Positions 1 to 64,000 of a stretch of 64,000 nucleotides of DNA are shown in pieces. A program made the translations under genes and the position numbers. Every line of letters begins with the position of its first letter. Positions within the stretch are counted from its first letter, which is position 1. Origin of the DNA: a virus (lineage: Duplodnaviria > Caudoviricetes). The DNA is taken from positions 1,436 to 65,435 of the IMG/VR virus record IMGVR_UViG_3300005201_000711; one strand, written 5' to 3'. Under the pieces are notes generated by a model. The model was not told the origin of the DNA. It was given only the letters and a program-made list of their open reading frames with translations, and did no database searches.

Positions 1-300
1 CAGAGGAGGTTCCAGACTATCCTCAAGTTCTTCTACAAGATCATAGAGATTGGCTGTTACCTCATGATCAATATCGTCAGTGAACTTTTTGAGGCTTTCC
101 TTAAGCAGCGCGTCCTTGTCCCTTCTGGCCAGAAGGCGCAATATGCCGCCGATGTTCAATTCTTTCTCGCCTAGTTTAATCGAGAAACCGTTGATAAAAA
201 CAATAGCTGCCAAAACCAGAACAGATAAAACGATTATCAGCAAATGCTCGATTGGCATTGAATTAACGTCCATTTGAATGTTCGCGTCCAATAGATACAC
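1..300 (-). CDS. Membrane-anchored hypothetical protein, truncated by the window edge (possibly first gene of a lysis module)
   Basis: Not in ORF track. GTG at 300 after GGAGGAGG SD; reads ..MDVNSMPIEHLLIIVLSVLVLAAIVFINGFSIKLGEKELN.. (one TM helix) and stays open to position 1. Confidence 0.6.
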   Translation of the reverse strand, partial: MYLLDANIQMDVNSMPIEHLLIIVLSVLVLAAIVFINGFSIKLGEKELNIGGILRLLARRDKDALLKESLKKFTDDIDHEVTANLYDLVEELEDSLEPPL

Positions 301-333
301 TATGTTACCCTCCTCCCAAAATCGCCGACCAAT

Positions 334-415
334 AAAAAAAGCCCTCTATGGCGACACCTTTCCACAGGTATCGACATAGAGGGCTTCCGTATTGCGGCCA
401 GCCGTCCTACGTTAC
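334..415 (-). ncRNA. Short leader/sRNA A ending in an intrinsic terminator
   Basis: Follows promoter 422-450; 12-bp stem 339-350/375-386 (AAGCCCTCTATG/CATAGAGGGCTT) followed by U7. Confidence 0.6.
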
Positions 416-421
416 TCTAAA

Positions 422-450
422 ATAATAGCACACTTTCAAATAAATGTCAA
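422..450 (-). promoter_or_regulatory. Sigma70-type promoter
   Basis: TTGACA-N17-TATTAT on minus strand in an intergenic region. Confidence 0.75.
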
Positions 451-475
451 CCCCCCTCCGGTACGGGGTTTTAAC

Positions 476-880
476 TTAAGCGGCTGCTCCGTCAGCCTGT
501 AACTCCTCAAGCCTTTCCCGGATCTCATTTATCCGGTTCCGGCACAAGTCCCTCCGCGCATGGAGGGCTGGATCAAGTTCGGACAGGACATTGCCGACCT
601 CGGATGCCTTAATTACCTTATAATCCTTGCTGTCAAGCTCGGCCTGCAAGCGGGCTTCTTCTCGGTTCAAGGCTTCGATTTCCTGCCGCTTTGCAGCCAC
701 GTCAGCCGGTTCACCCAGGACAATATCTCCCGAAGCGTCAATATGCGCGGTGCTGCCAGCCGCCTCCCATTCCGCTTCCTCTACCGTCAATTCAGGCGTT
801 TGTATGCCGTCTAAATCCGACATCGCCTGTAGATCGGTATGGTGGATTACTTCACCATTCTTCTTTGCCAGATACACCAT
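476..880 (-). CDS. Probable tail-fibre assembly/chaperone protein
   Basis: SD GAGGAGG then ATG at 880; C-terminal L..KDYKVIK..E..R...R..INE pattern typical of small genes following phage fibre genes; position. Confidence 0.5.
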   Translation of the reverse strand: MVYLAKKNGEVIHHTDLQAMSDLDGIQTPELTVEEAEWEAAGSTAHIDASGDIVLGEPADVAAKRQEIEALNREEARLQAELDSKDYKVIKASEVGNVLSELDPALHARRDLCRNRINEIRERLEELQADGAAA

Positions 881-891
881 GATCTGCCTCC

Positions 892-2025
892 TCAATGTGT
901 TCTTATGTACAAGCCATTATAAAGCTTGTCCATGTATCGGATCCGGTGATACGCTTGAAAGCGCCTCCGGTAATTCCCTCTCCATGACTGATACGATATC
1001 CATAAATCGTTATAATCCATCCTTCCGTTGATTATAAGGGGTCTGTACTTTATCAGTTTACGGCGCATACGTTTTGTGGATTCCTTTCCGGGAAGTCGCA
1101 GAACCTTACCGGAGGGAAGCAATTTATATTTTCCTTTTAGAAACTCTATCCCATGATCCAGCTTTTCAATGCGTGTTTTTTTCATGTTAATGGTTATCTT
1201 AAGTTTGGTACATATTTTCTGTATCTCATCCAGACAGTGCTTAAGATAGTCCTTGCTTTCGTGTATCAAATACAAATCATCCATGTAACGGCCATAGTAT
1301 TTTATCCGTAACTTCTCCTTTATAAAATGGTCAAGCCGGTTTGGAAAATAAATAGCGGAAATCTGCGATACCTGGCTTCCAAGCCCAAGAGATTTCCCAT
1401 CCCCGAAAACAGAAACAAAGTTTTTTGTTAAATCCAGTACACGCTTATCGGTTATATCCCTTTCAAACATTTTGAATAATAGTTCATGGTCTATGCTATC
1501 AAAAAACTTTGAAAAATCTATTGCAAGAAAGTAACCTTTATTTGATTTTCCATTATGCCTATAAAACTTTGAAAGATGCGTAATAAACCTTCGTATTGAA
1601 AAATGAACGCCTTTTCCTTTTACGCTTGCGCCATTATCATAGATCAATCCATTAGAGAGTATAGGGACAAGCACTTGATCGCAGAGGCACTTCTGTACAA
1701 TTCGTTCTGAAATATGAATAGATTTTATGTGCCGTATTTTTCCGCGTTCATGTAATGTAAATTCTACAAAACCATGCTGGATATTTTCTCCGGCAAGTAA
1801 GCGCCTATGCGTTTCTATGATATTTCTTAGCTCATTTGCTTCATACCGCTGAACTGATTCTTTCCAAGCAACACCTTTCTTTGACTTTTGAAACGCAGTA
1901 TTCAAATTATCAATATCAGCAATACGTTCAAAGCTGTCATATTGAGAAAGTTTATTCTGTCTTTTTGCGGTTCGTTCAGCAACTCTCCGCTGGTAACGCG
2001 CTTCGCGTCTTTCTGCACTGGTCAT
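892..2025 (-). CDS. DGR reverse transcriptase
   Basis: RT motifs AIDFSKFFDSIDH, LGLGSQVSQ (DGR-type SQ motif), YYGRYMDD; basic C-terminus; likely start ATG 2025 (MTSAERR) after GGAG; adjacent to TR and avd. Confidence 0.95.
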   Translation of the reverse strand: MTSAERREARYQRRVAERTAKRQNKLSQYDSFERIADIDNLNTAFQKSKKGVAWKESVQRYEANELRNIIETHRRLLAGENIQHGFVEFTLHERGKIRHIKSIHISERIVQKCLCDQVLVPILSNGLIYDNGASVKGKGVHFSIRRFITHLSKFYRHNGKSNKGYFLAIDFSKFFDSIDHELLFKMFERDITDKRVLDLTKNFVSVFGDGKSLGLGSQVSQISAIYFPNRLDHFIKEKLRIKYYGRYMDDLYLIHESKDYLKHCLDEIQKICTKLKITINMKKTRIEKLDHGIEFLKGKYKLLPSGKVLRLPGKESTKRMRRKLIKYRPLIINGRMDYNDLWISYQSWRGNYRRRFQAYHRIRYMDKLYNGLYIRTH

Positions 2026-2283
2026 ATATAACTCCAAAAATAAAAAACGCCTTGTATGGCATACGTTGAATGATAGATAAAATATCTCACTTTCAACGTT
2101 TTGCGTAGTATGCCACATAATGTTAACAGGTATGAAAGCGCCTAACGCAGTCCGGCACTCATGCAAGAAGCGTCCACCTGAACATATCAAGGCTAATATT
2201 CGTGGGCAAGCCCACAGGACAATATCTCCTTCTGTGTTGGATACATCGGTCAAAAAGACCTACCGTGTTGTATCTCACGGAAT
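2026..2283 (-). ncRNA. DGR RNA spacer between TR and RT, including IMH*
   Basis: Non-coding interval between TR and RT start; sequence after TR (ATTCCGTGAG) differs from that after the VRs (CTTTCTGTGT); small stem 2263-2280. Confidence 0.6.
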
Positions 2284-2373
2284 CGGGGGCGCAGCCACCC
2301 ACAGAACTCGCGTTGTTATTGTTGCTGTTGCCATTGTTGTTGACATTACAGAAGTTGGAAGACGACCCGGAAT
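2284..2373 (-). repeat. DGR template repeat (TR)
   Basis: 90 bp, in-register reading SGSSSNFCNVNNNGNSNNNNASSVGGCAP with 10 AAY codons; matches two VRs with mismatches only at A. Confidence 0.95.
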
Positions 2374-2892
2374 TTAGATATTGCCCTTATTTTCCTCTAT
2401 AACTCCCTCCCCACTTTTCTGGCGCTTTTCAATGAGAGCCAATATCTTACTATTTGCCTTGCGCCATCCCTTGAGCAATGATATTTCATATTCAATCTGC
2501 TCAATATACGGAACGAACTTTGAAACTTTTACAGGAAGCACGTCCTGACAGTAAAGAATTTCCTGTAGAAGTTGTTCACAATTTATTATAGCAGCAGTCT
2601 GATAATGCCGCCGCGTCTGTAATTCATCCTTACTTACTGGATAAATGGTATTCCCAGCTGTAATGTTCATTACAAGATTACGGAGTAGGTTACGAATATT
2701 CCTGGAAAAGTCGGAAATCAGTTCATCATAAAAACCTTCCGGCTGCTGGGATCCAGTATCAGCCTTGAACTGTGCACCACGGCTATGTATCCCAAAGTCC
2801 CGGAGAACGAGCATAGTTAATTCTCTCCTCATTTTTCGTGCGTTATGATAAAACTCAAGCTTTGAGAGCCCTCGTTTTTTCTTCAGAACCAT
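2374..2892 (-). CDS. avd: DGR accessory variability determinant (Avd-like four-helix-bundle protein)
   Basis: MVLKKKRGLSKLEFY... and EI.LLKGWRK motifs typical of Avd; lies between target gene and TR; its TAA abuts the TR. Confidence 0.85.
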   Translation of the reverse strand: MVLKKKRGLSKLEFYHNARKMRRELTMLVLRDFGIHSRGAQFKADTGSQQPEGFYDELISDFSRNIRNLLRNLVMNITAGNTIYPVSKDELQTRRHYQTAAIINCEQLLQEILYCQDVLPVKVSKFVPYIEQIEYEISLLKGWRKANSKILALIEKRQKSGEGVIEENKGNI

Positions 2893-2994
2893 TACCGGAA
2901 CACCCCAAAACTCAAAATTTTTCCGAGCCGCTTCGCGGCTACTTCGGCTGTAGGCTCGCTCCGCTCGCCACTTTTGAAGTATATCAGCCGTAAC

Positions 2995-3045
2995 CCCTCC
3001 CCACAAGGGGGAGGGATTCAAGATTATCCGTGTGCTAAAGCACAC
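2995..3045 (-). promoter_or_regulatory. Double-hairpin target-recognition cassette downstream of VR1
   Basis: GTGTGC-TAAA-GCACAC (3030-3045) and CCCTCCCC-ACAAG-GGGGAGGG (2995-3015), given on + strand. Confidence 0.7.
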
Positions 3046-4066
3046 AGAAAGCGGGGGCGCAGCCACCCACAGAACTCGCGGTGTAACTGCTGCTGTTGCC
3101 ATTGCCGCTGACACTACAGAAGTCGGAAGACGACCCGGAATGAGCCGTTGCTAAGAAGTACCAATCGCGTGATCCGTTCCACCTCTTTATCCGATACACA
3201 TAACTTTTCTGGTATATCGGATAATGTAAATTGGTGTTCCATGCAGTTAGCTCATCCCCATAGGTCTGATTCCCAAACAATTCAATTTCTGTCGGAAGCC
3301 ACACGGTGTAGTTATCCCAGGAAGAACTACCTTTATGGACATGGCCTTTTCTAATCGTATAAAGATAATCCCCGCCCAAGGCAGCTTTTAAGCCGGTTGC
3401 AAAAACGCCACTTCCATCTCCGCTCGCACCTTCAAGCCACACTCTCATTTCACTTGATTTATATCCTCCGGCATTGGTATCTGTCGGATTCATACGTCCT
3501 CTGGCTATGGAATTGCGGGTTGTGATCAAAAGGCTGTTTTTGTTTTTTTCCGTGTCTCCTACTCCTTTATAAGGATTCATACCGGAAAGAATGAGGCGAT
3601 TATTTTTATAGGCGTTGCTCCACGCCTGTGGAGCGCTCCCGCCTGTTGGTGCAGCGATAGCGCTTAGATCGAGACCATCCAGATAATCTCCAACTTGCAA
3701 CCCCTTTATATCAGGTATTCCGCTACCGTCTATTTCCCCATTGTTGTTCATCCTTATTCGGATTTTTGCCATTGATTCTGCAATAGCCTCACTTATTAAC
3801 GCTGGGGTGGTCATTTCCTCAAACCCATGACCAAGCAAGATTTTCATTAAATCGCGTCCATAGCCTTCTACCATGTCAGCACCAAGAGAAACAGAACCTG
3901 CCTCCAATTTGCCCATACCAGCACGGAGAAACACGGTTCTGTCCGCGAGTTGTTTCGCTTGTAAATTAGAGATACCTGCCGGAAGCGGCCCACCCCTAAC
4001 ATCATCGTTTTCTTCTATCTGGTAGATACCCTCCTGCCAGAGCAAGTCTTCAGGTAAATTTGCCAT
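3035..4066 (-). CDS. Tail fibre / receptor-binding protein, DGR target 1 (C-terminal CLec-type domain)
   Basis: N-terminus MANLPE..WQEGIYQIE..D.V.GG..GISN.QAKQLA.RT typical of tail fibres; C-terminal WLPTE.E.FG...FC.V..G....A....G..PAFC contains VR1. Confidence 0.9.
   Translation of the reverse strand: MANLPEDLLWQEGIYQIEENDDVRGGPLPAGISNLQAKQLADRTVFLRAGMGKLEAGSVSLGADMVEGYGRDLMKILLGHGFEEMTTPALISEAIAESMAKIRIRMNNNGEIDGSGIPDIKGLQVGDYLDGLDLSAIAAPTGGSAPQAWSNAYKNNRLILSGMNPYKGVGDTEKNKNSLLITTRNSIARGRMNPTDTNAGGYKSSEMRVWLEGASGDGSGVFATGLKAALGGDYLYTIRKGHVHKGSSSWDNYTVWLPTEIELFGNQTYGDELTAWNTNLHYPIYQKSYVYRIKRWNGSRDWYFLATAHSGSSSDFCSVSGNGNSSSYTASSVGGCAPAFCVL
3052..3141 (-). repeat. DGR variable repeat VR1
   Basis: 81/90 identical to TR; all 9 differences at TR adenines. 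Confidence 0.95.
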
Positions 4067-4078
4067 GATAAACCTCCA

Positions 4079-4534
4079 TTAAAAATAAATCGTCCATGTC
4101 CCCTCAAGGGAAATGTCGCTTTGCTTGTTAATTGGTGTAGCTCTTGTCCTGCGGCAAAATAAATTACCGTTGGCTGTCAGCATACCCATTTCCATAATTG
4201 CTAATCCGTTTGCTTCCGAGGTGGTAAGGTTCCACGCGAAGGTTACTTGTCCAACAGCCGGATAAGTAACTGCTCCCAGATTTTTTGTGAACGGATTCTG
4301 AATTTCCGTATCATCAACAGTCGGATTACTACCATTCGTGCCAAATGAAATTGCTTGCATTGACCGATTCGCTACATCACCCGCTATAAGGTGAGCCATG
4401 TTAGTTCGCGCAAGATCGACAATCAAATTATCGTATTCAAAAGTTTCAATGAGTTTTCGCTCATCTCCTTCACCTTTGTAGACGTTTCCTTTGAGAACAC
4501 CACGCAGACTAACCTTTTCTTTTAACTCTACCAT
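4079..4534 (-). CDS. Baseplate/tail-fibre attachment protein
   Basis: Position between wedge and fibre; NLIV..R..A.LIAG and EAN G..I.E.G motifs of tail-collar-type proteins. Confidence 0.55.
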   Translation of the reverse strand: MVELKEKVSLRGVLKGNVYKGEGDERKLIETFEYDNLIVDLARTNMAHLIAGDVANRSMQAISFGTNGSNPTVDDTEIQNPFTKNLGAVTYPAVGQVTFAWNLTTSEANGLAIMEMGMLTANGNLFCRRTRATPINKQSDISLEGTWTIYF

Positions 4535-4544
4535 GTTATTCCTC

Positions 4545-5726
4545 CTACACTGGTATTAAAACGTTACCGTTATAGAGAATTGCACCACCGTATTTATATG
4601 CGCCATTAAACTTACGGAGAAAACGCTTGCCAATACTAATGTCATCAGCAATTATTACCACATCGGAAGCGGATTCCGTGCTTCCATCCATAGAGATTTC
4701 TTCCCTTGCGGAGTGGTACTTTATTTCCCCATTAAAGTTGAAATAACCGTCATATCTTTTACGAGTGGTGAAACGCTCATCAAGCGGCTTATTTATTTGA
4801 ACGGACAGAGTATCTGCCGTTGTTTCCGTATCTGCCAAAGCAGTAACAGCAGTATTTTTCAATATGTCATAGAAACTATTATTTCCAAAACCGGAATAAT
4901 CTTTTATTCCGTTATGTTTTGCTGCTCCATTGTATTTTGTTCTTGAACGAGCATAGTCAGAGTAGGCTTGTGGTATATTAGCGGAAACCGCGTCCCTTAT
5001 TCCGCTTCTATATTTGAAAGGAACTATAACAAAAGAATCAGCTTCTACTTCCTGTATTCTATTGTGTTGAATTACACCATTGTATTTATATCTTCCGTTG
5101 TATTTGAGAGTTACGATCTCGGTATTATTCAGGGTATGGCCGTCATATTTTCCGCGTCCGTTATATTTAAGCCCATTCAAAAAGCTGTCATGAAGTATTC
5201 TCCGTACCGTTATTTTTAATGTGTCTGTAACGGTAAATTCTTCAGTAAAGATAAATAATTCTTTAGTGGAGAATGAAACCCCAGCCGGTATTACTTCGGC
5301 AAGAAGTCTGTTGAAATTAAGCCCAGGCGTTCCCTCGCCGTCATGTTCAATGATTAAACCAGCAGGATAATCCGGTACTATATGTACTACCTCTGATGAG
5401 TAAAGATATTTTATAGCTTTTATAATATCCGGTATTGATCCGTCATTTGTATTAAGCAGCTTCCGCAGGTTTAGGATAATTCTGTAATACTCATCATCGC
5501 TTCCGTTTCGTGGTTCTCTTAATACCTTTCCGATACGGTCAAGGAAATGCCCTTCTACATGATCCAGATCCCATTGATCTTTTAATGAAAGAATATGCCT
5601 GTCTACTTCGCATAAACCTTTATCGCCGAAAGTAGCCAGTTTGAGGGTCTCATCTTTGCATAACCACTGCTGATAGAAAGGAGGCTTGTTATATACTTTC
5701 CAGTCTATCTCTTGAAAGTCCCTCAT
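4545..5726 (-). CDS. Baseplate wedge protein (DUF2612-like) with C-terminal KYNG/YDG repeats
   Basis: LD.IG..L...R...DD.YR motif; follows baseplate J. Confidence 0.65.
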   Translation of the reverse strand: MRDFQEIDWKVYNKPPFYQQWLCKDETLKLATFGDKGLCEVDRHILSLKDQWDLDHVEGHFLDRIGKVLREPRNGSDDEYYRIILNLRKLLNTNDGSIPDIIKAIKYLYSSEVVHIVPDYPAGLIIEHDGEGTPGLNFNRLLAEVIPAGVSFSTKELFIFTEEFTVTDTLKITVRRILHDSFLNGLKYNGRGKYDGHTLNNTEIVTLKYNGRYKYNGVIQHNRIQEVEADSFVIVPFKYRSGIRDAVSANIPQAYSDYARSRTKYNGAAKHNGIKDYSGFGNNSFYDILKNTAVTALADTETTADTLSVQINKPLDERFTTRKRYDGYFNFNGEIKYHSAREEISMDGSTESASDVVIIADDISIGKRFLRKFNGAYKYGGAILYNGNVLIPV

Positions 5727-7171
5727 TCAGAAAGCTCCTGGACATTTATTCTGCTGCTGTCGAGGACAGCAATTTCTACTTCGCTTATCTCCACGTTACC
5801 GCTTGCGTAATCTCCTGCTTGTGGTGGCGTTAAATCATCGGTAACTGCTACTTGAATATCTGCAAAGCCAATGCCCGGCACGTCATAAACTGGCCGGAAC
5901 ATTCTCTGGAAAATAAGATCAACGCCTACACCAAGCGCACCCTGTCCCCATTCAATAATGTTTCCCTGTATTGCGCTTACAATACCAACAGGCAAATCTT
6001 CTTCCAGGTTCCGGGAGTATATAATTTTTATCCAGATATACTTATTGATTGGCCTTGAGAAACCAATATCCCAATGGAAGCCCTCGCTGTCAGTAACGTC
6101 TTTTATGATATTTCCGAAAGGCTGTACCCCTGCCGGGCCTTTCTGAAAAATTGTTTCCGCTATAGCTTGCTCATCACCGCCGACCACAACAGCCTCGTAA
6201 CATTTTGGCGGCCTACCGTTGACCACAATAATATCGCGATTGGAATAGACACGAGCGTATTCTACTCCCGGAACCTTTAGGATTTCGTTTTGTATTGCGA
6301 CCTCATTTGATGTCGCCTGTTTCTGTCGAGTACCCAACCCCATGCGGAGTTCGGTATCGCTTTCCATTGCTCTGCCGGTAATGCCGGAAGCATAATTTAT
6401 AGCTGATTCTACTCCATTTACTTTACTGACAAATTCAGTAAGTGCGCCGATAGAAACAATAATTGGCCCTGTCCTTGTCGCGATATATACGGCATAAAAT
6501 CCCAGCAAAGGAAACTCAAGGCTTGTGTCGGAGGAGGCCAAAGAAAACGCCTCAAGCCCTGTCCGTGAATGAACGGAAAGCCCGGAACCAGTATTTTCCA
6601 TTTCAAATACTCCGGGGAAAGCCGTTTCAATGGCTGTGGCAATACCGTCCTGTATCTGTTCTTCCTCATCCCCCTCCGCTGCGATATATGTTATGATTTC
6701 GGATCCAATTTGAAGCTGATAGGAATGCCCTGCAGTTACTTCACTCACGGAAAGAAGAAAGCCAAGTAGCGTTAAGCGGGAAACAGTAGCCGCTCCTGCT
6801 ATTCTAAAGGTCTGTCCATTTGCTAATCTAAGTAAGTTTCCTGCTGGTATCTCCGTCCCTTCCTCTGCCCAAAGACACGTATACACCCGCGTTGCATTTG
6901 CCAGTAACCGACCAACATTAACAAAGTTCACAATGCGATCCAGATACACCCCAAAAGAATCATCTACATCACCTATGGCATAAAGTTTTCCTAACTGCTC
7001 CCATAGCTGGGAGCGTTTCAATGCCTGATTCCTGACATAGACACCTTGAATACTGGTATCCGATAAATCAATATCGTTCCCAAAAGCAGTACGGAAGTCG
7101 TCTTGTTCTTCTTGCAGTATTATTTCAAAAGGTTTTACTATAAACCCTTTGTCAGTTACACCATATTCCAT
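5723..7171 (-). CDS. Baseplate J-like protein
   Basis: MEYGVTDKGFIVK, G...ESD.ELR, VPGV..ARV.N, I...PAG motifs. Confidence 0.85.
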   Translation of the reverse strand: MEYGVTDKGFIVKPFEIILQEEQDDFRTAFGNDIDLSDTSIQGVYVRNQALKRSQLWEQLGKLYAIGDVDDSFGVYLDRIVNFVNVGRLLANATRVYTCLWAEEGTEIPAGNLLRLANGQTFRIAGAATVSRLTLLGFLLSVSEVTAGHSYQLQIGSEIITYIAAEGDEEEQIQDGIATAIETAFPGVFEMENTGSGLSVHSRTGLEAFSLASSDTSLEFPLLGFYAVYIATRTGPIIVSIGALTEFVSKVNGVESAINYASGITGRAMESDTELRMGLGTRQKQATSNEVAIQNEILKVPGVEYARVYSNRDIIVVNGRPPKCYEAVVVGGDEQAIAETIFQKGPAGVQPFGNIIKDVTDSEGFHWDIGFSRPINKYIWIKIIYSRNLEEDLPVGIVSAIQGNIIEWGQGALGVGVDLIFQRMFRPVYDVPGIGFADIQVAVTDDLTPPQAGDYASGNVEISEVEIAVLDSSRINVQELSE

Positions 7172-7172
7172 A

Positions 7173-7544
7173 CTATCCTCCTACCTCTTCGGTATGGCTG
7201 TATTGTTCTCCGGTATCAATTTGAACCGTAAAATTAACTCTTAATTTTCTTGTAGCCTTATCAAGTGTTGAACTAAAGGAAAGGAATTTAACAACTCCGG
7301 GGATTTCACCAATTCGTACTTGTAGAGCAGTCTCAATCATGCGCCTGTGCATATTTTTTTCCGTGGTTTCACTTGGTATATAGGGTATGCCAATACTTCT
7401 ATCCATGAACCACTCACCTTGAAAAACAGAAATGGTATGCCTGATTTTCTGTGATAAGTATTCAAGACGAGTACTTGTAAAACGCCAGCTATGATCTTCG
7501 ACCGCGAACTTATTGCTATTCTGCTGAAGTAGTAAATCTTTCAT
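7173..7544 (-). CDS. Baseplate wedge subunit (gp25/gp46-like)
   Basis: QKIR..I..F.GEWF.D.S.GIPY motif; upstream of baseplate J. Confidence 0.7.
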   Translation of the reverse strand: MKDLLLQQNSNKFAVEDHSWRFTSTRLEYLSQKIRHTISVFQGEWFMDRSIGIPYIPSETTEKNMHRRMIETALQVRIGEIPGVVKFLSFSSTLDKATRKLRVNFTVQIDTGEQYSHTEEVGG

Positions 7545-8047
7545 GCTATCGCCATCCCTGTAGTAGCTCCGCTATATGAAGCATGGCTACCTGATACTGC
7601 CGCTGGATTTGGAAAGCTTGATTTTAGGCTTGATATTAACTGTGTGCAAAAACTTAACATTGCAGAATCTTGTGTATCCTGCTTATTCATTGTTATTGTT
7701 AAAACACCTGAAGGATTGTAGGTAAGAGGATTCAAAGAAAATCCTGCTGGTGGAGATATAGTTATACTTGATTTTATTAGAGCAGCAAGCTTCAAAAGAA
7801 AATCTGCAAATGTTCCTGAAGGGGTAAGCGTTCCGCTTCCAGAGAGTGAAGCCTTAAAAGAAGTAACAGGGTCAGGCGTACCGGATGATGTATCTGTAGC
7901 AGACCAGCCATAAGTAATGTCCATGTTAGCAACAATATATTCTAGTACCGCATCACCAAATTTCTTATTTGCAGTATTCGCACCGCTGGCTTCGCAATTC
8001 ATTTTTGTGATAATAGTGTTTTTCATATCTGTAGCGCTCATACTCAT
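7541..8047 (-). CDS. Hypothetical protein in baseplate operon
   Basis: ORF coupled by overlapping stop/start to both neighbours. Confidence 0.5.
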   Translation of the reverse strand: MSMSATDMKNTIITKMNCEASGANTANKKFGDAVLEYIVANMDITYGWSATDTSSGTPDPVTSFKASLSGSGTLTPSGTFADFLLKLAALIKSSITISPPAGFSLNPLTYNPSGVLTITMNKQDTQDSAMLSFCTQLISSLKSSFPNPAAVSGSHASYSGATTGMAIA

Positions 8048-8763
8048 GTTCCTGATACCTCACTCCCACCATGCGGCGCACCTGTGAATAGGCAGTTAGG
8101 AATAGCGCAGAGAGGGCCTGTACTCGGTGCTACAGTTCCTTTCATGGTGAACGCGCCGCCAGTAACTTCAACTTTTGGAGAATCTATCGTTACTTTTTGT
8201 CCTGTTAAATCAACAGTACAATTTTGAGTTTTTGCTGTTATATGATCCTCCTCCATTAAGACCTTTGCTTTTTTCTTGTACACGGTTTCCACTTTGTTAT
8301 CTGTTATAAGCACTTGCGCGATGAGTTCTCCGTCAAACTTGTCTTTGTGAATTATTTGCAGCCCAGGTTCCTCCGCTGCGATAAACTCAATCGGCTGTAA
8401 GCCAGGAGTGCAATAGGCATCGCATAGATCAAACCTGCGCGGATCCGGGTCTTCAATACCGTCCTGTCCAATATCTTTCCATGCCTCAAGAGAACGCTCG
8501 CTAAAGAAGACAGCAACCTCATCGCCTTTCTCAAGCGGGAAATGGATTGTATATTTCTTTGTTCCGGGGAATTGAACCGGAACATCTATCAATAACGGAA
8601 ATGGAATATACTCTTTATTTCCGGCATGGCGCATAAGCGAGGGCTGTACTATTGCACGTCTTGTTTTTGCGTTATATTCACTTACAACTCCGGGAAAGGA
8701 CGTGTGTATCTGGGTAAAGTAATACTCGGTGAATTCACGCATGAAGTCGGTTAGGTCTTGCAT
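8044..8763 (-). CDS. Baseplate spike / Gp138-like membrane-puncturing protein
   Basis: PG.V..Y......A.VQP, DVPV.FP, GD.V.V.F.ERS, R.FDL.DA...PG motifs. Confidence 0.8.
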   Translation of the reverse strand: MQDLTDFMREFTEYYFTQIHTSFPGVVSEYNAKTRRAIVQPSLMRHAGNKEYIPFPLLIDVPVQFPGTKKYTIHFPLEKGDEVAVFFSERSLEAWKDIGQDGIEDPDPRRFDLCDAYCTPGLQPIEFIAAEEPGLQIIHKDKFDGELIAQVLITDNKVETVYKKKAKVLMEEDHITAKTQNCTVDLTGQKVTIDSPKVEVTGGAFTMKGTVAPSTGPLCAIPNCLFTGAPHGGSEVSGT

Positions 8764-9605
8764 TATCTTAAAACCTCCGCTTCAATATCAATGCAAAAAT
8801 CAGAGAGCCAATTATCCCCCTGAAATTTTGCCTTTAGTATTTTCATTTCCGTTGTAATAGCAGATGATTCAACCTTACAGGCCGCACCTGGTATAAGTTG
8901 GGGAAATAGCATGGTTCTGAACTCCCATTTATTCGGAGCGTCTTTTTTTGTGTCGGTCTCCTCTGTCTTATCCGATACCGGCTGCGGTATAGTAAGAAGT
9001 CCTGTTTCTGGTGTTAAGCGAAGACCTGTTGATTCTGCGGCCTCTCCTTCCTTGAGGATATATATCATCTCATTTTGGATTGTGTAACGGAGTTCGTATT
9101 TATTAAGGACTTTCCGCAAAATATCTGCGGCCTGTCCTATATCAGAAAATGCGCCTGGATACTTTGCATCCGAGGGAATAAGTTCTGTTCCTTTCGATGG
9201 AAGTCCTATCGCGTCAATTAACCCCTGGACAATGGTTAGTGCGTCCGTACCGCTTGCATACGATACTGAAACCTGTCCTGCCATAACAGCAACACGCCCA
9301 TCCTTGACTTCAATTTCAGTTATATAATCGGTTTCTGATTTTTTCCTAAATCCTTTTACAACATCACCGAAAAGAATAGCGGTAATTGTCTCATCCGCAT
9401 AACCTGCTTTTAATGTGCAGTGATTTCCGGCAACACTTATTTTATCGTGTGTTTCTTTACTTAAGTTATAGATTTCTACTTTTGCAGTATTTGATTCCGG
9501 CTTGTCCGTCTTCTCAATAGTGAAAGCAATTTTAAGGCCATTTATTTTAACACCTTCACCACCTTTGGGGCCGATAATAACTTCAACCTGTCTTATAAAA
9601 GCCAT
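8763..9605 (-). CDS. Baseplate hub protein
   Basis: I.F.IEK...N.A.V.IYNL and L.AGY......LF.G motifs; likely start at 9605. Confidence 0.7.
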   Translation of the reverse strand: MAFIRQVEVIIGPKGGEGVKINGLKIAFTIEKTDKPESNTAKVEIYNLSKETHDKISVAGNHCTLKAGYADETITAILFGDVVKGFRKKSETDYITEIEVKDGRVAVMAGQVSVSYASGTDALTIVQGLIDAIGLPSKGTELIPSDAKYPGAFSDIGQAADILRKVLNKYELRYTIQNEMIYILKEGEAAESTGLRLTPETGLLTIPQPVSDKTEETDTKKDAPNKWEFRTMLFPQLIPGAACKVESSAITTEMKILKAKFQGDNWLSDFCIDIEAEVLR

Positions 9606-9610
9606 ATCTC

Positions 9611-9958
9611 TTAGTCCTCCCATGTCCCATAGCAAAGTTTGAATCGGGTGTTGAAATTATCCCGCGTAAGTTCCGCTGTTTCATAATTGCCTGTTGTATC
9701 AAGCAGCCATATTTCCCCAGGGGGAAGGTTAGGGCATGAAGCGCGGTATTTGTTTAGAAGATAGGAACCGACCGATAGCCGGATGCCGCCAAGGATAAGA
9801 TTATCTCTTGTATCTGATATGCAGAGGATCCAGCCCTCAAGGGTAGTGTTCCAGCTAACGTTCAATTTATATCTAACGCCGGAAAGGTCTACTTGAACGT
9901 TCCAGCGCGAACTTGTGGTACTAAATTCTGGCAAAACAATAAAATTAAAATCTATCAT
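9611..9958 (-). CDS. Small baseplate protein
   Basis: Y.L...WN....W.L.I.D motif; start 9958 overlaps the upstream stop. Confidence 0.6.
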   Translation of the reverse strand: MIDFNFIVLPEFSTTSSRWNVQVDLSGVRYKLNVSWNTTLEGWILCISDTRDNLILGGIRLSVGSYLLNKYRASCPNLPPGEIWLLDTTGNYETAELTRDNFNTRFKLCYGTWED

Positions 9959-10623
9959 TGTGGGTATGGAACTCCAAACTTCCTTTGATAATCTGCTGCT
10001 GTTGCAGGGCCGCCAGCGCGGACTTGTCTGCGCCATTCCTCTTTAGCAATACTGTCATTCGGCTTCTCTGAACCGGAAGTCCCAGCGTTAGTAGTTCCTG
10101 CGGTCTGGTCTCCACCTGCGCCGCCGCCAGATCCACCAGCACCACCTCTACCGGAAGCGTTGATCTCCGTGGTGTCTGATTTGACTATTTTTATTTTTCT
10201 AAACTCCATTGAAAATGGAAGGTTCGCGCCTGTTTCCGCTTCACGGTCAATAACGAATGAAGTAATAACCATATCAGTAAAAGTTTCTAATCCCAAAACA
10301 ACATCAAGAGTTTGCTTTGACTTTGTTAGCTTTTTCAATTCCTGATACGCTTGCCGGACACGCGCCATTCTATCTGGGGCCTGTAGGTTTGATACGCTTA
10401 GCCCTCCTAAAGAAACAACTTCAAATGCAGCATTTCCAATAAATGCTTCAATGCTGATACCGTCCTGATCCTCGATAATGTTATCAGCGATGTTACTCCC
10501 TTCCTCTACTGGAATATCTGTAACCGAGTTTGAGAATTGGTAATGCTCTGATAGAAAAACATCAACGACAAAAGTCCCTATCATCTTTTGCGGTATTTGA
10601 TACTGGAAGGCAATATCGCTCAT
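9955..10623 (-). CDS. Tail-tube initiator / Dit-like baseplate protein
   Basis: E.Y......TD.PVEEG..I.D motif; directly after tape measure. Confidence 0.7.
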   Translation of the reverse strand: MSDIAFQYQIPQKMIGTFVVDVFLSEHYQFSNSVTDIPVEEGSNIADNIIEDQDGISIEAFIGNAAFEVVSLGGLSVSNLQAPDRMARVRQAYQELKKLTKSKQTLDVVLGLETFTDMVITSFVIDREAETGANLPFSMEFRKIKIVKSDTTEINASGRGGAGGSGGGAGGDQTAGTTNAGTSGSEKPNDSIAKEEWRRQVRAGGPATAADYQRKFGVPYPQ

Positions 10624-10624
10624 A

Positions 10625-13600
10625 TTAGTGCCTCCTCATTTCTGGACTAGGGATATTTGCTCTACTGCTGTTAATAGATCCGGCAAGTCTCGCGTTAAAT
10701 TGAGCGTCTATCTGTCGAGCAATTGCCTCACTCTGCGCCTGTGGAGTTCCCGAAGGAACATTTACATTTATTGAGGTCTGCGCATTTACTGTTGAACTTC
10801 CACCTGTTGAGTTATAAGCATAATTTGATGTCGGCCCAACCGCGCCAGCCATAGCAGCGCGTGAAGATCCTGCACTGGCATAAGCAGGTTGCATCTGGCC
10901 GCCGCCTCCACTGTCCCCGCCGCCTGTAAAGAAGTTTTTAATTCCAGTTCCGATACCGCCAAAAAATCCCTTGACGGCCTCCCAGCCCTCTTTGAGTGTG
11001 TTAATGAAACCAAAAAACTTCTCTTTTATGTTTTCAAATAACCCAAAGAAAGCGTTCTTTATAAATTCAAATGTCGCGGCTGGGCCTTCTTTTAATGCTT
11101 CCCATAGCCCCGCAAAAAACTCTTTAACTTTATTTATCGCATTGAAAAAATTATCTTTCATTCTGGTCAATGCACCGCCGCTAAAATTGTCCAGGAAATT
11201 AAATGCTTTTTGACCTGCTCCTTTAATATCTTCCCAGCGGTTTCTCATAAAGCTGGCGGTAGCGGAGGCTCCTTTTTTAATTCCCTCCCATGCTGTACCA
11301 GCTCCTTTTTTGATCCCTTCCCATGCTGCACCAGCTCCTTTTTTCATGCCTTCCCATACCTTACCAGCTACGGCTTTAATACCATCGAGAGCAGCAAAAA
11401 ACTTCTCTTTTATATTATTGAGCAACCCAAAGAAAGCGTTCTTAAGAAACTCTATCGTAGCGGCTGGGCCTTCTTTGATTGCATTCCATAGCCCGGAAAA
11501 AAATTCTTTTACACCATTTACGAGGTTCAAGAAGTTATCTCTAATTCTGGATAATGCACCGCCTGTGAAATTATCTAATACATTGAACGCTTTATTACCT
11601 ACATCTTTAATGTTGTTCCAACGGTTCTTGAAGAAATCAGCGGTAGCACCCGCGCCCTTTTTCATACCGTCCCAGGCAGCGCCAGCCGCGCCTTTTATAC
11701 CGTCCCAGGCTTTACCTGCAACGTTCTTAATACCGTCCCAGGCTTTGCCTGATACCTGTTTTACTCCTTCCCATAAACCAGAGAAAAATCCGGTAACACT
11801 TTCCCATACCGCCTTAACCTTTTCAACGATAGCTTTTACGGCATCGACAATTCCACTCCATATCGCTTTTGCCGCGTCCGCTACAAAGGTGAATACTTTT
11901 GTTAAAGCAGCCTTTATCTTATCCCAATGCTTTATGATGAGACGAACAACTGCCATTACTACACCAGCAGGGAAAAATAGAATCGCTAACAATACATTTG
12001 CTATATTAAGTGCGTTTTTCTTTACAAACTCAACCACCTTTACAAAAAATGATTTTATTCCATCCCATATTTTCTTGAAAAAATTACCGATAGCTTCAAA
12101 TGCCTTTTTTAATGCTGCTACAACTGTGTCCCAGTTCTTTACCAGTAGAATAATACCGGCTATAAGAGCCGCAATACCTAAAATTATCAGCGCGATTGGA
12201 TTTGCGTTCATAATCGCATTGAATATCATTTGTATTCCTGACCATACTTTTGTAGCAAGTCCAGCTATTTTTGTGGCTGCTGCATGAGCAAAGGTTGTTA
12301 TTTTGCTTTTTAGCATTTGCGCGTCCAGCATTAGCATTGCCAGCCGGTTCCCATCTGCGGCAGCCTTCATTACAGACATGGAGCCAGTTAGTAAACCGTA
12401 AGCATCCTGTACTGCCTTTATTGTCCCTACTACTCCTTTACCAATATTCATGGCGGTTTTAACGCCTGTTATGGCTGCGGCTGCTATGAGTGCAGGACGA
12501 AGTAACCCTGAAATAGCTTCTCCGAGTTTACCAAAAAATCCAGCACTATCAGAAACTACAGGTACAAGAGGACGGATAAAATCAGCAATAGCCGTGAACA
12601 CATCTTTTGCAATTGCTCCGAGTTCTTTTATTATTGGGGAAATGAAGGCTTGAATCGGCCTGAACGCTGCGACAACCAGCCTTCCTACTTCTACTGCTAA
12701 AATCATTATCCCTGTAAGCACATCACCAGCGGCTTCTTTCAAGTCCAAAAAGAAATTTTTAACAGGATCAAGAGCGTCCCCCATATCCTCAAGCCGGTAG
12801 CCGAGGACTTCCCACATAATAATTACTTGGAAAATCCAATGTATTACTTCTTTCAGGAACTTTACAAACTTTCCAACAAATGTATCTTGCCCTGCTCTGG
12901 CGATTTCAAGAATGTATTTTAGTATTTCTTTTAATTCTTCATTTATTCCTGTTCCAACGGCCTCTGCTGTTGCCGCTTTGAAACTCTGGAACTGTTTAAT
13001 AACGCCGCCAAGAGTATTCATTTGTTTGGCAAGCATATTATTATACGGCCCACCGGCTGCGGTTACTCGCTTTAATGCTTCTTCAACTTGTGCGTAAGTA
13101 ACACCCGCTTTTTTTTGGGCTTCGGATAATCCAAGTACGCCTGAAACATCAAAGCCTTGTGCCATGAATTGTTTCAAATCCATTGCATCGGCTTTTCCTT
13201 TTGAATAAACCTGCGCCATGTTAGCAGATAATAAATTAAAGGCTTCGCTATTGCCTTGAGCAACATCACCCAATAATGTCATTTGCTCGGATGCCTTTTC
13301 AGCGTCCATACCCATTGTAACGAATGAGCGCAACCCACCAATAGCAGCAGCAGTTCCATAGAAGTCAGATACCGGAGAATAATCAAGGTCATGTATTATT
13401 TGATTTGCTTTCTCTTGATCGCCAATTAAACTACCGATAATGGTACGGTAACGCTCTGTCTCTGCTGTCGCTCCTATAACGGAATCCTTAACAAATCCAA
13501 AAGCCGCGCCGAGTGCTTTCTGCGCAACACCCATTATGATATTTGCTTTCAGGAGGCTGGCGGTTAGAGATTGCTGTTTCTGTTTTGTTTCATCAATGCC

Positions 13601-13672
13601 CTTGTTATATTGTTCTCGGCCACTATCATCGACCTTAAACCCCAGCAAGGTTATCAATTCACGTAAGATAAT
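10625..13672 (-). CDS. Tail tape measure protein (probable non-canonical ATT start at 13672)
   Basis: About 1015 aa, Ala/Gly-rich, Trp-spaced 11-aa repeats; SD GGGAGGG 7 nt before in-frame ATT giving (M)ILRELITLLGFKVD. Confidence 0.9.
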   Translation of the reverse strand: MILRELITLLGFKVDDSGREQYNKGIDETKQKQQSLTASLLKANIIMGVAQKALGAAFGFVKDSVIGATAETERYRTIIGSLIGDQEKANQIIHDLDYSPVSDFYGTAAAIGGLRSFVTMGMDAEKASEQMTLLGDVAQGNSEAFNLLSANMAQVYSKGKADAMDLKQFMAQGFDVSGVLGLSEAQKKAGVTYAQVEEALKRVTAAGGPYNNMLAKQMNTLGGVIKQFQSFKAATAEAVGTGINEELKEILKYILEIARAGQDTFVGKFVKFLKEVIHWIFQVIIMWEVLGYRLEDMGDALDPVKNFFLDLKEAAGDVLTGIMILAVEVGRLVVAAFRPIQAFISPIIKELGAIAKDVFTAIADFIRPLVPVVSDSAGFFGKLGEAISGLLRPALIAAAAITGVKTAMNIGKGVVGTIKAVQDAYGLLTGSMSVMKAAADGNRLAMLMLDAQMLKSKITTFAHAAATKIAGLATKVWSGIQMIFNAIMNANPIALIILGIAALIAGIILLVKNWDTVVAALKKAFEAIGNFFKKIWDGIKSFFVKVVEFVKKNALNIANVLLAILFFPAGVVMAVVRLIIKHWDKIKAALTKVFTFVADAAKAIWSGIVDAVKAIVEKVKAVWESVTGFFSGLWEGVKQVSGKAWDGIKNVAGKAWDGIKGAAGAAWDGMKKGAGATADFFKNRWNNIKDVGNKAFNVLDNFTGGALSRIRDNFLNLVNGVKEFFSGLWNAIKEGPAATIEFLKNAFFGLLNNIKEKFFAALDGIKAVAGKVWEGMKKGAGAAWEGIKKGAGTAWEGIKKGASATASFMRNRWEDIKGAGQKAFNFLDNFSGGALTRMKDNFFNAINKVKEFFAGLWEALKEGPAATFEFIKNAFFGLFENIKEKFFGFINTLKEGWEAVKGFFGGIGTGIKNFFTGGGDSGGGGQMQPAYASAGSSRAAMAGAVGPTSNYAYNSTGGSSTVNAQTSINVNVPSGTPQAQSEAIARQIDAQFNARLAGSINSSRANIPSPEMRRH

Positions 13673-13703
13673 GCTGGAACCCTCCCATTACCGCCATGTA
13701 CCC

Positions 13704-14033
13704 TTACTTGGATTTTGCTTCAGCTTCTCGCCGTACATTATCCAGTTCCGATTTGTCAAAAGCCTCTCTCGCTGTTTCAACTGCGGAGTACATATCCAAT
13801 ACGGCGTTTGCTTTCATTACGTCTTCATAAGTCCAGCGCTCTTGTATCTCGCGTAACGGTATGCTTTTCTCGTACCAGATACGCCATATTGGAAACTCGT
13901 CTTCTAACTCTTGACTTAATCTTCCGATGTCTCCGATGTCCCGGATTCTGTCTGCTGTATCTTTTCTTCCGCGCTTGAGGTGAGGGTTCTCTGTATTCTC
14001 GTTCCAATACCCTTCACCACCTTGTCGAAAAAA
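13704..14033 (-). CDS. Tail assembly chaperone gpGT-type extension reached by -1 frameshift
   Basis: Slippery T-TTT-TTC at 14027-14033; -1 frame open to TAA at 13704 (..EDEFPIWRIWYEKSIPLREIQERWTYEDVMKANAVLDM..). Confidence 0.7.
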   Translation of the reverse strand, partial: FFRQGGEGYWNENTENPHLKRGRKDTADRIRDIGDIGRLSQELEDEFPIWRIWYEKSIPLREIQERWTYEDVMKANAVLDMYSAVETAREAFDKSELDNVRREAEAKSK

Positions 14034-14452
14034 TCGGGGTAGTTCACCTTGAGAACAAAGACAATCAGCTCATAAATTGAGAACAGCTTCCCCAAAAAAA
14101 CAAGCTGCATAGCAGTTTCAAAGTCGGTTCCAAAAGCTATACTCCGCTTTTTTCCATCTTCATGCCAGGACGCGATTACATTTTGCAGTAGCCGCTCAAT
14201 CAATTTCACAAAGTTATCCTCGTCTAACTGCCCTAGCAGTTTTTCAAGGCCGTTTGAAATCGAGTTACCGGCAGGGTTGAGGTCAATTACGCTTTTTATG
14301 TTTTTTCCGTCAATGCCTCCGAGAAGTTCACCAAGTGCCGGGCCGAAGATCCGTACAAGGTGTGCCTTGAGGCGCAGTCCTTCTACAGCCGGAAAAGGAG
14401 CAACCTGAAAAGTTACTCCTTCAATTTCAATAGACTTTTGTTTGTTTTCCAT
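13916..14452 (-). CDS. Tail assembly chaperone (gpG-type)
   Basis: Between tail tube and tape measure; start MENKQKSIEIEGVTFQV at 14452. Confidence 0.75.
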   Translation of the reverse strand: MENKQKSIEIEGVTFQVAPFPAVEGLRLKAHLVRIFGPALGELLGGIDGKNIKSVIDLNPAGNSISNGLEKLLGQLDEDNFVKLIERLLQNVIASWHEDGKKRSIAFGTDFETAMQLVFLGKLFSIYELIVFVLKVNYPDFFDKVVKGIGTRIQRTLTSSAEEKIQQTESGTSETSED

Positions 14453-14506
14453 AGTTTTCCCTCGTAATAAGAAAATTAAATGCCTCCGGCAAGGCATTAT
14501 GTTTTA

Positions 14507-14926
14507 CTAAGCAGCTTCCTGCCCGGTGTGAATCGTCCACTGCTTATCAGTGGTTTCTTTTGCTCGGCCATCATCCGGAGTTTTAACAACCCAGGCTTGC
14601 GGCCAAAACCGTGTGCTGCCATCGTTCAGATCCGTGAACGAAAGCGGAAGCATACCAAGACCTGTAAGCGCATCAGCCTTCTCAACCGTGTGCAAATAGG
14701 TGTTGGAAAGGCTGGTCTGCATAAGGGTAAGATCTACCGAACTCGTATTGTCATTTGACAGCGAGCGATTTACTTCTCCGTCTGCTCCTACCTTCCTTGT
14801 CCACCTTTCACTATTGGGTGTGATGTTTACAAATGTTCCATCCGCGTAACCGCCAATAGGAACGCCGCCGAGCGTGATAATGACCTTCTTCGGGTCATAC
14901 GTCATAACAACTGGATTTGCGGGCAT
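14507..14926 (-). CDS. Tail tube protein (DUF3277-like)
   Basis: MTYDPKKV...G..I.G.ADG..V, GADG, L.QTS.SN motifs. Confidence 0.85.
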   Translation of the reverse strand: MPANPVVMTYDPKKVIITLGGVPIGGYADGTFVNITPNSERWTRKVGADGEVNRSLSNDNTSSVDLTLMQTSLSNTYLHTVEKADALTGLGMLPLSFTDLNDGSTRFWPQAWVVKTPDDGRAKETTDKQWTIHTGQEAA

Positions 14927-14944
14927 TTATTTATCCTCCTTTCC

Positions 14945-16324
14945 TTACAGCGTTACCACGCCGTTGATTTTTGTGCTGTGGATTGCACCTGCCAGAACGC
15001 CATTAAACTTAACATCAGGAAGAAAACGCTTTCCCTTGTCAGTAACGGAAACCTCGGCGACCACAGGGAATTCAATGTCATAGGACGCTAGGATGCCGTT
15101 CTTAACCGCCTCCTCAAGCGCAGACTTAAGCGGAGAAACAACCATTTGAACTCCTGCATCGGTGAACGGAACCTTCGGCACATTGATAAGCGCGGTAAAG
15201 ACAAGGTTCTGAATTCTTGCTTCAAGCCAGTCAATGCCGTGGATTACATCAATGTACTCACCAGCGGCAACTTGACCATTGGAAGTCATTGGAACACCCG
15301 CAGTTTCCATGTACCAGGTTGCGTTCTTGCTCTCAACATTAGAGACCTGCCCCTGGGAAAGGTCATAAGTTGGAACTGCTTCAAGAGGTTTGAACTTCCA
15401 TGTCGCGGAGCCAGGTGTCATTGAAAGCATCTTCCCAAAGTAGGCTGCTTCCGGACAGGGATCTGTAGCGGAGAGAACGTCTACTGCGGGATCAGCAAGT
15501 TTTGCGTCTGGGTGATAGAAAACAAAAACACGCTCAATGTTATTGAGCTTTGCCCATGCCGCTATGTCTCCGGTTTCCGAATTAGGAATAAGGTCATCAC
15601 CGGAGCAGAGGCCGCCGAGCTTCTTGTTTGATTGTATCCACTGCGCACAATCCTGTTGGTTCACCATCTTGCGAGTAGAAAAGCTGACAGCGTACCAGTC
15701 ATTGTTCTGCTCCTTCATTTTGGTAAGCGCAACCGTCCAATCCGCATCGGCAGGGATTGCCTTTACCGTGAACGTCATCGTTACCGCAGGGTCTCCGTTA
15801 ACCGTTACGATAATGGTGGCGGCAGCACCGTATAGCGTTATTGTGGTGGAGTTGATTTTTTCAGCTGTGAAGATGCTTGCAAAATCTTCCTTTAGCAACT
15901 CAACCATGCGCTCAAGACACTTATCGCTTGTACCTTCAGTGTCAAAGGATATCTCCTCCATCGGAGTACCGTTTACGCTCCACGCGATACTCTGTCCGGC
16001 AGTAAGCGCAGAACTTAAAATGCCGGTAGTGATGTTGACGCCTCCCGGTATTTTCCACCCAACATAAATATCCCCAATGTGATTTGCTTGGGAATACTGT
16101 TTCGCAGCAGCCCGATACACAAATCCATTTGTGGGAAAACCAGCAGCCGCAATTTCGTCCAAGCTGCCGAATTTTCTTACCCGATGTTCGAGATCAAAAA
16201 CCGGCTTTATTCCTACAGGACTAAACTCGGCAGCTACCAAGTGTTCGCTGAAAGACTTCATGCTTGGTACTCGCGTTTGCCTTTCAATAGTTACCTGAAC
16301 TATTTTGTCTAACTGGTCAGCCAT
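14945..16324 (-). CDS. Tail sheath protein (DUF3383-like)
   Basis: PGS.TWKFK.L.V, GEYID.I.G.DWL, KVPFTD.G, L.GAIH motifs. Confidence 0.9.
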   Translation of the reverse strand: MADQLDKIVQVTIERQTRVPSMKSFSEHLVAAEFSPVGIKPVFDLEHRVRKFGSLDEIAAAGFPTNGFVYRAAAKQYSQANHIGDIYVGWKIPGGVNITTGILSSALTAGQSIAWSVNGTPMEEISFDTEGTSDKCLERMVELLKEDFASIFTAEKINSTTITLYGAAATIIVTVNGDPAVTMTFTVKAIPADADWTVALTKMKEQNNDWYAVSFSTRKMVNQQDCAQWIQSNKKLGGLCSGDDLIPNSETGDIAAWAKLNNIERVFVFYHPDAKLADPAVDVLSATDPCPEAAYFGKMLSMTPGSATWKFKPLEAVPTYDLSQGQVSNVESKNATWYMETAGVPMTSNGQVAAGEYIDVIHGIDWLEARIQNLVFTALINVPKVPFTDAGVQMVVSPLKSALEEAVKNGILASYDIEFPVVAEVSVTDKGKRFLPDVKFNGVLAGAIHSTKINGVVTL

Positions 16325-16345
16325 AGTTACCTCCAAAAAATATCT

Positions 16346-16861
16346 CTACCCGATACCAAAATCAGGTTTGAGTCCAAAGCCATCAATATACCCTGGGCTG
16401 TTTTCAAGAACCCGAAGGTACGTCAAATCAAAATCGAAACTTGCTCCGTTTTCACGCACGGTCTCAAAGCTCTGCGGAGTTTCAAGCGTCTCAAACACTT
16501 GCGGAATAACAAGATTCCGGCTCCGCAGTTTGTCAATCCAATCACTAATGTTCAGTTGGCTTTTTATAGTTTCCAAAACATCAATGGCGCGTTCCCCAAA
16601 GCCATACATAGTCATGTTTCGCCGCGTATACTGTGTTACGCGCTGAACCTCCGTTCCTCCTTCTTCTATTTGCACATCTCCAAAATCCGGCATACCCGGA
16701 TTTGAAGTTGAACGAAATTCAAGCATAAGGAAAGGAGCATCTGGCCTTGGCCCGTTATCGTTACCCCAGATAATCGGAATGCCGGTAATACCTTCTTCCT
16801 GTAAAAGTTCCTCAAAGAAATCGTACAGGTTATCTTTTATGTACTGCCGTTCCGTTATCAT
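16346..16861 (-). CDS. Neck/tail-terminator protein
   Basis: Position; I.W..N.PRP..PF motif. Confidence 0.6.
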   Translation of the reverse strand: MITERQYIKDNLYDFFEELLQEEGITGIPIIWGNDNGPRPDAPFLMLEFRSTSNPGMPDFGDVQIEEGGTEVQRVTQYTRRNMTMYGFGERAIDVLETIKSQLNISDWIDKLRSRNLVIPQVFETLETPQSFETVRENGASFDFDLTYLRVLENSPGYIDGFGLKPDFGIG

Positions 16862-17214
16862 GTTTCACCAGGCTTCGGTCTTGTACAAAGTAATTCCCAA
16901 TGTGGAATAAGGCCGTTGTTCCACTTCGCGGCTGTCGTTACCTCGTACTCTTTACCCTCCCAAACAATTACATCTGCCTCCTCATCTCCGTGGTCATCAG
17001 CAGAAGTAAAATCCATATCCAATCCCGCGAAGCATTTATATACCTCGCGGCTTCGCTTCCCAGCCGGTAACAGTTCCAGTATTTTTCCGCCTGCTGGCTG
17101 CCATGAACCATCAAAAACGGTATCGCTGGGTGTTCCGGGAACCCACTGCCCTTTAACTCGGCTCCCCCCGGCTTTTCTGCGCCGGATAAGGGGAACGCTC
17201 TTGAACAAGCTCAT
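16858..17214 (-). CDS. Head-tail joining/closure protein
   Basis: G..V.G.W..G; L.LP.G.R; D.I.W.G.EYEV motifs. Confidence 0.6.
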   Translation of the reverse strand: MSLFKSVPLIRRRKAGGSRVKGQWVPGTPSDTVFDGSWQPAGGKILELLPAGKRSREVYKCFAGLDMDFTSADDHGDEEADVIVWEGKEYEVTTAAKWNNGLIPHWELLCTRPKPGET

Positions 17215-17732
17215 TACTCACTCACTGCGCTGGCAGGTGCATTTATTACCTGGTAGCGGATTGAGTTCCGTAAGGTTCCGTTATCTATCAACGGCTTGCT
17301 GCTTCCTTTCTTTGCAATAGTGCTATCCGCGTTAGGAGTAAAATCTCCGTTTCGGATATACGATTTAACGCCACTCTGGGCATATTCACCGAGCCTCCGA
17401 ATTGCAACTTCTGCAAACATTTTACCTTCGGAAACTTGCTTGCTAATTCGCTCTATCGTATTAGCAATCTGCTCTCGCTTTCCGTCAGCCCAACCGCGTA
17501 CAAAAGAGCGTGGTGGAATAAACCATTTTCCACTTCCGTTCTGGCTAACAGGAGGCCCCAATACACCAAGTTCATTCCATGACGCGATCTGCGCCAGTGT
17601 CGCACCGCCTTCAACGGTCTGGGATCCAACATCCTCGGTTATACCAACCTTTATGCACATGGATTTTAACTTTTTCATTTCCTTGAGGATATTTTCTAAA
17701 CCCATGTCGGTATCGGTATGGCCGTTTTCCAT
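17214..17732 (-). CDS. Neck/tail-completion protein
   Basis: IPPRSF.R and TIAKKGSSKPLID.G.LR.SI motifs. Confidence 0.7.
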   Translation of the reverse strand: MENGHTDTDMGLENILKEMKKLKSMCIKVGITEDVGSQTVEGGATLAQIASWNELGVLGPPVSQNGSGKWFIPPRSFVRGWADGKREQIANTIERISKQVSEGKMFAEVAIRRLGEYAQSGVKSYIRNGDFTPNADSTIAKKGSSKPLIDNGTLRNSIRYQVINAPASAVSE

Positions 17733-18017
17733 TTATCCCTCGTTGTTTAGATTTGCTTCAAAGTCAGGGATTGTTTCTGCGGTTTTCTGTTCGGTTTCGG
17801 TTTCTTCAGTTGTCGTGGATACAGGTGCAGCCGAGGCAGCTTCCGATTCCTCAATAACCAGCAATCCTTTTTCAAGGAGAGACGCGCCATAGGCATCTTT
17901 TTTCAATGCCTTCAATTCCCGAAAAGATAAAGTGCCGCCTTTTGGTTCAAGAGTTATACCCGCAACTTTCTGGAGTTGCATTTTTTTTGTGGTATACTTA
18001 TAAGTTTGTTCTCCCAT
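17733..18017 (-). CDS. Hypothetical virion-operon protein
   Basis: ORF between head and neck genes. Confidence 0.5.
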   Translation of the reverse strand: MGEQTYKYTTKKMQLQKVAGITLEPKGGTLSFRELKALKKDAYGASLLEKGLLVIEESEAASAAPVSTTTEETETEQKTAETIPDFEANLNNEG

Positions 18018-18027
18018 TTCTGGTCTC

Positions 18028-18414
18028 CTATAAAGGCCGGGTTCCGTGAAGTCCGGCAGTATTCACGCCCATAGTTGGCCGCGATTTTATTAGCCCAAGC
18101 AACAGCTTTCCGTACTTAGTAGTATCCAATGCGCTGCCGTCATTTGATTGGCTTTGAGCGAAGGCAACTGATAAGCCGCCTTCGCTCATGCTTGTAATCT
18201 GTCCCATACCAAGAGCAAAATTACCACCGCCACCGCTGCCAGTAATCGTGAAAAGGTGGCAAGCCCTATACGCGATTGCATAAGGAGCCAGCAAATTTCC
18301 AAAAAAACTTCTGTCCGTAAGTTCTGCAGCCATCTGAATAAAATCATCAAGCGCAGGATTATTAAACAGTTCCGGGCATAGGTTTTTGATTATCTGGCGC
18401 GGTTCAGTGGCCAT
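18028..18414 (-). CDS. Head-tail adaptor (DUF4054-like)
   Basis: HL..., G.ITS.SEG.LSV.F, L..T.YG motifs. Confidence 0.7.
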   Translation of the reverse strand: MATEPRQIIKNLCPELFNNPALDDFIQMAAELTDRSFFGNLLAPYAIAYRACHLFTITGSGGGGNFALGMGQITSMSEGGLSVAFAQSQSNDGSALDTTKYGKLLLGLIKSRPTMGVNTAGLHGTRPL

Positions 18415-18416
18415 GA

Positions 18417-19079
18417 TTACTCCGTACCCTCGCTTCTGGATCCGTCAAAGTCCGGAACTACGTCATCGTCAAGATTGATCAATTCATCTCCGTCCTCGGT
18501 AGTGTCGTCCTCTGTGTCCTCGTCCTCATCGTCAGTAACGTCCTCCTCATCCTTGAGGTCATCCGGCTCTACCTCGGTAGTGTCGGTGGTATCGTTCTTT
18601 TTTTTGACGCGGGGATCTGTTACGGTTCCAGTATCGTCTTCAGGAGTAATGTCGGTATCCTTGAGAGTGCCATCGGTATCCTCGTCCTTGAGGTCTTCCG
18701 GCTCTACCTTCATTTGCCGCATACGCTTTGCTACTACAAGTACCAACTCATCCGGCAGTTCCTGATTGAACCATTTCTGGAGTGTTTTCGGGTCCTGGCA
18801 TTCCTGGACGATTTTCCGTGCCGTAGCAACAGGAACATCTTTCAGGGACTTAGCCTTATTCACCCTGCCGCTTGCACCTTCCTTTACAGGAACAGTGAAC
18901 GGAACAATTTCTTTTCCCAGAAGATTTTTAATGTGCGGCTTAATAGCCTCCCATTCTTCTTCCTTCAGTTCATTTGTTCCGGGCCGAAGCAAAACGCTGT
19001 TGTTGTGAAAGGTCTTTCCCTTGGCGATTAAGGGAATGATCTTTGTATGCGGATACTTCGGATTATATTTTATGAACAT
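18417..19079 (-). CDS. Hypothetical protein with acidic low-complexity C-terminus
   Basis: Immediately after the major capsid gene; duplicated VEP.DLKDE motif. Confidence 0.6.
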   Translation of the reverse strand: MFIKYNPKYPHTKIIPLIAKGKTFHNNSVLLRPGTNELKEEEWEAIKPHIKNLLGKEIVPFTVPVKEGASGRVNKAKSLKDVPVATARKIVQECQDPKTLQKWFNQELPDELVLVVAKRMRQMKVEPEDLKDEDTDGTLKDTDITPEDDTGTVTDPRVKKKNDTTDTTEVEPDDLKDEEDVTDDEDEDTEDDTTEDGDELINLDDDVVPDFDGSRSEGTE

Positions 19080-19091
19080 ACTCCAGCCCCC

Positions 19092-20018
19092 TTATACGCC
19101 ATCCGCGAAGGCAAAGGCCATCGGGTAATAAATGAGTACACCTGCTGTCGATGACTGGCATGGAATGGTGTAAGTACCGCCCTTGTGTTCCGTGTCCAGT
19201 TGCTCAAAGTAGGAGGTGATCTGGTTCTCGATGTGATCGGAATCAATCTTACCGATAAAGACACGGTTAGAACCGCCAGGCCCAATCCCTGAAAGTTCAT
19301 TCAGCCAATCAATTCTTGTGAGTTGCGGAAAGTTCTCCCTAATGTATTTCAGGAGGGAAATCTCGGTACTGCCAAGACGCTTCGTTGTCAGATGTCCAAA
19401 AATATCAAGCGGAAGCAGGAGAGTATCAGAAACTTCATGGCCGTTGGTGGGGACAACTGTCGCATTCATGAGGATGGTAATATCACGCAGAATTTGATCA
19501 GCGTCCTTGTACAGCCACGATGTTGATCCACCCGTCCCATCCGCAGGGAGTGTCGCTTCGGTTATGCCGGGATAATCCAGCATTCCAAAGGTTCCGCATT
19601 CCGTGGAAGATTTCAGGGTAAGCTCATTGAGCTTGCGCTCGTTAGACCTTCTTGCGGCCAGAGCGCGGCGCTGGTCAAGATGCTTCCCTTCCCGGATAGA
19701 AGCGCGGATTTCGCGGATGGAATACCCGAAGCTGCTACCAATGTCATACACCTTCGCAGTGAATTCCTCACCGAATACATCAACGCGGGGATAGTCCTCT
19801 GCATAGTCGGCGATAATTTTGGATTCGCCAGCTTCAAAAAATCTGCGGAAGGTAATCTGGTTGATTCCCTGCGGCAGACCACGCGCCATCGGAACCAGCA
19901 AAAGCCCTTTCAGTTCCGGTGGCTTGGCATCGAAAGTCCTCGTCATTACAAACTCGGTCTCGCGAGCAAAGAAAGCGGATTCCGCTTTATCAAGTCTATT
20001 CTTCAGTTGTTTATCCAT
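19092..20018 (-). CDS. Major capsid protein (DUF2184/encapsulin-like HK97 fold)
   Basis: FFARE, D.PRVDV, GSSFGYS.REI, G.L.YPGI, G..IYYP.A motifs. Confidence 0.9.
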   Translation of the reverse strand: MDKQLKNRLDKAESAFFARETEFVMTRTFDAKPPELKGLLLVPMARGLPQGINQITFRRFFEAGESKIIADYAEDYPRVDVFGEEFTAKVYDIGSSFGYSIREIRASIREGKHLDQRRALAARRSNERKLNELTLKSSTECGTFGMLDYPGITEATLPADGTGGSTSWLYKDADQILRDITILMNATVVPTNGHEVSDTLLLPLDIFGHLTTKRLGSTEISLLKYIRENFPQLTRIDWLNELSGIGPGGSNRVFIGKIDSDHIENQITSYFEQLDTEHKGGTYTIPCQSSTAGVLIYYPMAFAFADGV

Positions 20019-20033
20019 TGCTTGTTCCCTCCC

Positions 20034-20768
20034 TTATTTCATTCCGCGCACTTCAATAAGTGCGAGGCCGTCTTGCTTATCGCTACGGAAATAACATCCG
20101 CAGTCATAATTGCTGCCGGAAATATCAGTGAACACGGCATTGGCAACATCAATGTATGCCGGTTCCTTATCCGCTGGGAAAGCGTCATCAGCAACAGGAA
20201 CATAAATGTCTCCCCAATCCCGGACATTGACCGAATCATTGATGTCGTAAAAGCCGGTTCCATTTCTGGTGGTGAGTTCCGTGTGTTCGGCTATACCAAT
20301 GAACTTGAGATTGGTGTCCGCTGCGGCAGAGAATGTTGCTTGGTCTTCGCCTCCGGTAACCACCGCGCTGGCGGTTATATCAATACCAGGGCCGACAACG
20401 GTAAAGGCATCCACGCCCTGTACCACAAATGCCGTGATACCCAGATCACTAAGCGCGGAGTTGATTCCAATCTGCTGAACGATTAGCGATATGGTGTTTG
20501 CAGAAGAAGTCGTGAATTGAACGGAAAAGGTAATTCCATTTACCGTAACCGTAACAACGTTTCCAGTTACAAGGGCCTCGGAAGCGGAAAGTGTAACTGC
20601 GTTGACGTGCGGCCTGTAGCAGCGAACGTTATCGCCAACCATACCGAACAAAGGATCTCCGGGGAAAATCTTCTCACCTGCGGTATAGGTTCTGGTTCTT
20701 CCGGTAAGGCCGTGGGTCTGCCCGGCAATAGCTCGCTGCGGGTTTCCGTATAAATCTCTATCACTCAT
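20034..20768 (-). CDS. Capsid decoration/cement protein
   Basis: Between scaffold/protease and capsid genes; V...G.IYV motif. Confidence 0.6.
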   Translation of the reverse strand: MSDRDLYGNPQRAIAGQTHGLTGRTRTYTAGEKIFPGDPLFGMVGDNVRCYRPHVNAVTLSASEALVTGNVVTVTVNGITFSVQFTTSSANTISLIVQQIGINSALSDLGITAFVVQGVDAFTVVGPGIDITASAVVTGGEDQATFSAAADTNLKFIGIAEHTELTTRNGTGFYDINDSVNVRDWGDIYVPVADDAFPADKEPAYIDVANAVFTDISGSNYDCGCYFRSDKQDGLALIEVRGMK

Positions 20769-20771
20769 CGC

Positions 20772-22079
20772 TTATACCCCCTCGTCATCTTTGACGTTAT
20801 TGGTCAGGTTCCACAGTTTATCCACCATGTCCTGATGAGCCGTGTCGGAATCGCGCCTGGCCTGGCCCTGATAGTTTTCCCCAGCCACTACGCGGCTTAC
20901 GCCATCAGTGTTTTTGTTCAAAATCTCCACGGTGGCATCGAACCGCGCAGAGATGTACGTCTCGTCCTTACCGTCAAACTTTGAATCCGGGAATACCGAA
21001 ACAATGATTGCCTTCTTGATGTCCAGATCAGACGCATCATTTTTGATTTCGATACCGGCTTTCTTAGCCGCATCGTGCAGTGCAACCTTTTCCGCAATAG
21101 CCGCGTCAAGGCGTTTCGGATCATTGAGGGCAGTCTGGGCTTCCTTCAATTCCTTTTCCGCTTTGTCTGCGCGAGCTTTTTCGGTATCGCGCTGGGCTTC
21201 CATAGTGGAAAGCGCGGCCTTGGAATCAGCCACTGCTTTTTCTGCCGCGTCTGCTTTTGCAGTGGCGGCATCCGCTTTTTCTTTCATGGACACGTATGCC
21301 TGAACGAATCCCTCCGGGGCATCATATCCTATGCCGTTATCAAGCCTATAATTCATAGTCGTTTCCTCCTGACTTTTGGCTTGGTGGTCTCCCCTGGTTA
21401 CCCCAGAGGGCATATTTACAAGAACAGCGTCTCCACTGTCCAAGTGAATACTGAAATTGTTTTTTTCCGGCTGTTTCTCGTTGCTGTCTAACCGGATCCT
21501 CGCAGCGTCTCCGGCTCGTGCGCCGTCAACGAGAGCGCAGTGGTTATAGCGGATTTTTCGCTGTATAGCGTCATAAGCCATGCCGCACCACACGCCAGTA
21601 GCGGATTCAACTTCACAGGCATAGCCCATTGAGAGAGCGTATTTTCCACGCTCCTCGATTTCTTTTATGGCCGCTGCGTCCGTGATAGTTAGGTCAATGG
21701 AGACATGGAAGCCATCGCTACCGCTTTCCCCGCGTTCCATTTGTTCGGGGAACTTGAGACCGTAGTTATCTACCCACTCCGAGGGATTATTCCCCAGACT
21801 TCCTATCTGGAGAGCCTTAGCGTTGTCAGGGGTAACTTTTTCGTCAGGGTGATCATTAGTCATTGGCTTGAGTTTCATTGAATCCAAGCTGTCCCTTGAA
21901 AATACTTCTTGCGGCAAGCGCAGTTCTCGGCTTATGCTGCCATCAAGATTTCGGTAGGTGAAAACCCCAACGCTGGTAACAATAGCTCTGCCGGTAAGAA
22001 AGCCCTCCGGTGTCTTTGAGAAGGGAGTAGTCATCCATTTTCCGGGGTCAAGGGAATCATACCGTTTCACCACTGCCAT
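20772..22079 (-). CDS. Head maturation protease/scaffold (DUF2213)
   Basis: TPEGFL, T.VGVF.Y, T.DHP, LS.GY, QR.IRYNH.ALV..ARAG..ARIRLD; coiled-coil tail; start 22079 after AGGAG. Confidence 0.9.
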   Translation of the reverse strand: MAVVKRYDSLDPGKWMTTPFSKTPEGFLTGRAIVTSVGVFTYRNLDGSISRELRLPQEVFSRDSLDSMKLKPMTNDHPDEKVTPDNAKALQIGSLGNNPSEWVDNYGLKFPEQMERGESGSDGFHVSIDLTITDAAAIKEIEERGKYALSMGYACEVESATGVWCGMAYDAIQRKIRYNHCALVDGARAGDAARIRLDSNEKQPEKNNFSIHLDSGDAVLVNMPSGVTRGDHQAKSQEETTMNYRLDNGIGYDAPEGFVQAYVSMKEKADAATAKADAAEKAVADSKAALSTMEAQRDTEKARADKAEKELKEAQTALNDPKRLDAAIAEKVALHDAAKKAGIEIKNDASDLDIKKAIIVSVFPDSKFDGKDETYISARFDATVEILNKNTDGVSRVVAGENYQGQARRDSDTAHQDMVDKLWNLTNNVKDDEGV

Positions 22080-22095
22080 AAAATCTCCTGGGTAC

Positions 22096-22180
22096 AAAAA
22101 AGCCCCCCGGAGCAGGGCAGGGGTTTCCTGTCTTGTTCCGGGGGGCTTCCGTATTTCGGCCAGCCAGCCGTACTATTCAA
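22096..22180 (-). ncRNA. Leader RNA B with intrinsic terminator upstream of capsid operon
   Basis: 12-bp perfect stem 22100-22111/22137-22148 followed by U6; shares a 23-nt motif with leader A. Confidence 0.6.
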
Positions 22181-22185
22181 GTCAA

Positions 22186-22213
22186 ATTATATCTCAAATG
22201 AGAAATATGTCAA
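22186..22213 (-). promoter_or_regulatory. Sigma70 promoter for head operon containing an operator
   Basis: TTGACA-N16-TATAAT; spacer holds TCTCAAATGAGA (22192-22203), identical to the operator at 60783. Confidence 0.75.
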
Positions 22214-22231
22214 CCAGTTTTCTCATTTTTC

Positions 22232-22456
22232 CTAGTATTTTCCTGATTTTTCCCTGTTTTGGGCTTCCCCCAGGGTGGGATCTGCCTCTTGGCCGTGAAA
22301 TTTCCGGTTATCGAACCGGTAATTCTTCTCTCCTGTTATCTGGACAGTGTTTGAGGGCTGCCCTGTAAAGGAGACCGTAACGCGCCCGTACTCGCCGGGT
22401 TTAATCTCGCCGCATAGACGCTGAAAAATAGCGCCCTGTTCTGCCGTCAATTCCAT
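22232..22456 (-). CDS. Small hypothetical protein
   Basis: 74-aa ORF with SD GGAGG. Confidence 0.5.
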   Translation of the reverse strand: MELTAEQGAIFQRLCGEIKPGEYGRVTVSFTGQPSNTVQITGEKNYRFDNRKFHGQEADPTLGEAQNREKSGKY

Positions 22457-22506
22457 GTAAAATATCCTCCCAAATATCTACAGGCGGGTCTCCGGCAAGA
22501 CACGCT

Positions 22507-23481
22507 CTAGTAATTGCGTTTGTTAAAAACTTTACCAGCAAGGTCTGAAATAGCTTCATGTCTTGCTAATCCCTCAATCCATTTCTGCGGTATCCCATTA
22601 TCACTGAATCCATAATAAGCACCAGAAAGGCCGCCTGTTACCGCTGCGGTAGTATCGGTATCATTGCCTAAATTAACTGCCTTCAATACTGCGTCACGGT
22701 AATTATCTGTTGTGAGAAAGCACCATATTGAAGCCTTGAGGGTATCGACAACAAAACCGCCGCTTTTAATATCGCCCTCATCGCAAAGCTGCCATTTATT
22801 ACCTGGGAAAATAAGCGGCATAAAATAGTCAGAAATATCATTGCTATAATATTTATTTAATTTGCCTCGCGTAAGAGCATCTGTTGCTTCTCTTTGTGTA
22901 GCTTCAAAGGCCATGAATTTATCGCCGCCACTAAGTAATTTGATGAGATACTCAACATAGATAATACAGGAAATAATTGAGATCGGATGTGCGTGGGTTA
23001 TAGCCGAAAACCAGCTAGTAATTTCATACCGCTTATCCTGTGGCTCATTTACAATAGAAAAAGCAAGCGGAGCAATTCGCATAAGAGAACCATTTCCGTT
23101 TTCGTCTATACCGTTACAACCAGATTCAAACGGAGATGTACCATCCAATAATCTTTTTATTGCCCGTAATGTAGAAATACCGATATCAAATACTTCACCC
23201 AGCGCTGTTAGATCACCATGCTCATACCAGCGGCAGAAATTTTTAGCAGTACTTTCAAGTATAGTTGTAAATCTGTCAGTGCTTGCCATTGCGTCAGCAA
23301 GGCAAAGAGTTAATGAAGTATCGTCAGACCATGTTCCAGGCGGCTGGTTATGTGTTCCGTGCCCAATCATGTCGTTAATTTTGAATGAACCACGAGGCTT
23401 GAACTCTACAGGAACGCCTAAAGCATCACCAACTGCCACGCCGAGAAGAACAGATTCAATTTTTGTTTTATAGGTTTTCAC
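22507..23481 (-). CDS. ADP-ribosylglycohydrolase (DraG/ARH family)
   Basis: G.AVGDALG, WSDDT, GNGSLMRIAP, THAH, G.DTDT.AA..GGL motifs. Confidence 0.92.
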   Translation of the reverse strand: MKTYKTKIESVLLGVAVGDALGVPVEFKPRGSFKINDMIGHGTHNQPPGTWSDDTSLTLCLADAMASTDRFTTILESTAKNFCRWYEHGDLTALGEVFDIGISTLRAIKRLLDGTSPFESGCNGIDENGNGSLMRIAPLAFSIVNEPQDKRYEITSWFSAITHAHPISIISCIIYVEYLIKLLSGGDKFMAFEATQREATDALTRGKLNKYYSNDISDYFMPLIFPGNKWQLCDEGDIKSGGFVVDTLKASIWCFLTTDNYRDAVLKAVNLGNDTDTTAAVTGGLSGAYYGFSDNGIPQKWIEGLARHEAISDLAGKVFNKRNY

Positions 23482-23711
23482 TATTTCTCCTTCTCGTGGT
23501 ATTCACATTCCGCTCCTTCAAAGAGCACCTCACGAGGTTTAATATCGGGATAGACAAATATCTCACAGCTTGCTTTTATTGGATCATCTGCCCAAGGAGA
23601 TTCACCATGAGAAAAAATACAAGTTTTACAGGCTTTGGGATTTGGCTGTTGCGCTCGCCATTCCTCACTTTCCCAGCGTGGCCTCTTTTCTTCATCTGCC
23701 ATACCAATCAT
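23481..23711 (-). CDS. Small Cys/His-rich protein between ART toxin and ARH
   Basis: CKTC...C...CEYH; translationally coupled to ARH. Confidence 0.6.
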   Translation of the reverse strand: MIGMADEEKRPRWESEEWRAQQPNPKACKTCIFSHGESPWADDPIKASCEIFVYPDIKPREVLFEGAECEYHEKEK

Positions 23712-23714
23712 CTC

Positions 23715-25976
23715 CTAAATCTGATCAATAACCTCAATATCAAAAAATACAACAGGGCCTTTCTTCTCAACCTTTGTTATACGAAAAGTTGTGCCTCGCT
23801 GGATGATAGTTTCATCTTCCATGCTAAATGTTTTTTGTCCTGTTTTTCCATCCCAGCTACTGCTTCTAGCACCATGACCATACGCACTAAATGGCTCTGC
23901 ATACATCATTTTTGTTCCCTCTGGACAGTAGATATTAAAGATATATCCACTAAACCCTGAACCCTTTGAACTTCCGCAGGAAACAAATCCTTGATCAATA
24001 ACTGGCTTTCCTACCAAACTCTGCAATTGTTCATGAGACCAGTACCACAGGTCATGCTCGCTTATTCCTAAGAACGCTGACGCTCCAGATGCCTGTTCAA
24101 TACCGCGCTGCAACCATACATCAAAATCATACTTTGAGCGGTTGATTACATTGGTCATATTCCTAATTGCATCTCCCCTGTCTTCATTATTCAGGGGAAC
24201 TTTGCCAACACCCTTGAAGTTTTTATTTTGGTCTATACCACGCAGTGGACGATTAAATCCACCAGGGCCTGCCGTGTACGCATATAACGCATCACGCTCG
24301 GCCTTTGTAGCCCCCCGCCATACCTCACCGCATACGTTCCGGAGCTTTTTGTCTGCGGCTCCTGGTGTTTTAGCCCATAGAGCCGCATTCTTTCTTTCCG
24401 GCGTGTATGCGTTACCAGTACCAGTATCAAGTATAGCTCTTTTTCCAAGGGATGTCAACCGGCTTTTATTACCATTGATTGACGCTAAAATACCGGCATA
24501 TCTTTTTCCCTCAAGCTCAAAATCCTTTAGGTCTTGTAAGTAAGTATTGAGCCTTGCCCTTTCAACTGCGGAAAGGCCGGTATCCTTGAGCCTCATCTCG
24601 TAATAGGCTCTTTTCTCTGCAATAGCTTCTGCCTTTGCCTCGTAGTCTTTGATTGTTACATCATCTTTCCATATCCCGCTGTAAGTCTTTATTTCAAAGC
24701 TGTCTAATTCCTTTTCAAGAGTTTTTAGTTCCTTTGTGAGCTTTTTCCTCTCGGCCCTGATTTTGCGCTTTTCTATTTCAGCTTCAATAGCTTCTTTTTT
24801 TGCTTTTAATTCCTGATATGCTTTTTTATCTGCTTCTCCTGTTTTCCCTTCAAGGGCTTTCATTTGCTTATTCAAATCAGATATTTCAGACTTAAGAATT
24901 TTCTGTGTAATAAACTTTTTCGATTCAGGTTCAGGAGGAACCGGAGGCGCTGGTTTTGGCATTGCCGCAATATTTTGTGCAGCTATCGCGTCCAGTTCTT
25001 CATACTGCGCTATCATAGTGTCCGCTTCATTGACAAGCTCCTGCCAATACGCTATAGCTGTACAACGGCATTGATAATCATCCCCAGGGTGTAGCAATAC
25101 TGCGCCAGACGGTCTATTTATCCATGTCTTGCCTCCGTCCTCTGAATAAACCGTGGAATCATCCCAGCGGCATAGGCCGCCATCTATCAATACGTGTGAT
25201 TCGCGGACGCGCTCATCCCCGCTGGTCTCCCATATATACATCTCAAGCCCAATGCTCTCCATGCGGGTCTGTGTGATTTGACCGTTAAGCCTCCCTATTT
25301 GATCTCTTGCGATAAAGTTTGCGCGGCCTTTGCTCATCTTATCATCTAACACCTGTATTTGTTTCGATAATTCCCTTACTGTTTTTCCTGAAGTAATAGC
25401 GCGTTCTACTAATTGATTTATATCACGGACATATTTCCGTAGATCTCCGGTAATGGTCTGATAATTAAACTGTGCCCAGTTCTCTCTTGCCTGCGGCCAC
25501 CATAATTCACCAACAGGGAACTCCACGCCGAGAACAGATTTTGCTCCTTTCTCGAATTGGCCTTCATTGAAATCAAACACATTATCTGCAATTTTTCCCA
25601 GCCCCATGTAGATAGGGGATCCACTTACGCTTTCGTTATCTTCTGGCACGTACTGACCTATCCATCCATCGAGAGAATCAATCATCACCTTAAAAGAGTG
25701 TCCAGGAACCGCGTCAAGCCGCGTAACTGAAACGTCATCGGCCCGGTACTCGGAATCGCCGTGCAGGATAGCTTCTTGATTTTCCTTTAGGTAGGTATGG
25801 ACATAATCTTTCATAGGCCGAAACCATGCGCGGATACTCGCGGCATATCGCGCCTCGGTTGCAACAGGGTAAAGCCACCGCTGCGGTTTCACGCCTCTTT
25901 TCCGCTGTGCGTTGCTCATTTTTTTTCGGTTAGATTTTATGAGATTTACCAGCGCGGCGCGGATACTATCATTCAC
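23715..25976 (-). CDS. Minor head protein MuF/SPP1 gp7 fused to a C-terminal ADP-ribosyltransferase domain
   Basis: RA.FIARDQIG.LNG, Y.W.T.GDERVR.SH, PG.DYQCRC.A (MuF); coiled linker; Y.YT..NR.LRG, QRG, FVSC.S, EDE (R-S-E ART). Confidence 0.88.
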   Translation of the reverse strand: MNDSIRAALVNLIKSNRKKMSNAQRKRGVKPQRWLYPVATEARYAASIRAWFRPMKDYVHTYLKENQEAILHGDSEYRADDVSVTRLDAVPGHSFKVMIDSLDGWIGQYVPEDNESVSGSPIYMGLGKIADNVFDFNEGQFEKGAKSVLGVEFPVGELWWPQARENWAQFNYQTITGDLRKYVRDINQLVERAITSGKTVRELSKQIQVLDDKMSKGRANFIARDQIGRLNGQITQTRMESIGLEMYIWETSGDERVRESHVLIDGGLCRWDDSTVYSEDGGKTWINRPSGAVLLHPGDDYQCRCTAIAYWQELVNEADTMIAQYEELDAIAAQNIAAMPKPAPPVPPEPESKKFITQKILKSEISDLNKQMKALEGKTGEADKKAYQELKAKKEAIEAEIEKRKIRAERKKLTKELKTLEKELDSFEIKTYSGIWKDDVTIKDYEAKAEAIAEKRAYYEMRLKDTGLSAVERARLNTYLQDLKDFELEGKRYAGILASINGNKSRLTSLGKRAILDTGTGNAYTPERKNAALWAKTPGAADKKLRNVCGEVWRGATKAERDALYAYTAGPGGFNRPLRGIDQNKNFKGVGKVPLNNEDRGDAIRNMTNVINRSKYDFDVWLQRGIEQASGASAFLGISEHDLWYWSHEQLQSLVGKPVIDQGFVSCGSSKGSGFSGYIFNIYCPEGTKMMYAEPFSAYGHGARSSSWDGKTGQKTFSMEDETIIQRGTTFRITKVEKKGPVVFFDIEVIDQI

Positions 25977-25978
25977 GA

Positions 25979-27445
25979 TTATTTGCCGTCCTCGTCCTCG
26001 TCATCTTCTGGTTCCTGGTTTTCTTCCGGTTCTTCTTCCTCTGGCTTTTCTTCCTTCGCTGGATCTTCGGACACGGTTTCAACTGCCGGAAGCTCGTAAC
26101 CCTCTGGGACAGGAATATCGTCAAGCGTATTCCCGAACTTGAGGAAGCGTACCTCGTGCGGGTGAAGAACACCCATATCAATGTATGTCTTGTACGTGTC
26201 GGCCTCGATCTTGTCCTTATCAACGTTCACTTTTTCCAGTTCTGCTTTTTCTTTTTCGTTCATGGTTTCAAGCGGCAGGAACTTAATATAAGGTTCTTCA
26301 ATGCCTTTCCACTGACTAATAATACGCACTATCCGCAGTATCATCGGCAACGCTTCCGTGGTCTGCGCAGAGCGTACACTGTCATAGTAATTACGCATAT
26401 CACTCTCGCCTGTAGCGTTCATGCCTCCGGGGGACACGCCGAATAAGCGCGTTATCGGATACCCTGTATCTGCAGCCAGCAACATGAAAATGATATAAAG
26501 TATTTCAGGTATGCCGGTGAAGTTTACGACATCGCGAGCAAAGTCCTCCTCTGAATCAAAGAATTGGGAACGGAAAGCGGAGCGCGTTAAGTCCATGATC
26601 TCAACGCGCCGCATAATAGCAGCTTTACCTTCGGGAGCAGACAACAGCATTGCAAGGTCTTTGAACTTATACTTTCCAACACCCATTTCTTCAAGAAGCT
26701 GGTCTATGCTTCCGAGTGATGATCCCAGCGTTTTCATTCGATCATCAGCGCGTTGCAGAACTGATATTCCCCAGAAGCGTTGTTCCTGGGATAGTGCGGT
26801 CTCGGTGGATCTCGGCAGCGTATCTCCGTGTAATTCAATAATCCGCGAATAATGCACCATCTGGGTAGCGGCCAGATTTTGACCTATGCCAAACCTTACA
26901 GGGTAGAGTACCGGTAATCCATATCTGGGCTGCGTTGGATCATTTTGCCATTGTATATTTGTGAAATCAATTTCTGTTCTGTCAAGGACTTTGAGTTTTT
27001 CAAATGCGCTGATTCTTTTTGGGTTCAGGGGTTGCGTCATTTCCATGCCGTCAATAACCGAGATGAGAATAGCGGAACCACCCTTGAGCCGGTTCCAGTA
27101 CGCGGCTTCTTTCATTTTGGTAGGAGCAGCAATCTCCTCAAATACAGCGGAATAGACTTCGCCGTATTCAGCGGCCTTGAGTTTATCTATGTCCGGGAAC
27201 TCGTACTCCCAGCCCTCGCGGTACATATCATCGGGCAGCAGCTTGACGACACGCGCCGCGAGACCGTCCTCCGCATACATGGAATCCAGTTCGGTATCAG
27301 ATAAGAGGCCGCTGAATACGTGCTGGGTATGCCGCTTCTTTGATGTCCGCGCTGAATTCAAGCCGGTAATGAGATTGCTCCAGCCGTCTTTTATCAGTTG
27401 CCTAAAATTCTTTGGGTTGATTGCGCCGGGTTTTGTCTTCTCCAT
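25979..27445 (-). CDS. Portal protein (DUF1073-like)
   Basis: A.R.V....DDM.REGWE, G.S.LQ, A.GYP.TRLFG.SP.G.NATGESD.RNYYD motifs. Confidence 0.9.
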   Translation of the reverse strand: MEKTKPGAINPKNFRQLIKDGWSNLITGLNSARTSKKRHTQHVFSGLLSDTELDSMYAEDGLAARVVKLLPDDMYREGWEYEFPDIDKLKAAEYGEVYSAVFEEIAAPTKMKEAAYWNRLKGGSAILISVIDGMEMTQPLNPKRISAFEKLKVLDRTEIDFTNIQWQNDPTQPRYGLPVLYPVRFGIGQNLAATQMVHYSRIIELHGDTLPRSTETALSQEQRFWGISVLQRADDRMKTLGSSLGSIDQLLEEMGVGKYKFKDLAMLLSAPEGKAAIMRRVEIMDLTRSAFRSQFFDSEEDFARDVVNFTGIPEILYIIFMLLAADTGYPITRLFGVSPGGMNATGESDMRNYYDSVRSAQTTEALPMILRIVRIISQWKGIEEPYIKFLPLETMNEKEKAELEKVNVDKDKIEADTYKTYIDMGVLHPHEVRFLKFGNTLDDIPVPEGYELPAVETVSEDPAKEEKPEEEEPEENQEPEDDEDEDGK

Positions 27446-27510
27446 ATCTCCCCTCCTGGGATATATTTTGTTTTACCGAACCCGGCAGTACGGCAAAACT
27501 AAAAAAATAG

Positions 27511-27867
27511 CTAATAATAATCGAAATGCATATCCTTGAATATTTGAAAGTAAGGTTTCTCCGGCTCCGGTTCTAAAAAGAGATTTCCTTTATGTTCATA
27601 GCGTTTTAAGAAAGAAATAAAATCTTCCTCTGCGGATTTTAATAAATCATTGCTTAATACTTCACCGATCCACTTTTGACGCACCCTTTCTAAGTCTTCT
27701 GCGGCCTCAACCGGCAAATAAATGTCTCTGTTAACAGCCAGCTTTGGAAACCGTGGAGTATCTATCTTTCTTAGTGTGATTTTAACACATCTATCATTGA
27801 CAAATTCTGCGGCCTCATCTTCGAGAACATAAGGTCTCATCTTTACTTGAATTGAATCAACTAACAT
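27511..27867 (-). CDS. Hypothetical protein
   Basis: ORF between terminase and portal. Confidence 0.5.
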   Translation of the reverse strand: MLVDSIQVKMRPYVLEDEAAEFVNDRCVKITLRKIDTPRFPKLAVNRDIYLPVEAAEDLERVRQKWIGEVLSNDLLKSAEEDFISFLKRYEHKGNLFLEPEPEKPYFQIFKDMHFDYY

Positions 27868-28148
27868 AAATACTCTCCTTGAAAAAGATTATTGTCATAC
27901 CGAGAGAATGCGCCAACAGCGCAACTATCTATCTCATCGTCATGCAAAAACGGTGACTTTTCCAAGTCCTTACCCCTAATTCCCAGCATATCAATTACAG
28001 AGGTTGCAACAATGGAATTGGGAAACATATTGTCTCTTGCTGATATGAATGTACGCTTGCCCTGCTTTTGTGTTTTTCCTGCCCGATATGGGTAACTTAT
28101 AATCTTGGTCATGCTTTTTATCATATCACTATTTTCCCTCCCTGTCAA
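27861..28148 (-). CDS. Hypothetical protein
   Basis: ORF between terminase and portal. Confidence 0.4.
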   Translation of the reverse strand: MTGRENSDMIKSMTKIISYPYRAGKTQKQGKRTFISARDNMFPNSIVATSVIDMLGIRGKDLEKSPFLHDDEIDSCAVGAFSRYDNNLFQGEYLC

Positions 28149-28150
28149 CT

Positions 28151-29617
28151 TTAATCTTCATAAAGGGAATCGGTATTTCCCTGGCTATCCCACAGCGCGT
28201 ACCCTGCGGAAAGGTTATCTACCTGGTCATCGTGGTTTCCAAGCGGAAAAGCCTCGATTTCCTCTAGCCAGTCCTTGAGCCACGGCGCAGACATAGGAAC
28301 ATGGACATTGCCAGCCTGAAATATCGGTTCAAGCGGGGTAGCGCGTATCACTTTATCCTTGTTTTCTGGCACTGAATACACTATCCGCTTTGATTTGAGT
28401 ATTTCCCTTAGCGTAGCAATAGCATCCTTTGAATCAACGGATCCACCAACGCCTATTTTTGTATATGGGCCGTCAAGTCTTGCTATCATCCTGATTTTTG
28501 CATCGCGTTGTGGCGCATTCTCCCTCACCCTCACCACGTCTTTAATCCAGAGATGTATCATGTTGTCCTGTATCTGAAACGCCAGCAATGTACCGGAAGT
28601 CCAGTCCGGATCTGCTTTTGTCCTTTGCTTTGCGGTATGTGCCAAGTCCCATATCCTATGCCAGCGCAGGTGCTTGGGGTATTCGGAAAGGCTTTGATGT
28701 CGCACTACGCATTCGGTATTGAGCATATTACCGCCACGCTTTTTCGGATCCAGCTGCATAAGCGAATAGAAACCGTACTCTCCCAGAACAGCCCTGCGCT
28801 GGGAGTACCATTTTTTATTAAAGCGCTCCGGAAACAATGTGCCGGAGGGGTAGCTTTCTTTCAATGCCGGAAACTTCAAAAAATTAAACCGAGGGAATTC
28901 AGGGTCATGTTTTTGGCTTTCTTTTATTCGGCCTATTATATCGTCAACGTGCCACGGCGTTGCCAATACAATGGTAATGCTCACCTCCGCGCCGCGTGTC
29001 ATAAAATCATTGGTAAAAGCGTCCCACATTTTTTCACGCATAGTCGCGGATTCTGCATCGGCACGGTTCCGGCAATAGTCATCGAGTAATCCGAGGTGAT
29101 ACCCCTGCCCGGAAAGGCTTCCCATAAGGCCGCTGCTAAAGCACTCGCCTTCATGGTCTTTAATTTTCCAGTGCGCTCCGCTGCTTGAGCCTGGATCAAT
29201 ATCTATGTTTGGAAACAGTTCTTTATAGGCTGGTGTTTTGACAAGGTTCCGGGCCGTCTTGGAAAAGCCTTCCGTAAGTTCCGTGGTATGGCCGCAGAGG
29301 ATAACGTTACAGTCCGGGAATAGACCGAGAAAGTGCGCCGGTAGTTTCCGGCTGATGATCTCGCTCTTGCCGTGCCGGAACGGAACCGTGATCACCCAAT
29401 ACGTTGATATGCCGTTTCGGAACTTCTCTATAGCGTAATCAATACACGCGCATATTTGTCTGGTATGGTATCCGACAATAAAGGGTCTGCTCTGATTAGT
29501 CCAGGTATAGGACATAAAGTTAAGATGATGATCCACGGCCTCTAATCTGCGCAGGTAGAGTAGCTTCCAGAGTTCGTCATCAGTTATATCTTTAACACCT
29601 GCTGGGGATCTTGACAC
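28151..29617 (-). CDS. Terminase large subunit
   Basis: VPFRHGKS Walker A, LLDD Walker B, TPWH.DD..GR, WDLA, FP.G.HDDQVD. Confidence 0.93.
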   Translation of the reverse strand: MSRSPAGVKDITDDELWKLLYLRRLEAVDHHLNFMSYTWTNQSRPFIVGYHTRQICACIDYAIEKFRNGISTYWVITVPFRHGKSEIISRKLPAHFLGLFPDCNVILCGHTTELTEGFSKTARNLVKTPAYKELFPNIDIDPGSSSGAHWKIKDHEGECFSSGLMGSLSGQGYHLGLLDDYCRNRADAESATMREKMWDAFTNDFMTRGAEVSITIVLATPWHVDDIIGRIKESQKHDPEFPRFNFLKFPALKESYPSGTLFPERFNKKWYSQRRAVLGEYGFYSLMQLDPKKRGGNMLNTECVVRHQSLSEYPKHLRWHRIWDLAHTAKQRTKADPDWTSGTLLAFQIQDNMIHLWIKDVVRVRENAPQRDAKIRMIARLDGPYTKIGVGGSVDSKDAIATLREILKSKRIVYSVPENKDKVIRATPLEPIFQAGNVHVPMSAPWLKDWLEEIEAFPLGNHDDQVDNLSAGYALWDSQGNTDSLYED

Positions 29618-29931
29618 TATGTTACCCGCGCCTTTTTCTTCATGCGGCTTCGGCCATAGGTATCTGTTTTAACATGGCAGTCATGGCAAAGTGTTAATCC
29701 GTTTTTTGTGTCAAACTGTAACTCCGGGGCCACAGAAAAAGGCTTTATGTGGTGCGCCTCTAACTCGGCCTTCGGAAATTTCTTTTTACAGCTTTGACAC
29801 GTAAATAGGTCTCTGGTGAATACTGCGTTTCTCCATTTCCGGTACGTTAGATCGGTAACTCGCTTTTCACCTTCAAACTCAATGCCAATACCTAAGACGT
29901 TTGTTTTTATATCGTCAAAGTATGAGGACAT
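29617..29931 (-). CDS. HNH endonuclease
   Basis: RD..TCQ.C...AHHIKP...NGLTLC..CH. Confidence 0.85.
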   Translation of the reverse strand: MSSYFDDIKTNVLGIGIEFEGEKRVTDLTYRKWRNAVFTRDLFTCQSCKKKFPKAELEAHHIKPFSVAPELQFDTKNGLTLCHDCHVKTDTYGRSRMKKKARVT

Positions 29932-30038
29932 TTATTCCAGCCTGTCCTCGTCTTTCTCGTCTATAGATTCAATTATAGACGCCATCCAGTCAATAGCCCA
30001 CATTAGCAAAAGAAACACTAAAAAGATAAATGCCATAA

Positions 30039-30548
30039 TTACTTCTCCTTCGGGGCCTTTGCCGTCTTTGGTTTTGCTGCCGTTTTCTTTGTAGATGCAA
30101 GTTCTTCCTCTGTGGAAACTTTTCCGAGGTCTATTTCTTTCTTTAGCCTTTCCGCTAATGCCATTCTTTCTTTGGGGTCATTCGGTAATTCAATCTCGCC
30201 GCTTCCCCCAAAGGTAATCTGCTGTGTCGGCTTACCCATGATTCGGTCAAGGATACTATTTGCCGCCGTCAAGGTTCCGGTTTTCATGTCGTGCAGGAAA
30301 GCCGATATACAAAGCGCAACTATTACCGGAAGTTTCTGCTTTTTTTTCGCACTGACCATATCCTCCAACTCCTCCAGCGTGTGCGTTGCAATAATAGTCG
30401 TGAAAATAGCAATGAAATCATTGCTGGAAACATTGTTCTCTTTGATCCACGCCTTCAACTGTGAAGGCTTGCGGCCACGGTTTGCGGGTTGGTACTCACT
30501 ACTGAAGCGCGTCCTCACCCCTGCCGCTAATCCATCTGATCTAGGCAT
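30039..30548 (-). CDS. Terminase small subunit (putative)
   Basis: F....P..RGR KP N-terminus, ILDR..GKP.Q motif; upstream of terL. Confidence 0.7.
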   Translation of the reverse strand: MPRSDGLAAGVRTRFSSEYQPANRGRKPSQLKAWIKENNVSSNDFIAIFTTIIATHTLEELEDMVSAKKKQKLPVIVALCISAFLHDMKTGTLTAANSILDRIMGKPTQQITFGGSGEIELPNDPKERMALAERLKKEIDLGKVSTEEELASTKKTAAKPKTAKAPKEK

Positions 30549-31203
30549 CGTTTTTCCCTCCCTGTTCTGTTTCTCCGGGGCCTGTTATTGTTAACAGTTC
30601 CGGTCTATGCAATCTTGCGTTGCCGTCAAAAGGCGGCTCCCATGTCGCGTACTTCGGATCCTGTGGTTCTCGCGGCGCGTGTCCGCTTCCTATCGAAGTA
30701 ACCGCTGCGGCAAGCATCTCCACGCCGATATCAAATAGGCGTTTCCAAAGCTGGTGGTAGTTCTCCGTGGGTGATACATGAATAAACCGCTGTGTAAAAA
30801 TATCACCGCCGTCAACGCAGTTATTGAGCCAATACACTGTGCCGGCAGTGATAGGATCCCTCATAGCAACTGTCCAGCGCACGGCATCGCGCCCTCTATG
30901 TCTTGGAAGCGCAGAGGGATGATACCCGATACCGCCGTACCGTGCGCGTTGCAGGGCTTTTTCAGAAATGAAATGGTGGCTGTGCGCTGCGACAATGAGT
31001 TCCGTATCTATAGGAATATCCTTGGACATGATTTTTTCAGCTGGTAGTAACGGTACTTTTTCCTTTACGGAAAGGATATGGGCTTTATCATAGTACTGGC
31101 CTGGTTCCGGTACAGCCGCGCCAGTGATTATGTGTCCATCCCCCAGCAGCCGCCTCAATACTGCCGCGCCGAATGAGCGTTGGCCGAAAAAAAAGATTTT
31201 CAT
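30541..31203 (-). CDS. Formyltransferase (Fmt N-terminal-domain only)
   Basis: YHPS.LP.HRG, G.TVY.L...D.GDI motifs; 220 aa, no Fmt C-terminal domain. Confidence 0.85.
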   Translation of the reverse strand: MKIFFFGQRSFGAAVLRRLLGDGHIITGAAVPEPGQYYDKAHILSVKEKVPLLPAEKIMSKDIPIDTELIVAAHSHHFISEKALQRARYGGIGYHPSALPRHRGRDAVRWTVAMRDPITAGTVYWLNNCVDGGDIFTQRFIHVSPTENYHQLWKRLFDIGVEMLAAAVTSIGSGHAPREPQDPKYATWEPPFDGNARLHRPELLTITGPGETEQGGKNDA

Positions 31204-32330
31204 TTCCCTTCCCCACGTATTCCCAGATATTTGAAACCCTGGACGGCCCGGAAGTGGCCCCCATACCCAGCGTTCATTTTCACATTTGACTTTGATGTCC
31301 GCATTATGCTTTTCTGGGACTTCACTTTATTGCCGCCGTAAAGAACAGCAGATACCTGCGTCCATTTCTTACTTCGCCGTAATGCGCCGCAGAGTTGAGG
31401 GTGCGATGTGTGGAACAGAGTAGGGTATCTATGCCCTCCGAGGCCGTTGCCGTCTAAGTGGTATTGGCAAATATAATCCAGAAACTTTGTTCCCACACCA
31501 GCCCCCTGCCACTCCGGCATCGTAACCAGCCTTGTGGCGCGATAGCATTTTATTTCAAACTTACACGCAACCGCTAAATGGCAAGCAAGTTCTCCGTCTA
31601 CCGTGCCAATAAAATACCGCGCCGCTATAGGCATTGGCAGGTCTAAATAGTAATGCGGCTTAAAATACTTCCAGTAACTTTGGTTGACCTGCTGTATTTC
31701 GAGAGTAAACTTTGGCCGTTGACGAAGCCTCCCCCTTTCGTACCTGCCGTCTTTGGTATCGAAAATCCAGTCCGGCTCAAGCCAGTCCAGGACATCATAG
31801 TGCGGAGTGAGCAGTACAATTTTCTGTCCAGTATTCCCGCGCCGCCACTGCTTCTGAAAGGCAAGGCTTCCAATTCTTGCGATCTGTCGATCAATAACGG
31901 AAGTGAACTCGTCCACCACCGCTGTATCTGGCCTACTGATACAGAGCCGGGCCAGCCCAGCCCTGAACTTCTCGCCGTTGCTCAATACTGAAAATGGCCG
32001 AAGCCAGGAGGGAACGCTACCCAGCCCTACAGAGGAGAGCGCGGAACATACCTCATCGAAGTCGCCTTCAATATCGTCAATAATAGGCTTGCTGGGATCC
32101 CACTCATTGTCGAGATTGATTATTTTGTCATCTCCGAAAATCTTTTTTCCCAGGGAGGTCTTACCGGATCCGCTGGGGCCGACAATAACGCCTATTTGCC
32201 AGTCCTCCGGGAAGTCTATCTCGGCAATAAGGTCAAAATTGCAACCATTCTCGGCATTGAAAAGGGACTTCACCCGCGCTGCGCGGTATGAATTAAAATC
32301 AGAAACTCGGTTATGTATTTCAAATCTCAT
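31200..32330 (-). CDS. ABC-type ATPase fused to a GNAT acetyltransferase
   Basis: GPSGSGKT, LSNGE, VVDEF; C-terminal RLV..PEWQG.GVG acetyl-CoA motif. Confidence 0.85.
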   Translation of the reverse strand: MRFEIHNRVSDFNSYRAARVKSLFNAENGCNFDLIAEIDFPEDWQIGVIVGPSGSGKTSLGKKIFGDDKIINLDNEWDPSKPIIDDIEGDFDEVCSALSSVGLGSVPSWLRPFSVLSNGEKFRAGLARLCISRPDTAVVDEFTSVIDRQIARIGSLAFQKQWRRGNTGQKIVLLTPHYDVLDWLEPDWIFDTKDGRYERGRLRQRPKFTLEIQQVNQSYWKYFKPHYYLDLPMPIAARYFIGTVDGELACHLAVACKFEIKCYRATRLVTMPEWQGAGVGTKFLDYICQYHLDGNGLGGHRYPTLFHTSHPQLCGALRRSKKWTQVSAVLYGGNKVKSQKSIMRTSKSNVKMNAGYGGHFRAVQGFKYLGIRGEGK

Positions 32331-32911
32331 GTTTTCACCACCCTTACGTTATAGCCCTCGCCAGCAAGTTTGGTGTATACGGCTTCCTGCTCCTTCTCGC
32401 TCTCGCAGATAACGATAACGCCGAACTGCTCCTTGTAATTGAAATCCGATTCCGATACATCGCCGGTATCGGCTGGATCCTCGCCACCGAAGGTTAGGTC
32501 ATCGAATGAAATGTTTGGGATCTCAAAATCTATGAAGTCGCAGTTGAAGTCAATGAACTCCGCTATACCTTCCTGGGTAACAGTTCCGAATTGGCTTATA
32601 CACTTGAGCAGCAGTTCTTTTGCTTCGGATTTGTTCTTGGCCTCGATGTAGACTACCGGAATAAGCGGTATGGTATAGCCCATTTCGATAAGGCGTGGAA
32701 TAGCGGCCTGCCGTCCGTGTCCGTCCAGGCAGTAATTATGCCCTTCGTTATTCCAGATAAACTCTGGAAAGGCCCAGCCGTGTTTAATAATACTGCGGCA
32801 GATTTTATCCAGCTGCTCGTCAGTCCGCTTCTTAAGCCGTCCCTGTAGCGGCTCAATCTGGTCATAGGGCAGGAAATCTGCCACTTTGCACGTTACACGT
32901 AATTCACCCAT
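32327..32911 (-). CDS. ParB/Srx-like N-terminal domain protein
   Basis: SI..HGW..P.FIW.....LDGHGR..A; start 32911 after AGGAG. Confidence 0.8.
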   Translation of the reverse strand: MGELRVTCKVADFLPYDQIEPLQGRLKKRTDEQLDKICRSIIKHGWAFPEFIWNNEGHNYCLDGHGRQAAIPRLIEMGYTIPLIPVVYIEAKNKSEAKELLLKCISQFGTVTQEGIAEFIDFNCDFIDFEIPNISFDDLTFGGEDPADTGDVSESDFNYKEQFGVIVICESEKEQEAVYTKLAGEGYNVRVVKT

Positions 32912-33179
32912 AGGTATTACTCCTACATAGGCGCGTCCGGTAACGTTCCTAAAATATAAACGGTATATCAAATATACCGCGATGTCCTTCACAACGCAAT
33001 ACTGCGTTGTCTCTCTTTTCTCATCTTCTCATTCCTTTTGTTTACTCTTTTTTCCACTGCGCTGGGTGGGAGAATAAACGCCGTTTCAGTTCCGAAATAA
33101 ACGCCGTTTTCCACGCCGTTTATTTTCCTATTTCTCTTTTGTTACCTCCTTTTTCTTTTTATTTACTTTTATATCCGGT

Positions 33180-34322
33180 TCAAAACTCAATGTCTTCTTC
33201 CGGTGGTGAAGTTGAATTGTTATTTTTCCCGCTTATCTGTTGCATATAGTCGGTAAAGGCTGGAAACTCTATCAGTTCTTCATATTTCCAGACCTTCTCC
33301 TCCTCGCTGAAAATTACAATACCTTTGCAGTTCGAGCATGACCTCTTGCCTCCCATGTCGGTTCCGCAGTGAGGACAAAGCGGCGGAGGGTTATTGCGTA
33401 ATATCTCCATAGCGCGTTCTGCATCGGCTTGTATTTGCTTGTTTTGCCAGTCCGGAAACTCATCCTGTATATTTTCCCATTTAGTCAACGCGGAAACAAA
33501 CAGCTTTTTCCGTTCCTCTTTTGGCTTACCGGAATAGATTGCTGTTATTTTCTCGGCTACAAGGTCTATTATGCTATGCCCAGCCGTGAACCATGCAGGG
33601 TCAGGAATTGAAGCCGCTATTTTCTTAGCAACTGGATCATCAATGTAAAACCCATGAGACTTCACCTTTTCTTTTATGATTATGTATAACTCTTTTGGTG
33701 GTGGTCTTTTTTTCCCCAAGTTATCCACATCAGGATTTTCAGGAAGGTCTATAGAATTACCAATAAATTCTAAATTTAATAAATTTGAATTAGAATTTAA
33801 TTGAATAATTGGGTCTCTATAGGTAGTCTCTGATAGACTATGTATAGGCTCTGATAGGCTATCATTGCCTTTGCTAGACAATGATACTGTATCCTCATTT
33901 GTCTCATTTGTATACTTTAGTTTCCTTTTCTTGAGCAGATCCTGCATAGGAAACTTGTACCCTGTAGTATACACTAAAAGAAGCTCCTCGTCCCGGAGTT
34001 GGTCAAGGTCATTGATAATCCCCTGCTTTATTTTTGGCATAGTTTCCCAGCTCTGGTGTTTCGGCCAGGAAGGGAGTATGATGTACTCCCCCATGCGGAT
34101 TGCTTTCCGCTCCGCGCCGAATCTCTCCAGAACGGTCTTTATTTTGTCCTCGTCATGGCCGGTATCAAAGCTAATCCTGCGGTCTGTGATTTTGTACACC
34201 CCGCTTATACTGGTCAAAGGGTTGGTCATAAGGTAGAGGTATATAAACTTCTCATCCGGTTCCAGCCCCTGTATCCATGCGTCATCCCAAAACGTTGTTG
34301 AAATATACCTATGCGTAGCCAT
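33180..34322 (-). CDS. Phage replication initiator (replisome organizer)
   Basis: FWDD.W...L.PDEK..YLYL.TN....GVY motif; low-complexity linker; C-terminal CxxC..CxxC. Confidence 0.8.
   Translation of the reverse strand: MATHRYISTTFWDDAWIQGLEPDEKFIYLYLMTNPLTSISGVYKITDRRISFDTGHDEDKIKTVLERFGAERKAIRMGEYIILPSWPKHQSWETMPKIKQGIINDLDQLRDEELLLVYTTGYKFPMQDLLKKRKLKYTNETNEDTVSLSSKGNDSLSEPIHSLSETTYRDPIIQLNSNSNLLNLEFIGNSIDLPENPDVDNLGKKRPPPKELYIIIKEKVKSHGFYIDDPVAKKIAASIPDPAWFTAGHSIIDLVAEKITAIYSGKPKEERKKLFVSALTKWENIQDEFPDWQNKQIQADAERAMEILRNNPPPLCPHCGTDMGGKRSCSNCKGIVIFSEEEKVWKYEELIEFPAFTDYMQQISGKNNNSTSPPEEDIEF
33760..33870. promoter_or_regulatory. Putative lambdoid-type replication origin inside the initiator gene
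   Basis: Repeats CTCTGATAG(A/G)CTAT and TATAGG next to a roughly 50-bp very AT-rich tract. Confidence 0.4.
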
Positions 34323-34343
34323 GATTTTTCCCCCTCCCTTTCC

Positions 34344-35813
34344 TTATGCGCTCATTGCAGCCAGAGACAGCCCCTTCGCTGTTCCCGGTGGCACGGCATT
34401 GCCGATTTGCTTTACCTGTTCGGCGATAGTTCCTTTGACGATATATTCCTTTGAAAAGCCCTGTCCCTGCTTAAGCTCATGCGGCTTGAGCATTCGGAAC
34501 AGGATATCCAGTCTTGCCTTGCCAGCTATACCCTCTACAAGGCCGTGGTGGTCTATACAGGTTACCGTTTTCAGCGGCTCCGTTACCGGATACCCTGGGT
34601 GGTTTCCATAAAAGTACGCAAGCAGCGCGAATCTGTCTTTTGTGGTAATGGTCGGTATAGGGTCGGATAACGGAGACACCCCGCCGTTCCCGTAGTATTC
34701 AAGGAGCAGGGGTTCAACTATTCCCCCCGCGCCGCGTGAAGTAACAGTATTCAAAGGGTCATCTATGGAACGCGCTTGGTTACCACGGAAATATCCCTCA
34801 TTCGGCAAAATGAAGGGCTGGACCAACCCGTACCGGTTCGATGTGTCCTGGGTCGGTAATGGCCTTGTTAGGCTATGGTTCTGGTTATCGCCGTCCTTCT
34901 GGCCAGAATGGTCTCCCTGGAACCGTGTTATAAAGGCCTGTGGGTATACAAGCGCGTGGTGTGCGCCGGAACAAGTAATAGCGGATAAGGGGTCATCTAT
35001 GCTTTCTACCGTTCCTGTGCCGCGCAGAATAGCCAGAAACGGCTTTGCGGCCTCTCCCCAATACCGTTCTATTCCTGCCGCTATTCTCCGCATCGTTGCC
35101 GGTGCAAGGGGCCGCTTACGGTCGAATATGGAGGTTCCGGGAATAGACCAGTCAATAATTTCTCTTGCCGGTCTCCACGGTAGATACCCCATTATGTTCT
35201 GTCCGTCCCTGTCCATGTGGGTTATTTCTGGCCAGACAATGCGCTTCCTACCCTTAACCGCTTGTATGAACAGGCGGCGGCGCGTTGTGGGATCCCCATA
35301 GTCCGCTGCGCAGAGGATCCTCCAATCCACGGTATAGCCGAGGCTCCGTAAGCTGCTTATAAAGGCACGGAAAGTTTTCCCCTTCATGCTCTGAACCGGC
35401 TTTCCGGTATCGTCCAGCGGCCCCCAGGAAAGAAACTCCGGGACGTTCTCAATAATGACGCGCTCCACATAGAGCTTAGTCAGCCACTTCAGTATTTCCC
35501 ATGCGCTGGCCCGGCTCTGGTCACTCCGTGGACGGCCACCGCGAGCTACGCTGTGGTGTGTACACTCCGGAGAAGCCCAGAGCAAATTCACCTTCCCTCC
35601 GGGAACGGCCTTTGTAGGGTCTATATGCTCTATGGATTCGCATAGGTGATCCGCATAGGGATGATTTGCCGCGTGTGTTTCTATGGCACGCGCCCAGTGA
35701 TTTATCGCGGTCAGGTGTATTTCCATACCAATCTCTGCGGCGGCTTGGAATATACCAGTGCTTTCCCCACCCGCGCCACAAAACATATCCACCACTTCAA
35801 AAGTTTTCTTCAT
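34344..35813 (-). CDS. DNA (cytosine-5) methyltransferase
   Basis: DMFCGAGG, SPECTHHS, IENV.EF, T.RRRLF, KQIGNAVPP. Confidence 0.9.
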   Translation of the reverse strand: MKKTFEVVDMFCGAGGESTGIFQAAAEIGMEIHLTAINHWARAIETHAANHPYADHLCESIEHIDPTKAVPGGKVNLLWASPECTHHSVARGGRPRSDQSRASAWEILKWLTKLYVERVIIENVPEFLSWGPLDDTGKPVQSMKGKTFRAFISSLRSLGYTVDWRILCAADYGDPTTRRRLFIQAVKGRKRIVWPEITHMDRDGQNIMGYLPWRPAREIIDWSIPGTSIFDRKRPLAPATMRRIAAGIERYWGEAAKPFLAILRGTGTVESIDDPLSAITCSGAHHALVYPQAFITRFQGDHSGQKDGDNQNHSLTRPLPTQDTSNRYGLVQPFILPNEGYFRGNQARSIDDPLNTVTSRGAGGIVEPLLLEYYGNGGVSPLSDPIPTITTKDRFALLAYFYGNHPGYPVTEPLKTVTCIDHHGLVEGIAGKARLDILFRMLKPHELKQGQGFSKEYIVKGTIAEQVKQIGNAVPPGTAKGLSLAAMSA

Positions 35814-35814
35814 T

Positions 35815-36189
35815 TTATTTTACCCCCGCAGATAAAGCCGTTTCTAAAGCCTGTTCCAATTCATACAAATACATCGGAGCGCGGCCTCCCATTCTTGGGT
35901 CATCTTCGGAATTGTTTATGTGTGTTTTGACTTCGCGGAGCAGACTTTCTACAATGGGTTTTTCTAAGAACATACCCATTATTTGTTCTTCCTGTACTAT
36001 TTTTCTCTCTGCGTCCAAGCATTCAGGAAGACGTATATATCCTCGTATTGCTGGCCCAATCGCCTCGGCTAACGGTTTATGAAAAACACCACAAAATACG
36101 GAACAAATATTATAATGATCTGTGTAAATGCCTTTGCAACACTGACACGTTATTTTCCCGCACCCAATTTCGATTACTATTTTCGCCAT
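35815..36189 (-). CDS. Hypothetical Cys-rich protein
   Basis: Coupled ORF in early/middle operon. Confidence 0.45.
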   Translation of the reverse strand: MAKIVIEIGCGKITCQCCKGIYTDHYNICSVFCGVFHKPLAEAIGPAIRGYIRLPECLDAERKIVQEEQIMGMFLEKPIVESLLREVKTHINNSEDDPRMGGRAPMYLYELEQALETALSAGVK

Positions 36190-36190
36190 G

Positions 36191-36478
36191 TTATTCCTCC
36201 TTTCCCAACACTGCAGTTTCTAGTGCAAACAATTTATATGCTTCCACAACATCTCCTTTTTGCGGCTCGTCATTCCATCCCTGATAAACATCTTCACGAG
36301 CATCAAAAATTATGTAGTAAATATCGCCATCATACTTGCGTAGTGCGTCTAATATCTCATCAAGAGTAAATTTCCAACGCCTTTTCTTAACAAGATATTT
36401 TCCTAGAGTGTCTCCAGATTCGACAGTTATGTTTTTATTCATTATAGTCGTCATCTCCTTCTCCATAACAAAGTTCAA
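36191..36478 (-). CDS. Hypothetical protein
   Basis: ORF in operon. Confidence 0.4.
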   Translation of the reverse strand: MNFVMEKEMTTIMNKNITVESGDTLGKYLVKKRRWKFTLDEILDALRKYDGDIYYIIFDAREDVYQGWNDEPQKGDVVEAYKLFALETAVLGKEE

Positions 36479-36902
36479 GAATTACTAAACCGCCTTTTGT
36501 GAAACCACACTTTTTCCATCCAGCCATTTGAAAACAGTAACCGGGATTTGTAGATTTTATTTTTTTTGAGTTTACATAGGTGTATAGTCGTTCCCTCGGC
36601 CAGCGTATCCATGCCAGTTTAACAGCTTCCGTGATAAGGGATGATGATAAAATCTTTCCCTCGTTACGGAAAATAGCGCAGTTTATTCCCTTCTGTCCGC
36701 TATCATCAATAAACTTTCGCCACACAAACAAAGCGTCTTTTTCAAAGGTAAGCAAAACCATTTTTTCACCGGGGCCGCAGAATATTTTTCTTTCCCTGCC
36801 ATCTTTGTACTTATAACAAGAGTAGTGTCGCTCATAGAGTTCAAGAGCATATTTATTGCCGTCTTTTACTGCTTCGTAATAACCGTCAAGAGGGAATAAC
36901 AT
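36435..36902 (-). CDS. Mom-like/GNAT-fold protein (possible DNA modification)
   Basis: C..FRNEG..SS.LI..A, L.TYV, NPGYCF..AGW motifs. Confidence 0.55.
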   Translation of the reverse strand: MLFPLDGYYEAVKDGNKYALELYERHYSCYKYKDGRERKIFCGPGEKMVLLTFEKDALFVWRKFIDDSGQKGINCAIFRNEGKILSSSLITEAVKLAWIRWPRERLYTYVNSKKIKSTNPGYCFQMAGWKKCGFTKGGLVILELCYGEGDDDYNE

Positions 36903-37486
36903 TATTTGCTACCTCCATAGGTATTTATTAAAATCCCAGTGCTATCTCCGCTGGCGTATCTCCGCAGGGCATGAACGACAAGCCTGTTTTCAGTACGCAG
37001 GTCAGACCTAAACTTTGCAGATTGTTTCTGACAGAAAAACTTCCCAGCTTTGTAATATATAAGGCCCCAGCCTTCAGGTATTTTATCAAGAGGGATAACT
37101 CCCCAAGGGCATACAAAATAGCGGCGGTTTCCAAGATGTTCCTTTTCAATAAGGCGTATATCAATGTGTCCTTTATCAAGTTTCAGCCTAACATTTTTCT
37201 CATTCATTGCTGCTGGGTTTATTGGTAAATGGAAAGCCCAGTATTGACACCTATATTTTTTTCTACAGTCCTTGTATTGGTCTCTCTTAAAATCTGATAA
37301 CGATACTTTTATTTCAAAAAGAATTGTATTATCTTGATTAAAAACAAGTACATCCGGTTCTTCTGCGGAGGCAGTGCTTTTATATTCGTATAGAGCAACC
37401 TTTTTACTGTACCGTTTCGCCACAGCTACGCAGAGTTCGCCGTGGGTGATGTTTTCCTTATTCCTCATCCCAAAGCCCCTTCTCAT
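36902..37486 (-). CDS. PD-(D/E)xK nuclease-fold protein (MmcB-like)
   Basis: PDVL....FEIKVS.SDF..D; P...WGL. Confidence 0.6.
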   Translation of the reverse strand: MRRGFGMRNKENITHGELCVAVAKRYSKKVALYEYKSTASAEEPDVLVFNQDNTILFEIKVSLSDFKRDQYKDCRKKYRCQYWAFHLPINPAAMNEKNVRLKLDKGHIDIRLIEKEHLGNRRYFVCPWGVIPLDKIPEGWGLIYYKAGKFFCQKQSAKFRSDLRTENRLVVHALRRYASGDSTGILINTYGGSK

Positions 37487-38432
37487 TCTCTATACGTTGT
37501 TCAGCTATTTTCACATACTCCGGGTTTATCTCGCAGCCGATGTACCTCCGCAAATTCTTTTTTGCTACTATCGCCGTGGTTCCGCTCCCCATAAATGGAT
37601 CCAAGACAATACCATTTTCAGGGCAACCGCAAAGTATACAGGGGAGAATTAACCGCTGCGGGAACATTGCAAAATGTTCTTCTTCAGAAGCTACAGTTCC
37701 GATCTTCCAAACATCGTGTCTATTACGATATTCGCCGTTATACCGGATATCATCTCTGTCCAATCTATGATTAGATATTTTCCCTGGACACACCCCTTCA
37801 ATACCGTGTTTTTTTATTACCCTTTTGAAAGACGTTGATGCGTTCTTGCAAGTTTGCATGGCAAGTTCTTTGTTATAATCATTTGCGAAATAATACCTTG
37901 CTGATTTGCTTAACAGAAAAAGATATTCATGTGCTCTTGTACATCGATCAGTAACGCTTTCAGGCATAGGATTCGGCTTATACCAGATAATATCTTGACG
38001 GAGATACCAACCGTCTTCACGGAGCGCAAAGGCAAGCATCCAGGGTATGCCGATTAAATCTTTTGGCTTTGCGTTACCCCATGTAGTTTTTGCCACATTT
38101 GTTTTCCCCAGCATTTCCTTATTAGTACCCTGTTTCGCTCTCATTGCGCTTTCGGTATGTGTCGCGCTTCCCTTGCCACTACCAGCATAACTATCGGCAA
38201 TAACTACCCATAATGTGCCGTTAGAATGTAATACGCGCTTTACCTCTTGGAATACAGCAATAAGTTTTTCTATGTATTCCTGCGGTGTTTTTTCCAGACC
38301 AATTTGATTGTCAATTCCATAATCCCTCAACCCATAGTAGGGAGGCGATGTTACGCAATAGTCTACCGAATTATCAGGAAGCGTTTTTAGAGTATCTAAA
38401 TTATTGCCGGGCAAGATGCAGTTATATATCAT
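37458..38432 (-). CDS. Amino (N4-C/N6-A) DNA methyltransferase, beta class
   Basis: TSPPYY, W.KPNP.P, H.A.FP, VLDPF.GSGTT, G.E.N..Y. Confidence 0.9.
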   Translation of the reverse strand: MIYNCILPGNNLDTLKTLPDNSVDYCVTSPPYYGLRDYGIDNQIGLEKTPQEYIEKLIAVFQEVKRVLHSNGTLWVVIADSYAGSGKGSATHTESAMRAKQGTNKEMLGKTNVAKTTWGNAKPKDLIGIPWMLAFALREDGWYLRQDIIWYKPNPMPESVTDRCTRAHEYLFLLSKSARYYFANDYNKELAMQTCKNASTSFKRVIKKHGIEGVCPGKISNHRLDRDDIRYNGEYRNRHDVWKIGTVASEEEHFAMFPQRLILPCILCGCPENGIVLDPFMGSGTTAIVAKKNLRRYIGCEINPEYVKIAEQRIENEKGLWDEE

Positions 38433-39312
38433 GTTTTTCCTCTGGGAATTTATATTCCCATTCATCACAGCAATGATTACAGGGATTATCTATAGCGCAC
38501 CATTTTTGCCTATGCCTGTGATAAAAAGCCATCTGTCCGCAGTAAAACTCTTTATCCTTTTTTATCCAGATGCAGTTATAGCACCCCTTTTCTGTAAATG
38601 TCTTAAAATTAGTTTTTGTTTCAAAAGAGAGCCTTTTCGTTGCTTCCGTATTGACCGTTATCCTCTTGAGTTTCTTTTCTGCTCTTGCAAGAAAATCACC
38701 TATGTATTCGCCTTTTCTTTGTGTCGCAATATATTCTGTCCAGCCTGGTCTATAATTAAACTCCCAAAAACTGAACATTATTTTTATAAAATATCCCTCT
38801 CCACAAGTTGAGAATGTAACGCTGATTATTTTTGGACGTGTCCTCCACGGAAAATCAGGGTGTGCGTATTTCTTTTTTAGTTCCTTTTTTTCGTAAAGTG
38901 AAATTCTATAAAGAAGTCCGCTGATGTTTCTATTTACCGTTTTATCAGGTAGATTAAGATACCTGTATTTCCCAAAGAATATTTTATTCTTTGCTCTCCA
39001 TGCCGCTACTTCTTTATAACCACCGTGTGATGCTCTAGGAGACAAAACAGCCCTCGTAAATATGGAAGTTAAAAACCTTCCAAGACTTCTCTGATGAGCT
39101 ATAGGAAATGGCGTTGCATGGTCATTATCATTACAGGAACTATACCCATAGATTAACTGATTTATTCCGCTTATGTACCAGCCACTTCGTTTCCGATAAT
39201 CACCTTGTAATCCGGTTTCTAAAAACCAATTTACTACCTCAAGCCCTATATCAAGCTCAAAGTAACCATAGTCTTCATAGAGTAGTTTAGTAAAATCAAT
39301 TTTAATTTTCAT
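38422..39312 (-). CDS. Hypothetical protein
   Basis: 296-aa coupled ORF. Confidence 0.55.
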   Translation of the reverse strand: MKIKIDFTKLLYEDYGYFELDIGLEVVNWFLETGLQGDYRKRSGWYISGINQLIYGYSSCNDNDHATPFPIAHQRSLGRFLTSIFTRAVLSPRASHGGYKEVAAWRAKNKIFFGKYRYLNLPDKTVNRNISGLLYRISLYEKKELKKKYAHPDFPWRTRPKIISVTFSTCGEGYFIKIMFSFWEFNYRPGWTEYIATQRKGEYIGDFLARAEKKLKRITVNTEATKRLSFETKTNFKTFTEKGCYNCIWIKKDKEFYCGQMAFYHRHRQKWCAIDNPCNHCCDEWEYKFPEEKHDI

Positions 39313-39989
39313 ATCCCAAGCCTCCGAAGGTTTTTCTTTTTATGTACATCAGCAAATCGCTCAAGTTCTGATATGAGTTCAATTATTTTCTTCCTGGGCG
39401 GTTCCGGCAGGTTATTGTTTCCACTGTCCGCGCCGATATTTATATGTGAGACAGGAAGTCCATATAGCATGGTTACAAATTTCTTTGTATCAAAATCAAG
39501 TATAGGCTCAATCGTTATTTGTACAGGGATACGCGGATCCATTTTGTAGTACAAATCATATAATGCTTCCGCACGGTCTTTTGGATAAGGTGTATTTCCC
39601 ATAATCCCCGGATAAAACCGATTCGTTTCTATAGTGGTGCAAATTGTGAAATTGGTATCCGCAGGATACAAAAACGGTAGTATCCGTTTCGGGTTTTTGG
39701 ATTGGAAGAAGAACTCCGTATAAGGGAAGTTCCGAATATAGTGTAATACTTTTTTGATCCACTCATCGGGAACATCGTCAGCAAATAAGTCGCATGAAGA
39801 ACCTACAAATATAGTAAGCCCTTGATAGATGTATGTTTTTAGTTCTTTCTCATCAAGATGTATTGGGTTCTGTTTTCCCCAGCGTTTCATATAGCAGTAT
39901 GCGCAGTCATGGGAACACTTGCCTTTAACAGGATTCCATGTATGAGAAATAAAATCGTACATATCCCCGGAACGTGGATTAAGCGGCAT
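39309..39989 (-). CDS. Gp37/Gp68 (DUF5131) radical-SAM-like protein
   Basis: TWNP..G.C...C.YCY, FV.S..DLF, TK.P motifs. Confidence 0.75.
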   Translation of the reverse strand: MPLNPRSGDMYDFISHTWNPVKGKCSHDCAYCYMKRWGKQNPIHLDEKELKTYIYQGLTIFVGSSCDLFADDVPDEWIKKVLHYIRNFPYTEFFFQSKNPKRILPFLYPADTNFTICTTIETNRFYPGIMGNTPYPKDRAEALYDLYYKMDPRIPVQITIEPILDFDTKKFVTMLYGLPVSHINIGADSGNNNLPEPPRKKIIELISELERFADVHKKKNLRRLGI

Positions 39990-40157
39990 TTCCGGTCTCC
40001 TCTTTTTTTGGTTCTAAAAACCATTGGATTCCAAAGGAGATACCATTTAATGACGAAACAAAAATCCATATAATTTGAAAAACAGCCTTTGTTGCCATAC
40101 CTGTACAAATTGCGGCCAGAATAATCACAAAGATATTACTGACCATAAAAAACTTTC

Positions 40158-40511
40158 TTAACATTCGTTTCTCTCCTTCTCCTTGTATTCATATTTTGTC
40201 AAATCAGTAAAACCGCAGCCGAGCAGGACTTTAACAAATTCCTCATCAGTAATACGCTTGTTATCTAATAAACCGAGCGCGTCAATAACGTCTTTGAAAC
40301 TTGCAAGTACCTTCCATGAATCTTCAAAAGCTTCTAAGCAGGGTACGAGTTTTCCACAAAGTTCAATCCACTCCATAGTCATTTCTCCGGTAGTACCGCC
40401 TTCGGTTGAGTAGATACCAAAAGTTACGCAGCCATTTTTTAATCGGTTCGCATCCGCGTACCATGCTTTGTTTGACCAGTGAAAACCACGGAATAATTTA
40501 GTGTCACTCAC
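40158..40511 (-). CDS. Hypothetical protein
   Basis: Coupled ORF. Confidence 0.5.
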   Translation of the reverse strand: MSDTKLFRGFHWSNKAWYADANRLKNGCVTFGIYSTEGGTTGEMTMEWIELCGKLVPCLEAFEDSWKVLASFKDVIDALGLLDNKRITDEEFVKVLLGCGFTDLTKYEYKEKERNEC

Positions 40512-40794
40512 TTTGAGCCTCCTTTCTTAATAGCCTATCTATTTCAGCAGCAATTAAAGCTCCTGCTTTTTCCAGTTCATGTATGCGATTATTAGGTGTC
40601 GGTTCCCAAAAAGAGATATTCCACGGCCATATATCTATCAAATCAAGATCTCTGGATTCACCTGGCTCCATGCAATAACACATAGCAGCTTGAACAATTT
40701 CACCTTTATCCCAAAAATCATCATACTTTGCGGTATATCCACATTCCTCAATTTGCCGTTTTCGTTCCGCAGTAATTCTTTCAACTCCGTTCAC
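40504..40794 (-). CDS. Conserved phage hypothetical protein
   Basis: AER.RQI....DD...GE..AA.CY...WPW...W.P...L.KAGALI.AEI.RL pattern. Confidence 0.65.
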   Translation of the reverse strand: MNGVERITAERKRQIEECGYTAKYDDFWDKGEIVQAAMCYCMEPGESRDLDLIDIWPWNISFWEPTPNNRIHELEKAGALIAAEIDRLLRKEAQSE

Positions 40795-41075
40795 AATGAA
40801 ACCTCCTGTCCTATCGCTTCGTCATATTCCCAGCACTTTGTTCTGTTATCTGCGTGGGGACAATTTTTCAATTCAGGGCAAATAGGGCATAGCTTTCTTT
40901 TTTGCTTATTCTTTTTCCCAAGTTTCAAAAAATCCCCGCGATAAACAGGCAACGTATAATCAGGGCAGTGTTTACTTTCATCTCGTTTATTGCCTCTTTT
41001 ACAAGGATTCTTTCCTAATTGAAAGTGTTCACACATAAAACATGGCCTATTTTTTTTTCTCATTCTGGTCTCCAA
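40791..41075 (-). CDS. Cys-rich hypothetical protein
   Basis: Several CxxC motifs. Confidence 0.45.
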   Translation of the reverse strand: METRMRKKNRPCFMCEHFQLGKNPCKRGNKRDESKHCPDYTLPVYRGDFLKLGKKNKQKRKLCPICPELKNCPHADNRTKCWEYDEAIGQEVSL

Positions 41076-41404
41076 TCTTCCGGAGGAGAATTAGGACCTT
41101 CGGCGCAGATAATAAACTTATCTCTTGTAGCACGGGCTGTTTTATATCGACACACACCCCAAAAACCTCCCCCAGGGAACTCTCTCCCATCGTGATTAAA
41201 CCATACCGGATTTGTACTGCTCCGGAGTTTCAAAGCCGGGAATACCTAATTCCTTATTACCTCGCGTGTCTATTACGCTGTAATGAACATCAAACAGCTT
41301 ATTATTTTTAGCGCACCAAGCCACAGAATGAGCCGTTGCCCACATACCCAAAAAAACGCCTATTCCAAGTCCGAGAAGAACTGCGACAGTAAAAGTAAGT
41401 ACCA

Positions 41405-41629
41405 TCATTTTTCAACCTCCATTTTCACCGTTCCACACTTAGGGCAAGAGTACATTCTTCTGCGAAAAGTATAAGCGTCAGACGGTATAGCTCTATGTCC
41501 TGGCTTCTGTTCTGGAGCCGGTAAGCGTACCGAAAAATGCAAGGTGTCATCGAGAGCGTAATTATATGCCGCTACTTTTACCTCGATAAATTTACTTGTA
41601 TCTGCTTCAAACCCGCAAAGACACGTCAT
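41405..41629 (-). CDS. Small Zn-ribbon protein
   Basis: SD GGAGG before ATG 41629 (MTCLCG...CPKCG). Confidence 0.5.
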   Translation of the reverse strand: MTCLCGFEADTSKFIEVKVAAYNYALDDTLHFSVRLPAPEQKPGHRAIPSDAYTFRRRMYSCPKCGTVKMEVEK

Positions 41630-42035
41630 GATTACCTCCGTACCTAAAATCCGTAAAGTGTAAGATTGCCATTTCGCTATTACGTTTGTAGTATCCCTGT
41701 AATACTCCTTTTGTAAACCAAGTAATAAAATCAGAGTATTTTTCAAATCCATCGTTTTTCGATAATTTTATTTTCTCGCCATTAAATTCAAACCAAAAAG
41801 CTGGTATATCGGAATCTACAACAAACTTAATTACCTGTACACTCACAATCCGTTTCACGCAAAATATTTTCTGCTTACTCCGATAAGGCTTTCCTTCCCA
41901 TGTAAATAGAGCTACTTCCTTTCCCTCATAGCGTTTCCAGTATTCGTAGTTCTGGCGTATCGTGTGTATTTTGCCGGGTATTAAATCGTTACCTGCTTCA
42001 TTAACAAAGCATGGATTGAAGGCTATACCTCTCAT
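41607..42035 (-). CDS. ASCH/PUA-like protein (ORF track strand label is wrong)
   Basis: The listed protein MRGIAFNPCF.. translates from the minus strand (ATG 42035, TGA 41607); GK..TIR and DGF..F..WF motifs. Confidence 0.6.
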   Translation of the reverse strand: MRGIAFNPCFVNEAGNDLIPGKIHTIRQNYEYWKRYEGKEVALFTWEGKPYRSKQKIFCVKRIVSVQVIKFVVDSDIPAFWFEFNGEKIKLSKNDGFEKYSDFITWFTKGVLQGYYKRNSEMAILHFTDFRYGGNHDVSLRV

Positions 42036-42247
42036 TTTTTCGTTCCCTCTCTCTCTACAATTTTTGTTTCCCCGCAGGAAGGGCAGTCAAATGTCTGCAC
42101 CATGATTCCGGTAGAGACAATCCTCATTGGTGTCTTGCACTTTGGGCAGGACGGACGTTTAATCTCAATCTTGTTTTTAGCGGCCATCACCGTCCTCCTT
42201 ATCATCTTCTGTTTCCCGGCTTCGTTTTTTTTCCGGTTCCTGCTCAT
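42032..42247 (-). CDS. Zn-ribbon protein
   Basis: CPKC...CPSC. Confidence 0.45.
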   Translation of the reverse strand: MSRNRKKNEAGKQKMIRRTVMAAKNKIEIKRPSCPKCKTPMRIVSTGIMVQTFDCPSCGETKIVEREGTKK

Positions 42248-42354
42248 TGTTCAAATGCCGGCACTGGCTTTTGGATTCTGCTTCACAGACATGGCTTACA
42301 TCGTCAATGTACCAGCAGCCGATATCTTGATACGGACACTTCATAGCACTCCTC

Positions 42355-42927
42355 CTAGTCAATAAGCATTGGCTGTATTAGAGCCATGCGGTTACCTTCA
42401 GTAAATTTCAATGCTTTACTTGGGCCGTACCATTCCACGTTCCATGTAAAACCAGTTCCGAGATTATGAAGGTACTCAAGGTTTATTGCTGTGGCATCTG
42501 GAAAATCATGGATAAACTTTGCAAGTTCTCCGAAGTTTCCTTTATAGCCATTCATGCTGAACCCCTCAAAGGTGGTGGTATATGTTGCCTTTCCCTGGGG
42601 AATAACCTTGCGCCAGTCAGGAAAATGCCACCCATTTACCTCGCAATCTTCCAAGCGAACAGTCCATAGGGCATTTCTTTTCGCTCCCCTTAATACTTCC
42701 CAATATCCGGGAGTCATCCCTAATACAGAAGCCACGTCAAATGGATCAATAAGGTGCAAACGCCGTCCATCCGTTGCGACACCTAAAAGGCCTTCGCCTT
42801 TATCCGATTTCTCAATATGGATGTACTTCATAAAGTACCTTGTTTCATTCGTAGAAACAGCCTTAGATAAGAAATCTAACTGAAACGCAAAGCTCCCCGG
42901 AGCGTCAATAAACTTTCCGTATTTCAT
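42355..42927 (-). CDS. Hypothetical protein resembling a beta-clamp domain fragment
   Basis: AVS..ETRY....I, VATDGRRLH, FPDWRKVIP motifs. Confidence 0.45.
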   Translation of the reverse strand: MKYGKFIDAPGSFAFQLDFLSKAVSTNETRYFMKYIHIEKSDKGEGLLGVATDGRRLHLIDPFDVASVLGMTPGYWEVLRGAKRNALWTVRLEDCEVNGWHFPDWRKVIPQGKATYTTTFEGFSMNGYKGNFGELAKFIHDFPDATAINLEYLHNLGTGFTWNVEWYGPSKALKFTEGNRMALIQPMLID

Positions 42928-44009
42928 TCCTGTTCTCCTTGCCTTTGAACATTACCTTGCAGGGTAATGAACCTGATAAGATTCACCTTATCAAAAATGG
43001 AAACATACTGATCTCCTGATTCGGTAATCAGCGGATTTCCTTTGTATATAAACGAAGCCAGATAGTTCCGGCACTTCGCACACTTTTGCGCATCTATATT
43101 CGGTACAGCGTCATCTGGAAGTATTTGATACTCCTCCTGCATTGCGTTCTCAATATATGTAGTCAAGTCCTTAATACTCGGAGCTTCCTCTTTTGGCTTT
43201 GGAGGCGTCGCGGAAGCGGGAACCTCCGCTATTGCCTCGGCCTCGGCTTCTTCTTTCTTGCTTTTGAAGCCCATGAGAAACAGCACTACCGTTATAGCCA
43301 GCGGAGCAAGCAGGTCATAGAAGACGGCAGGGATAGCAATCATGAAGAAGTCGAAAAAGTATTTTCTATCAATTTCTTTCAGCCTCAATATGAAGGCGAA
43401 AAAAGTCCGTGGTATTGTGTCAACGTAAATGTTCTCAACAATGTTCTGCACGGTCTCTTTTTCGGTTGCGCTTAGGTTCTGCGCCGTCTCCATGATTGTC
43501 CTCATGCTGTTGTTCCAACTCGCTCCCTGCTGCTCTGCCATTGCCAGCAGCCTGTCCATGTTATCCATTGTCCATTGTGTTACATCGTGGCTTTCTTCCG
43601 TTTTATCGCGTAGTAAAGCGCTCCGATTTTTTTCTATCATGTCCTGTATATCCGCTTGTATGACATCGCTTTTTAGAAACTTGTCATAGTTCAGGGATAG
43701 AGTAGAAAAAATGGAAAATGTAATTACCGTTATTCCGATAACCACAAAGAAAATCGAAAACAGTTTAGCGGCTCCCTTCTGCGCTAGAAACAACTGCGCC
43801 GCTGTAAAGCTGGTAGCGCTAAAGACGATCAAGGCCATACCTGTCAAAATAGACATGACCTGCTCCATGCCGGTAAGCAAAAGGTACGAGGCTGTGTTTC
43901 GGGCCGACATGAAAATACATAACGCGCCTACCGCCAGCATTGCCACAAATACTATGTTTCTGGCGTTAAAAATGCCAAGTATAAAACCGCTAAACCGTTT
44001 CTCATTCAC
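42924..44009 (-). CDS. Multi-pass membrane protein
   Basis: GTG start at 44009 overlapping upstream stop; three N-terminal plus one further hydrophobic segment. Confidence 0.6.
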   Translation of the reverse strand: MNEKRFSGFILGIFNARNIVFVAMLAVGALCIFMSARNTASYLLLTGMEQVMSILTGMALIVFSATSFTAAQLFLAQKGAAKLFSIFFVVIGITVITFSIFSTLSLNYDKFLKSDVIQADIQDMIEKNRSALLRDKTEESHDVTQWTMDNMDRLLAMAEQQGASWNNSMRTIMETAQNLSATEKETVQNIVENIYVDTIPRTFFAFILRLKEIDRKYFFDFFMIAIPAVFYDLLAPLAITVVLFLMGFKSKKEEAEAEAIAEVPASATPPKPKEEAPSIKDLTTYIENAMQEEYQILPDDAVPNIDAQKCAKCRNYLASFIYKGNPLITESGDQYVSIFDKVNLIRFITLQGNVQRQGEQE

Positions 44010-44116
44010 TTTTTCTTCTCCTTCCCGCAATATCCATAGCGGTAATAAATGCAGTTCTGCGTACAATGAATACATATAGGCGGCATTGGCAGTGGTGCTA
44101 AAGCTGTACCGTTCAT
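44006..44116 (-). CDS. 36-aa Cys-rich micro-protein
   Basis: Not in ORF track; ATGA/GTGA overlaps on both sides; MNGTALAPLPMPPICIHCTQNCIYYRYGYCGKEKKK. Confidence 0.45.
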   Translation of the reverse strand: MNGTALAPLPMPPICIHCTQNCIYYRYGYCGKEKKK

Positions 44117-47100
44117 GCAGCCTCCCTCCTGGACAATTCTTCCATGTCAATTTTTTGCTCAATCATTGCCTTCACTTCATTGCTATGCGTGATGATTACT
44201 GTCAGCCGCAGATTACTCTCCGCGTGTGCCGCTTCCAGCATCCGGCAGTAAGCAGTTTTGGCCGCCGAATCCAACGCGCCATCTGCTTCATCTTGAAAGC
44301 AGGTGAGGAAAGAAAAGTTTGTATTGCGCTTTCTTATAACGGCAAATGCGTCATATATAGCGCGTTTTATCCATACCGCTTCGCCACCGGATTTGTCATC
44401 GAGGAGTACTGCCTCGCCGTCCTCGCTGTCAATGACATAGATTAGGAAGTCCTCTATCTGCTTCGTTTTCTTTCCAGCCCCGCCTATGCGCGTGGTTCTG
44501 ATTTCGATACGGAAACGGTCTCCGTATGCGCTCTCAAGTATGCGGTTCGCGGTATCGGAAATGCCGGGCGCGAGCGCGTCCAGTTCCAAGGCCTGTATGC
44601 CGTCCTTGCTGAATGCCTTTGCTATGAGTTCCCAATCCTGCCCTTCAATTACTGCGGCCAGGCTGTCTTTTTTCAGCGCGGAGAACTCGTTTTCCTTTTC
44701 CGCTATCTCCGCAATAGTTTTCTGTATTGCCTCAATGCTGGCTTCGGTACGCGAGATTTCAGATTTGACAGCGGTATATTTCTCGGTGAGTTCGCTGTGC
44801 AGGGCTGTAGCAGTATCAAGGTCTGTCTTGACTTTTGCGCTAATCCCCGGATCCTGCTTAACCTTTTCGTACTCGGCTTCCTTTACCTTTAGCAGTTTGT
44901 TCTTCTCGTCCATCTGCTTCTGCAAACCTTCGATACGGACAGCGGCCTCCTGTGCCTGTACTAACGAAGCGCGTAGCACTGCTATATCCCCAACACTGGT
45001 TTGTATCGCTAAAGCGGCATTCAGTTTTGTGTCATCGAATGACGTTACCTCTGGATTGGTAGGCTCATCGAAAGCGAGTTCAGATACCTGTTGCGCGATC
45101 TCGTCCAGGCTGTTGTTCAGTTCTGTGATTTTGGAATTGAGCTTTTCAATCTCCTCTTTTTCATTACTGATTTTAGCATCACGCTGGGCAGAGGCTTTTT
45201 TTGTTGTTTCCTGGGTCTCATTTGCAATTTGCGTGAGTTCGGCGTTCAAGGTTTCAATGCTGGCTTTTTCTTCCTCAATTTTCCGTACAAACTCCTCGCG
45301 CTTTGTCTTGAGTTCCGCTATTTTATCCTCCGGCAATTTCTGTCCGCAGGTAGGGCAGTCCTCCTCTATTTCCGCAGCGTCTCTCTCATAGAGTTCAATC
45401 CGGTTCCGGGCCGTTAAAATCTTGTTATCAACCTCAACCTTTCTGGTAGAGAGAGGGTTCAACAGCTTGGTACGTTCCACCTCGGCTTCATGCTCCGCAA
45501 TTTTGATCTTGCTTTCCGCTGTGGCGATCTGGCGTTCCGTTGCATTGCGCTGGTCTTGGAAGTTATTACGCTCTATCTCCAAGACCTTGAGCTTCTCATC
45601 ATAGGACGCTTTTGCCTTTGCATATTCCTTTTGCTTTGCCAGGCTTGCCTCGGTAAACTCCTGTTTACGCTTGTTCTCTGCGTCAATGATTTTCTGCTGG
45701 GCTTCATAATCGGCGACAGCCTTCTCATAGTTGGCTTTGTTTCCGGTAGCCTCGGCCTGTGTATCAATGTCCAGAGCAAGATTGTCTATTTCGGCGTGGA
45801 TAGCGTCAACGCTTGCCTTTGCCTCTGTCTCCTGCTGCTGTCGCACCTGCTCCGCACTCCACGCGGCCTGTAAGCGTTCTTTGTCTTCCTTTGCAGTTTT
45901 ACCACGCTTTGTTATGTCCGCGAGTTCAGTGGTTTTTTTCTTACAGGTGTCCTCGGCCTCTTTTAGAGCCTGTTCTTCCTGTGGCTTCTTTGCGATAGCT
46001 TCGCGGAGCATTTGCATTTTAATATCTGCGTCATGCGTTTTCGCGGCTTCCAGTTTTGCCTTTTCATTCGCGGCATCGGAGAACACCTGCAAGTAATCAA
46101 TACCGGCAAGCGCAACGAATAAAGACTTCTTTTCCCCCGCTGTGGCATCGGTGATATCAGGCAGGTTCTTGGTGGAGCGTTGTGTAATAAAAGCGGTTCG
46201 CAGGAACAACTCTACCGGGCCGAATAACGTGCCCAGGGCTTCTTCATAGGGTTTGAGATTTCCGTCAACTCCGGGTAGAGGTTCCCAAGCGGTTTCGGCT
46301 GTTTTCCTATAAATGAAGTATTTACAGGAACCGGATTTGTTTTGGCCGTCAATTTGTATGAGGAACTTCCACATAGAGCCGTCAGTGTGATTCCGATACA
46401 CCACCTCTCTGAAACTGTCCTTGAGCAGGAAGTGATCCTGTAGTTTTCCCTTTCGCGTGAACAACTGCGGGTATGGATGGCAGTTTTCTATGAGGGTAGT
46501 TTTACCCTTGCCATTATCCCCGGAAAGTGCAATCAAGCCGTTGGAATAGTTTTCAAAGTTGACCAGTATTTCTTCTTTTTTTATGCCGTGCATGATACCG
46601 ATAGATCCCTTGAGGCGCAGGGAGGCAAGCTCCCACGTACCTTCAGGCTTTATCTCGTTCTTTGAGATTTCAGCGTTCAGGGTTTCGATTTTTTTTGCAT
46701 GGCTGGCCGTGGCTTCGACATTGGTATTCTTAGCCCAGACCTCAAACTTTTTGGCAGGTGTATTGACCTCGGTTATCTCCGCAGCGCGGACGGTTTCAAG
46801 AGGTATGTCGCAGACAGTTACCCGCGATGACTTTTCCGCTCCAACCTCAAGCAGCGAAGCCAATAAATCTTCCGCTGAAAAAAGCGCACGTTCTTCCTTT
46901 ATACAAGAGATTTCCAGCCATACCCTGCAACCGCTTTTTATCTGCTCAACCTCATCCTTAGACAAATCCATAGTTGGATAACGGCGCTCAAACTTTACAT
47001 TTCGCGGGTGAGGGAAGTCGATGGTATTAACAGCGGTTAGGCGCTGGTTCTCAACCGTGGATTCAATGTCCACTATCTTGAAGCTGGGCTGGTGCTGCTC

Positions 47101-47850
47101 TCCAAAGTTCTTAGCGTAAATACTCCCGGCATAATAGGCGTTGATATTGCCTACCTTCTGTGGCTTGTGGATGTGGCCCAGCGCGTAATAGTCAGCGCCT
47201 ATATTGGCAAGGTCATCAATGGTAATGGCGATTCCGGTTCCGCGCTCTACCGTCTGATCGTTCTGGTAGACCGTTCCAGCAACCTCGCCGTGGTACAGGA
47301 CGATACACGGAATATCCGCGTACTCCCTGCGCTTTGCTGCCAGTAGATAGCACATCTTGTGCATGGCGGCGCGGATTGCTTCTTCTGTCTCATCCTTCCC
47401 CGCGCTGGTTTCCGCTAAGAGATATTTTTTGCGCGGTTCCGGTATCCCGAATATAACAGCCTTGCCGGAAACTCCGGGGATTTCCTGAACAATTTTCCCC
47501 TTGCCGTTGACTTCGGCAAGAAAATACGGTTGTCCAGGGTCAAGAACTGTGATACCATATTTACTGGTGACTTTGCGGAACACCTCCAAACTACCGTCTG
47601 TGTCGTGGGCTGGAGTGCCGTAAATCATGGCTACCGGGGCACTGTCTGCGATTTCACGGATCGCGTCAATGTATCTGGTAAAGCCACTGGCTTCGGTGTT
47701 CAGCATCGAAGCGTCCCATGTGTCCCCGGCGATTGCTACCAGGCTAACCGGGGACTTTTTTATGTGGTCTGCAAAGAACCGCAGGGATGCAAGGGCCTCC
47801 TCCGCGTTTTCACGGCAACAGTGCAGATCGCTGATATGTGCTATTTTCAT
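44113..47850 (-). CDS. Single-chain SbcD-SbcC (Mre11-Rad50-like) nuclease-ATPase fusion
   Basis: HISDLH, AGDTWD, LGHIH phosphoesterase; GDNGKGKTT Walker A; CPTCG zinc hook; SGGE signature; FQDE Walker B. Confidence 0.88.
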   Translation of the reverse strand: MKIAHISDLHCCRENAEEALASLRFFADHIKKSPVSLVAIAGDTWDASMLNTEASGFTRYIDAIREIADSAPVAMIYGTPAHDTDGSLEVFRKVTSKYGITVLDPGQPYFLAEVNGKGKIVQEIPGVSGKAVIFGIPEPRKKYLLAETSAGKDETEEAIRAAMHKMCYLLAAKRREYADIPCIVLYHGEVAGTVYQNDQTVERGTGIAITIDDLANIGADYYALGHIHKPQKVGNINAYYAGSIYAKNFGEQHQPSFKIVDIESTVENQRLTAVNTIDFPHPRNVKFERRYPTMDLSKDEVEQIKSGCRVWLEISCIKEERALFSAEDLLASLLEVGAEKSSRVTVCDIPLETVRAAEITEVNTPAKKFEVWAKNTNVEATASHAKKIETLNAEISKNEIKPEGTWELASLRLKGSIGIMHGIKKEEILVNFENYSNGLIALSGDNGKGKTTLIENCHPYPQLFTRKGKLQDHFLLKDSFREVVYRNHTDGSMWKFLIQIDGQNKSGSCKYFIYRKTAETAWEPLPGVDGNLKPYEEALGTLFGPVELFLRTAFITQRSTKNLPDITDATAGEKKSLFVALAGIDYLQVFSDAANEKAKLEAAKTHDADIKMQMLREAIAKKPQEEQALKEAEDTCKKKTTELADITKRGKTAKEDKERLQAAWSAEQVRQQQETEAKASVDAIHAEIDNLALDIDTQAEATGNKANYEKAVADYEAQQKIIDAENKRKQEFTEASLAKQKEYAKAKASYDEKLKVLEIERNNFQDQRNATERQIATAESKIKIAEHEAEVERTKLLNPLSTRKVEVDNKILTARNRIELYERDAAEIEEDCPTCGQKLPEDKIAELKTKREEFVRKIEEEKASIETLNAELTQIANETQETTKKASAQRDAKISNEKEEIEKLNSKITELNNSLDEIAQQVSELAFDEPTNPEVTSFDDTKLNAALAIQTSVGDIAVLRASLVQAQEAAVRIEGLQKQMDEKNKLLKVKEAEYEKVKQDPGISAKVKTDLDTATALHSELTEKYTAVKSEISRTEASIEAIQKTIAEIAEKENEFSALKKDSLAAVIEGQDWELIAKAFSKDGIQALELDALAPGISDTANRILESAYGDRFRIEIRTTRIGGAGKKTKQIEDFLIYVIDSEDGEAVLLDDKSGGEAVWIKRAIYDAFAVIRKRNTNFSFLTCFQDEADGALDSAAKTAYCRMLEAAHAESNLRLTVIITHSNEVKAMIEQKIDMEELSRREAA

Positions 47851-48938
47851 GCTACCCCCGGAACTTTCTTCATTACAAGAAAATCGCGGACGCGCTTAAC
47901 CATCGCTCCACGGCTCAATACTGTGGCGGTTTTGCTATTGAATTCACTCTGCGCCAGCTGGTAAGGATTTACCCCGCTCTTTGTCTTGACATCCAGGACA
48001 TCCTTGTAGGTCAGATATTGCTCAAGCTCAACGGTAAGCCTTTCAAATTCTTCCTGCTCTGTTTCCTGTGCTTCATTCCCCTCCGCAGGAAAATCCACAT
48101 CGTCAGCAGCAGCTTGAGCAGCAAGGTCAGCGGTATTGTTTCCAGGTTCCGGTGTCGGTTCCGGTTCTGTCGGTTCCGCAGGTGAGCAAAGAGGCTCCTC
48201 GCCTGTAACCGTAGCGGAGGGCAACGAGGGCTTACCAAAAAGAGTAGTCACGTCAACTCCGAGTGCCACGGCAGTTGCAAGTTTGCGTCCTTCAGGTGTC
48301 TTCAAGATGTACTCCGTATTCTGAACTATGCGCCCAAAATATAGAGGCTTAGATATTTCCTGTTCCGTGAACGCAATAGGCATTCCCGCGAGTTCACGCG
48401 CTACACGAAGACGTGCGCCAGTACTCGCTCTCTGCGCTGCAACCTTTTGGAGGTCAAGGATATACCTTGCGAGGGATGATCCGTATGCTTTTCCATCCCT
48501 AGTCGTTCTCCGTTTCTGCTTTGTCTCCGAGTTTAATTCTGTTACATCGTAATCAAGCATACCGCGCAGAACAGGGTCAAAGTCATAATCATTTATTGAA
48601 CTCATGCGCCATGAACCGTCCGACATTCTTCTCCTGCCCTGCGCTTTTGCGGTATACACTATGCGTTTCCCGCACATATCATCTTCAATGGTCATTGTCT
48701 TTACCTCGCCAAAAGTAAAGTCAATTCCATTTGCCTCGGAGATACGGTCTACCACCTCACGCTTTGGCATGAACTTACCTGAAATGTTGAAGCAGTCGTT
48801 TTCTTTGTTAATTTCTACTTCTGTAATTTCCGGCTTATACAAAGGGGTTTTCTCCTCTAGCCATTCACGGTCTACAAATACAAGCGCACCGGATTTTTCA
48901 GCGGCTTCTATTTTTGCCAATGCAGTTACTGCACTCAT
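47847..48938 (-). CDS. Putative recombination/annealing-related protein
   Basis: Start MSAVTALAK at 48938 (SD GGAGG); coupled to SbcCD; acidic Pro-rich tail; family not recognised with certainty. Confidence 0.4.
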   Translation of the reverse strand: MSAVTALAKIEAAEKSGALVFVDREWLEEKTPLYKPEITEVEINKENDCFNISGKFMPKREVVDRISEANGIDFTFGEVKTMTIEDDMCGKRIVYTAKAQGRRRMSDGSWRMSSINDYDFDPVLRGMLDYDVTELNSETKQKRRTTRDGKAYGSSLARYILDLQKVAAQRASTGARLRVARELAGMPIAFTEQEISKPLYFGRIVQNTEYILKTPEGRKLATAVALGVDVTTLFGKPSLPSATVTGEEPLCSPAEPTEPEPTPEPGNNTADLAAQAAADDVDFPAEGNEAQETEQEEFERLTVELEQYLTYKDVLDVKTKSGVNPYQLAQSEFNSKTATVLSRGAMVKRVRDFLVMKKVPGVA

Positions 48939-49032
48939 TCTGTTACCTCCAATCCTTAGAGTTAATTTTTTGGCTATCGCCGACCGTATTCCGGTTTCGG
49001 CGCGGGAGCCACCCGCGCCATCGTCAGGACGA

Positions 49033-49200
49033 TTATTCCGAGCTGTCTGGAGCGTCTTCGGTTCTGCCAAGTATCCAATCCAGCGTATATATAATGCCGT
49101 CTTCATAGGACATTCCCGGATACCGTGATCCGTGGCTTTGTCCTTCATTGGCCCAATCAAGGACACGGAATAACTCGTCTTTTGTCTGCTTAATTTCCAT
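49033..49200 (-). CDS. 55-aa hypothetical protein
   Basis: Not in ORF track; MEIKQTKDELFRVLDWANEGQSHGSRYPGMSYEDGIIYTLDWILG..; SD AGAGGAG. Confidence 0.55.
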   Translation of the reverse strand: MEIKQTKDELFRVLDWANEGQSHGSRYPGMSYEDGIIYTLDWILGRTEDAPDSSE

Positions 49201-51986
49201 GATTCTTTTCTCCTCTGTTAAACTCCTCTACCCATTCCTGTCCAGGGACATCTACAAATCTGTCATCAGCGTCAGAGCTATGGCATGATCCACCCTCGAA
49301 CCTATAGACAGGAAAACCACCTTCATTTCCGGTATAGCGTCCAATATAGCCGCCATGATCAGCAAACTTTGCATGATAAATTTTGCCGTCTTTTTTCATG
49401 CTATCCCCCCATCCTTTCAAACTGGTTTTTCTTGGCAAGTTTTAATCCATGCTGTAACCGTTGGTCATTATCAATGTCCTCCGGTTCCAGCCCAAGCGCG
49501 TCCAGTGTAGAAGAAACATCGCAGGAAACAACAAACTCATGATCAGCAAGTTCATAATCGAACATTTCAAAAATAAACCCTTCCCCTGTAGGATCACTGG
49601 CTATTGCGTCCTGCATTTCCTTGTCATGGCGATTGAGCATTTCATGGAGACGCGGCGCATCAGTGCGGAGATAAAATCCTCCAGTATTGCCGAAGCTATA
49701 AATTTTGTCCGTATCTTTAGACGACAATCCAAACTTCGCCATACCTTCTTCAAACTGCTTATCACTGAAAGCAAAGAAGAAAGGGAAGTCATTTACTTCT
49801 TGCTGGTGTCTGTTGTTCATTTCTGTGTATGCACTCATATTGCTGTCCTTCTTGGTGTAACATCCTCAAAAGTCCAGCCGCCAGCGGTGCTATACCGTGC
49901 TGTAAATAAATCCATACCGTTACGGCCTCCTTTATGGTGTTGGTAAGACACATTGACGCTTACCCAATACTTCAATTCTTCGGTTTTCTCATCCTCGTAA
50001 ACCGAGTTGCTGAAACTCCCAATAACACAGTATTCAAGTATTTTCCCGAATATTCCGCAGGTGGCAGCAATGTTATTTGATTGGAACTCAATATAAACAT
50101 CACTACCCCTTTCACTCACTTCCGGTTTACCGAATGTCAGCCCAAACCCAGTGAGAGTTTCCGCGTGGTTAAATAGCCCAGCAAAATCAATGCTGTTTGC
50201 AAAATCAATTTTCTGTTCGGTTGTCTTTGTCATCTTCAAAACTCCTTATCGTTATCAGCCCGGCAGTACTGCCGGGCCAGGTTGTTTCATGCAGCCGCCA
50301 TGTCATGAATAGCGGCTATTTTTTCCACCAACTCTTTGACCTTCATCCGAAGTTGAATGACCATAGATGCGTTCTGGTTCATACTTCCCCGAAGCTCATC
50401 GCACTCTTTTCTTTTGTTAAGAAGATCGATTTCGAGGGCTTGGATTTTTGACCAGGAGGTATTAAGTTTTTCCTCATACTGCGCGATGATTTCTTCCCGC
50501 GTTCTGCCATCGTAGTACCGGCTCTGGGAATACTTTGTGCTCCAAAACTCTGTGATTCCTGTATTCGGATCTGTTACTTCATAGAAAGTTCCATTGTCCT
50601 TTGTGCAGTATGTCTTGCTCATCATTCCGTACTGGTTCGGGAATGTGGTATCCTCGTGCCACTCAACGCCACGGATGATCTCTAACTTTGCGTCCTCGTA
50701 CTCTTGGAAAGTTACTGTTTTCATGCCACCGCCTCCACTAATTCCTCAATGCCAAAATACTTCCTGACATCTGCCCATGTCCCTTCGACCAGAGCCTCCT
50801 TGAAGTGGTTCTCCCTTCCCCAGAGTTCCGCTTTGCCTTTATTCGCTTTATGTCCAGAAGCCGGAACAACGGTATAGATAACCTCTCCGGTTTTCATATC
50901 GCAGAACCGGAAGTCATCATACAGGCTTCCAATTACAGGGCAGTTGTTTTTGAAGAAAACATACATGGTATGCGGATTGATTTTCTGCGACAGCACGATT
51001 TCCTTTACCTTCGGAAAGAGCGCGTCCAGTCTTTTCTTAAGCTGCTTGTCCTTGCAAAACCAATCGTACCAACCCGCTTCAATCATTGTGTCAACGTCAT
51101 CACGGTCATACTCGCCACGGTCATAGTTACGCATAAAATTGCGTACCGTTATATTTTCCCTCATGCCGCTACCCCTTCCTTTTCTTTGGAAACATTTACA
51201 ATTCCCAAAAAGTCAATCAGTTCATTCAACTGGCTCAATACATGAGAAGCTGATCCTACGTGGCCCCAGTTTATTTCTTCAGGCGCACATTCCATGTGGT
51301 TACCCATATACCCACGCAGGGCTTCAAGGCTCTCGTTGATTTCGCCAATCTTGCCTACAAAAGCATTCAGGGCTTTTTCGTTTGTCTTTGTCATGCCACC
51401 ACCCCTTTATTGCTACCGGAAATGATCCTATCGCTGTAATCGCGCTCATTAACCACACCGTAGGTTTCACCATTGCGAGAAAAACCGTAAATATTACCAG
51501 TGATGAATTCCAACGCTAATTTTGCCACATCCCACTTGTGCATCATTTCGTTACAGCATTTCTTTTCATCATCGTATTCAATGCGGTTTCTCCGCTTTTG
51601 TTCGATAACCAGTAAGTAGTAATCCCACGCTTGGACAATGCTTTCTACCTCGTGGAAAAACTCGCTTTTCACCAATCTGTCCATTGCAGCTTTAGATAAT
51701 TTCTTGCTCTCATTCATGCCGCAACCCCCTTGTACCAAACCACGTCTTCATAATCCTTGAAGTCAGACCAGACGGACAAAACGTCATCAAGCTCTATGCT
51801 GCCGTCCATGATGCTCTGAACAAGCTCTACCGCTACCGCTTCGTTCACCCAATACATCTTGAAAGCCGACATTCCAGGGACTTGCCGGTAGTAGCTTCTC
51901 CCCCTCCTGTACCCGCTGGTCATACAGGCCATAGCTTTTCCGCTGTCGTAAAACTCGATGTTCACGCAATAAAACCTTGTCTTCAT
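49190..51986 (-). other. Array of about 8 small coupled early hypothetical genes (49190-49438, 49401-49838, 49835-50239, 50287-50724, 50721-51164, 51161-51394, 51391-51717, 51714-51986)
   Basis: Consecutive minus-strand ORFs with ATGA overlaps downstream of promoter at about 52140. Confidence 0.6.
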
Positions 51987-51989
51987 ATC

Positions 51990-52105
51990 CGTACCCCTTG
52001 TCTAAAAAAAATGCCCCTCGGAGGTTAGGGGCTCCTTGGGGCTGGCTGCTCGCCAAAAGCCGCCCGGAAGTCCCTAACTCCTTCCGGGGGGCTTTTAATC
52101 ATTAT
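51990..52105 (-). ncRNA. Structured leader C with two hairpins/terminators
   Basis: Stems 52055-52096 and 52013-52032 followed by U8, then SD. Confidence 0.5.
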
Positions 52106-52113
52106 CTGTTATA

Positions 52114-52166
52114 ATAATATCGTAACATTACGACATTTGTCAAGCGGGTTTGTCGGAATATTACGA
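52114..52166 (-). promoter_or_regulatory. Promoter with palindromic operators
   Basis: TTGACA-N18-TATTAT; TCGTAACATTACGA (52120-52133) and TCGGAATATTACGA (52153-52166). Confidence 0.6.
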
Positions 52167-52240
52167 TTTTTTTCCTTTTTTTTGCAAAATTTCGTAAAAA
52201 ATCGACATTTTTTAAGAAATATGCGAAAATAACCGATATT

Positions 52241-52501
52241 ATGGCTATGAAAGGTGTTACGATTGACGAAATTGCGGAAACACTACACATACACTGGAAA
52301 ACCGCCCATAAGCGGATAGAAAGATTGGGGATAAAGCCTATATCGTATAAAGCCCAATATGATCCTTCTGTTATAGAGGCCATACGCGATGTTCCGGGCC
52401 AGGGCCGTCCCAAAAAGGCTGTAGAGCAAGACCTCCCCGTATCTGGAAAAAGGAAACCGGGAAGGCCCAAAAAACAAGCCGTCACGAAACCATCTCCTTG
52501 A
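52241..52501 (+). CDS. Small HTH regulator with two AT-hook-like GRPKK motifs
   Basis: TIDEIAETLHIHWKTAHKRI HTH; GRPKK twice; divergent from the 52.1-kb promoter. Confidence 0.6.
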   Translation: MAMKGVTIDEIAETLHIHWKTAHKRIERLGIKPISYKAQYDPSVIEAIRDVPGQGRPKKAVEQDLPVSGKRKPGRPKKQAVTKPSP

Positions 52502-52712
52502 AGCGGGAACAGCCGCTTTTCCCCCAGACACGCGCCTCTGATTGGTTCACCAATACTTGAAAAAGGTAGTGGCAAAATGTTACTGCGGAGGGGTGTCGCC
52601 GGAAGTCATCACAGCACCGACAGCACCGAGCCTTGTCCACCGCAACCTGTTGAAAGTGAAACCTGCTATTGAAGTCCTTCCGTGTCGTTTTTTCAGTCCA
52701 CATACTCGCTAC

Positions 52713-53090
52713 CTAAAAATCCTCGCTGTCATCGGCTGTGGTTTGAGATGTGTCATGGTTAGTCTTTGACCTGGAACCGAACTCCACGCGCTCCGCAATT
52801 ATCAGCACCGCGCTTCGCTGCCTACCTTCGACCTCCCAGCGGTTTTGTTTCAGGCGGCCAGTTACACGAATCTCATCACCCTTCTTGACCTTTTCCCCGC
52901 AGAGTTTTGCGGTTTCGGCGAAGCAGTCAACGTCAAAGAAAGAGACCTCTTTTTCAAAGTTTTCTCCAGCCTTATAAAATCTATTCGTGGCGATTGACAT
53001 CTTTCCAATCACTGCGCCGGAAGCGGTAGTTTTAATTTCCGCATCCCTGACAGCGTTTCCCTCAATAATTACAAGGTTCTGCTGGTTCAT
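52713..53090 (-). CDS. ssb: Single-stranded DNA-binding protein
   Basis: N.V.I.GN..RD.E, KG..I.V.GRL....W motifs; acidic DF tail. Confidence 0.9.
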   Translation of the reverse strand: MNQQNLVIIEGNAVRDAEIKTTASGAVIGKMSIATNRFYKAGENFEKEVSFFDVDCFAETAKLCGEKVKKGDEIRVTGRLKQNRWEVEGRQRSAVLIIAERVEFGSRSKTNHDTSQTTADDSEDF

Positions 53091-53341
53091 TACACATACC
53101 TCCTATCCACGGAAAAATCCTTTTTGAAACGGCGTGGCTTATAGCCGGTTCTGTTTGCATAGGACTTTCCAAAGCAGCCCGCGTGAAACCCCTTCTTGCT
53201 ACCGCTATGGCGTCCACCACCATGCCCTCCGTAGGGATCATCTTTAGTCATTCTTTCCTGCTGTCTTCTTTCATGCCTGTTCATACACCCCTCTCTCCTA
53301 AGAATTATTTTTTCTGCGGCCAATCCCGCCGCCGTATTCAC
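53090..53341 (-). CDS. Small basic hypothetical protein
   Basis: MNRHERR.. ORF. Confidence 0.4.
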   Translation of the reverse strand: MNTAAGLAAEKIILRREGCMNRHERRQQERMTKDDPYGGHGGGRHSGSKKGFHAGCFGKSYANRTGYKPRRFKKDFSVDRRYV

Positions 53342-54860
53342 GCTTGACCCATATCCAGACCGTTTCTAATTCGGTCTGGTTCATTTCTGCCACCGGCTTC
53401 GGACAGACCAGTTTCATTCGCCGATACAACATTTTTTGATGCGCTTGTTTATTCCCATGCCCCTGCTCATTCAAAAAAGCCGTTACTATGCCGTTGATGT
53501 TTTTCCGCAGTATTTTTTCCGCATCGCTGGGGGAGCATGGGGGAAGCACTATCGCTGCTGGCGCAGGTTCATTCTCGCCTTTAGCTCTGGAACTCACCGG
53601 AATTATCCAAGGCCGCGCTTCTCCGTTGCCTTCTCCGGCATTATCTTGAGAGGGAATAAGATCCTGCTGGTTATCAGGATTTGACAGTGGTACAAGCTGC
53701 TCCTGCTCAATCATCCGGATCACTTTTTTGAACTGCCAGTCCGCTGGTGCGATAACTAAAGCGCGTTCTTTTCTTGGAGCGATACGGTTCGCTCTTGCAA
53801 AGCACTGCTCAAGCCAGGGAAGGGAACGGATATGGGAGAGACAGCAGATAGTTGTTATCTGCGGAACATTCAAGCCCTCATAGGCCATTGCTACCGTTAC
53901 GAGTATGCTATACGCGCCTCGCTTAAAGTCATGGATGTTTTTCCGCGCTTGCGGGGTGTCCTCGCTGGTGGCAATTCTCGCCTGATATCTGCGCTGCGCC
54001 AGATAGTCATAGTATGTTTTCGCTATTTCGATATTAGGCGCTACTACCAGCATTTTTGCTTCATAGTTGTTCCAGACCGTTCCGACAAATTCTTTCAAGG
54101 CTATGTTCAGAAGATGATCCGCGTACTCGGTACGGAGCGCGGTAAAGAGGGCTTTTGCTGATTCCTCTCCGGAGATTGCGGAGGTGCTTTCGTGGCCGTC
54201 CATCTCCTTCCACGTAGCTTCTCCGTCAACGAGTTGGAACTGTACCGGAAGAATTGCCCTGTCCGCTATAGCGGTTTTCCGGCCATAGCTGATAACACGC
54301 TGGGTATCCGTGTTCTTAAGTACCGGCTCACCGTGGGAATAATCCAGAAATGCAATGCGCTGACCGTCCCCGCGTGAAAGTGTCCCTGATGCCTTTATTA
54401 CCAGCACTGCTTGATCTACAAGCGGCTGTACCGCTTTATGCCACTCCGAACTCTCGGCGATGTGGTGGAACTCGTCCAGAAATAAAATGTATTTGTGTTT
54501 TTTGAATTCCCGCGCATGGCACTCCGGGTTCGTACCGACAGCCTGATAAGTAGTTACATAACCAGCAAGCCCACGCGATAAATCTCTACCATTTTCTGCG
54601 GCGCGTATGCGCTTATCCGTCTGCCAGTGTGGACTACAGAACTCATCCTCCCCTTGATACTTGAGGCTGTTGCGTGGAACCACCCAGCAGATTTTTTCCG
54701 CTATAGTCGGTATAAGGTTCTCCGCTACAATTACAGGAACAAAGGACTTACCGCCTCCGGGGGTAACGGATAGAACTATTTCTCGGATAGGATTACCGCT
54801 AAGTATTTCGCGGCATACCTCTATAATTTCTTGCTGGTGCTTCCGCAATGTGAATGACAT
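53298..54860 (-). CDS. SF2 DEAD/DEAH-box helicase
   Basis: TPGGGKS, DEFHH, SGT, Q..ARANR motifs. Confidence 0.88.
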   Translation of the reverse strand: MSFTLRKHQQEIIEVCREILSGNPIREIVLSVTPGGGKSFVPVIVAENLIPTIAEKICWVVPRNSLKYQGEDEFCSPHWQTDKRIRAAENGRDLSRGLAGYVTTYQAVGTNPECHAREFKKHKYILFLDEFHHIAESSEWHKAVQPLVDQAVLVIKASGTLSRGDGQRIAFLDYSHGEPVLKNTDTQRVISYGRKTAIADRAILPVQFQLVDGEATWKEMDGHESTSAISGEESAKALFTALRTEYADHLLNIALKEFVGTVWNNYEAKMLVVAPNIEIAKTYYDYLAQRRYQARIATSEDTPQARKNIHDFKRGAYSILVTVAMAYEGLNVPQITTICCLSHIRSLPWLEQCFARANRIAPRKERALVIAPADWQFKKVIRMIEQEQLVPLSNPDNQQDLIPSQDNAGEGNGEARPWIIPVSSRAKGENEPAPAAIVLPPCSPSDAEKILRKNINGIVTAFLNEQGHGNKQAHQKMLYRRMKLVCPKPVAEMNQTELETVWIWVKREYGGGIGRRKNNS

Positions 54861-55471
54861 TACTTTTCCCCTTTTGGAAATTGCGTAATATTACCGGCAA
54901 CGATATTAAACTCATCGTCATTGCCGTCATCGTCTTCGTCATCGAACAGGGATTGGTCAGGGCTGGTACTATGTTCATCTCCGTCTTCAAAGGGAAGCTC
55001 CCCCTGTTCCCTCGCGCCATTGGCATAAAGCTCAATCTCTTCCCGGAGATGGATTATTTTTTCTACAAGGGAGTTTTGCTGTTCAATTCTTGTTTGATAG
55101 CTTATGTCTGTAGAAGTTGCGTCATCAGCACGGAGAGGAAGCCTGTCAGTTTTCAGGATATGCTTTACATAGACATTTTCTTTTGTTCTGATTGTAAGCT
55201 CAAGCACAAAACCGTCTGGGCCGTTCTCCGGGTAGCTGAAAGTTATTTGACGAAACTGCGCTGTAATACCCTCGAACCTAAAGAATTTTAGCGCCGATAC
55301 AACAACACCAGAAACAGCGTTCAGTAAATTTCCTGTCGGCCTATCATTGGTCTGGATCCTTTGTTTTTCGGTATTGGTTTCAAAGGTAACATTATATGTG
55401 TATTCTCCACCAACCTTAAACTGTAAAATAATCATGCTAAATAACTCCCGCCTCTTTGAGTTGTTCCTCAA
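54860..55471 (-). CDS. Hypothetical protein with acidic tail
   Basis: Coupled ORF. Confidence 0.5.
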   Translation of the reverse strand: MRNNSKRRELFSMIILQFKVGGEYTYNVTFETNTEKQRIQTNDRPTGNLLNAVSGVVVSALKFFRFEGITAQFRQITFSYPENGPDGFVLELTIRTKENVYVKHILKTDRLPLRADDATSTDISYQTRIEQQNSLVEKIIHLREEIELYANGAREQGELPFEDGDEHSTSPDQSLFDDEDDDGNDDEFNIVAGNITQFPKGEK

Positions 55472-55811
55472 GGCTTTCTATAGAATTGACGACAATCCCA
55501 ATGCCACCGTTCCGGTTCACGCAGTCCAAGAACTCTTTTTGGGGCTTGGATAGCCTACCGCCTACTGGTCTCTTGCACTCAATCCAGATAGATATTCCGT
55601 TAGGCCCGATAGCACAAAAATCGGACATACCTTTTACCCCAAAGCGCACAAGGCGACCGTGGCTGTCTTTAAGACCTCCGCTGTTCATTCGCCAGTGAGG
55701 TATCTGGTGTATTGCAAGCCATTCCGAAACCATACGGTTTACAGGATTTTCCTTTACCATCCGTAATGGGTTTTTAGATTTGCGTTTTCGACCGTAGGCC
55801 ATCCCAAGCAT
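55437..55811 (-). CDS. VRR-NUC nuclease
   Basis: G.SD......IECK...G.LS..QKEFL......GG...V. Confidence 0.8.
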   Translation of the reverse strand: MLGMAYGRKRKSKNPLRMVKENPVNRMVSEWLAIHQIPHWRMNSGGLKDSHGRLVRFGVKGMSDFCAIGPNGISIWIECKRPVGGRLSKPQKEFLDCVNRNGGIGIVVNSIESLEEQLKEAGVI

Positions 55812-55823
55812 TCTCCTGTTCCT

Positions 55824-55877
55824 TCTCTCCACGCGGGAGAGAGAATTTAGATTATTCGTGTCGGTTAGCACCGACAC
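55824..55877 (-). promoter_or_regulatory. Double-hairpin target-recognition cassette downstream of VR2
   Basis: GTGTCGGT-TAGC-ACCGACAC (55858-55877) and TCTCTCC-ACGCG-GGAGAGA (55824-55842), given on + strand. Confidence 0.65.
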
Positions 55878-56436
55878 AGAAAGCGGGGGCGCAGCCACCC
55901 ACAGAACTCGCGCCGCCATCGTAGCTGTGGCCATCGAGGCTGACAATACAGAAGTCGGAAGACGACCCGGAATAGCGAGGCTTAAGCCAATACCACCAGC
56001 TCACGCCGTTGTAATTTTTCACTCCCTGATTTTCTTCGGGCAGGAAAACACGGATGCTTTCTCCGATAACAGATACCATGTCAGCATTACGTGCCGCGCT
56101 GTGAAAGGCTTCTTTAACTTCTTCACTTGCCAGATATTCAGATAACAGATCGCGGTCTGTGCCGTTGTCTGTATCCCTCGCGGAATGAATGAGAATATCC
56201 TTGCTGTAGTAATTCCCATCCCCCTTGAGTTCAAATACACCACGGGTCTTCTGCTTGTTAAAATGCAAGCCTCCGATATCCGCTTCCGGCCATTCAATAT
56301 CAAGCTCGATAACCTTTTCCCGGCCAGAACATTCTCCAGTACAAGCAGAGGTACTCTTGCCCTCCAGCTTGTCAATCCGTTTCTTGAGGTCTGATAATTC
56401 AGCCTCTACTTTTTCGCACCATTCCCTGTCTTTCAT
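55852..56436 (-). CDS. Remote DGR target 2: coiled coil plus truncated CLec-type variable domain
   Basis: C-terminus WYWL.....SGSSSDFC.VS..G.S....ASSVGGCAPAFCV; contains VR2. Confidence 0.88.
   Translation of the reverse strand: MKDREWCEKVEAELSDLKKRIDKLEGKSTSACTGECSGREKVIELDIEWPEADIGGLHFNKQKTRGVFELKGDGNYYSKDILIHSARDTDNGTDRDLLSEYLASEEVKEAFHSAARNADMVSVIGESIRVFLPEENQGVKNYNGVSWWYWLKPRYSGSSSDFCIVSLDGHSYDGGASSVGGCAPAFCVGANRHE
55884..55973 (-). repeat. DGR variable repeat VR2
   Basis: 77/90 identical to TR; all 13 differences at TR adenines. Confidence 0.93.
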
Positions 56437-56452
56437 ATATTCCCCCTAAAAA

Positions 56453-56698
56453 TTAAATCCTTTCATAAAGGCTTCGGTTCTGGTCTATGGTCTTATACTG
56501 ACAATGACAGTACCGCCTCATTGCTCGCTGTATCGTATCCGTGTACATTTTCCTTGCCGGAGGATACAAAGCAGCGACATCGTTATGCAGTTGGTTTCCG
56601 TGAAACTGATAGCCCACTTTGTAACTATCAATTACTTTTCGTACCGCTTGAGCCATTGATTTCGGTTTCTCGGAACTAAAATCAAGGTCAATCTGCAT
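56453..56698 (-). CDS. Hypothetical protein
   Basis: Coupled ORF. Confidence 0.5.
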   Translation of the reverse strand: MQIDLDFSSEKPKSMAQAVRKVIDSYKVGYQFHGNQLHNDVAALYPPARKMYTDTIQRAMRRYCHCQYKTIDQNRSLYERI

Positions 56699-57173
56699 TT
56701 TTCCCCTCCCTGGGTTTCTGAAACATTTTGGAAAGTATTTTATGGGCTTCGATTAAAGCCGCTCGTAAACTATGGTGTCGTTCTGTTCGCAACAGGTTTC
56801 CGCGAGAATATTTTCCAACGTAAACTATTTCATAGGATCGCTTTTTCGTACCATTGAAAAAGTCATCGCTCCGATAAATGCGTTGCTCATAAGTAGCTGT
56901 TTCTTCAACATTGCATTTGCAATCAGGACAAGGCATATTCTTCTTTTCCTTACGTTGGATAGTCATTGGCAAAGTAAATTCCAAATCCTCCAACGACATA
57001 GAGCAAAGTTCACACTCGCCAGCTTCTCCCCATTTACCGGCACACTTAGCGCACAGATCATCTCCACACTCCACGCAGTTACCGCCCTGGCCCGGCATAC
57101 CCTCAATCTCCCAGCGGTCATTCATTTCACGTCCGCAACGATCACAAATCCTTCCCATACGTTCCCTCCCCAC
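56688..57173 (-). CDS. Cys-rich (Zn-finger) hypothetical protein
   Basis: Multiple CxxC. Confidence 0.5.
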   Translation of the reverse strand: MGRERMGRICDRCGREMNDRWEIEGMPGQGGNCVECGDDLCAKCAGKWGEAGECELCSMSLEDLEFTLPMTIQRKEKKNMPCPDCKCNVEETATYEQRIYRSDDFFNGTKKRSYEIVYVGKYSRGNLLRTERHHSLRAALIEAHKILSKMFQKPREGKNAD

Positions 57174-57174
57174 A

Positions 57175-57327
57175 TCAAAAAATAATTTTTATAACCAGCT
57201 TTGTAATAAGAGGTGATATAATTGAACCGAATATAACTCCTACAAGAACCGATATGGCTCCTTGTAACAGTCCTCTTACAATTCCCTGTTCATAGCCAAG
57301 CAAATAATGCTTATCACGCTTTTTCAT
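57175..57327 (-). CDS. 50-aa membrane peptide
   Basis: Not in ORF track; start overlaps upstream stop; hydrophobic C-terminal half. Confidence 0.4.
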   Translation of the reverse strand: MKKRDKHYLLGYEQGIVRGLLQGAISVLVGVIFGSIISPLITKLVIKIIF

Positions 57328-57614
57328 TAACCCGTCTCCTTTTCTTTCATTTCAAATACATGAAAAACCAGTTCACCACGATCAAGTTGAAATGTCCCCA
57401 AGAACTTTCCCTCATTCCCCTTAAAGCTGTGGCCTGTACCGCGAATACAAAACCATTTATCTACCGGTGGATTTTCCGGCTTTACTACCGCCCAGATACA
57501 TGGCTGATTGCTTTGTGTCTGGACAGTCAGTACTTCCGCACCGGCTGGCATAGAGACTGCCACCTCATCGCCGCACGGAATTAGATATTTGAAAATACGC
57601 TTATCATCCATCAT
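57327..57614 (-). CDS. Conserved phage hypothetical protein
   Basis: P.GAEVLTVQ.Q...P.IWA.V, GTG, GT.Q...G.LV.H.FE pattern. Confidence 0.6.
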   Translation of the reverse strand: MMDDKRIFKYLIPCGDEVAVSMPAGAEVLTVQTQSNQPCIWAVVKPENPPVDKWFCIRGTGHSFKGNEGKFLGTFQLDRGELVFHVFEMKEKETG

Positions 57615-59338
57615 CCAGCCGCCTTGAACTCAAGCATTCGTACATCACTGGTTCCCAATAAAGCAACGCCGCTATTCCATAGCTTTGTAGCCTCATCCTT
57701 TGCAACGCCGTATTCCTCAACCACGTCATCGGGATCAGACATCCATCGGCGTATTTTCGCAACTTCTATGTTAAACTTCATGAGTAACCGCTTATTTATT
57801 TTCAGGTGTGCGTTGTGATTTCCGGTATAGTAGCGCATTGTAAAGGCAATCTCTCCATCGAGGGTGTAGAACTTCTGTTCTTCTTGGTGCAGGTTATAAT
57901 CAGGTATGTCATCTGGAGATATTGGGAAACCGAGGTTCTGGCAAATGACAATAAAATCATCAACAATGGTATATTTTTTAGTATATGAATACCGATCATA
58001 GTAATAGGCTCTAACAACAATTCGGTAATCAAGACCCAGCTTCCAACGCGGAGGCAGCTTCTGATACTTATAGTCCCTGTCCGTATGCCGCCAGTCGCTT
58101 TTTTTCCAGTGCCGATTTGATGTGTAATTTTCAATCCAGTCCGGGTCAGTCAAGTCATCGAATACATCGCCGATTTGTTCAAGGATACCGACATTACAGT
58201 TATTTATAATCCAGACAACTATTGAGTATATATTGTCCGCGTTAAAATCAAGAGTCTTGAACTCCTTTATATTTCTAAAAATCCTCTCCGATGTCTTTTT
58301 GGTCATGCGTTTGCTTACAGGATCCAACTTATCAAAAGTCGCTCGCCAGTACTTAGATTTCAAACCCTCAATTGCTTTACGGATTATTTCGAGCATGGAC
58401 TTTTTATCCTGCCCCATGAGCTTTATTATTTCCGGCTCTAGTTTTCCTATGGCACGGAATGCAGCGCCCAGATTTTCTTTATCACGCTCGTAATCAGAAA
58501 CAAGCTGATCTATCGGAGCTTTCTTCAATACAAGGTCTTGCTCTCGTTCTTCCTCATAATGATCATATTTTTCTCCCTCTACAAATTCAGCGATATATTC
58601 CCGCACCCAGCGTTCAAAGGCACTCTCCAAAGTTTGCTGATACGTGTAAGCATGACCATAGCTGTCTTTATCTTTTTTCCACGGAGCATTTACACGGACG
58701 AGGTTTACCTTTCCACGCGCTTTTCTGTCTGCTTCTGAAAAATCAAACTCGCCAATAATTGTCGCTTCATACCGTTTCAGTTCCCTTGTTATCTCATCTT
58801 GATCTTTCCAGCGCACCGGCATTACCAGGTATAAGATTGAGAAGTTACATTCGATAAGGATTTTATTTACCCAGCGTTCAAATTGTGAGTATGGAGGATT
58901 GCTGTATATCAGGGAATAGTATTGGTCATTGAGGACAACATCGTAATAATCGCGCCCAATGATAAAAACGCCTTTTTGGATAAGGTCATCGGCCTGCGCT
59001 CTGGCTATTTCTATGCCATACTTTTTCTCTGCCCCAAACAGATCCAGAACACGTCCGTCCCCTGCGCCAATGTCAAGAAACGATTCTATGCAAAGCCTTG
59101 CAACACCATTTTCTTTGTGGTAGGCATCCAAGTGAATGTTATCTTCATTGCGTGATCCATACTCTTTGTATTTCCCTAAATAATCACGGATGTCTTTTTT
59201 CATTGCCTCCATTATTTCAGGCGTGGTAGGATACCATTCAAAATCCTCATCAGCAGTTTTAAGCGCACGGATTTTTTTTGCCGTGCTTACAGTCTGCGTT
59301 CCCGGAACCGGAACATCGTCAACGGATAGTATTTTCAT
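57611..59338 (-). CDS. Class I SAM-dependent (adenine-type) methyltransferase with DUF4942-like C-terminus
   Basis: EWYPT, LDIGAG.G, NPPYS motifs. Confidence 0.75.
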   Translation of the reverse strand: MKILSVDDVPVPGTQTVSTAKKIRALKTADEDFEWYPTTPEIMEAMKKDIRDYLGKYKEYGSRNEDNIHLDAYHKENGVARLCIESFLDIGAGDGRVLDLFGAEKKYGIEIARAQADDLIQKGVFIIGRDYYDVVLNDQYYSLIYSNPPYSQFERWVNKILIECNFSILYLVMPVRWKDQDEITRELKRYEATIIGEFDFSEADRKARGKVNLVRVNAPWKKDKDSYGHAYTYQQTLESAFERWVREYIAEFVEGEKYDHYEEEREQDLVLKKAPIDQLVSDYERDKENLGAAFRAIGKLEPEIIKLMGQDKKSMLEIIRKAIEGLKSKYWRATFDKLDPVSKRMTKKTSERIFRNIKEFKTLDFNADNIYSIVVWIINNCNVGILEQIGDVFDDLTDPDWIENYTSNRHWKKSDWRHTDRDYKYQKLPPRWKLGLDYRIVVRAYYYDRYSYTKKYTIVDDFIVICQNLGFPISPDDIPDYNLHQEEQKFYTLDGEIAFTMRYYTGNHNAHLKINKRLLMKFNIEVAKIRRWMSDPDDVVEEYGVAKDEATKLWNSGVALLGTSDVRMLEFKAAG

Positions 59339-59610
59339 TTTGCTACTCCTTTGGCTTCGCCGTTCAAAATAGCGTCAGCCTGTTGCGACACCTCGTAATC
59401 TGCCGCTTGCCGGTTCCGTGTGAGAAAGTCGTATATCTCGCTTTCAAGAAAGAAAACTTTACCGCCAGTTCCATTGGGTTTGTGGCACGGTATTTTTTTG
59501 AAGTGAATAAGTTTGTAAATATACGAGCGAGAATAGCTAGTCATCTCCATGACTTTTTCAATACGGATAGGCATTTCCTTTATCCGCTTTTTTTCAGTTT
59601 CCATTTCCAT
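59335..59610 (-). CDS. Excisionase / AlpA-type HTH protein
   Basis: EMTSYSRSYIYKL..KIPC.KP..GKV.F..EI. Confidence 0.75.
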   Translation of the reverse strand: MEMETEKKRIKEMPIRIEKVMEMTSYSRSYIYKLIHFKKIPCHKPNGTGGKVFFLESEIYDFLTRNRQAADYEVSQQADAILNGEAKGVAK

Positions 59611-59708
59611 ACCCCTTGTCTAAAAAGTTGCTCGTCTATTCCGAGCCGCCAGCAACCGGCTTTTTTAAGGTTTCCCAGGAACACCAAGGCTGCCGTTCCG
59701 TCCCTTCC

Positions 59709-59781
59709 TAGCAGGGGGAGGACTCGAACCTCCGACAACATGGTTATGAGCCACGTGAGCTAGCCGCTGCTCAACCCTGCC
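59709..59781 (-). tRNA. tRNA with CAT anticodon (Met / initiator-like), no encoded CCA
   Basis: GGCAGGG/CCCTGCT acceptor, GAGC/GCTC D-stem, CTCATAA loop, GGAGG-TTCGAGT-CCTCC T-arm. Confidence 0.85.
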
Positions 59782-59936
59782 AATTCGCCGCTGGCCAGCT
59801 TCGCCAGCGGGTAGTCTTTTTTTTACGTCCAGCAAGCAGACTACGCACTCGCCTTCGCGCCCTGTCTTTCCAAGGTGTCAGAACCGTTGCTGTGGACGGT
59901 TTCTACAGCTTCTTTCACGCCTGCAAAAAGTTTTCA

Positions 59937-60021
59937 TGGGAACAGCGGGAAGTCGAACCCGCGTGGCAGCTTCCTGTGCATTAGGCGCGCCGCTGCCGTG
60001 CAACCACTACACCATGTCCCC
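59937..60021 (-). ncRNA. tRNA-like RNA with expanded 21-nt anticodon loop
   Basis: GGGGACA/TGTTCCC acceptor, GTGT/GCAC D-stem, GCAGC/GCTGC stem, GCGGG-TTCGACTT-CCCGC T-arm. Confidence 0.65.
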
Positions 60022-60306
60022 TAAAACCCCCAGCGGGCCGCCGAAACAAGCTCCGCTAAGGGAACGCCGCTATACCCACCCCGGACAATCCACGGCTCCG
60101 ATTGCTACCCGTTGGAACGGTTTTCTATACCGCCCGAAATATGCCGTTTGTCTTCCCACGGCCAAGAAGACAGCCATTACAGCTGTCGAATTGATAATGG
60201 GTATCTGGAACGTGGCGGGATGAGCCGCCGCAGGTGGAAAAAAAGGCAAAAACACCTGCCCCCAAAGGGACGCTCCGTGTTGCCGGATCTCACTCCGGCA
60301 AGTGCG

Positions 60307-60540
60307 CTAAATCGCATTCATTACCCCTTCCGCCCACACCTGACACAGCCCAGCACCGTGCGGCCCTGGAAAAAAGGCAGTAATTTTATGCCCAAAGAGC
60401 CGGTTCCGTTTCTGGTTCCAGCCCTGCTTCTGCTTGTTTCTCTCAAAAAGGACAAGGATGATTTCTTGGAGTTCCTCCCAGATCTCCGCGAAAACCTCCA
60501 TAGTCTCCTTTAGAAAGGCCATTATCCTATTCACCAAGTC
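60307..60540 (-). CDS. Possible small early protein in leader
   Basis: AGGAG SD before TTG/GTG start; about 75 aa; no recognised family. Confidence 0.3.
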   Translation of the reverse strand, partial: DLVNRIMAFLKETMEVFAEIWEELQEIILVLFERNKQKQGWNQKRNRLFGHKITAFFPGPHGAGLCQVWAEGVMNAI

Positions 60541-60751
60541 CCTGCTCCTTCTGGGCCGTCCCCCAATCCAATACAAACCGCTCCCTGCTTATCAGGCCGT
60601 TGGCATACTGACGGCACAGGGTATAAAAACGCCTATAATCCATAGCAACCTCCCAAAAAAATAAGGGAATTGCCTCCCTTCTCACGAAGCGCAGGGTTAC
60701 CGGCCCCTGCTGGAAGCAATTCCCTTAATCGCTCTGCCGGTACAAAGCCTA

Positions 60752-60825
60752 TCTCATATGAGATGTTCTATACCCAAATTACTCTCAAATGAGAAACGTG
60801 TCAAGCAAATTCTTCTCATTTGAGC
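60752..60825. promoter_or_regulatory. Immunity region: three operators at 31-bp period and leftward promoter
   Basis: TCTCATATGAGA 60752, TCTCAAATGAGA 60783, TCTCATTTGAGC 60814; TTGACA-N17-TAATTT (60776-60804, minus strand). Confidence 0.75.
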
Positions 60826-60876
60826 TATTTTTTTTCAAAAATTCTCCGATTTTATAGCTAAGGAAACAAAAATCCA

Positions 60877-61269
60877 ATGAAAGAAACAAAAGGAAAGGTA
60901 GTAGTTGACAGAATTGATAAGAAATTAGCCGAAATTGGTATGTATAGGACGGCTTTAACGGATATAGTTGGTAGAGCCCAGAACACCCTAAATAACTGGG
61001 CTTCCCGCGATACCAGCCCTCCCGCCGATGTAGCCCTGAAAATTGCCGATGTGCTGGGGTGTTCGGTGCGCTGGCTTATAACCGGAGAACTTGATAAAGC
61101 TGAAGAATTTAGCCAGGAAGAAAGGAACATCATCAACAGGTATCGGAATCTAGACAGGCAAGGCAAGTTTGAGGTTAAAGCCCTGTTAGAGGCAAAGGCT
61201 ACCCCTGTAGGCAAGGAAAGCATACCTGAAATAATTTCTGCAGTGGAAAAAAAACAGAATGCTGGATAG
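60877..61269 (+). CDS. CI-like XRE-family repressor (no S24 peptidase domain)
   Basis: HTH ..TLNNW..R..P.ADVALKIADVLGCSVRWLITGE; divergent from early operon. Confidence 0.85.
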   Translation: MKETKGKVVVDRIDKKLAEIGMYRTALTDIVGRAQNTLNNWASRDTSPPADVALKIADVLGCSVRWLITGELDKAEEFSQEERNIINRYRNLDRQGKFEVKALLEAKATPVGKESIPEIISAVEKKQNAG

Positions 61270-61360
61270 CCCTAACTGGAGGATTACTATATCGCCGTCC
61301 GGGAAGCTTTACCGGTGGAGCAGCTGGGAAGGCTTTATATATGTTCAGGGCTGGTAAGAC

Positions 61361-62575
61361 ATGGATTTGATTATCAGCATTCCAAAAGAGAATTTTATAT
61401 CCTACTGCATCGAGCGCATTACCCAGAGAGAGCAGCCTCTTGAAAAAAGCGTCTGCGAAGCTGTCCAATTCGTAATCCATGAATCCCTAAAAAATTATAG
61501 TTTTGTTTCCAAGGCATCATTCAGGTACAGGGATCAGTATAGTAAATGTCTTTCCCTGAACGAGTACATAGCCTTAGGATTTATCTCTCTTTGGCATTTT
61601 GATATGTCCATAGACTTAAAAGACATGGAACAGCTAACAGACTTTACGTTAGTCCTTCCCGAATACATTTTCTATGGGGATCCAGATATTTATCCACACC
61701 AGAAGTTAAGCAAAAAAATACCGTTGATAGATACCAAAAAATTAAAGACCAAAACAAAGTGTATGTTTTCTCTAAGCCCAATAAGCGTTAAAGAAGATAC
61801 ACTCATACTGATATACAACAATCTTCCGGATGATTTGAATTTTCTACTTCCCTCAAGTTTTCTTCCTGCGGGGGATTGGCGGCAGACTTTCTATAACATC
61901 AAAACAGGGGAGACCTTTTTCTGTAGTTGTTTTGAAGAAGCTATTAAAAACAATCCAGAGCCAAGTGTTAGCTTTAGAAAAATACACCCACATATCAAAT
62001 ACGCTCTGGATCAAAACTCCTTTTTGCCAGGCATTTGCCATATCTGTAGAAAAATAATCCCCCAGCTTGGTGGTGTTTTTCATAATAAAAAGTTTGTTTT
62101 CTCCAGAGTGTACGGTGCTTATATTCATAAGATAATGTACCAATATAATCGTGAGATTTCATTCCATGAAGCAGAAAATATACTTAGAAAGATATTAGAT
62201 TATCCTTTGATCGGTGAAGGGTGGGAGTCGGAGACTGCGTTATATAAACGTATTAAATCAGAATTTTCAAAAGTTGAAATTATACATCACGGGAGACCTC
62301 CTTTTTTGGGAAGGCAAGAATATGATATATGGATCCCGGAGTATAGTATTGCAATCGAGTACCAAGGCATACAGCACTATGAACCGATAGAGCATTGGGG
62401 AGGAGAGGAAGGATTAAGGAAGCGTCAAGAACTTGATAAAAAGAAAATGGAATTGAGTAAACAAAACGGAGTAACGCTTTTATGTGTAAGAGAAGACCAT
62501 GATTATAATTTGTTAGCAGAAAAAATCAAGCAGCTAATGAATGAAAAATCAAAACAAACATTAGAGAGGTGTTGA
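61361..62575 (+). CDS. Lysogen-expressed protein with C-terminal PD-(D/E)xK/Vsr-like nuclease domain
   Basis: EYDIWIPE..IAIEYQG.QHY; FCSC and C..C motifs; downstream of repressor. Confidence 0.55.
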   Translation: MDLIISIPKENFISYCIERITQREQPLEKSVCEAVQFVIHESLKNYSFVSKASFRYRDQYSKCLSLNEYIALGFISLWHFDMSIDLKDMEQLTDFTLVLPEYIFYGDPDIYPHQKLSKKIPLIDTKKLKTKTKCMFSLSPISVKEDTLILIYNNLPDDLNFLLPSSFLPAGDWRQTFYNIKTGETFFCSCFEEAIKNNPEPSVSFRKIHPHIKYALDQNSFLPGICHICRKIIPQLGGVFHNKKFVFSRVYGAYIHKIMYQYNREISFHEAENILRKILDYPLIGEGWESETALYKRIKSEFSKVEIIHHGRPPFLGRQEYDIWIPEYSIAIEYQGIQHYEPIEHWGGEEGLRKRQELDKKKMELSKQNGVTLLCVREDHDYNLLAEKIKQLMNEKSKQTLERC

Positions 62576-62576
62576 A

Positions 62577-62753
62577 ATGGTAGTTGGCGATGATGACAAA
62601 AAGAAAGAAGCAATGGAGCTTTTTATCAGGGCTTTACAGGCGGCTCCTGATTCATTTGTAAAAGCACTTTCCGGTAAGAGCTACGCTAAAGAAATGATTG
62701 ACGGAGCAACCGAGTTCAAAGAGTACCTGTTCCCCGGTAGCGAAAAAAAGTAA
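62577..62753 (+). CDS. 58-aa hypothetical protein
   Basis: Not in ORF track; SD GAGAGG; MVVGDDDKKKEAMELFIRALQ.. Confidence 0.45.
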   Translation: MVVGDDDKKKEAMELFIRALQAAPDSFVKALSGKSYAKEMIDGATEFKEYLFPGSEKK

Positions 62754-62754
62754 C

Positions 62755-63801
62755 TTAGATCGCGATTTCTGGGAGCGCGTTAATTACGTTCATTCGTAGC
62801 TTGTCTGTAACCTTCGCGTACTTAGCGACATGGCTCATATTAACGTGCCCCAGAAGTTTTGCCAGAGTAACAATATCTGCTCCGCTCTCAAGCGCCATAG
62901 TAGCAAATGTTCGCCGGGCCGTATGCCATCCGATATTTTTCGGAACACCTGCTTTTTCGGCCCAATTCTTGAGGTGGGCATAGCTGGCACGTCTATTACG
63001 TGTGGCAAGATTAAAAACAGAATCGGTCTGCGTGTGGATTTTTCCATCGTTAAGAATATCCTGCGCGGTTTTACTTAATGGAACCACAACATTGCTCTGG
63101 GTTTTTTCCTGACTTTTTATTATCTGCATGGGATTTGTTTGTATCTTTGACCATGTAAGAGTTTCAATATCTGATATTCGTAAGCCGGTATGACAAGCAA
63201 ATAGAAAAGCTCGGCGTATCTCTGCGCCATAGACGGTATCAAGTTTTATAGTCGCTAATTTCTGAACCTCCTCCGAACTAAGGAATAATAGTTCTGCTTC
63301 CGGTGCGGTTATTTTTTGCACGATATTTGCAGGATTTTTTGTTATTAAACCCTTCGCTACTGCTTTATTCAACGCGCAGCGCAATACTCTGGAATAGAAA
63401 CCTGCTGTATACCGAGACAATGTTTCTTGCTTTAGCAGATGCGCTTGAAACTCCTCTACCCATTTCGATGTTAAATGAACCAGCAGTATATTTCCTTTAT
63501 CAAAATCTTTGATGTGCTTTAGACAGGCATTTACTGTAGCGGGGTTCTTATAATTCTTTGCGTGATCCTCTAAGTATTTTACCAGCGAAACCCTGCCGGC
63601 AATGGGATCGTTAATATCCCATGCTCCGGTAAGGAACTGCGTCTCGCGCTTGGAACGACATATCTCCGCGAGCCTCCATATTTCTTTGTTCTGGACTTTG
63701 TCTTTTGTTAATTCAAGATGTAATGATTCCCATGTACGCTTTCCCCCCTGGTAAATATCAAGGTATAGCTTTCCACGCTTCTCGCGTATCTTTACGCTCA
63801 T
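62755..63801 (-). CDS. int: Tyrosine recombinase / phage integrase
   Basis: TGLRISDI, K, HTARRTFAT, LLGH...Y catalytic residues. Confidence 0.93.
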   Translation of the reverse strand: MSVKIREKRGKLYLDIYQGGKRTWESLHLELTKDKVQNKEIWRLAEICRSKRETQFLTGAWDINDPIAGRVSLVKYLEDHAKNYKNPATVNACLKHIKDFDKGNILLVHLTSKWVEEFQAHLLKQETLSRYTAGFYSRVLRCALNKAVAKGLITKNPANIVQKITAPEAELLFLSSEEVQKLATIKLDTVYGAEIRRAFLFACHTGLRISDIETLTWSKIQTNPMQIIKSQEKTQSNVVVPLSKTAQDILNDGKIHTQTDSVFNLATRNRRASYAHLKNWAEKAGVPKNIGWHTARRTFATMALESGADIVTLAKLLGHVNMSHVAKYAKVTDKLRMNVINALPEIAI

Positions 63802-63838
63802 TTTGACCTCCGGTACAGTCTACAATACGTCTACCAAA

Positions 63839-63867
63839 AATGTAAAACAAAGGAAAATAAGTGTCAA
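63839..63867 (-). promoter_or_regulatory. Possible integrase promoter
   Basis: TTGACA-N17-TACATT. Confidence 0.45.
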
Positions 63868-64000
63868 GAAAAAAAACTAATGAGACAAAAATAATTTTCA
63901 TAATTCTTTGTATAGTAACGAGATAGAAACAAAAGTATGTGAAAGTAAAGTATTGATAACAGATGATAAAATACTGTACACTTAACAAACGGTATACGCT

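Follow-up and report, generated by a model that had tools for sequence, protein, structure and literature searches.

The DGR Cassette and Its Two Targets

The window, the whole 64 kb stretch of viral DNA analysed here, carries a complete DGR with reverse transcriptase (RT), Avd, template repeat (TR) and an RT-2 spacer RNA (Sp), and this DGR has written into two target genes (Table 1). Of the 22 adenines of TR, 9 are changed in VR1 and 13 in VR2, with 0 changes at the 54 other positions in either VR. The same bias is seen across 16 VR/TR pairs of the family, in which 172 of 345 adenines are changed as against 9 of 871 other positions. A search for public sequencing runs with the VR2 region listed none. 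The Sp family RF03077 is the sole real Rfam 15 match between positions 800 and 4200, and none was obtained at 2990-3050, the hairpin tail of VR1.

Table 1. Features of the DGR, its targets and the tails behind VR1 and VR2
Feature	Position	Strand	Remarks
DGR reverse transcriptase (RT)	892-2253	-	
DGR spacer RNA (Sp)	2027-2277	-	Rfam RF03077, RT-2 RNA
Sp invariant segment ACACAGAAGG	2228-2237	-	likely primer strand of template:primer duplex
Template repeat (TR)	2274-2373	-	IMH* variant GATTCCGTGAG at 2274-2284
Avd accessory gene	2374-2868	-	phrog_3206, Avd protein of DGR
Hairpin 2, VR1, CCCTCCCC-CTTGT-GGGGAGGG, 8 bp	2995-3015	-	extendable to 2992-3018; clade-wide DGR hairpin type
Spacer GGATAATCTTGAAT, VR1	3016-3029	-	
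Hairpin 1, VR1, GTGTGC-TTTA-GCACAC, 6 bp	3030-3045	-	extended form 3027-3048, including one T.G pair
Target gene 1, tail fibre, C-terminal DUF6273/C-type-lectin-like domain	3035-4066	-	VR1 ~3052-3141
IMH tail CTTTCTGTGT, VR1, VR-specific	3042-3051	-	complementary to Sp primer strand 2228-2237
GC-rich IMH core GGCTGCGCCCCCG, VR1 3' end	3052-3064	-	common to TR and VR2
Hairpin 2, VR2, TCTCTCC-CGCGT-GGAGAGA, 7 bp	55824-55842	-	
Spacer GAATAATCTAAATTC, VR2	55843-55857	-	
Target gene 2, 194 aa, DUF6273-like C-terminus	55852-56436	-	VR2 ~55884-55973
Hairpin 1, VR2, GTGTCGGT-GCTA-ACCGACAC, 8 bp	55858-55877	-	within target 2 coding sequence
IMH tail CTTTCTGTGT, VR2	55874-55883	-	
GC-rich IMH core GGCTGCGCCCCCG, VR2	55884-55896	-	

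Anatomy of the VR Tails

Read on the coding (minus) strand, both VRs are followed by the same series of elements: the common IMH, hairpin 1, a spacer containing AATC and hairpin 2. The original prediction had placed these elements at the same coordinates and in the same order, which is correct on this strand, and its hairpin sizes (6 and 8 bp with 4-nt loops for hairpin 1, 8 and 7 bp with 5-nt loops for hairpin 2) were reproduced. Measured from the IMH tail, hairpin 1 starts at 0 nt and hairpin 2 at ~26-31 nt. At VR1 the IMH tail itself supplies, with its final 4-7 nt, the 5' arm of hairpin 1, and with extension the hairpin 1 stems reach 9-11 bp. The tails also overlap the ends of the target genes. 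The target 1 stop codon, TAG (3035-3037), runs from the loop of hairpin 1 into its 3' arm, and the target 2 frame continues through hairpin 1 to a TAA (55852-55854) inside the spacer. Hairpin 2 at VR2 lies 9 nt upstream of a Shine-Dalgarno-like AGGAG and 22 nt upstream of the ATG of the next gene, which encodes a VRR-NUC nuclease.

Folding of both 76-nt tails as single-stranded DNA returned the two hairpins as minimum-energy and as centroid structure, with fold z-scores of -5.2 and -4.4 and 0 of 200 shuffles folding as well. Across the window, perfect stems of at least 7 bp with loops of 3-6 nt number 41, or ~0.64 per kb. Hairpin 2 is absent after TR; 25 TRs of the family continue into the conserved Sp/RT-2 RNA in place of the spacer and hairpin 2.

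Conservation of the Two-Hairpin Module

Relatives were sought with a search anchored on the IMH alone. It yielded 61 distinct related VR ends, the majority of them from phages of termite-gut spirochaetes, and the compact two-hairpin module is present in 44 of them, with several others carrying it with insertions. About 11 of the 61 are VR-like ends with an identical IMH and no hairpin 2, so the module is not obligatory; in some of these hairpin-2-less ends its place is taken by one GC-rich hairpin that has GAAA as its loop, together with a T-run. Widening the IMH to the degenerate pattern TGCGCNCCNGCNTTCTGTG in viral contigs added chance matches only, and a locus search from the RT protein alone gave no confirmed relative. 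RT and TR were not found in four related viral records, an absence that is uninformative for the 61.6 kb relative, whose VR2-type gene is so placed that the DGR end of the genome would fall beyond the record. A search for TR in five spirochaete genomes with module-less VR ends returned only spurious matches with two mismatches.

The stems of VR1 and VR2 had been noted to differ in sequence with pairing kept, which suggested selection on structure, and a covariance alignment of related VR tails, the check proposed with that idea, bears it out. In the 44 aligned sequences, 88.6% of cells are paired, compared with 35-60% after the partners are slid, and the covariation observed was equalled in 0 of 500 shuffles. 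Hairpin 2 is 94.5% paired in this set, with both-sided changes at six of its seven pairs. Two IMH-anchored sets together provide 73 copies of hairpin 2, with Watson-Crick pairs in 498 of the 511 stem cells and G.T in 4, cell counts that overstate the number of independent events because the sequences share kinship. The near-absence of wobble is easier to reconcile with a structure formed by DNA, perhaps by both strands, than with one formed by RNA. At least 15 different hairpin 2 stems occur, every one fully paired, and stem positions 5 and 7 each show four pair types in the 73 copies. Positions 1-4 and 6 are almost invariant C:G in one orientation. The purine/pyrimidine character initially ascribed to hairpin 2 holds for the four loop-proximal C:G pairs only; elsewhere the stems are mixed.

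Loops and spacer are conserved as well. The hairpin 2 loop is CTTGT in 26 of the 44 family members, the hairpin 1 loops of the family are mostly GTA, GGA, GATA, GGTA or GTAA (GNA/GNNA kind), and the spacer consensus is G[GA]A[CT]AATC[CT]. In the 772 kb made up of the window and related loci, searched on both strands, 40 hairpin-2-like motifs lie within 120 nt 3' of an IMH and 2 elsewhere. The module precedes varied downstream genes, including avd, the VRR-NUC nuclease gene and others, and both hairpins are present in 20 of 20 VRs that have avd next. Sequence 3' of hairpin 2 has diverged past alignment, and the module is kept where Avd or VRR-NUC is 60-83% identical. Taken together, the covarying pairs, the occurrence at VRs only and the variety of downstream genes support a two-hairpin module that is not due to chance and is selected for structure.

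Hairpin 2 as the Widespread Type

The original prediction had cast hairpin 2 as a new addition to the single hairpin already known. The comparison reverses this order: hairpin 2 is the sole hairpin behind the VRs of many distant phage DGRs, with RT identities of 29-54%, and the AATC of the spacer is retained in these distant DGRs. In such hairpin-2-only cassettes the RT lies 750-1100 nt downstream. The comparative data point to hairpin 2 with the AATC spacer as the ancestral, clade-wide VR-downstream hairpin, and hairpin 1 looks like a lineage-specific extra of termite-spirochaete phages. C4-CTTGT-G4 hairpins also occur in other contexts in some unrelated GC-rich phages. For the gut clade, an Rfam search of the loci for RT-2 RNA gave no match at the gathering score, and a BLAST search of a VR tail against a phage collection gave no match.

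Comparison with Known Systems

The best-studied point of reference is the mtd VR of phage BPP-1 (Guo et al. 2011, PMC3240598). In both systems a hairpin lies directly 3' of the IMH of the diversified VR and none follows TR, the stem sequence varies with pairing kept and the loop is conserved, and a stop codon falls within the hairpin or beside it (BPP-1 has a TAG just 5' of the stem). A GC-rich stem of 7-10 bp with variable, paired sequence is shared. BPP-1 differs in having one hairpin with a 4-nt GAAA (GRNA) loop, whereas the tails here have two hairpins with 14-15 nt between them. Of these, the clade-wide hairpin 2 combines a C-tract in its 5' arm with a loop of 5 nt, CTTGT, and hairpin 1 overlaps the IMH tail rather than coming after it. 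Hairpin 2, with its 5 nt, departs from a 4-nt GRNA loop on the sense strand, as do the TTTA and GCTA loops of the two hairpin 1 copies in the window, in contrast to the hairpin 1 loops of the wider family, which come near the GRNA consensus.

The BPP-1 element is portable, because the IMH and hairpin make a target, and the tail here would share this property. The pattern found here is as expected of a cis-acting address that serves several targets, which agrees with the suggestion that the tail lets this DGR reach a distant gene. The principle itself is already known, since remote and multiple DGR targets with a common IMH and hairpin have been described (PMC5758913, PMC10743442).

Roseburia phage Shimadzu (LR596903.1; annotated tail fibre, Avd and RT) provides a cultured example with a DGR RT that is 46% identical. 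Its VR tail comprises a weak GTAA-loop hairpin containing the stop codon, a spacer rich in A/T that closes with AATC, an 8-bp hairpin that folds with the loop CTCGT, and then the Avd gene. It differs from the window in its IMH sequence, in the imperfect first hairpin (5 pairs and a mismatch) and in its Firmicute gut host. We found no published analysis of the Shimadzu VR tail.

Two further systems offer partial parallels. Nanoarchaeal DGRs (Paul et al. 2015, PMC4372165) have a small hairpin with a G-N-A-type loop (GRA triloops) in the coding end of the target gene, comparable to hairpin 1 at VR2 and, via the stop codon, at VR1. Unlike the tails described here, these are single hairpins of archaeal origin, and no second CTTGT hairpin is described there (PMC4372165). 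Group IIC introns (Robart et al. 2007, discussed in PMC3240598) likewise present a retroelement that reads a DNA stem-loop by shape and not by stem sequence. The intron targets are true terminators with U-tracts and a loop whose sequence is unimportant, whereas here the loop is conserved and there is no T-run.

Several other identities were considered for the hairpins and rejected. A REP-like dispersed repeat is at odds with the concentration of the motif after the IMH, and an integron attC site would require the GTTRRRY core, which is lacking. H-DNA and G-quadruplexes are disfavoured as the arms form an inverted and not a mirror repeat and there are two G-runs only. An IHF site in the spacer fits WATCAANNNNTTR poorly. 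The TTG of the loop was considered as a -35 box, but the gut-clade hairpins adjoin the avd ribosome-binding site, leaving no space for a promoter. Complementarity between the hairpin 2 loop and the Sp RNA was also rejected, for lack of a conserved ACAAG.

A Proposed Role in Homing and Its Alternatives

From the anatomy, conservation and covariation of the tail, its restriction to VR ends and the diversification of the VRs, we infer that the IMH, spacer and two hairpins probably form a cis-acting target tail that marks a VR as recipient of mutagenised cDNA. Hairpin 2, with 7-10 bp, nearly fixed C:G pairs next to a CTTGT-type 5-nt loop and the A/T-rich AATC spacer before it, would by analogy be this clade's counterpart of the GC-rich BPP-1 hairpin/cruciform. 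In BPP-1, efficient homing needs the hairpin after the IMH, and loop size and sequence matter (PMC3240598); deletion of this hairpin impairs homing in E. coli too (PMC12875486).

An alternative is that hairpin 2 or the whole tail acts on RNA, as a 3' stabiliser, processing site or leaky terminator unrelated to homing. The tail directly follows the target-gene stop codons, its stems are GC-rich, and wobble in hairpin 1 leans towards the coding strand (12 G.T vs 1 A.C). In addition, a conserved extended -10-like element, TGATATACT (2978-2986, minus strand), lies right after hairpin 2 at VR1-type loci, where one unit of transcription may give way to the next, which makes a role in transcription of avd-TR-RT possible there. 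An intrinsic terminator, which had been named, as the only function of hairpin 2, among the findings that would speak against a homing role, is contradicted by the sequences after hairpin 2 (GTTACGG.. and AGGAACAGG..), in which there is no T/U run, and by a terminator scan with no minus-strand call at either hairpin. Moreover, the ribosome-binding site of the next gene lies 2-20 nt past the stem at VR2-type and gut-clade loci, the stems contain almost no G.U, no Rfam family matches, and a general stabiliser would be expected behind other genes as well as behind VRs. An RNA-level function is unlikely as an account of the tail. We consider it quite unlikely that hairpin 2 is instead an operator-like site, bound by a sequence-specific protein in control of the DGR or of a gene next to it, and not a structure that opens DNA. 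The fixed C:G orientation at positions 1-4 and 6 and the CTTGT loop are conserved beyond what pairing demands, and the AATC spacer is conserved too, as an operator would predict. On the other hand, every variable stem position changes together with its partner, so that pairing itself is selected, and the site is found behind VRs whose gene neighbourhoods are unrelated, remote second targets among them, which ties the site to the VR rather than to one particular promoter. If the binding protein belonged to the homing machinery, the operator would merge with the homing explanation.

Common descent is the remaining alternative: the tail might be a functionless 3' flank that was carried along with a duplicated or exchanged C-terminal variable domain. 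VR1- and VR2-type targets do have a homologous C-terminal DUF6273-like domain, and hairpin 1 looks as if the last codons had been duplicated in inverted orientation (GTGTCGGT..ACCGACAC compared with gut-clade TGTATCGGT). Such a flank would not be expected to hold its module while the sequence beyond hairpin 2 becomes unalignable, to keep all of its different hairpin 2 stems fully paired, or to persist down to RT identities of ~30%. This explanation appears very improbable and is already disfavoured by the covariation.

Returning to homing, the tail might work as follows. When the coding strand becomes single-stranded, for instance as lagging-strand template, the hairpins would extrude and slow re-annealing or replication. 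RNA-linked cDNA could then base-pair with the VR, and the Sp primer strand ACACAGAAGG would pair with the IMH tail CTTTCTGTGT, displacing the 3' arm of hairpin 1. In E. coli, the cDNA-complementary strand is edited best as lagging-strand template (PMC12875486). The calculated duplex energy of the Sp primer strand is -14.6 kcal/mol with IMH and -5.6 with IMH*, and the BPP-1 Sp primer strand shows the same asymmetry (-16.7 vs -8.6). That the Sp strand matches IMH better than IMH*, as in both systems, has already been proposed (Naorem et al. 2017, PMC5703328). Hairpin 1 hides the very IMH bases meant for the primer RNA, and its effect on homing could equally be adverse or favourable.

A more specific version, which we regard as tentative and rather doubtful, assigns separate tasks to the two hairpins. 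Hairpin 2, with its C-tract stem, CTTGT loop and AATC spacer, might be a site on which the RT-Avd-RNA particle or a host factor docks in a sequence-specific manner, and so define a distinct address class of a large clade of phage DGRs. Hairpin 1 might add a gate in the termite-spirochaete lineage by holding the IMH tail in its stem, with homing starting by toehold-type exchange of the RNA primer strand into hairpin 1, whose 3' arm (ACACGGA) resembles the primer RNA (ACACAGAAGG). If this were true, target choice would be a two-key system of docking and base-pairing, transferable to any gene.

Significance

To our knowledge, the finding and entry of the VR by mutagenised cDNA is the least understood step of DGR action, and we know of experimentally defined DGR cis-elements from one phage only, BPP-1. 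The same step limits the use of DGRs as programmable tools for mutagenesis in vivo. Surveys find a clear inverted repeat in only about one-third of DGRs. The tails described here add a second well-defined type of DGR hairpin, with a conserved loop and spacer, that is common to well over a hundred phage DGR targets and reaches a cultured phage, Roseburia phage Shimadzu. They also add a naturally occurring form with two hairpins, whose first stem overlaps IMH bases that would pair with the primer RNA. Both supply concrete elements to mutate, and both may account for some of the DGR targets that have been scored as hairpin-less.

The DGR and its two targets

The source record is a 65.4-kb provirus, 64 kb of which form the window, and a complete diversity-generating retroelement (DGR) lies on the window's minus strand. 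In the 76 nt that precede the GC-rich core, the template repeat (TR) has 22 adenines; variable repeat VR1 departs from it at 9 of these and VR2 at 13, and neither has a mismatch at the 54 other positions. Because the differences are confined to adenines, both VRs are written targets. Across 16 VR/TR pairs of the termite-gut/spirochaete family, 172/345 TR adenines are mismatched versus 9/871 other positions. The VRs that carry the tail described here are real DGR targets.

Features of the DGR and of the two VR tails
Feature	Position	Strand	Remark
Reverse transcriptase (RT)	892-2253	-	
DGR spacer (Sp) RNA behind TR	2027-2277	-	Rfam RT-2 RNA (RF03077), 99 bits
Invariant Sp segment ACACAGAAGG	2228-2237	-	
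TR	about 2274-2373	-	
Avd	2374-2868	-	
Hairpin 2	2995-3015 (VR1); 55824-55842 (VR2)	-	
Spacer, A/T-rich, 14-15 nt, includes AATC	between hairpins 1 and 2, both VRs	-	
Hairpin 1	3030-3045 (VR1); 55858-55877 (VR2)	-	
Target 1, tail-fibre with VR1	3035-4066	-	
Target 2 with VR2	55852-56436	-	about 53 kb away

A conserved two-hairpin tail

Read on the coding strand, both VRs end in the core GGCTGCGCCCCCG and a VR-only tail CTTTCTGTGT of the shared IMH (the VR 3′-end element), followed by hairpin 1, the spacer and hairpin 2, exactly as the original prediction had it. The two hairpins are the fold of both tails as single-stranded DNA (z-scores -5.2 and -4.4), and stems of comparable quality are rare in the window (0.64 per kb). 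Target 1 ends at a TAG codon that runs from the loop of hairpin 1 into its 3′ arm; the target 2 reading frame runs through hairpin 1 to a stop inside the spacer.

Public collections were searched with the IMH alone as anchor, so nothing downstream could bias the result. After removal of chance matches, 61 distinct VR-like ends were obtained, nearly all from termite-gut metagenomes and termite-gut Spirochaetia, Treponema and Termitinemataceae genomes. The compact module of IMH, hairpins and spacer is present in 44, and several others have it with insertions. In the 44-sequence alignment, 88.6% of stem cells are paired, versus 35-60% with partners slid 1-3 columns, and the observed covariation is reached by 0/500 shuffles, bearing out the earlier claim that the stems differ in sequence while pairing is kept. 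Hairpin 2 is paired in 94.5%, with 6/7 pairs changed on both sides. In hairpin 1, covariation is seen at the three inner pairs; the outer ones belong to the IMH and are fixed for that reason. Most of the 44 share the spacer consensus G[GA]A[CT]AATC[CT], and 26 have CTTGT as the hairpin-2 loop. No alignable sequence was found in this alignment past hairpin 2; the genes that follow include avd, a VRR-NUC nuclease and others, and the Avd and VRR-NUC proteins of module-bearing phages are only 60-83% identical. Both hairpins are present at 20/20 VRs that precede an avd gene.

Some relatives depart from this arrangement. In five VR1-type loci (L043, L037, L060, L050, L042), avd starts about 555-606 nt past the IMH versus about 185 nt; roughly 400 nt of additional sequence, or a small gene, separates tail from avd. 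Five loci on spirochaete genome contigs (L081, L075, L087, L113, L071) have an identical IMH and neither hairpin; in their place stands one long, GC-rich hairpin whose loop is GAAA or resembles it, plus a T-run, making a terminator-like tail or one like that of Bordetella phage BPP-1. These genomes are incomplete, and no TR was found in them.

Hairpin 2 in distant DGRs

A second search, with the hairpin-2 core and AATC spacer and no IMH in the query, matched more than 117 viral loci. Of 105 distinct matches, about 70 are VR ends of other DGRs; their IMH is another one (GGCGTTCGCCCCGCTTTC and its relatives), and they have the AATC spacer and hairpin 2 without hairpin 1. A third search was anchored on this second IMH (GGCGTTCGCCCCGCTTTC type) to remove the bias of the hairpin-2-core query; about 30 of 55 distinct ends carry the hairpin-2 type 13-25 nt past the IMH, with loops CTTGT (23), CTCGT (3) and TTTAT (3) and with stems that vary in sequence and are always paired. 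Of these loci, 72 encode an RT homologue, 29-54% identical to the window RT and on the same strand, whose start lies 750-1100 nt downstream, so they are DGR cassettes. The two IMH-anchored sets pool to 73 distinct hairpin-2 copies with 511 stem cells, of which 498 are Watson-Crick, only 4 G.T and 1 A.C. Counted from the loop, stem positions 5 and 7 show four pair types each, and positions 1-4 and 6 are nearly fixed C:G.

Since hairpin 2 occurs alone behind the VRs of distant DGRs, hairpin 2 with its spacer is, judged from these comparisons, an old and widespread element, and hairpin 1 seems to have been added in the lineage closest to the window phage. Hairpin 1 is also found in relative L183 (RT 54% identical) and, in weak form, in the cultured Roseburia phage Shimadzu (LR596903.1; RT 46% identical), whose tail has a GTAA loop with the stop codon, then a spacer with AATC at its end and a CTCGT-loop hairpin of 8 bp. 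Comparison of TGTATCGGT-TAATC in the gut clade (distant DGRs with hairpin 2 behind the other IMH) with TGTGTCGGT-GATA-ACCGACAC-GAATAATC in the window lineage suggests that the last codons may have been duplicated in inverted orientation to give hairpin 1.

Other readings of the hairpins

Hairpin-2-like motifs (stem at least 6, loop C[CT][TC]GT) number 40 within 120 nt after an IMH versus 2 elsewhere in 772 kb on both strands, a distribution that rules out a generic repeat in these genomes. The hairpins are not terminators: on the coding strand neither has a T-run behind it, and the terminator scan calls neither of them there. Where the locus is of VR2 type or belongs to the gut clade, only 2-20 nt separate the stem from the start of the ribosome-binding site of the gene that follows. 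Nor do the hairpins belong to a known RNA family, the sole real Rfam match near the DGR being the RT-2 RNA, which lies elsewhere.

C4-CTTGT-G4 hairpins are present in other places of some unrelated GC-rich phages. GC-rich viral contigs also contain ACCTCCCC-CTTGT-GGGGAGGT-like hairpins with 8-9 bp stems and no VR-like sequence upstream (L126, L128, L134, L136, L140, L142, L175, L177, L202, L210), often with a second hairpin next.

Behind VR1, TGATATACT (2978-2986, minus strand) resembles an extended -10 element and is located some 8 nt past hairpin 2. Most VR1-type relatives keep a TGnTAnnAT-like version of it, with a conserved GGCGAGCGG stretch next; together they may form the promoter and leader of an avd-TR-RT transcript. 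Behind VR2, a VRR-NUC/Holliday-junction-resolvase-like nuclease gene (55437-55817, minus strand) starts 22 nt past hairpin 2, and the pairing of a T2-type target with VRR-NUC recurs in at least nine related phages. Cruciforms are cut by nucleases of this kind, so a connection with the hairpins can be envisaged, but the arrangement may be mere synteny.

Primer pairing and a proposed mechanism

The Sp RNA of about 25 related DGRs has a long covarying stem around a fixed inner hairpin (N5/N5′), GATAC/GTATC in the window, followed by an invariant ACACAGAAGGAG, the probable primer strand, which would contain the adenosine that primes synthesis. In BPP-1, cDNA is primed from Sp A56, in a duplex of Sp 47-56 with the region of IMH*, the IMH variant at TR. 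Sp segment ACACAGAAGG pairs with the IMH tail CTTTCTGTGT (3042-3051; 55874-55883) at 10/10 positions, one of them G.T (-14.6 kcal/mol), and matches IMH* poorly (-5.6 kcal/mol). BPP-1, recomputed, displays the same asymmetry (-16.7 for IMH versus -8.6 kcal/mol for IMH*). Better pairing of the primer RNA with IMH than with IMH* was proposed as the basis of directionality (Naorem et al. 2017, PMC5703328), and the asymmetry computed here independently supports that model.

Efficient homing in BPP-1 requires a GC-rich hairpin after the IMH, whose stem acts by pairing and composition and whose loop acts by size and sequence, with cruciform extrusion possible (PMC3240598). Deleting it cripples homing in E. 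coli too, where targets whose cDNA-complementary strand serves as lagging-strand template are edited best; a longer-lived open state is the effect that the authors propose for the stem-loop (PMC12875486). Given this precedent and the shared Sp/IMH asymmetry, the tail is most likely a DGR target address, through a mechanism that we infer as a whole. The IMH would be read through base pairing with RNA-linked cDNA, and hairpin 2, here plus hairpin 1, would act as DNA structures by stalling replication or by leaving the coding strand open to access. That G.T pairs are nearly missing from hairpin 2 is consistent with a structure formed by DNA, perhaps needed on both strands, and the fixed C-tract and loop of hairpin 2 point to a putative sequence-specific reader. 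In hairpin 1, the IMH bases TCTGTGT are paired with an arm, ACACGGA, that nearly repeats the primer RNA sequence; this arm would have to be displaced by the primer, which could help or hinder homing.

Post-VR hairpins and multi-target and remote-target DGRs are already established (PMC3240598, PMC5758913, PMC10743442). In the published consensus there is one inverted repeat, whose loop is a GRNA tetraloop or a GRA triloop; according to a DGR survey, only 34% of DGRs have confidently identified inverted repeats, and terminators are few. The literature searched on DGRs yielded no description of the CTTGT-loop hairpin class, the AATC spacer or a two-hairpin tail whose first stem overlaps the IMH. 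The two-hairpin tail is real, its elements are conserved and clearly delimited, and it can be tested in a cultured phage; as a concept it stays inside the hairpin requirement that is already known.

Follow-up and report, generated by a model that had tools for sequence, protein, structure and literature searches.

A small lectin-like gene in the early operon of a spirochete prophage as a probable second target of the resident DGR

The window analysed in this study, a stretch of 64,000 nucleotides, corresponds to bases 1436-65435 of a 65,435-bp IMG/VR provirus rated 100% complete by CheckV. The right end of its map holds the integrase gene (62755-63801), and between it and the minus-strand Xis/AlpA gene (59335-59610) lies a CI-like repressor gene on the strand opposite to the early operon. 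The minus strand continues with a DUF4942 methyltransferase-like gene (57611-59338), DUF7352 and two small ORFs, and then with the gene that is the subject of this work (55852-56436, minus strand), an open ORF with a Shine-Dalgarno-like site that encodes the 194-aa protein P0001. The gene starts 16 nt past the preceding early gene, and no promoter-like excess was seen around it in this region. Immediately downstream is a gene for a 121-aa VRR-NUC nuclease (55437-55802, minus strand; PF08774, E = 2.5e-5, 24.8 bits against a cut-off of 23.8 bits), followed by a 203-aa ORF, a ResIII/Helicase_C helicase gene (53298-54860, minus strand), the SSB gene (52713-53090, minus strand), an Mre11/Rad50-like fusion and methylases, so that the position upstream of VRR-NUC and helicase genes in the early operon, proposed earlier from the letters alone, is the one observed. 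The 203-aa ORF (54860-55471) had itself been considered as the VRR-NUC gene and was rejected, since the PF08774 match belongs to the 121-aa ORF. Beyond the methylases, the map shows terminase, portal, MuF-ART and protease genes, and then sheath, tape measure and baseplate genes.

The left end of the map is occupied by a DGR, all of it on the minus strand. The reverse transcriptase (RT) gene (892-2025) matches RVT_1 (E = 2e-18), and its translation contains the YMDD and GSQVSQ motifs; the listed ORF reaches 2253, with the Met at 2025 as the likely start. An Avd-like accessory gene (2374-2892, start approximate) matches phrog_3206, 'Avd protein of DGR' (E = 5e-5), and the template repeat (TR, 2284-2373) lies between avd and RT. 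The cassette target is a 343-aa tail fibre (3035-4066), whose N-terminus matches the tail-fibre PHROGs 3100 and 4209 and which has a DUF6273 match at 25.1 bits. Judging by these genes, the cassette of fibre gene, Avd-like gene, TR and RT appears complete. IMG/VR contains 213 relatives of the RT, and all the close ones that were examined adjoin an A-specific pair of TR and variable repeat (VR), as sought by low-stringency blastn; the pairs of the four closest relatives each have 9-14 mismatches, all at A.

The DGR and the P0001 gene are thus found at opposite ends of the prophage, 53.5 kb apart on the map, and both adjoin the attachment junction. The remoteness of some 53 kb claimed for them therefore holds on the prophage map and disappears on the excised circle, where the two are separated by at most ~11.7 kb; this circular distance is an upper bound, as no direct repeat longer than 10 nt that could serve as an att repeat was found between the record ends.

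The TR is 90 nt long and contains 23 adenines and, in the target frame, ten AAY codons. It aligns without gaps to two other segments, both read on the minus strand: VR1 (3052-3141) inside the tail-fibre gene, and VR2 (55884-55973), which covers codons 156-185 of the P0001 gene and includes ten AAY-templated codons (residues 161, 164, 166-168, 170 and 172-175). Comparison of TR with VR2 gave 13 mismatches, 13/13 at TR adenines, and with VR1 nine mismatches, 9/9 at TR adenines; the probability that 13 randomly placed mismatches would all fall on 23 A in 90 nt is ~7e-10. The codon register is identical in the two VRs, and 13 sites distinguish one from the other, each of them a TR adenine. Conserved flanking blocks of 29 nt and 17 nt occur exactly three times in the window, where 0 occurrences are expected, and there are likewise three copies across the whole 65.4-kb record. 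The alignment coordinates and mismatch counts of the sequence-only reading, as well as its statements on the fibre-like register and on the difference between VR1 and VR2, were reproduced in full. We regard the gene at 55852-56436 as very probably a true second target of the DGR that the prophage itself carries (probability about 0.93).

The region behind VR2 is consistent with this assignment. The 3' end of the repeat is a GC-rich, IMH-like 13-mer (55884-55896, minus strand) identical in TR, VR1 and VR2. Directly after it comes the motif CTTTCT (55878-55883, minus strand), which is common to VR1 and VR2, whereas the TR is followed by ATTCCG. Next is a hairpin with an 8-bp stem and a 4-nt loop (55858-55877, minus strand) within the last codons of the target (DNA fold -10.3 kcal/mol, z = -6.4), and then, in the spacer that precedes the VRR-NUC gene, a second hairpin (55824-55842, minus strand) with a 5-nt loop on a 7-bp pyrimidine-rich/purine-rich stem. 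The order of the elements after both VR1 and VR2 is the same, namely the GC-rich end, CTTTCT, the 4-nt-loop hairpin, an AT-rich spacer and the second hairpin, and both hairpins are missing after the TR. The stems behind VR1 and VR2 differ in sequence with pairing kept. The same two-hairpin signal, with stems different again, was detected in the four closest RT relatives (IMG/VR, 58-62% RT identity), where it comes after the cassette VRs, and behind most homologues of the 194-aa gene, among which the stems covary. Since this signal is shared by VR1, the VRs of RT relatives and the P0001 homologues, VR2 has the complete set of target-recognition elements of this DGR lineage.

By analogy with the BPP-1 system, the TR would be transcribed and copied into cDNA by RT and Avd with random misincorporation opposite adenines, and the cDNA would then take the place of VR1 in the fibre gene or of VR2 in the P0001 gene, the two copies that, unlike the TR, bear the putative homing signal. 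The ten AAY codons would thereby be randomised among 15 amino acids.

P0001 belongs to a large family. A word-indexed search gave at least 157 homologues (90% clusters) of similar length and 47-66% identity, with Treponema and Spirochaetaceae MAGs as the named sources, and an exhaustive profile search gave 447 hits, including 57 cluster representatives (50% identity) with E < 1e-30. Carriers in GTDB are termite-gut-style Treponema/Spirochaetaceae MAGs and two Oscillospiraceae. Megablast and tblastn against the INPHARED phages gave no match; in IMG/VR, a scan with a single protein found none, and an alignment-based scan found three records only.

In an alignment of 119 homologues, to which the ten AAY columns defined by this window's TR were applied, these columns have a mean entropy of 3.25 bits versus 1.27 bits for the scaffold. 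The residues K, E, Q, M and W fill 3 of 1173 cells in the AAY-templated columns and 804 of 3442 cells in other variable columns (Fisher P ~1e-108). As NNY codons cannot encode these five amino acids, such depletion is what adenine mutagenesis acting on AAY codons should leave behind, and across the 119-homologue alignment only the A-templated sites are hypervariable. Moreover, nine protein pairs with scaffolds 91-98% identical have only 0-3 of the ten VR positions in common, which argues for recent, repeated rewriting. From this large and clean family one can read the signature of adenine mutagenesis along with the homing signal and the gene context.

No cognate TR was found for any of the relatives. 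In G001 (IMGVR_UViG_3300028327_000005), a relative rated complete by CheckV, the target keeps the repeat end and both hairpins, and protein and Pfam searches found no RT, while no second repeat copy and no fibre homologue were detected in this genome. The TR of an RT relative from the same sample (L036) has no match to the G001 VR. A cognate TR was likewise found neither in G007 and G008 nor near the RTs of two homologue-carrying MAGs. Possibilities for such relatives are a recent loss of the DGR, an in-trans DGR of a co-resident element, or incomplete contigs. G001 also bears on the idea that VR2 is a relic, that is, a repeat copied in the past by recombination with the fibre gene or the TR and no longer mutagenised, with the protein now a fixed lectin-like one. 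This idea is favoured by the presence of the gene in a complete genome lacking both RT and TR, and by the lack of read variation at the VRs of Lelie, a relative of the phage Toutatis (PMC11792537). Against it are the restriction of all 13 differences from the TR, and of all differences between VR2 and VR1, to adenine sites, the intact homing signal with compensatory stem changes across relatives, the near-identical scaffolds with unrelated VRs restricted to NNY-encoded residues, and the RT, Avd and TR of the cassette, which look intact. We therefore consider a relic highly improbable and treat VR2 below as the repeat of a DGR target.

The structure of P0001 was first modelled by AF2 from 28 sequences, with a pLDDT of 66.6 and values below 50 in the VR part, and Foldseek, VIA-align and profile-versus-PDB searches with this model gave no usable match. 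It was replaced by a model from 150 homologues (pLDDT 90.4, pTM 0.78), in which a coiled-coil-like helix (residues 2-26) is connected by a disordered linker to a compact alpha/beta domain (38-190). VIA-align of the latter model against 48,161 chains matched almost exclusively C-type lectin domains, with TvpA, a DGR surface protein, among the top matches, as one would expect from the coiled coil and CLec-like variable C-terminus proposed on the basis of sequence. Foldseek gave weak rows only (E >= 0.03), among them collectins, IgA peptidase and Lcl. The neighbours of P0001 in the ESM Atlas are DUF6273 clusters (TM 0.60-0.68), and the C-terminal half alone matches Pfam DUF6273 (PF19789) at 19.9 bits (E = 7e-4), below the gathering threshold of 23.5 bits; some members of the family carry a precomputed DUF6273 match. 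P0001 is thus predicted to consist of an N-terminal helix and a C-type-lectin, DUF6273-like domain with the VR as an exposed C-terminal surface.

A model of three P0001 copies scored 0.55 versus 0.02 for the best control. Of 30 solved homo-pairs, 20 attained this mark, as did one of 23 single chains, and these fractions are only a rough guide for a three-copy model, since the calibration was made on two copies. Contact agreement between the three-copy runs was at least 50%, with a partner pLDDT of at least 77, and the modelled interface falls on those residues of the scaffold that are best conserved (56-64, 83-90 and 142-147). In this model P0001 probably self-associates through its most conserved residues, and the variable patch would stay free on the surface to bind a ligand.

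The architecture brings up the question of where P0001 acts. One reading is that it is a DGR target and at the same time an accessory adhesin of the virion or of the extracellular space, a small trimeric lectin-like protein that decorates the particle and is encoded outside the late operon by chance. The CLec fold with TvpA among its top structural matches, and the predicted self-association, which resembles the architecture of Mtd or of collectins, are in agreement with it, and so is the service of a tail fibre by the same TR, the VR modules of the two proteins being 62% identical over 50 residues. A receptor-binding role is also the one favoured by the authors who described the analogous Toutatis and tentaclin-partner proteins. 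On the other hand, P0001 and the fibre have no similarity outside the VR module, P0001 has no fibre N-terminus, and it matches no PHROG, structural ones included. Its N-terminus is charged and helical and has no hydrophobic leader, which bears out the earlier statement that fibre N-terminus and signal peptide are both lacking. In these respects P0001 departs from an Mtd-like virion receptor-binding protein, for which an N-terminal module that attaches to tail or fibre and a gene in the structural operon would be expected. The start of the target 16 nt past an upstream early gene also speaks against an adhesin, and so do the genomic surroundings and domain fusions of its relatives.

The family gene has early, replication or anti-restriction surroundings in the window, and the same holds for four further backbones. 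Two ~62-kb contigs have a gene order like that of the window: integrase, HTH_17, DUF4942, small ORFs, the target, small ORFs, ResIII helicase and SSB. In Treponema sp. R6D11, the family gene lies between SSB and YqaJ/RecT and is preceded by a 304-aa paralogue that likewise ends in the homing signal, and the neighbourhood of another relative includes an N6/N4 methylase, a Band_7 protein and an RNA ligase. A further relative, P0063, is encoded between MuF-like and capsid genes, within an island of small accessory genes with YopX, T4_Y16D and Lar among them, the latter a free-standing gene three genes away; this location between head genes fits an adhesin and counts against intracellular action, for which gene position is in any case no proof of expression time. 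None of the relatives examined has tail genes beside it.

Two relatives are fused to domains of another kind. In P0147, a full Tad2-like domain (PF11195, E = 1.8e-20) is N-terminal to the scaffold, and the gene is directly followed by a 178-aa ORF with the same repeat end and both hairpins at its own end; in P0084, a Lar_restr_allev domain (PF14354, E = 3e-9) is C-terminal to the scaffold. Both fusions have lost the post-VR hairpins. Tad2 (DUF2829) and Lar are phage anti-defence proteins. In addition, DUF4406 and DUF6273 occur together in an Atlas cluster of 52 viral proteins, and the N-terminal extension of P0162 has no usable ESM Atlas match. All three kinds of fusion partner (Tad2-like, Lar and DUF4406) are of cytoplasmic type and not Ig-like or fibre domains, which again disfavours an adhesin. 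The Tad2-like and Lar fusions each stand on one metagenomic contig, and are thus leads, not proof. Tad2 and Lar are joined only to single relatives of P0001, and their type of genomic neighbourhood, that of early accessory genes, is like that of the family; P0001 itself lacks both PF11195 and PF14354 in a Pfam search, and its fold implies no sponge or anti-restriction activity. In a limited literature search, no paper was found to connect the targets of DGRs with Tad2 or with non-structural genes of the early region. All in all, we hold an accessory adhesin of the virion or of the extracellular space to be a rather unlikely role for P0001.

Present-day retrohoming, the timing of expression, the cellular location and the ligand of P0001 are matters that we infer. 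The absence of a leader and of a virion-attachment module, together with the non-structural placement in at least five backbones, favours early action inside the cell, as do the coupling to early genes in the operon and the fusions to cytoplasmic-type domains. P0001 may accordingly be an intracellular, early variable binder of a variable host component, serving anti-defence or host takeover, to which we would give an even chance. Selection could then operate because the variant of each incoming or induced genome would be expressed in the very cell whose defences that genome has to overcome. The hypervariable anti-defence or host-takeover effector proposed in the sequence-only reading thus finds circumstantial support, in the conserved non-structural context and the single Tad2-like and Lar fusions, and is unproven. 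As a side observation that runs the other way, the oligomer of necks and lectin domains resembles adhesins such as collectins and Mtd.

A different intracellular role would be that of a variable sensor or decoy which serves the lysogen against incoming phages or other invaders, in other words, a prophage-encoded, DGR-diversified immune receptor. According to a preprint (bioRxiv 10.1101/2023.09.22.558884), cytoplasmic CLec-type targets of cellular DGRs have been proposed as antigen sensors, P0001 has no leader peptide, and the retention of the gene by relatives that have no DGR suggests that a fixed protein must be useful alone. Nevertheless, the gene lies within the lytic early operon downstream of Xis, on the strand opposite to the CI-like repressor gene, and has no convincing promoter of its own; no effector domain is present, and neither P0001 nor its small neighbour genes have a PADLOC or NCBIfam match. 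A sensor of this kind therefore appears improbable, and early binding of a host component is the role that we prefer.

The usual view of phage DGRs is that they alter host range through receptor-binding proteins, and the context and domain fusions of the P0001 family point from the virion towards early intracellular action. If that is true, targeted hypermutation also serves the phage side of the race between defence and counter-defence, and the family could provide evolvable binders for use inside cells with a natural scaffold; if not, the family represents a new class of accessory adhesins. A broader and more speculative proposal, which we put forward tentatively and by analogy, is that the P0001 family and the Toutatis protein gp24 might be widespread early cytoplasmic DGR-diversified binders of lectin fold, acting for temperate phages as programmable inhibitors or decoys against variable host defence proteins, with every genome trying out its variant in the cell that it infects and with the Tad2-like, Lar and DUF4406 fusions as their fixed derivatives.

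One system for comparison is that of phage BPP-1 (Mtd, Avd, TR and Brt), in which A-specific transfer of sequence from TR to VR acts on AAY codons in a C-terminal VR within the CLec fold of Mtd, and a GC-rich IMH at the VR end has a 4-nt-loop hairpin just downstream. All these features of transfer, codons, fold, IMH and hairpin are also present in the window. The differences are that BPP-1 has a single target, a tail-fibre tip protein, whereas one TR in the window corresponds to two genes, the second of them outside the structural module, and that the window signal has a second hairpin not found in that of BPP-1. To our knowledge, Mtd of BPP-1, a virion receptor-binding protein, is the only phage DGR target that has been characterised experimentally. 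TvpA is a surface lipoprotein. The solved chain of TvpA from Treponema denticola (PDB 2Y3C) has 278 residues and an FGE-type CLec fold; it is the target of a cellular DGR, whereas P0001 is phage-borne and has no leader, a compact DUF6273-type domain and a helical neck.

Second targets have been described in other phages. According to Wu et al. (PMC5758913), many phage-associated DGRs have one target in the cassette and one non-adjacent target at a distance of up to ~50 kb, hence in the same prophage. Baykov et al. (PMC10743442) report phage DGRs with two different DUF6273/C-lec targets, including tentaclins, the second target being a single globular CLec domain between short helices. Those DGRs and that of the window have in common one TR for two different DUF6273/CLec proteins; in the account of Baykov et al. 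the target genes are presented as components of the DGR and read as receptor-binding, whereas the second target in the window is at the other prophage end and in the early operon. What these pairs of targets do 'is not entirely clear' in the view of PMC11792537, a study of Lelie and CP11, both related to Toutatis.

The closest counterpart is found in Toutatisvirus, where Egorov et al. (bioRxiv 10.1101/2024.10.15.618418), in the passages that treat it, describe a second DUF6273 target 17,480 nt from the TR as a core gene that is kept where the DGR is absent. These passages suggest receptor binding, a view at odds with intracellular action, and contain no comment on early-region placement or on anti-defence fusions. 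In FP_Toutatis (NC_047915), this target is gp24, a 215-aa protein annotated as DUF6273, whose gene separates those for the DNA methylases and prohibitin from that for the replication initiator, a position that places it in the early region. The TR of FP_Toutatis (49076-49179) differs from the gp24 VR (11932-12035) by 14 mismatches, 13 of them at A. Thus gp24 is a small early-region DUF6273 target of the Toutatis TR, and the layout is the same as in the window. Given this phage and the non-adjacent targets of PMC5758913, the novelty that had been attached to a second non-structural target was too strong.

The resemblance extends to the prophage as a whole. Both FP_Toutatis and the prophage of the window are temperate and of myovirus type, with Avd-TR-RT at the tail-fibre end, and both gp24 and P0001 are small (~200 aa) DUF6273/CLec proteins with a C-terminal VR, encoded in the early region between methylases and replication genes. 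A gp24-type target that persists without a DGR, as the passages on Toutatisvirus have it, has its likeness in the complete P0001 relative G001. The differences concern the host phylum (Spirochaetota for the window, Bacillota for FP_Toutatis), the first target (a tail fibre in the window versus a Hoc-like decoration protein) and the post-VR double hairpin of the window, which is not evident after the Toutatis VR. At the sequence level, only the VR module of ~50 aa aligns between the P0001 family and gp24 (hhalign probability 9%), and tblastn gave no match between them. Several gut phages are known with a second small DUF6273 target, and the window extends this arrangement to spirochete prophages; inducible phages of Faecalibacterium lend themselves to tests of what the second target does. 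An early-region second target that is small and of DUF6273 type is an arrangement already published for FP_Toutatis and not a new kind of system, and the P0001 family is a new, large spirochete-prophage member of the class of two-target phage DGRs with a small DUF6273 second target.

The target gene of G001 (IMGVR_UViG_3300028327_000005), a relative rated complete by CheckV, occupies positions 10001-10561 of its sequence L004 and retains both the GC-rich repeat end and the two hairpins of the homing signal. The RT, a copy of the TR and a homologue of the DGR fibre are all absent from this genome. The VR of G001 is an orphan, for which the DGR either has been lost or acts in trans. Two targets stand in tandem in the early region of Treponema sp. 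R6D11: a 304-aa distant paralogue (L030:5005-5919), recognized with an hhalign probability of 97% and a weak match to DUF6273, and a 182-aa member of the family (L030:5969-6517). The same homing signal terminates both.

Two relatives combine the scaffold with further domains. On the contig encoding P0147, a Tad2-like domain (PF11195) is fused to the lectin scaffold (L028:503-1270), and the post-VR hairpins are absent from this fusion; directly after it comes a 178-aa ORF (L028:1280-1816), at whose end the GC-rich repeat end found in the targets recurs, along with the two hairpins. Another relative, P0084 (L029:15-770), carries a Lar restriction-alleviation domain at its C-terminus, and a free-standing Lar gene is found in another phage, that of P0063, three genes downstream of its target (L031:11619-11807).

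The VR module of about 50 residues was also observed in up to nine copies in giant proteins of 2,000-4,000 aa (P0176, P0215, P0218, and others), a recurrence suggesting that these are multi-VR surface proteins with the same DUF6273-type module. In Faecalibacterium phage FP_Toutatis (NC_047915), which has a comparable two-target DGR, the gp80 ORF (49048-49200), annotated as 'DUF6273 domain-containing protein', covers the TR, located between avd and the RT gene, and is probably an annotation artefact.

Among other genes of the window, the MuF-like minor head protein (23715-25976, minus strand) carries at its C-terminus an ADP-ribosyltransferase region matching phrog_16625 (Bxa-like, E 5e-25). 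A single ORF of 1245 aa (44113-47850, minus strand) encodes a calcineurin-like phosphoesterase (Mre11/SbcD-like) and also matches phrog_77 (SbcC-like), with weak, sub-threshold matches to the Rad50 zinc-hook and AAA_23. A tRNA-Met (CAT) gene (59708-59782, minus strand) lies in the long leader from the early promoter region to Xis.

In the four closest RT relatives in IMG/VR (L034-L037), all cassette VRs, exemplified by L034:1842-1933, are followed by CTTTCT and hairpin 1 and, after a spacer, by hairpin 2, and the hairpin stems covary among them. The CTTTCT/two-hairpin element is a lineage-specific bipartite recognition element; one hairpin is known in BPP-1, whereas this lineage goes beyond it with two.
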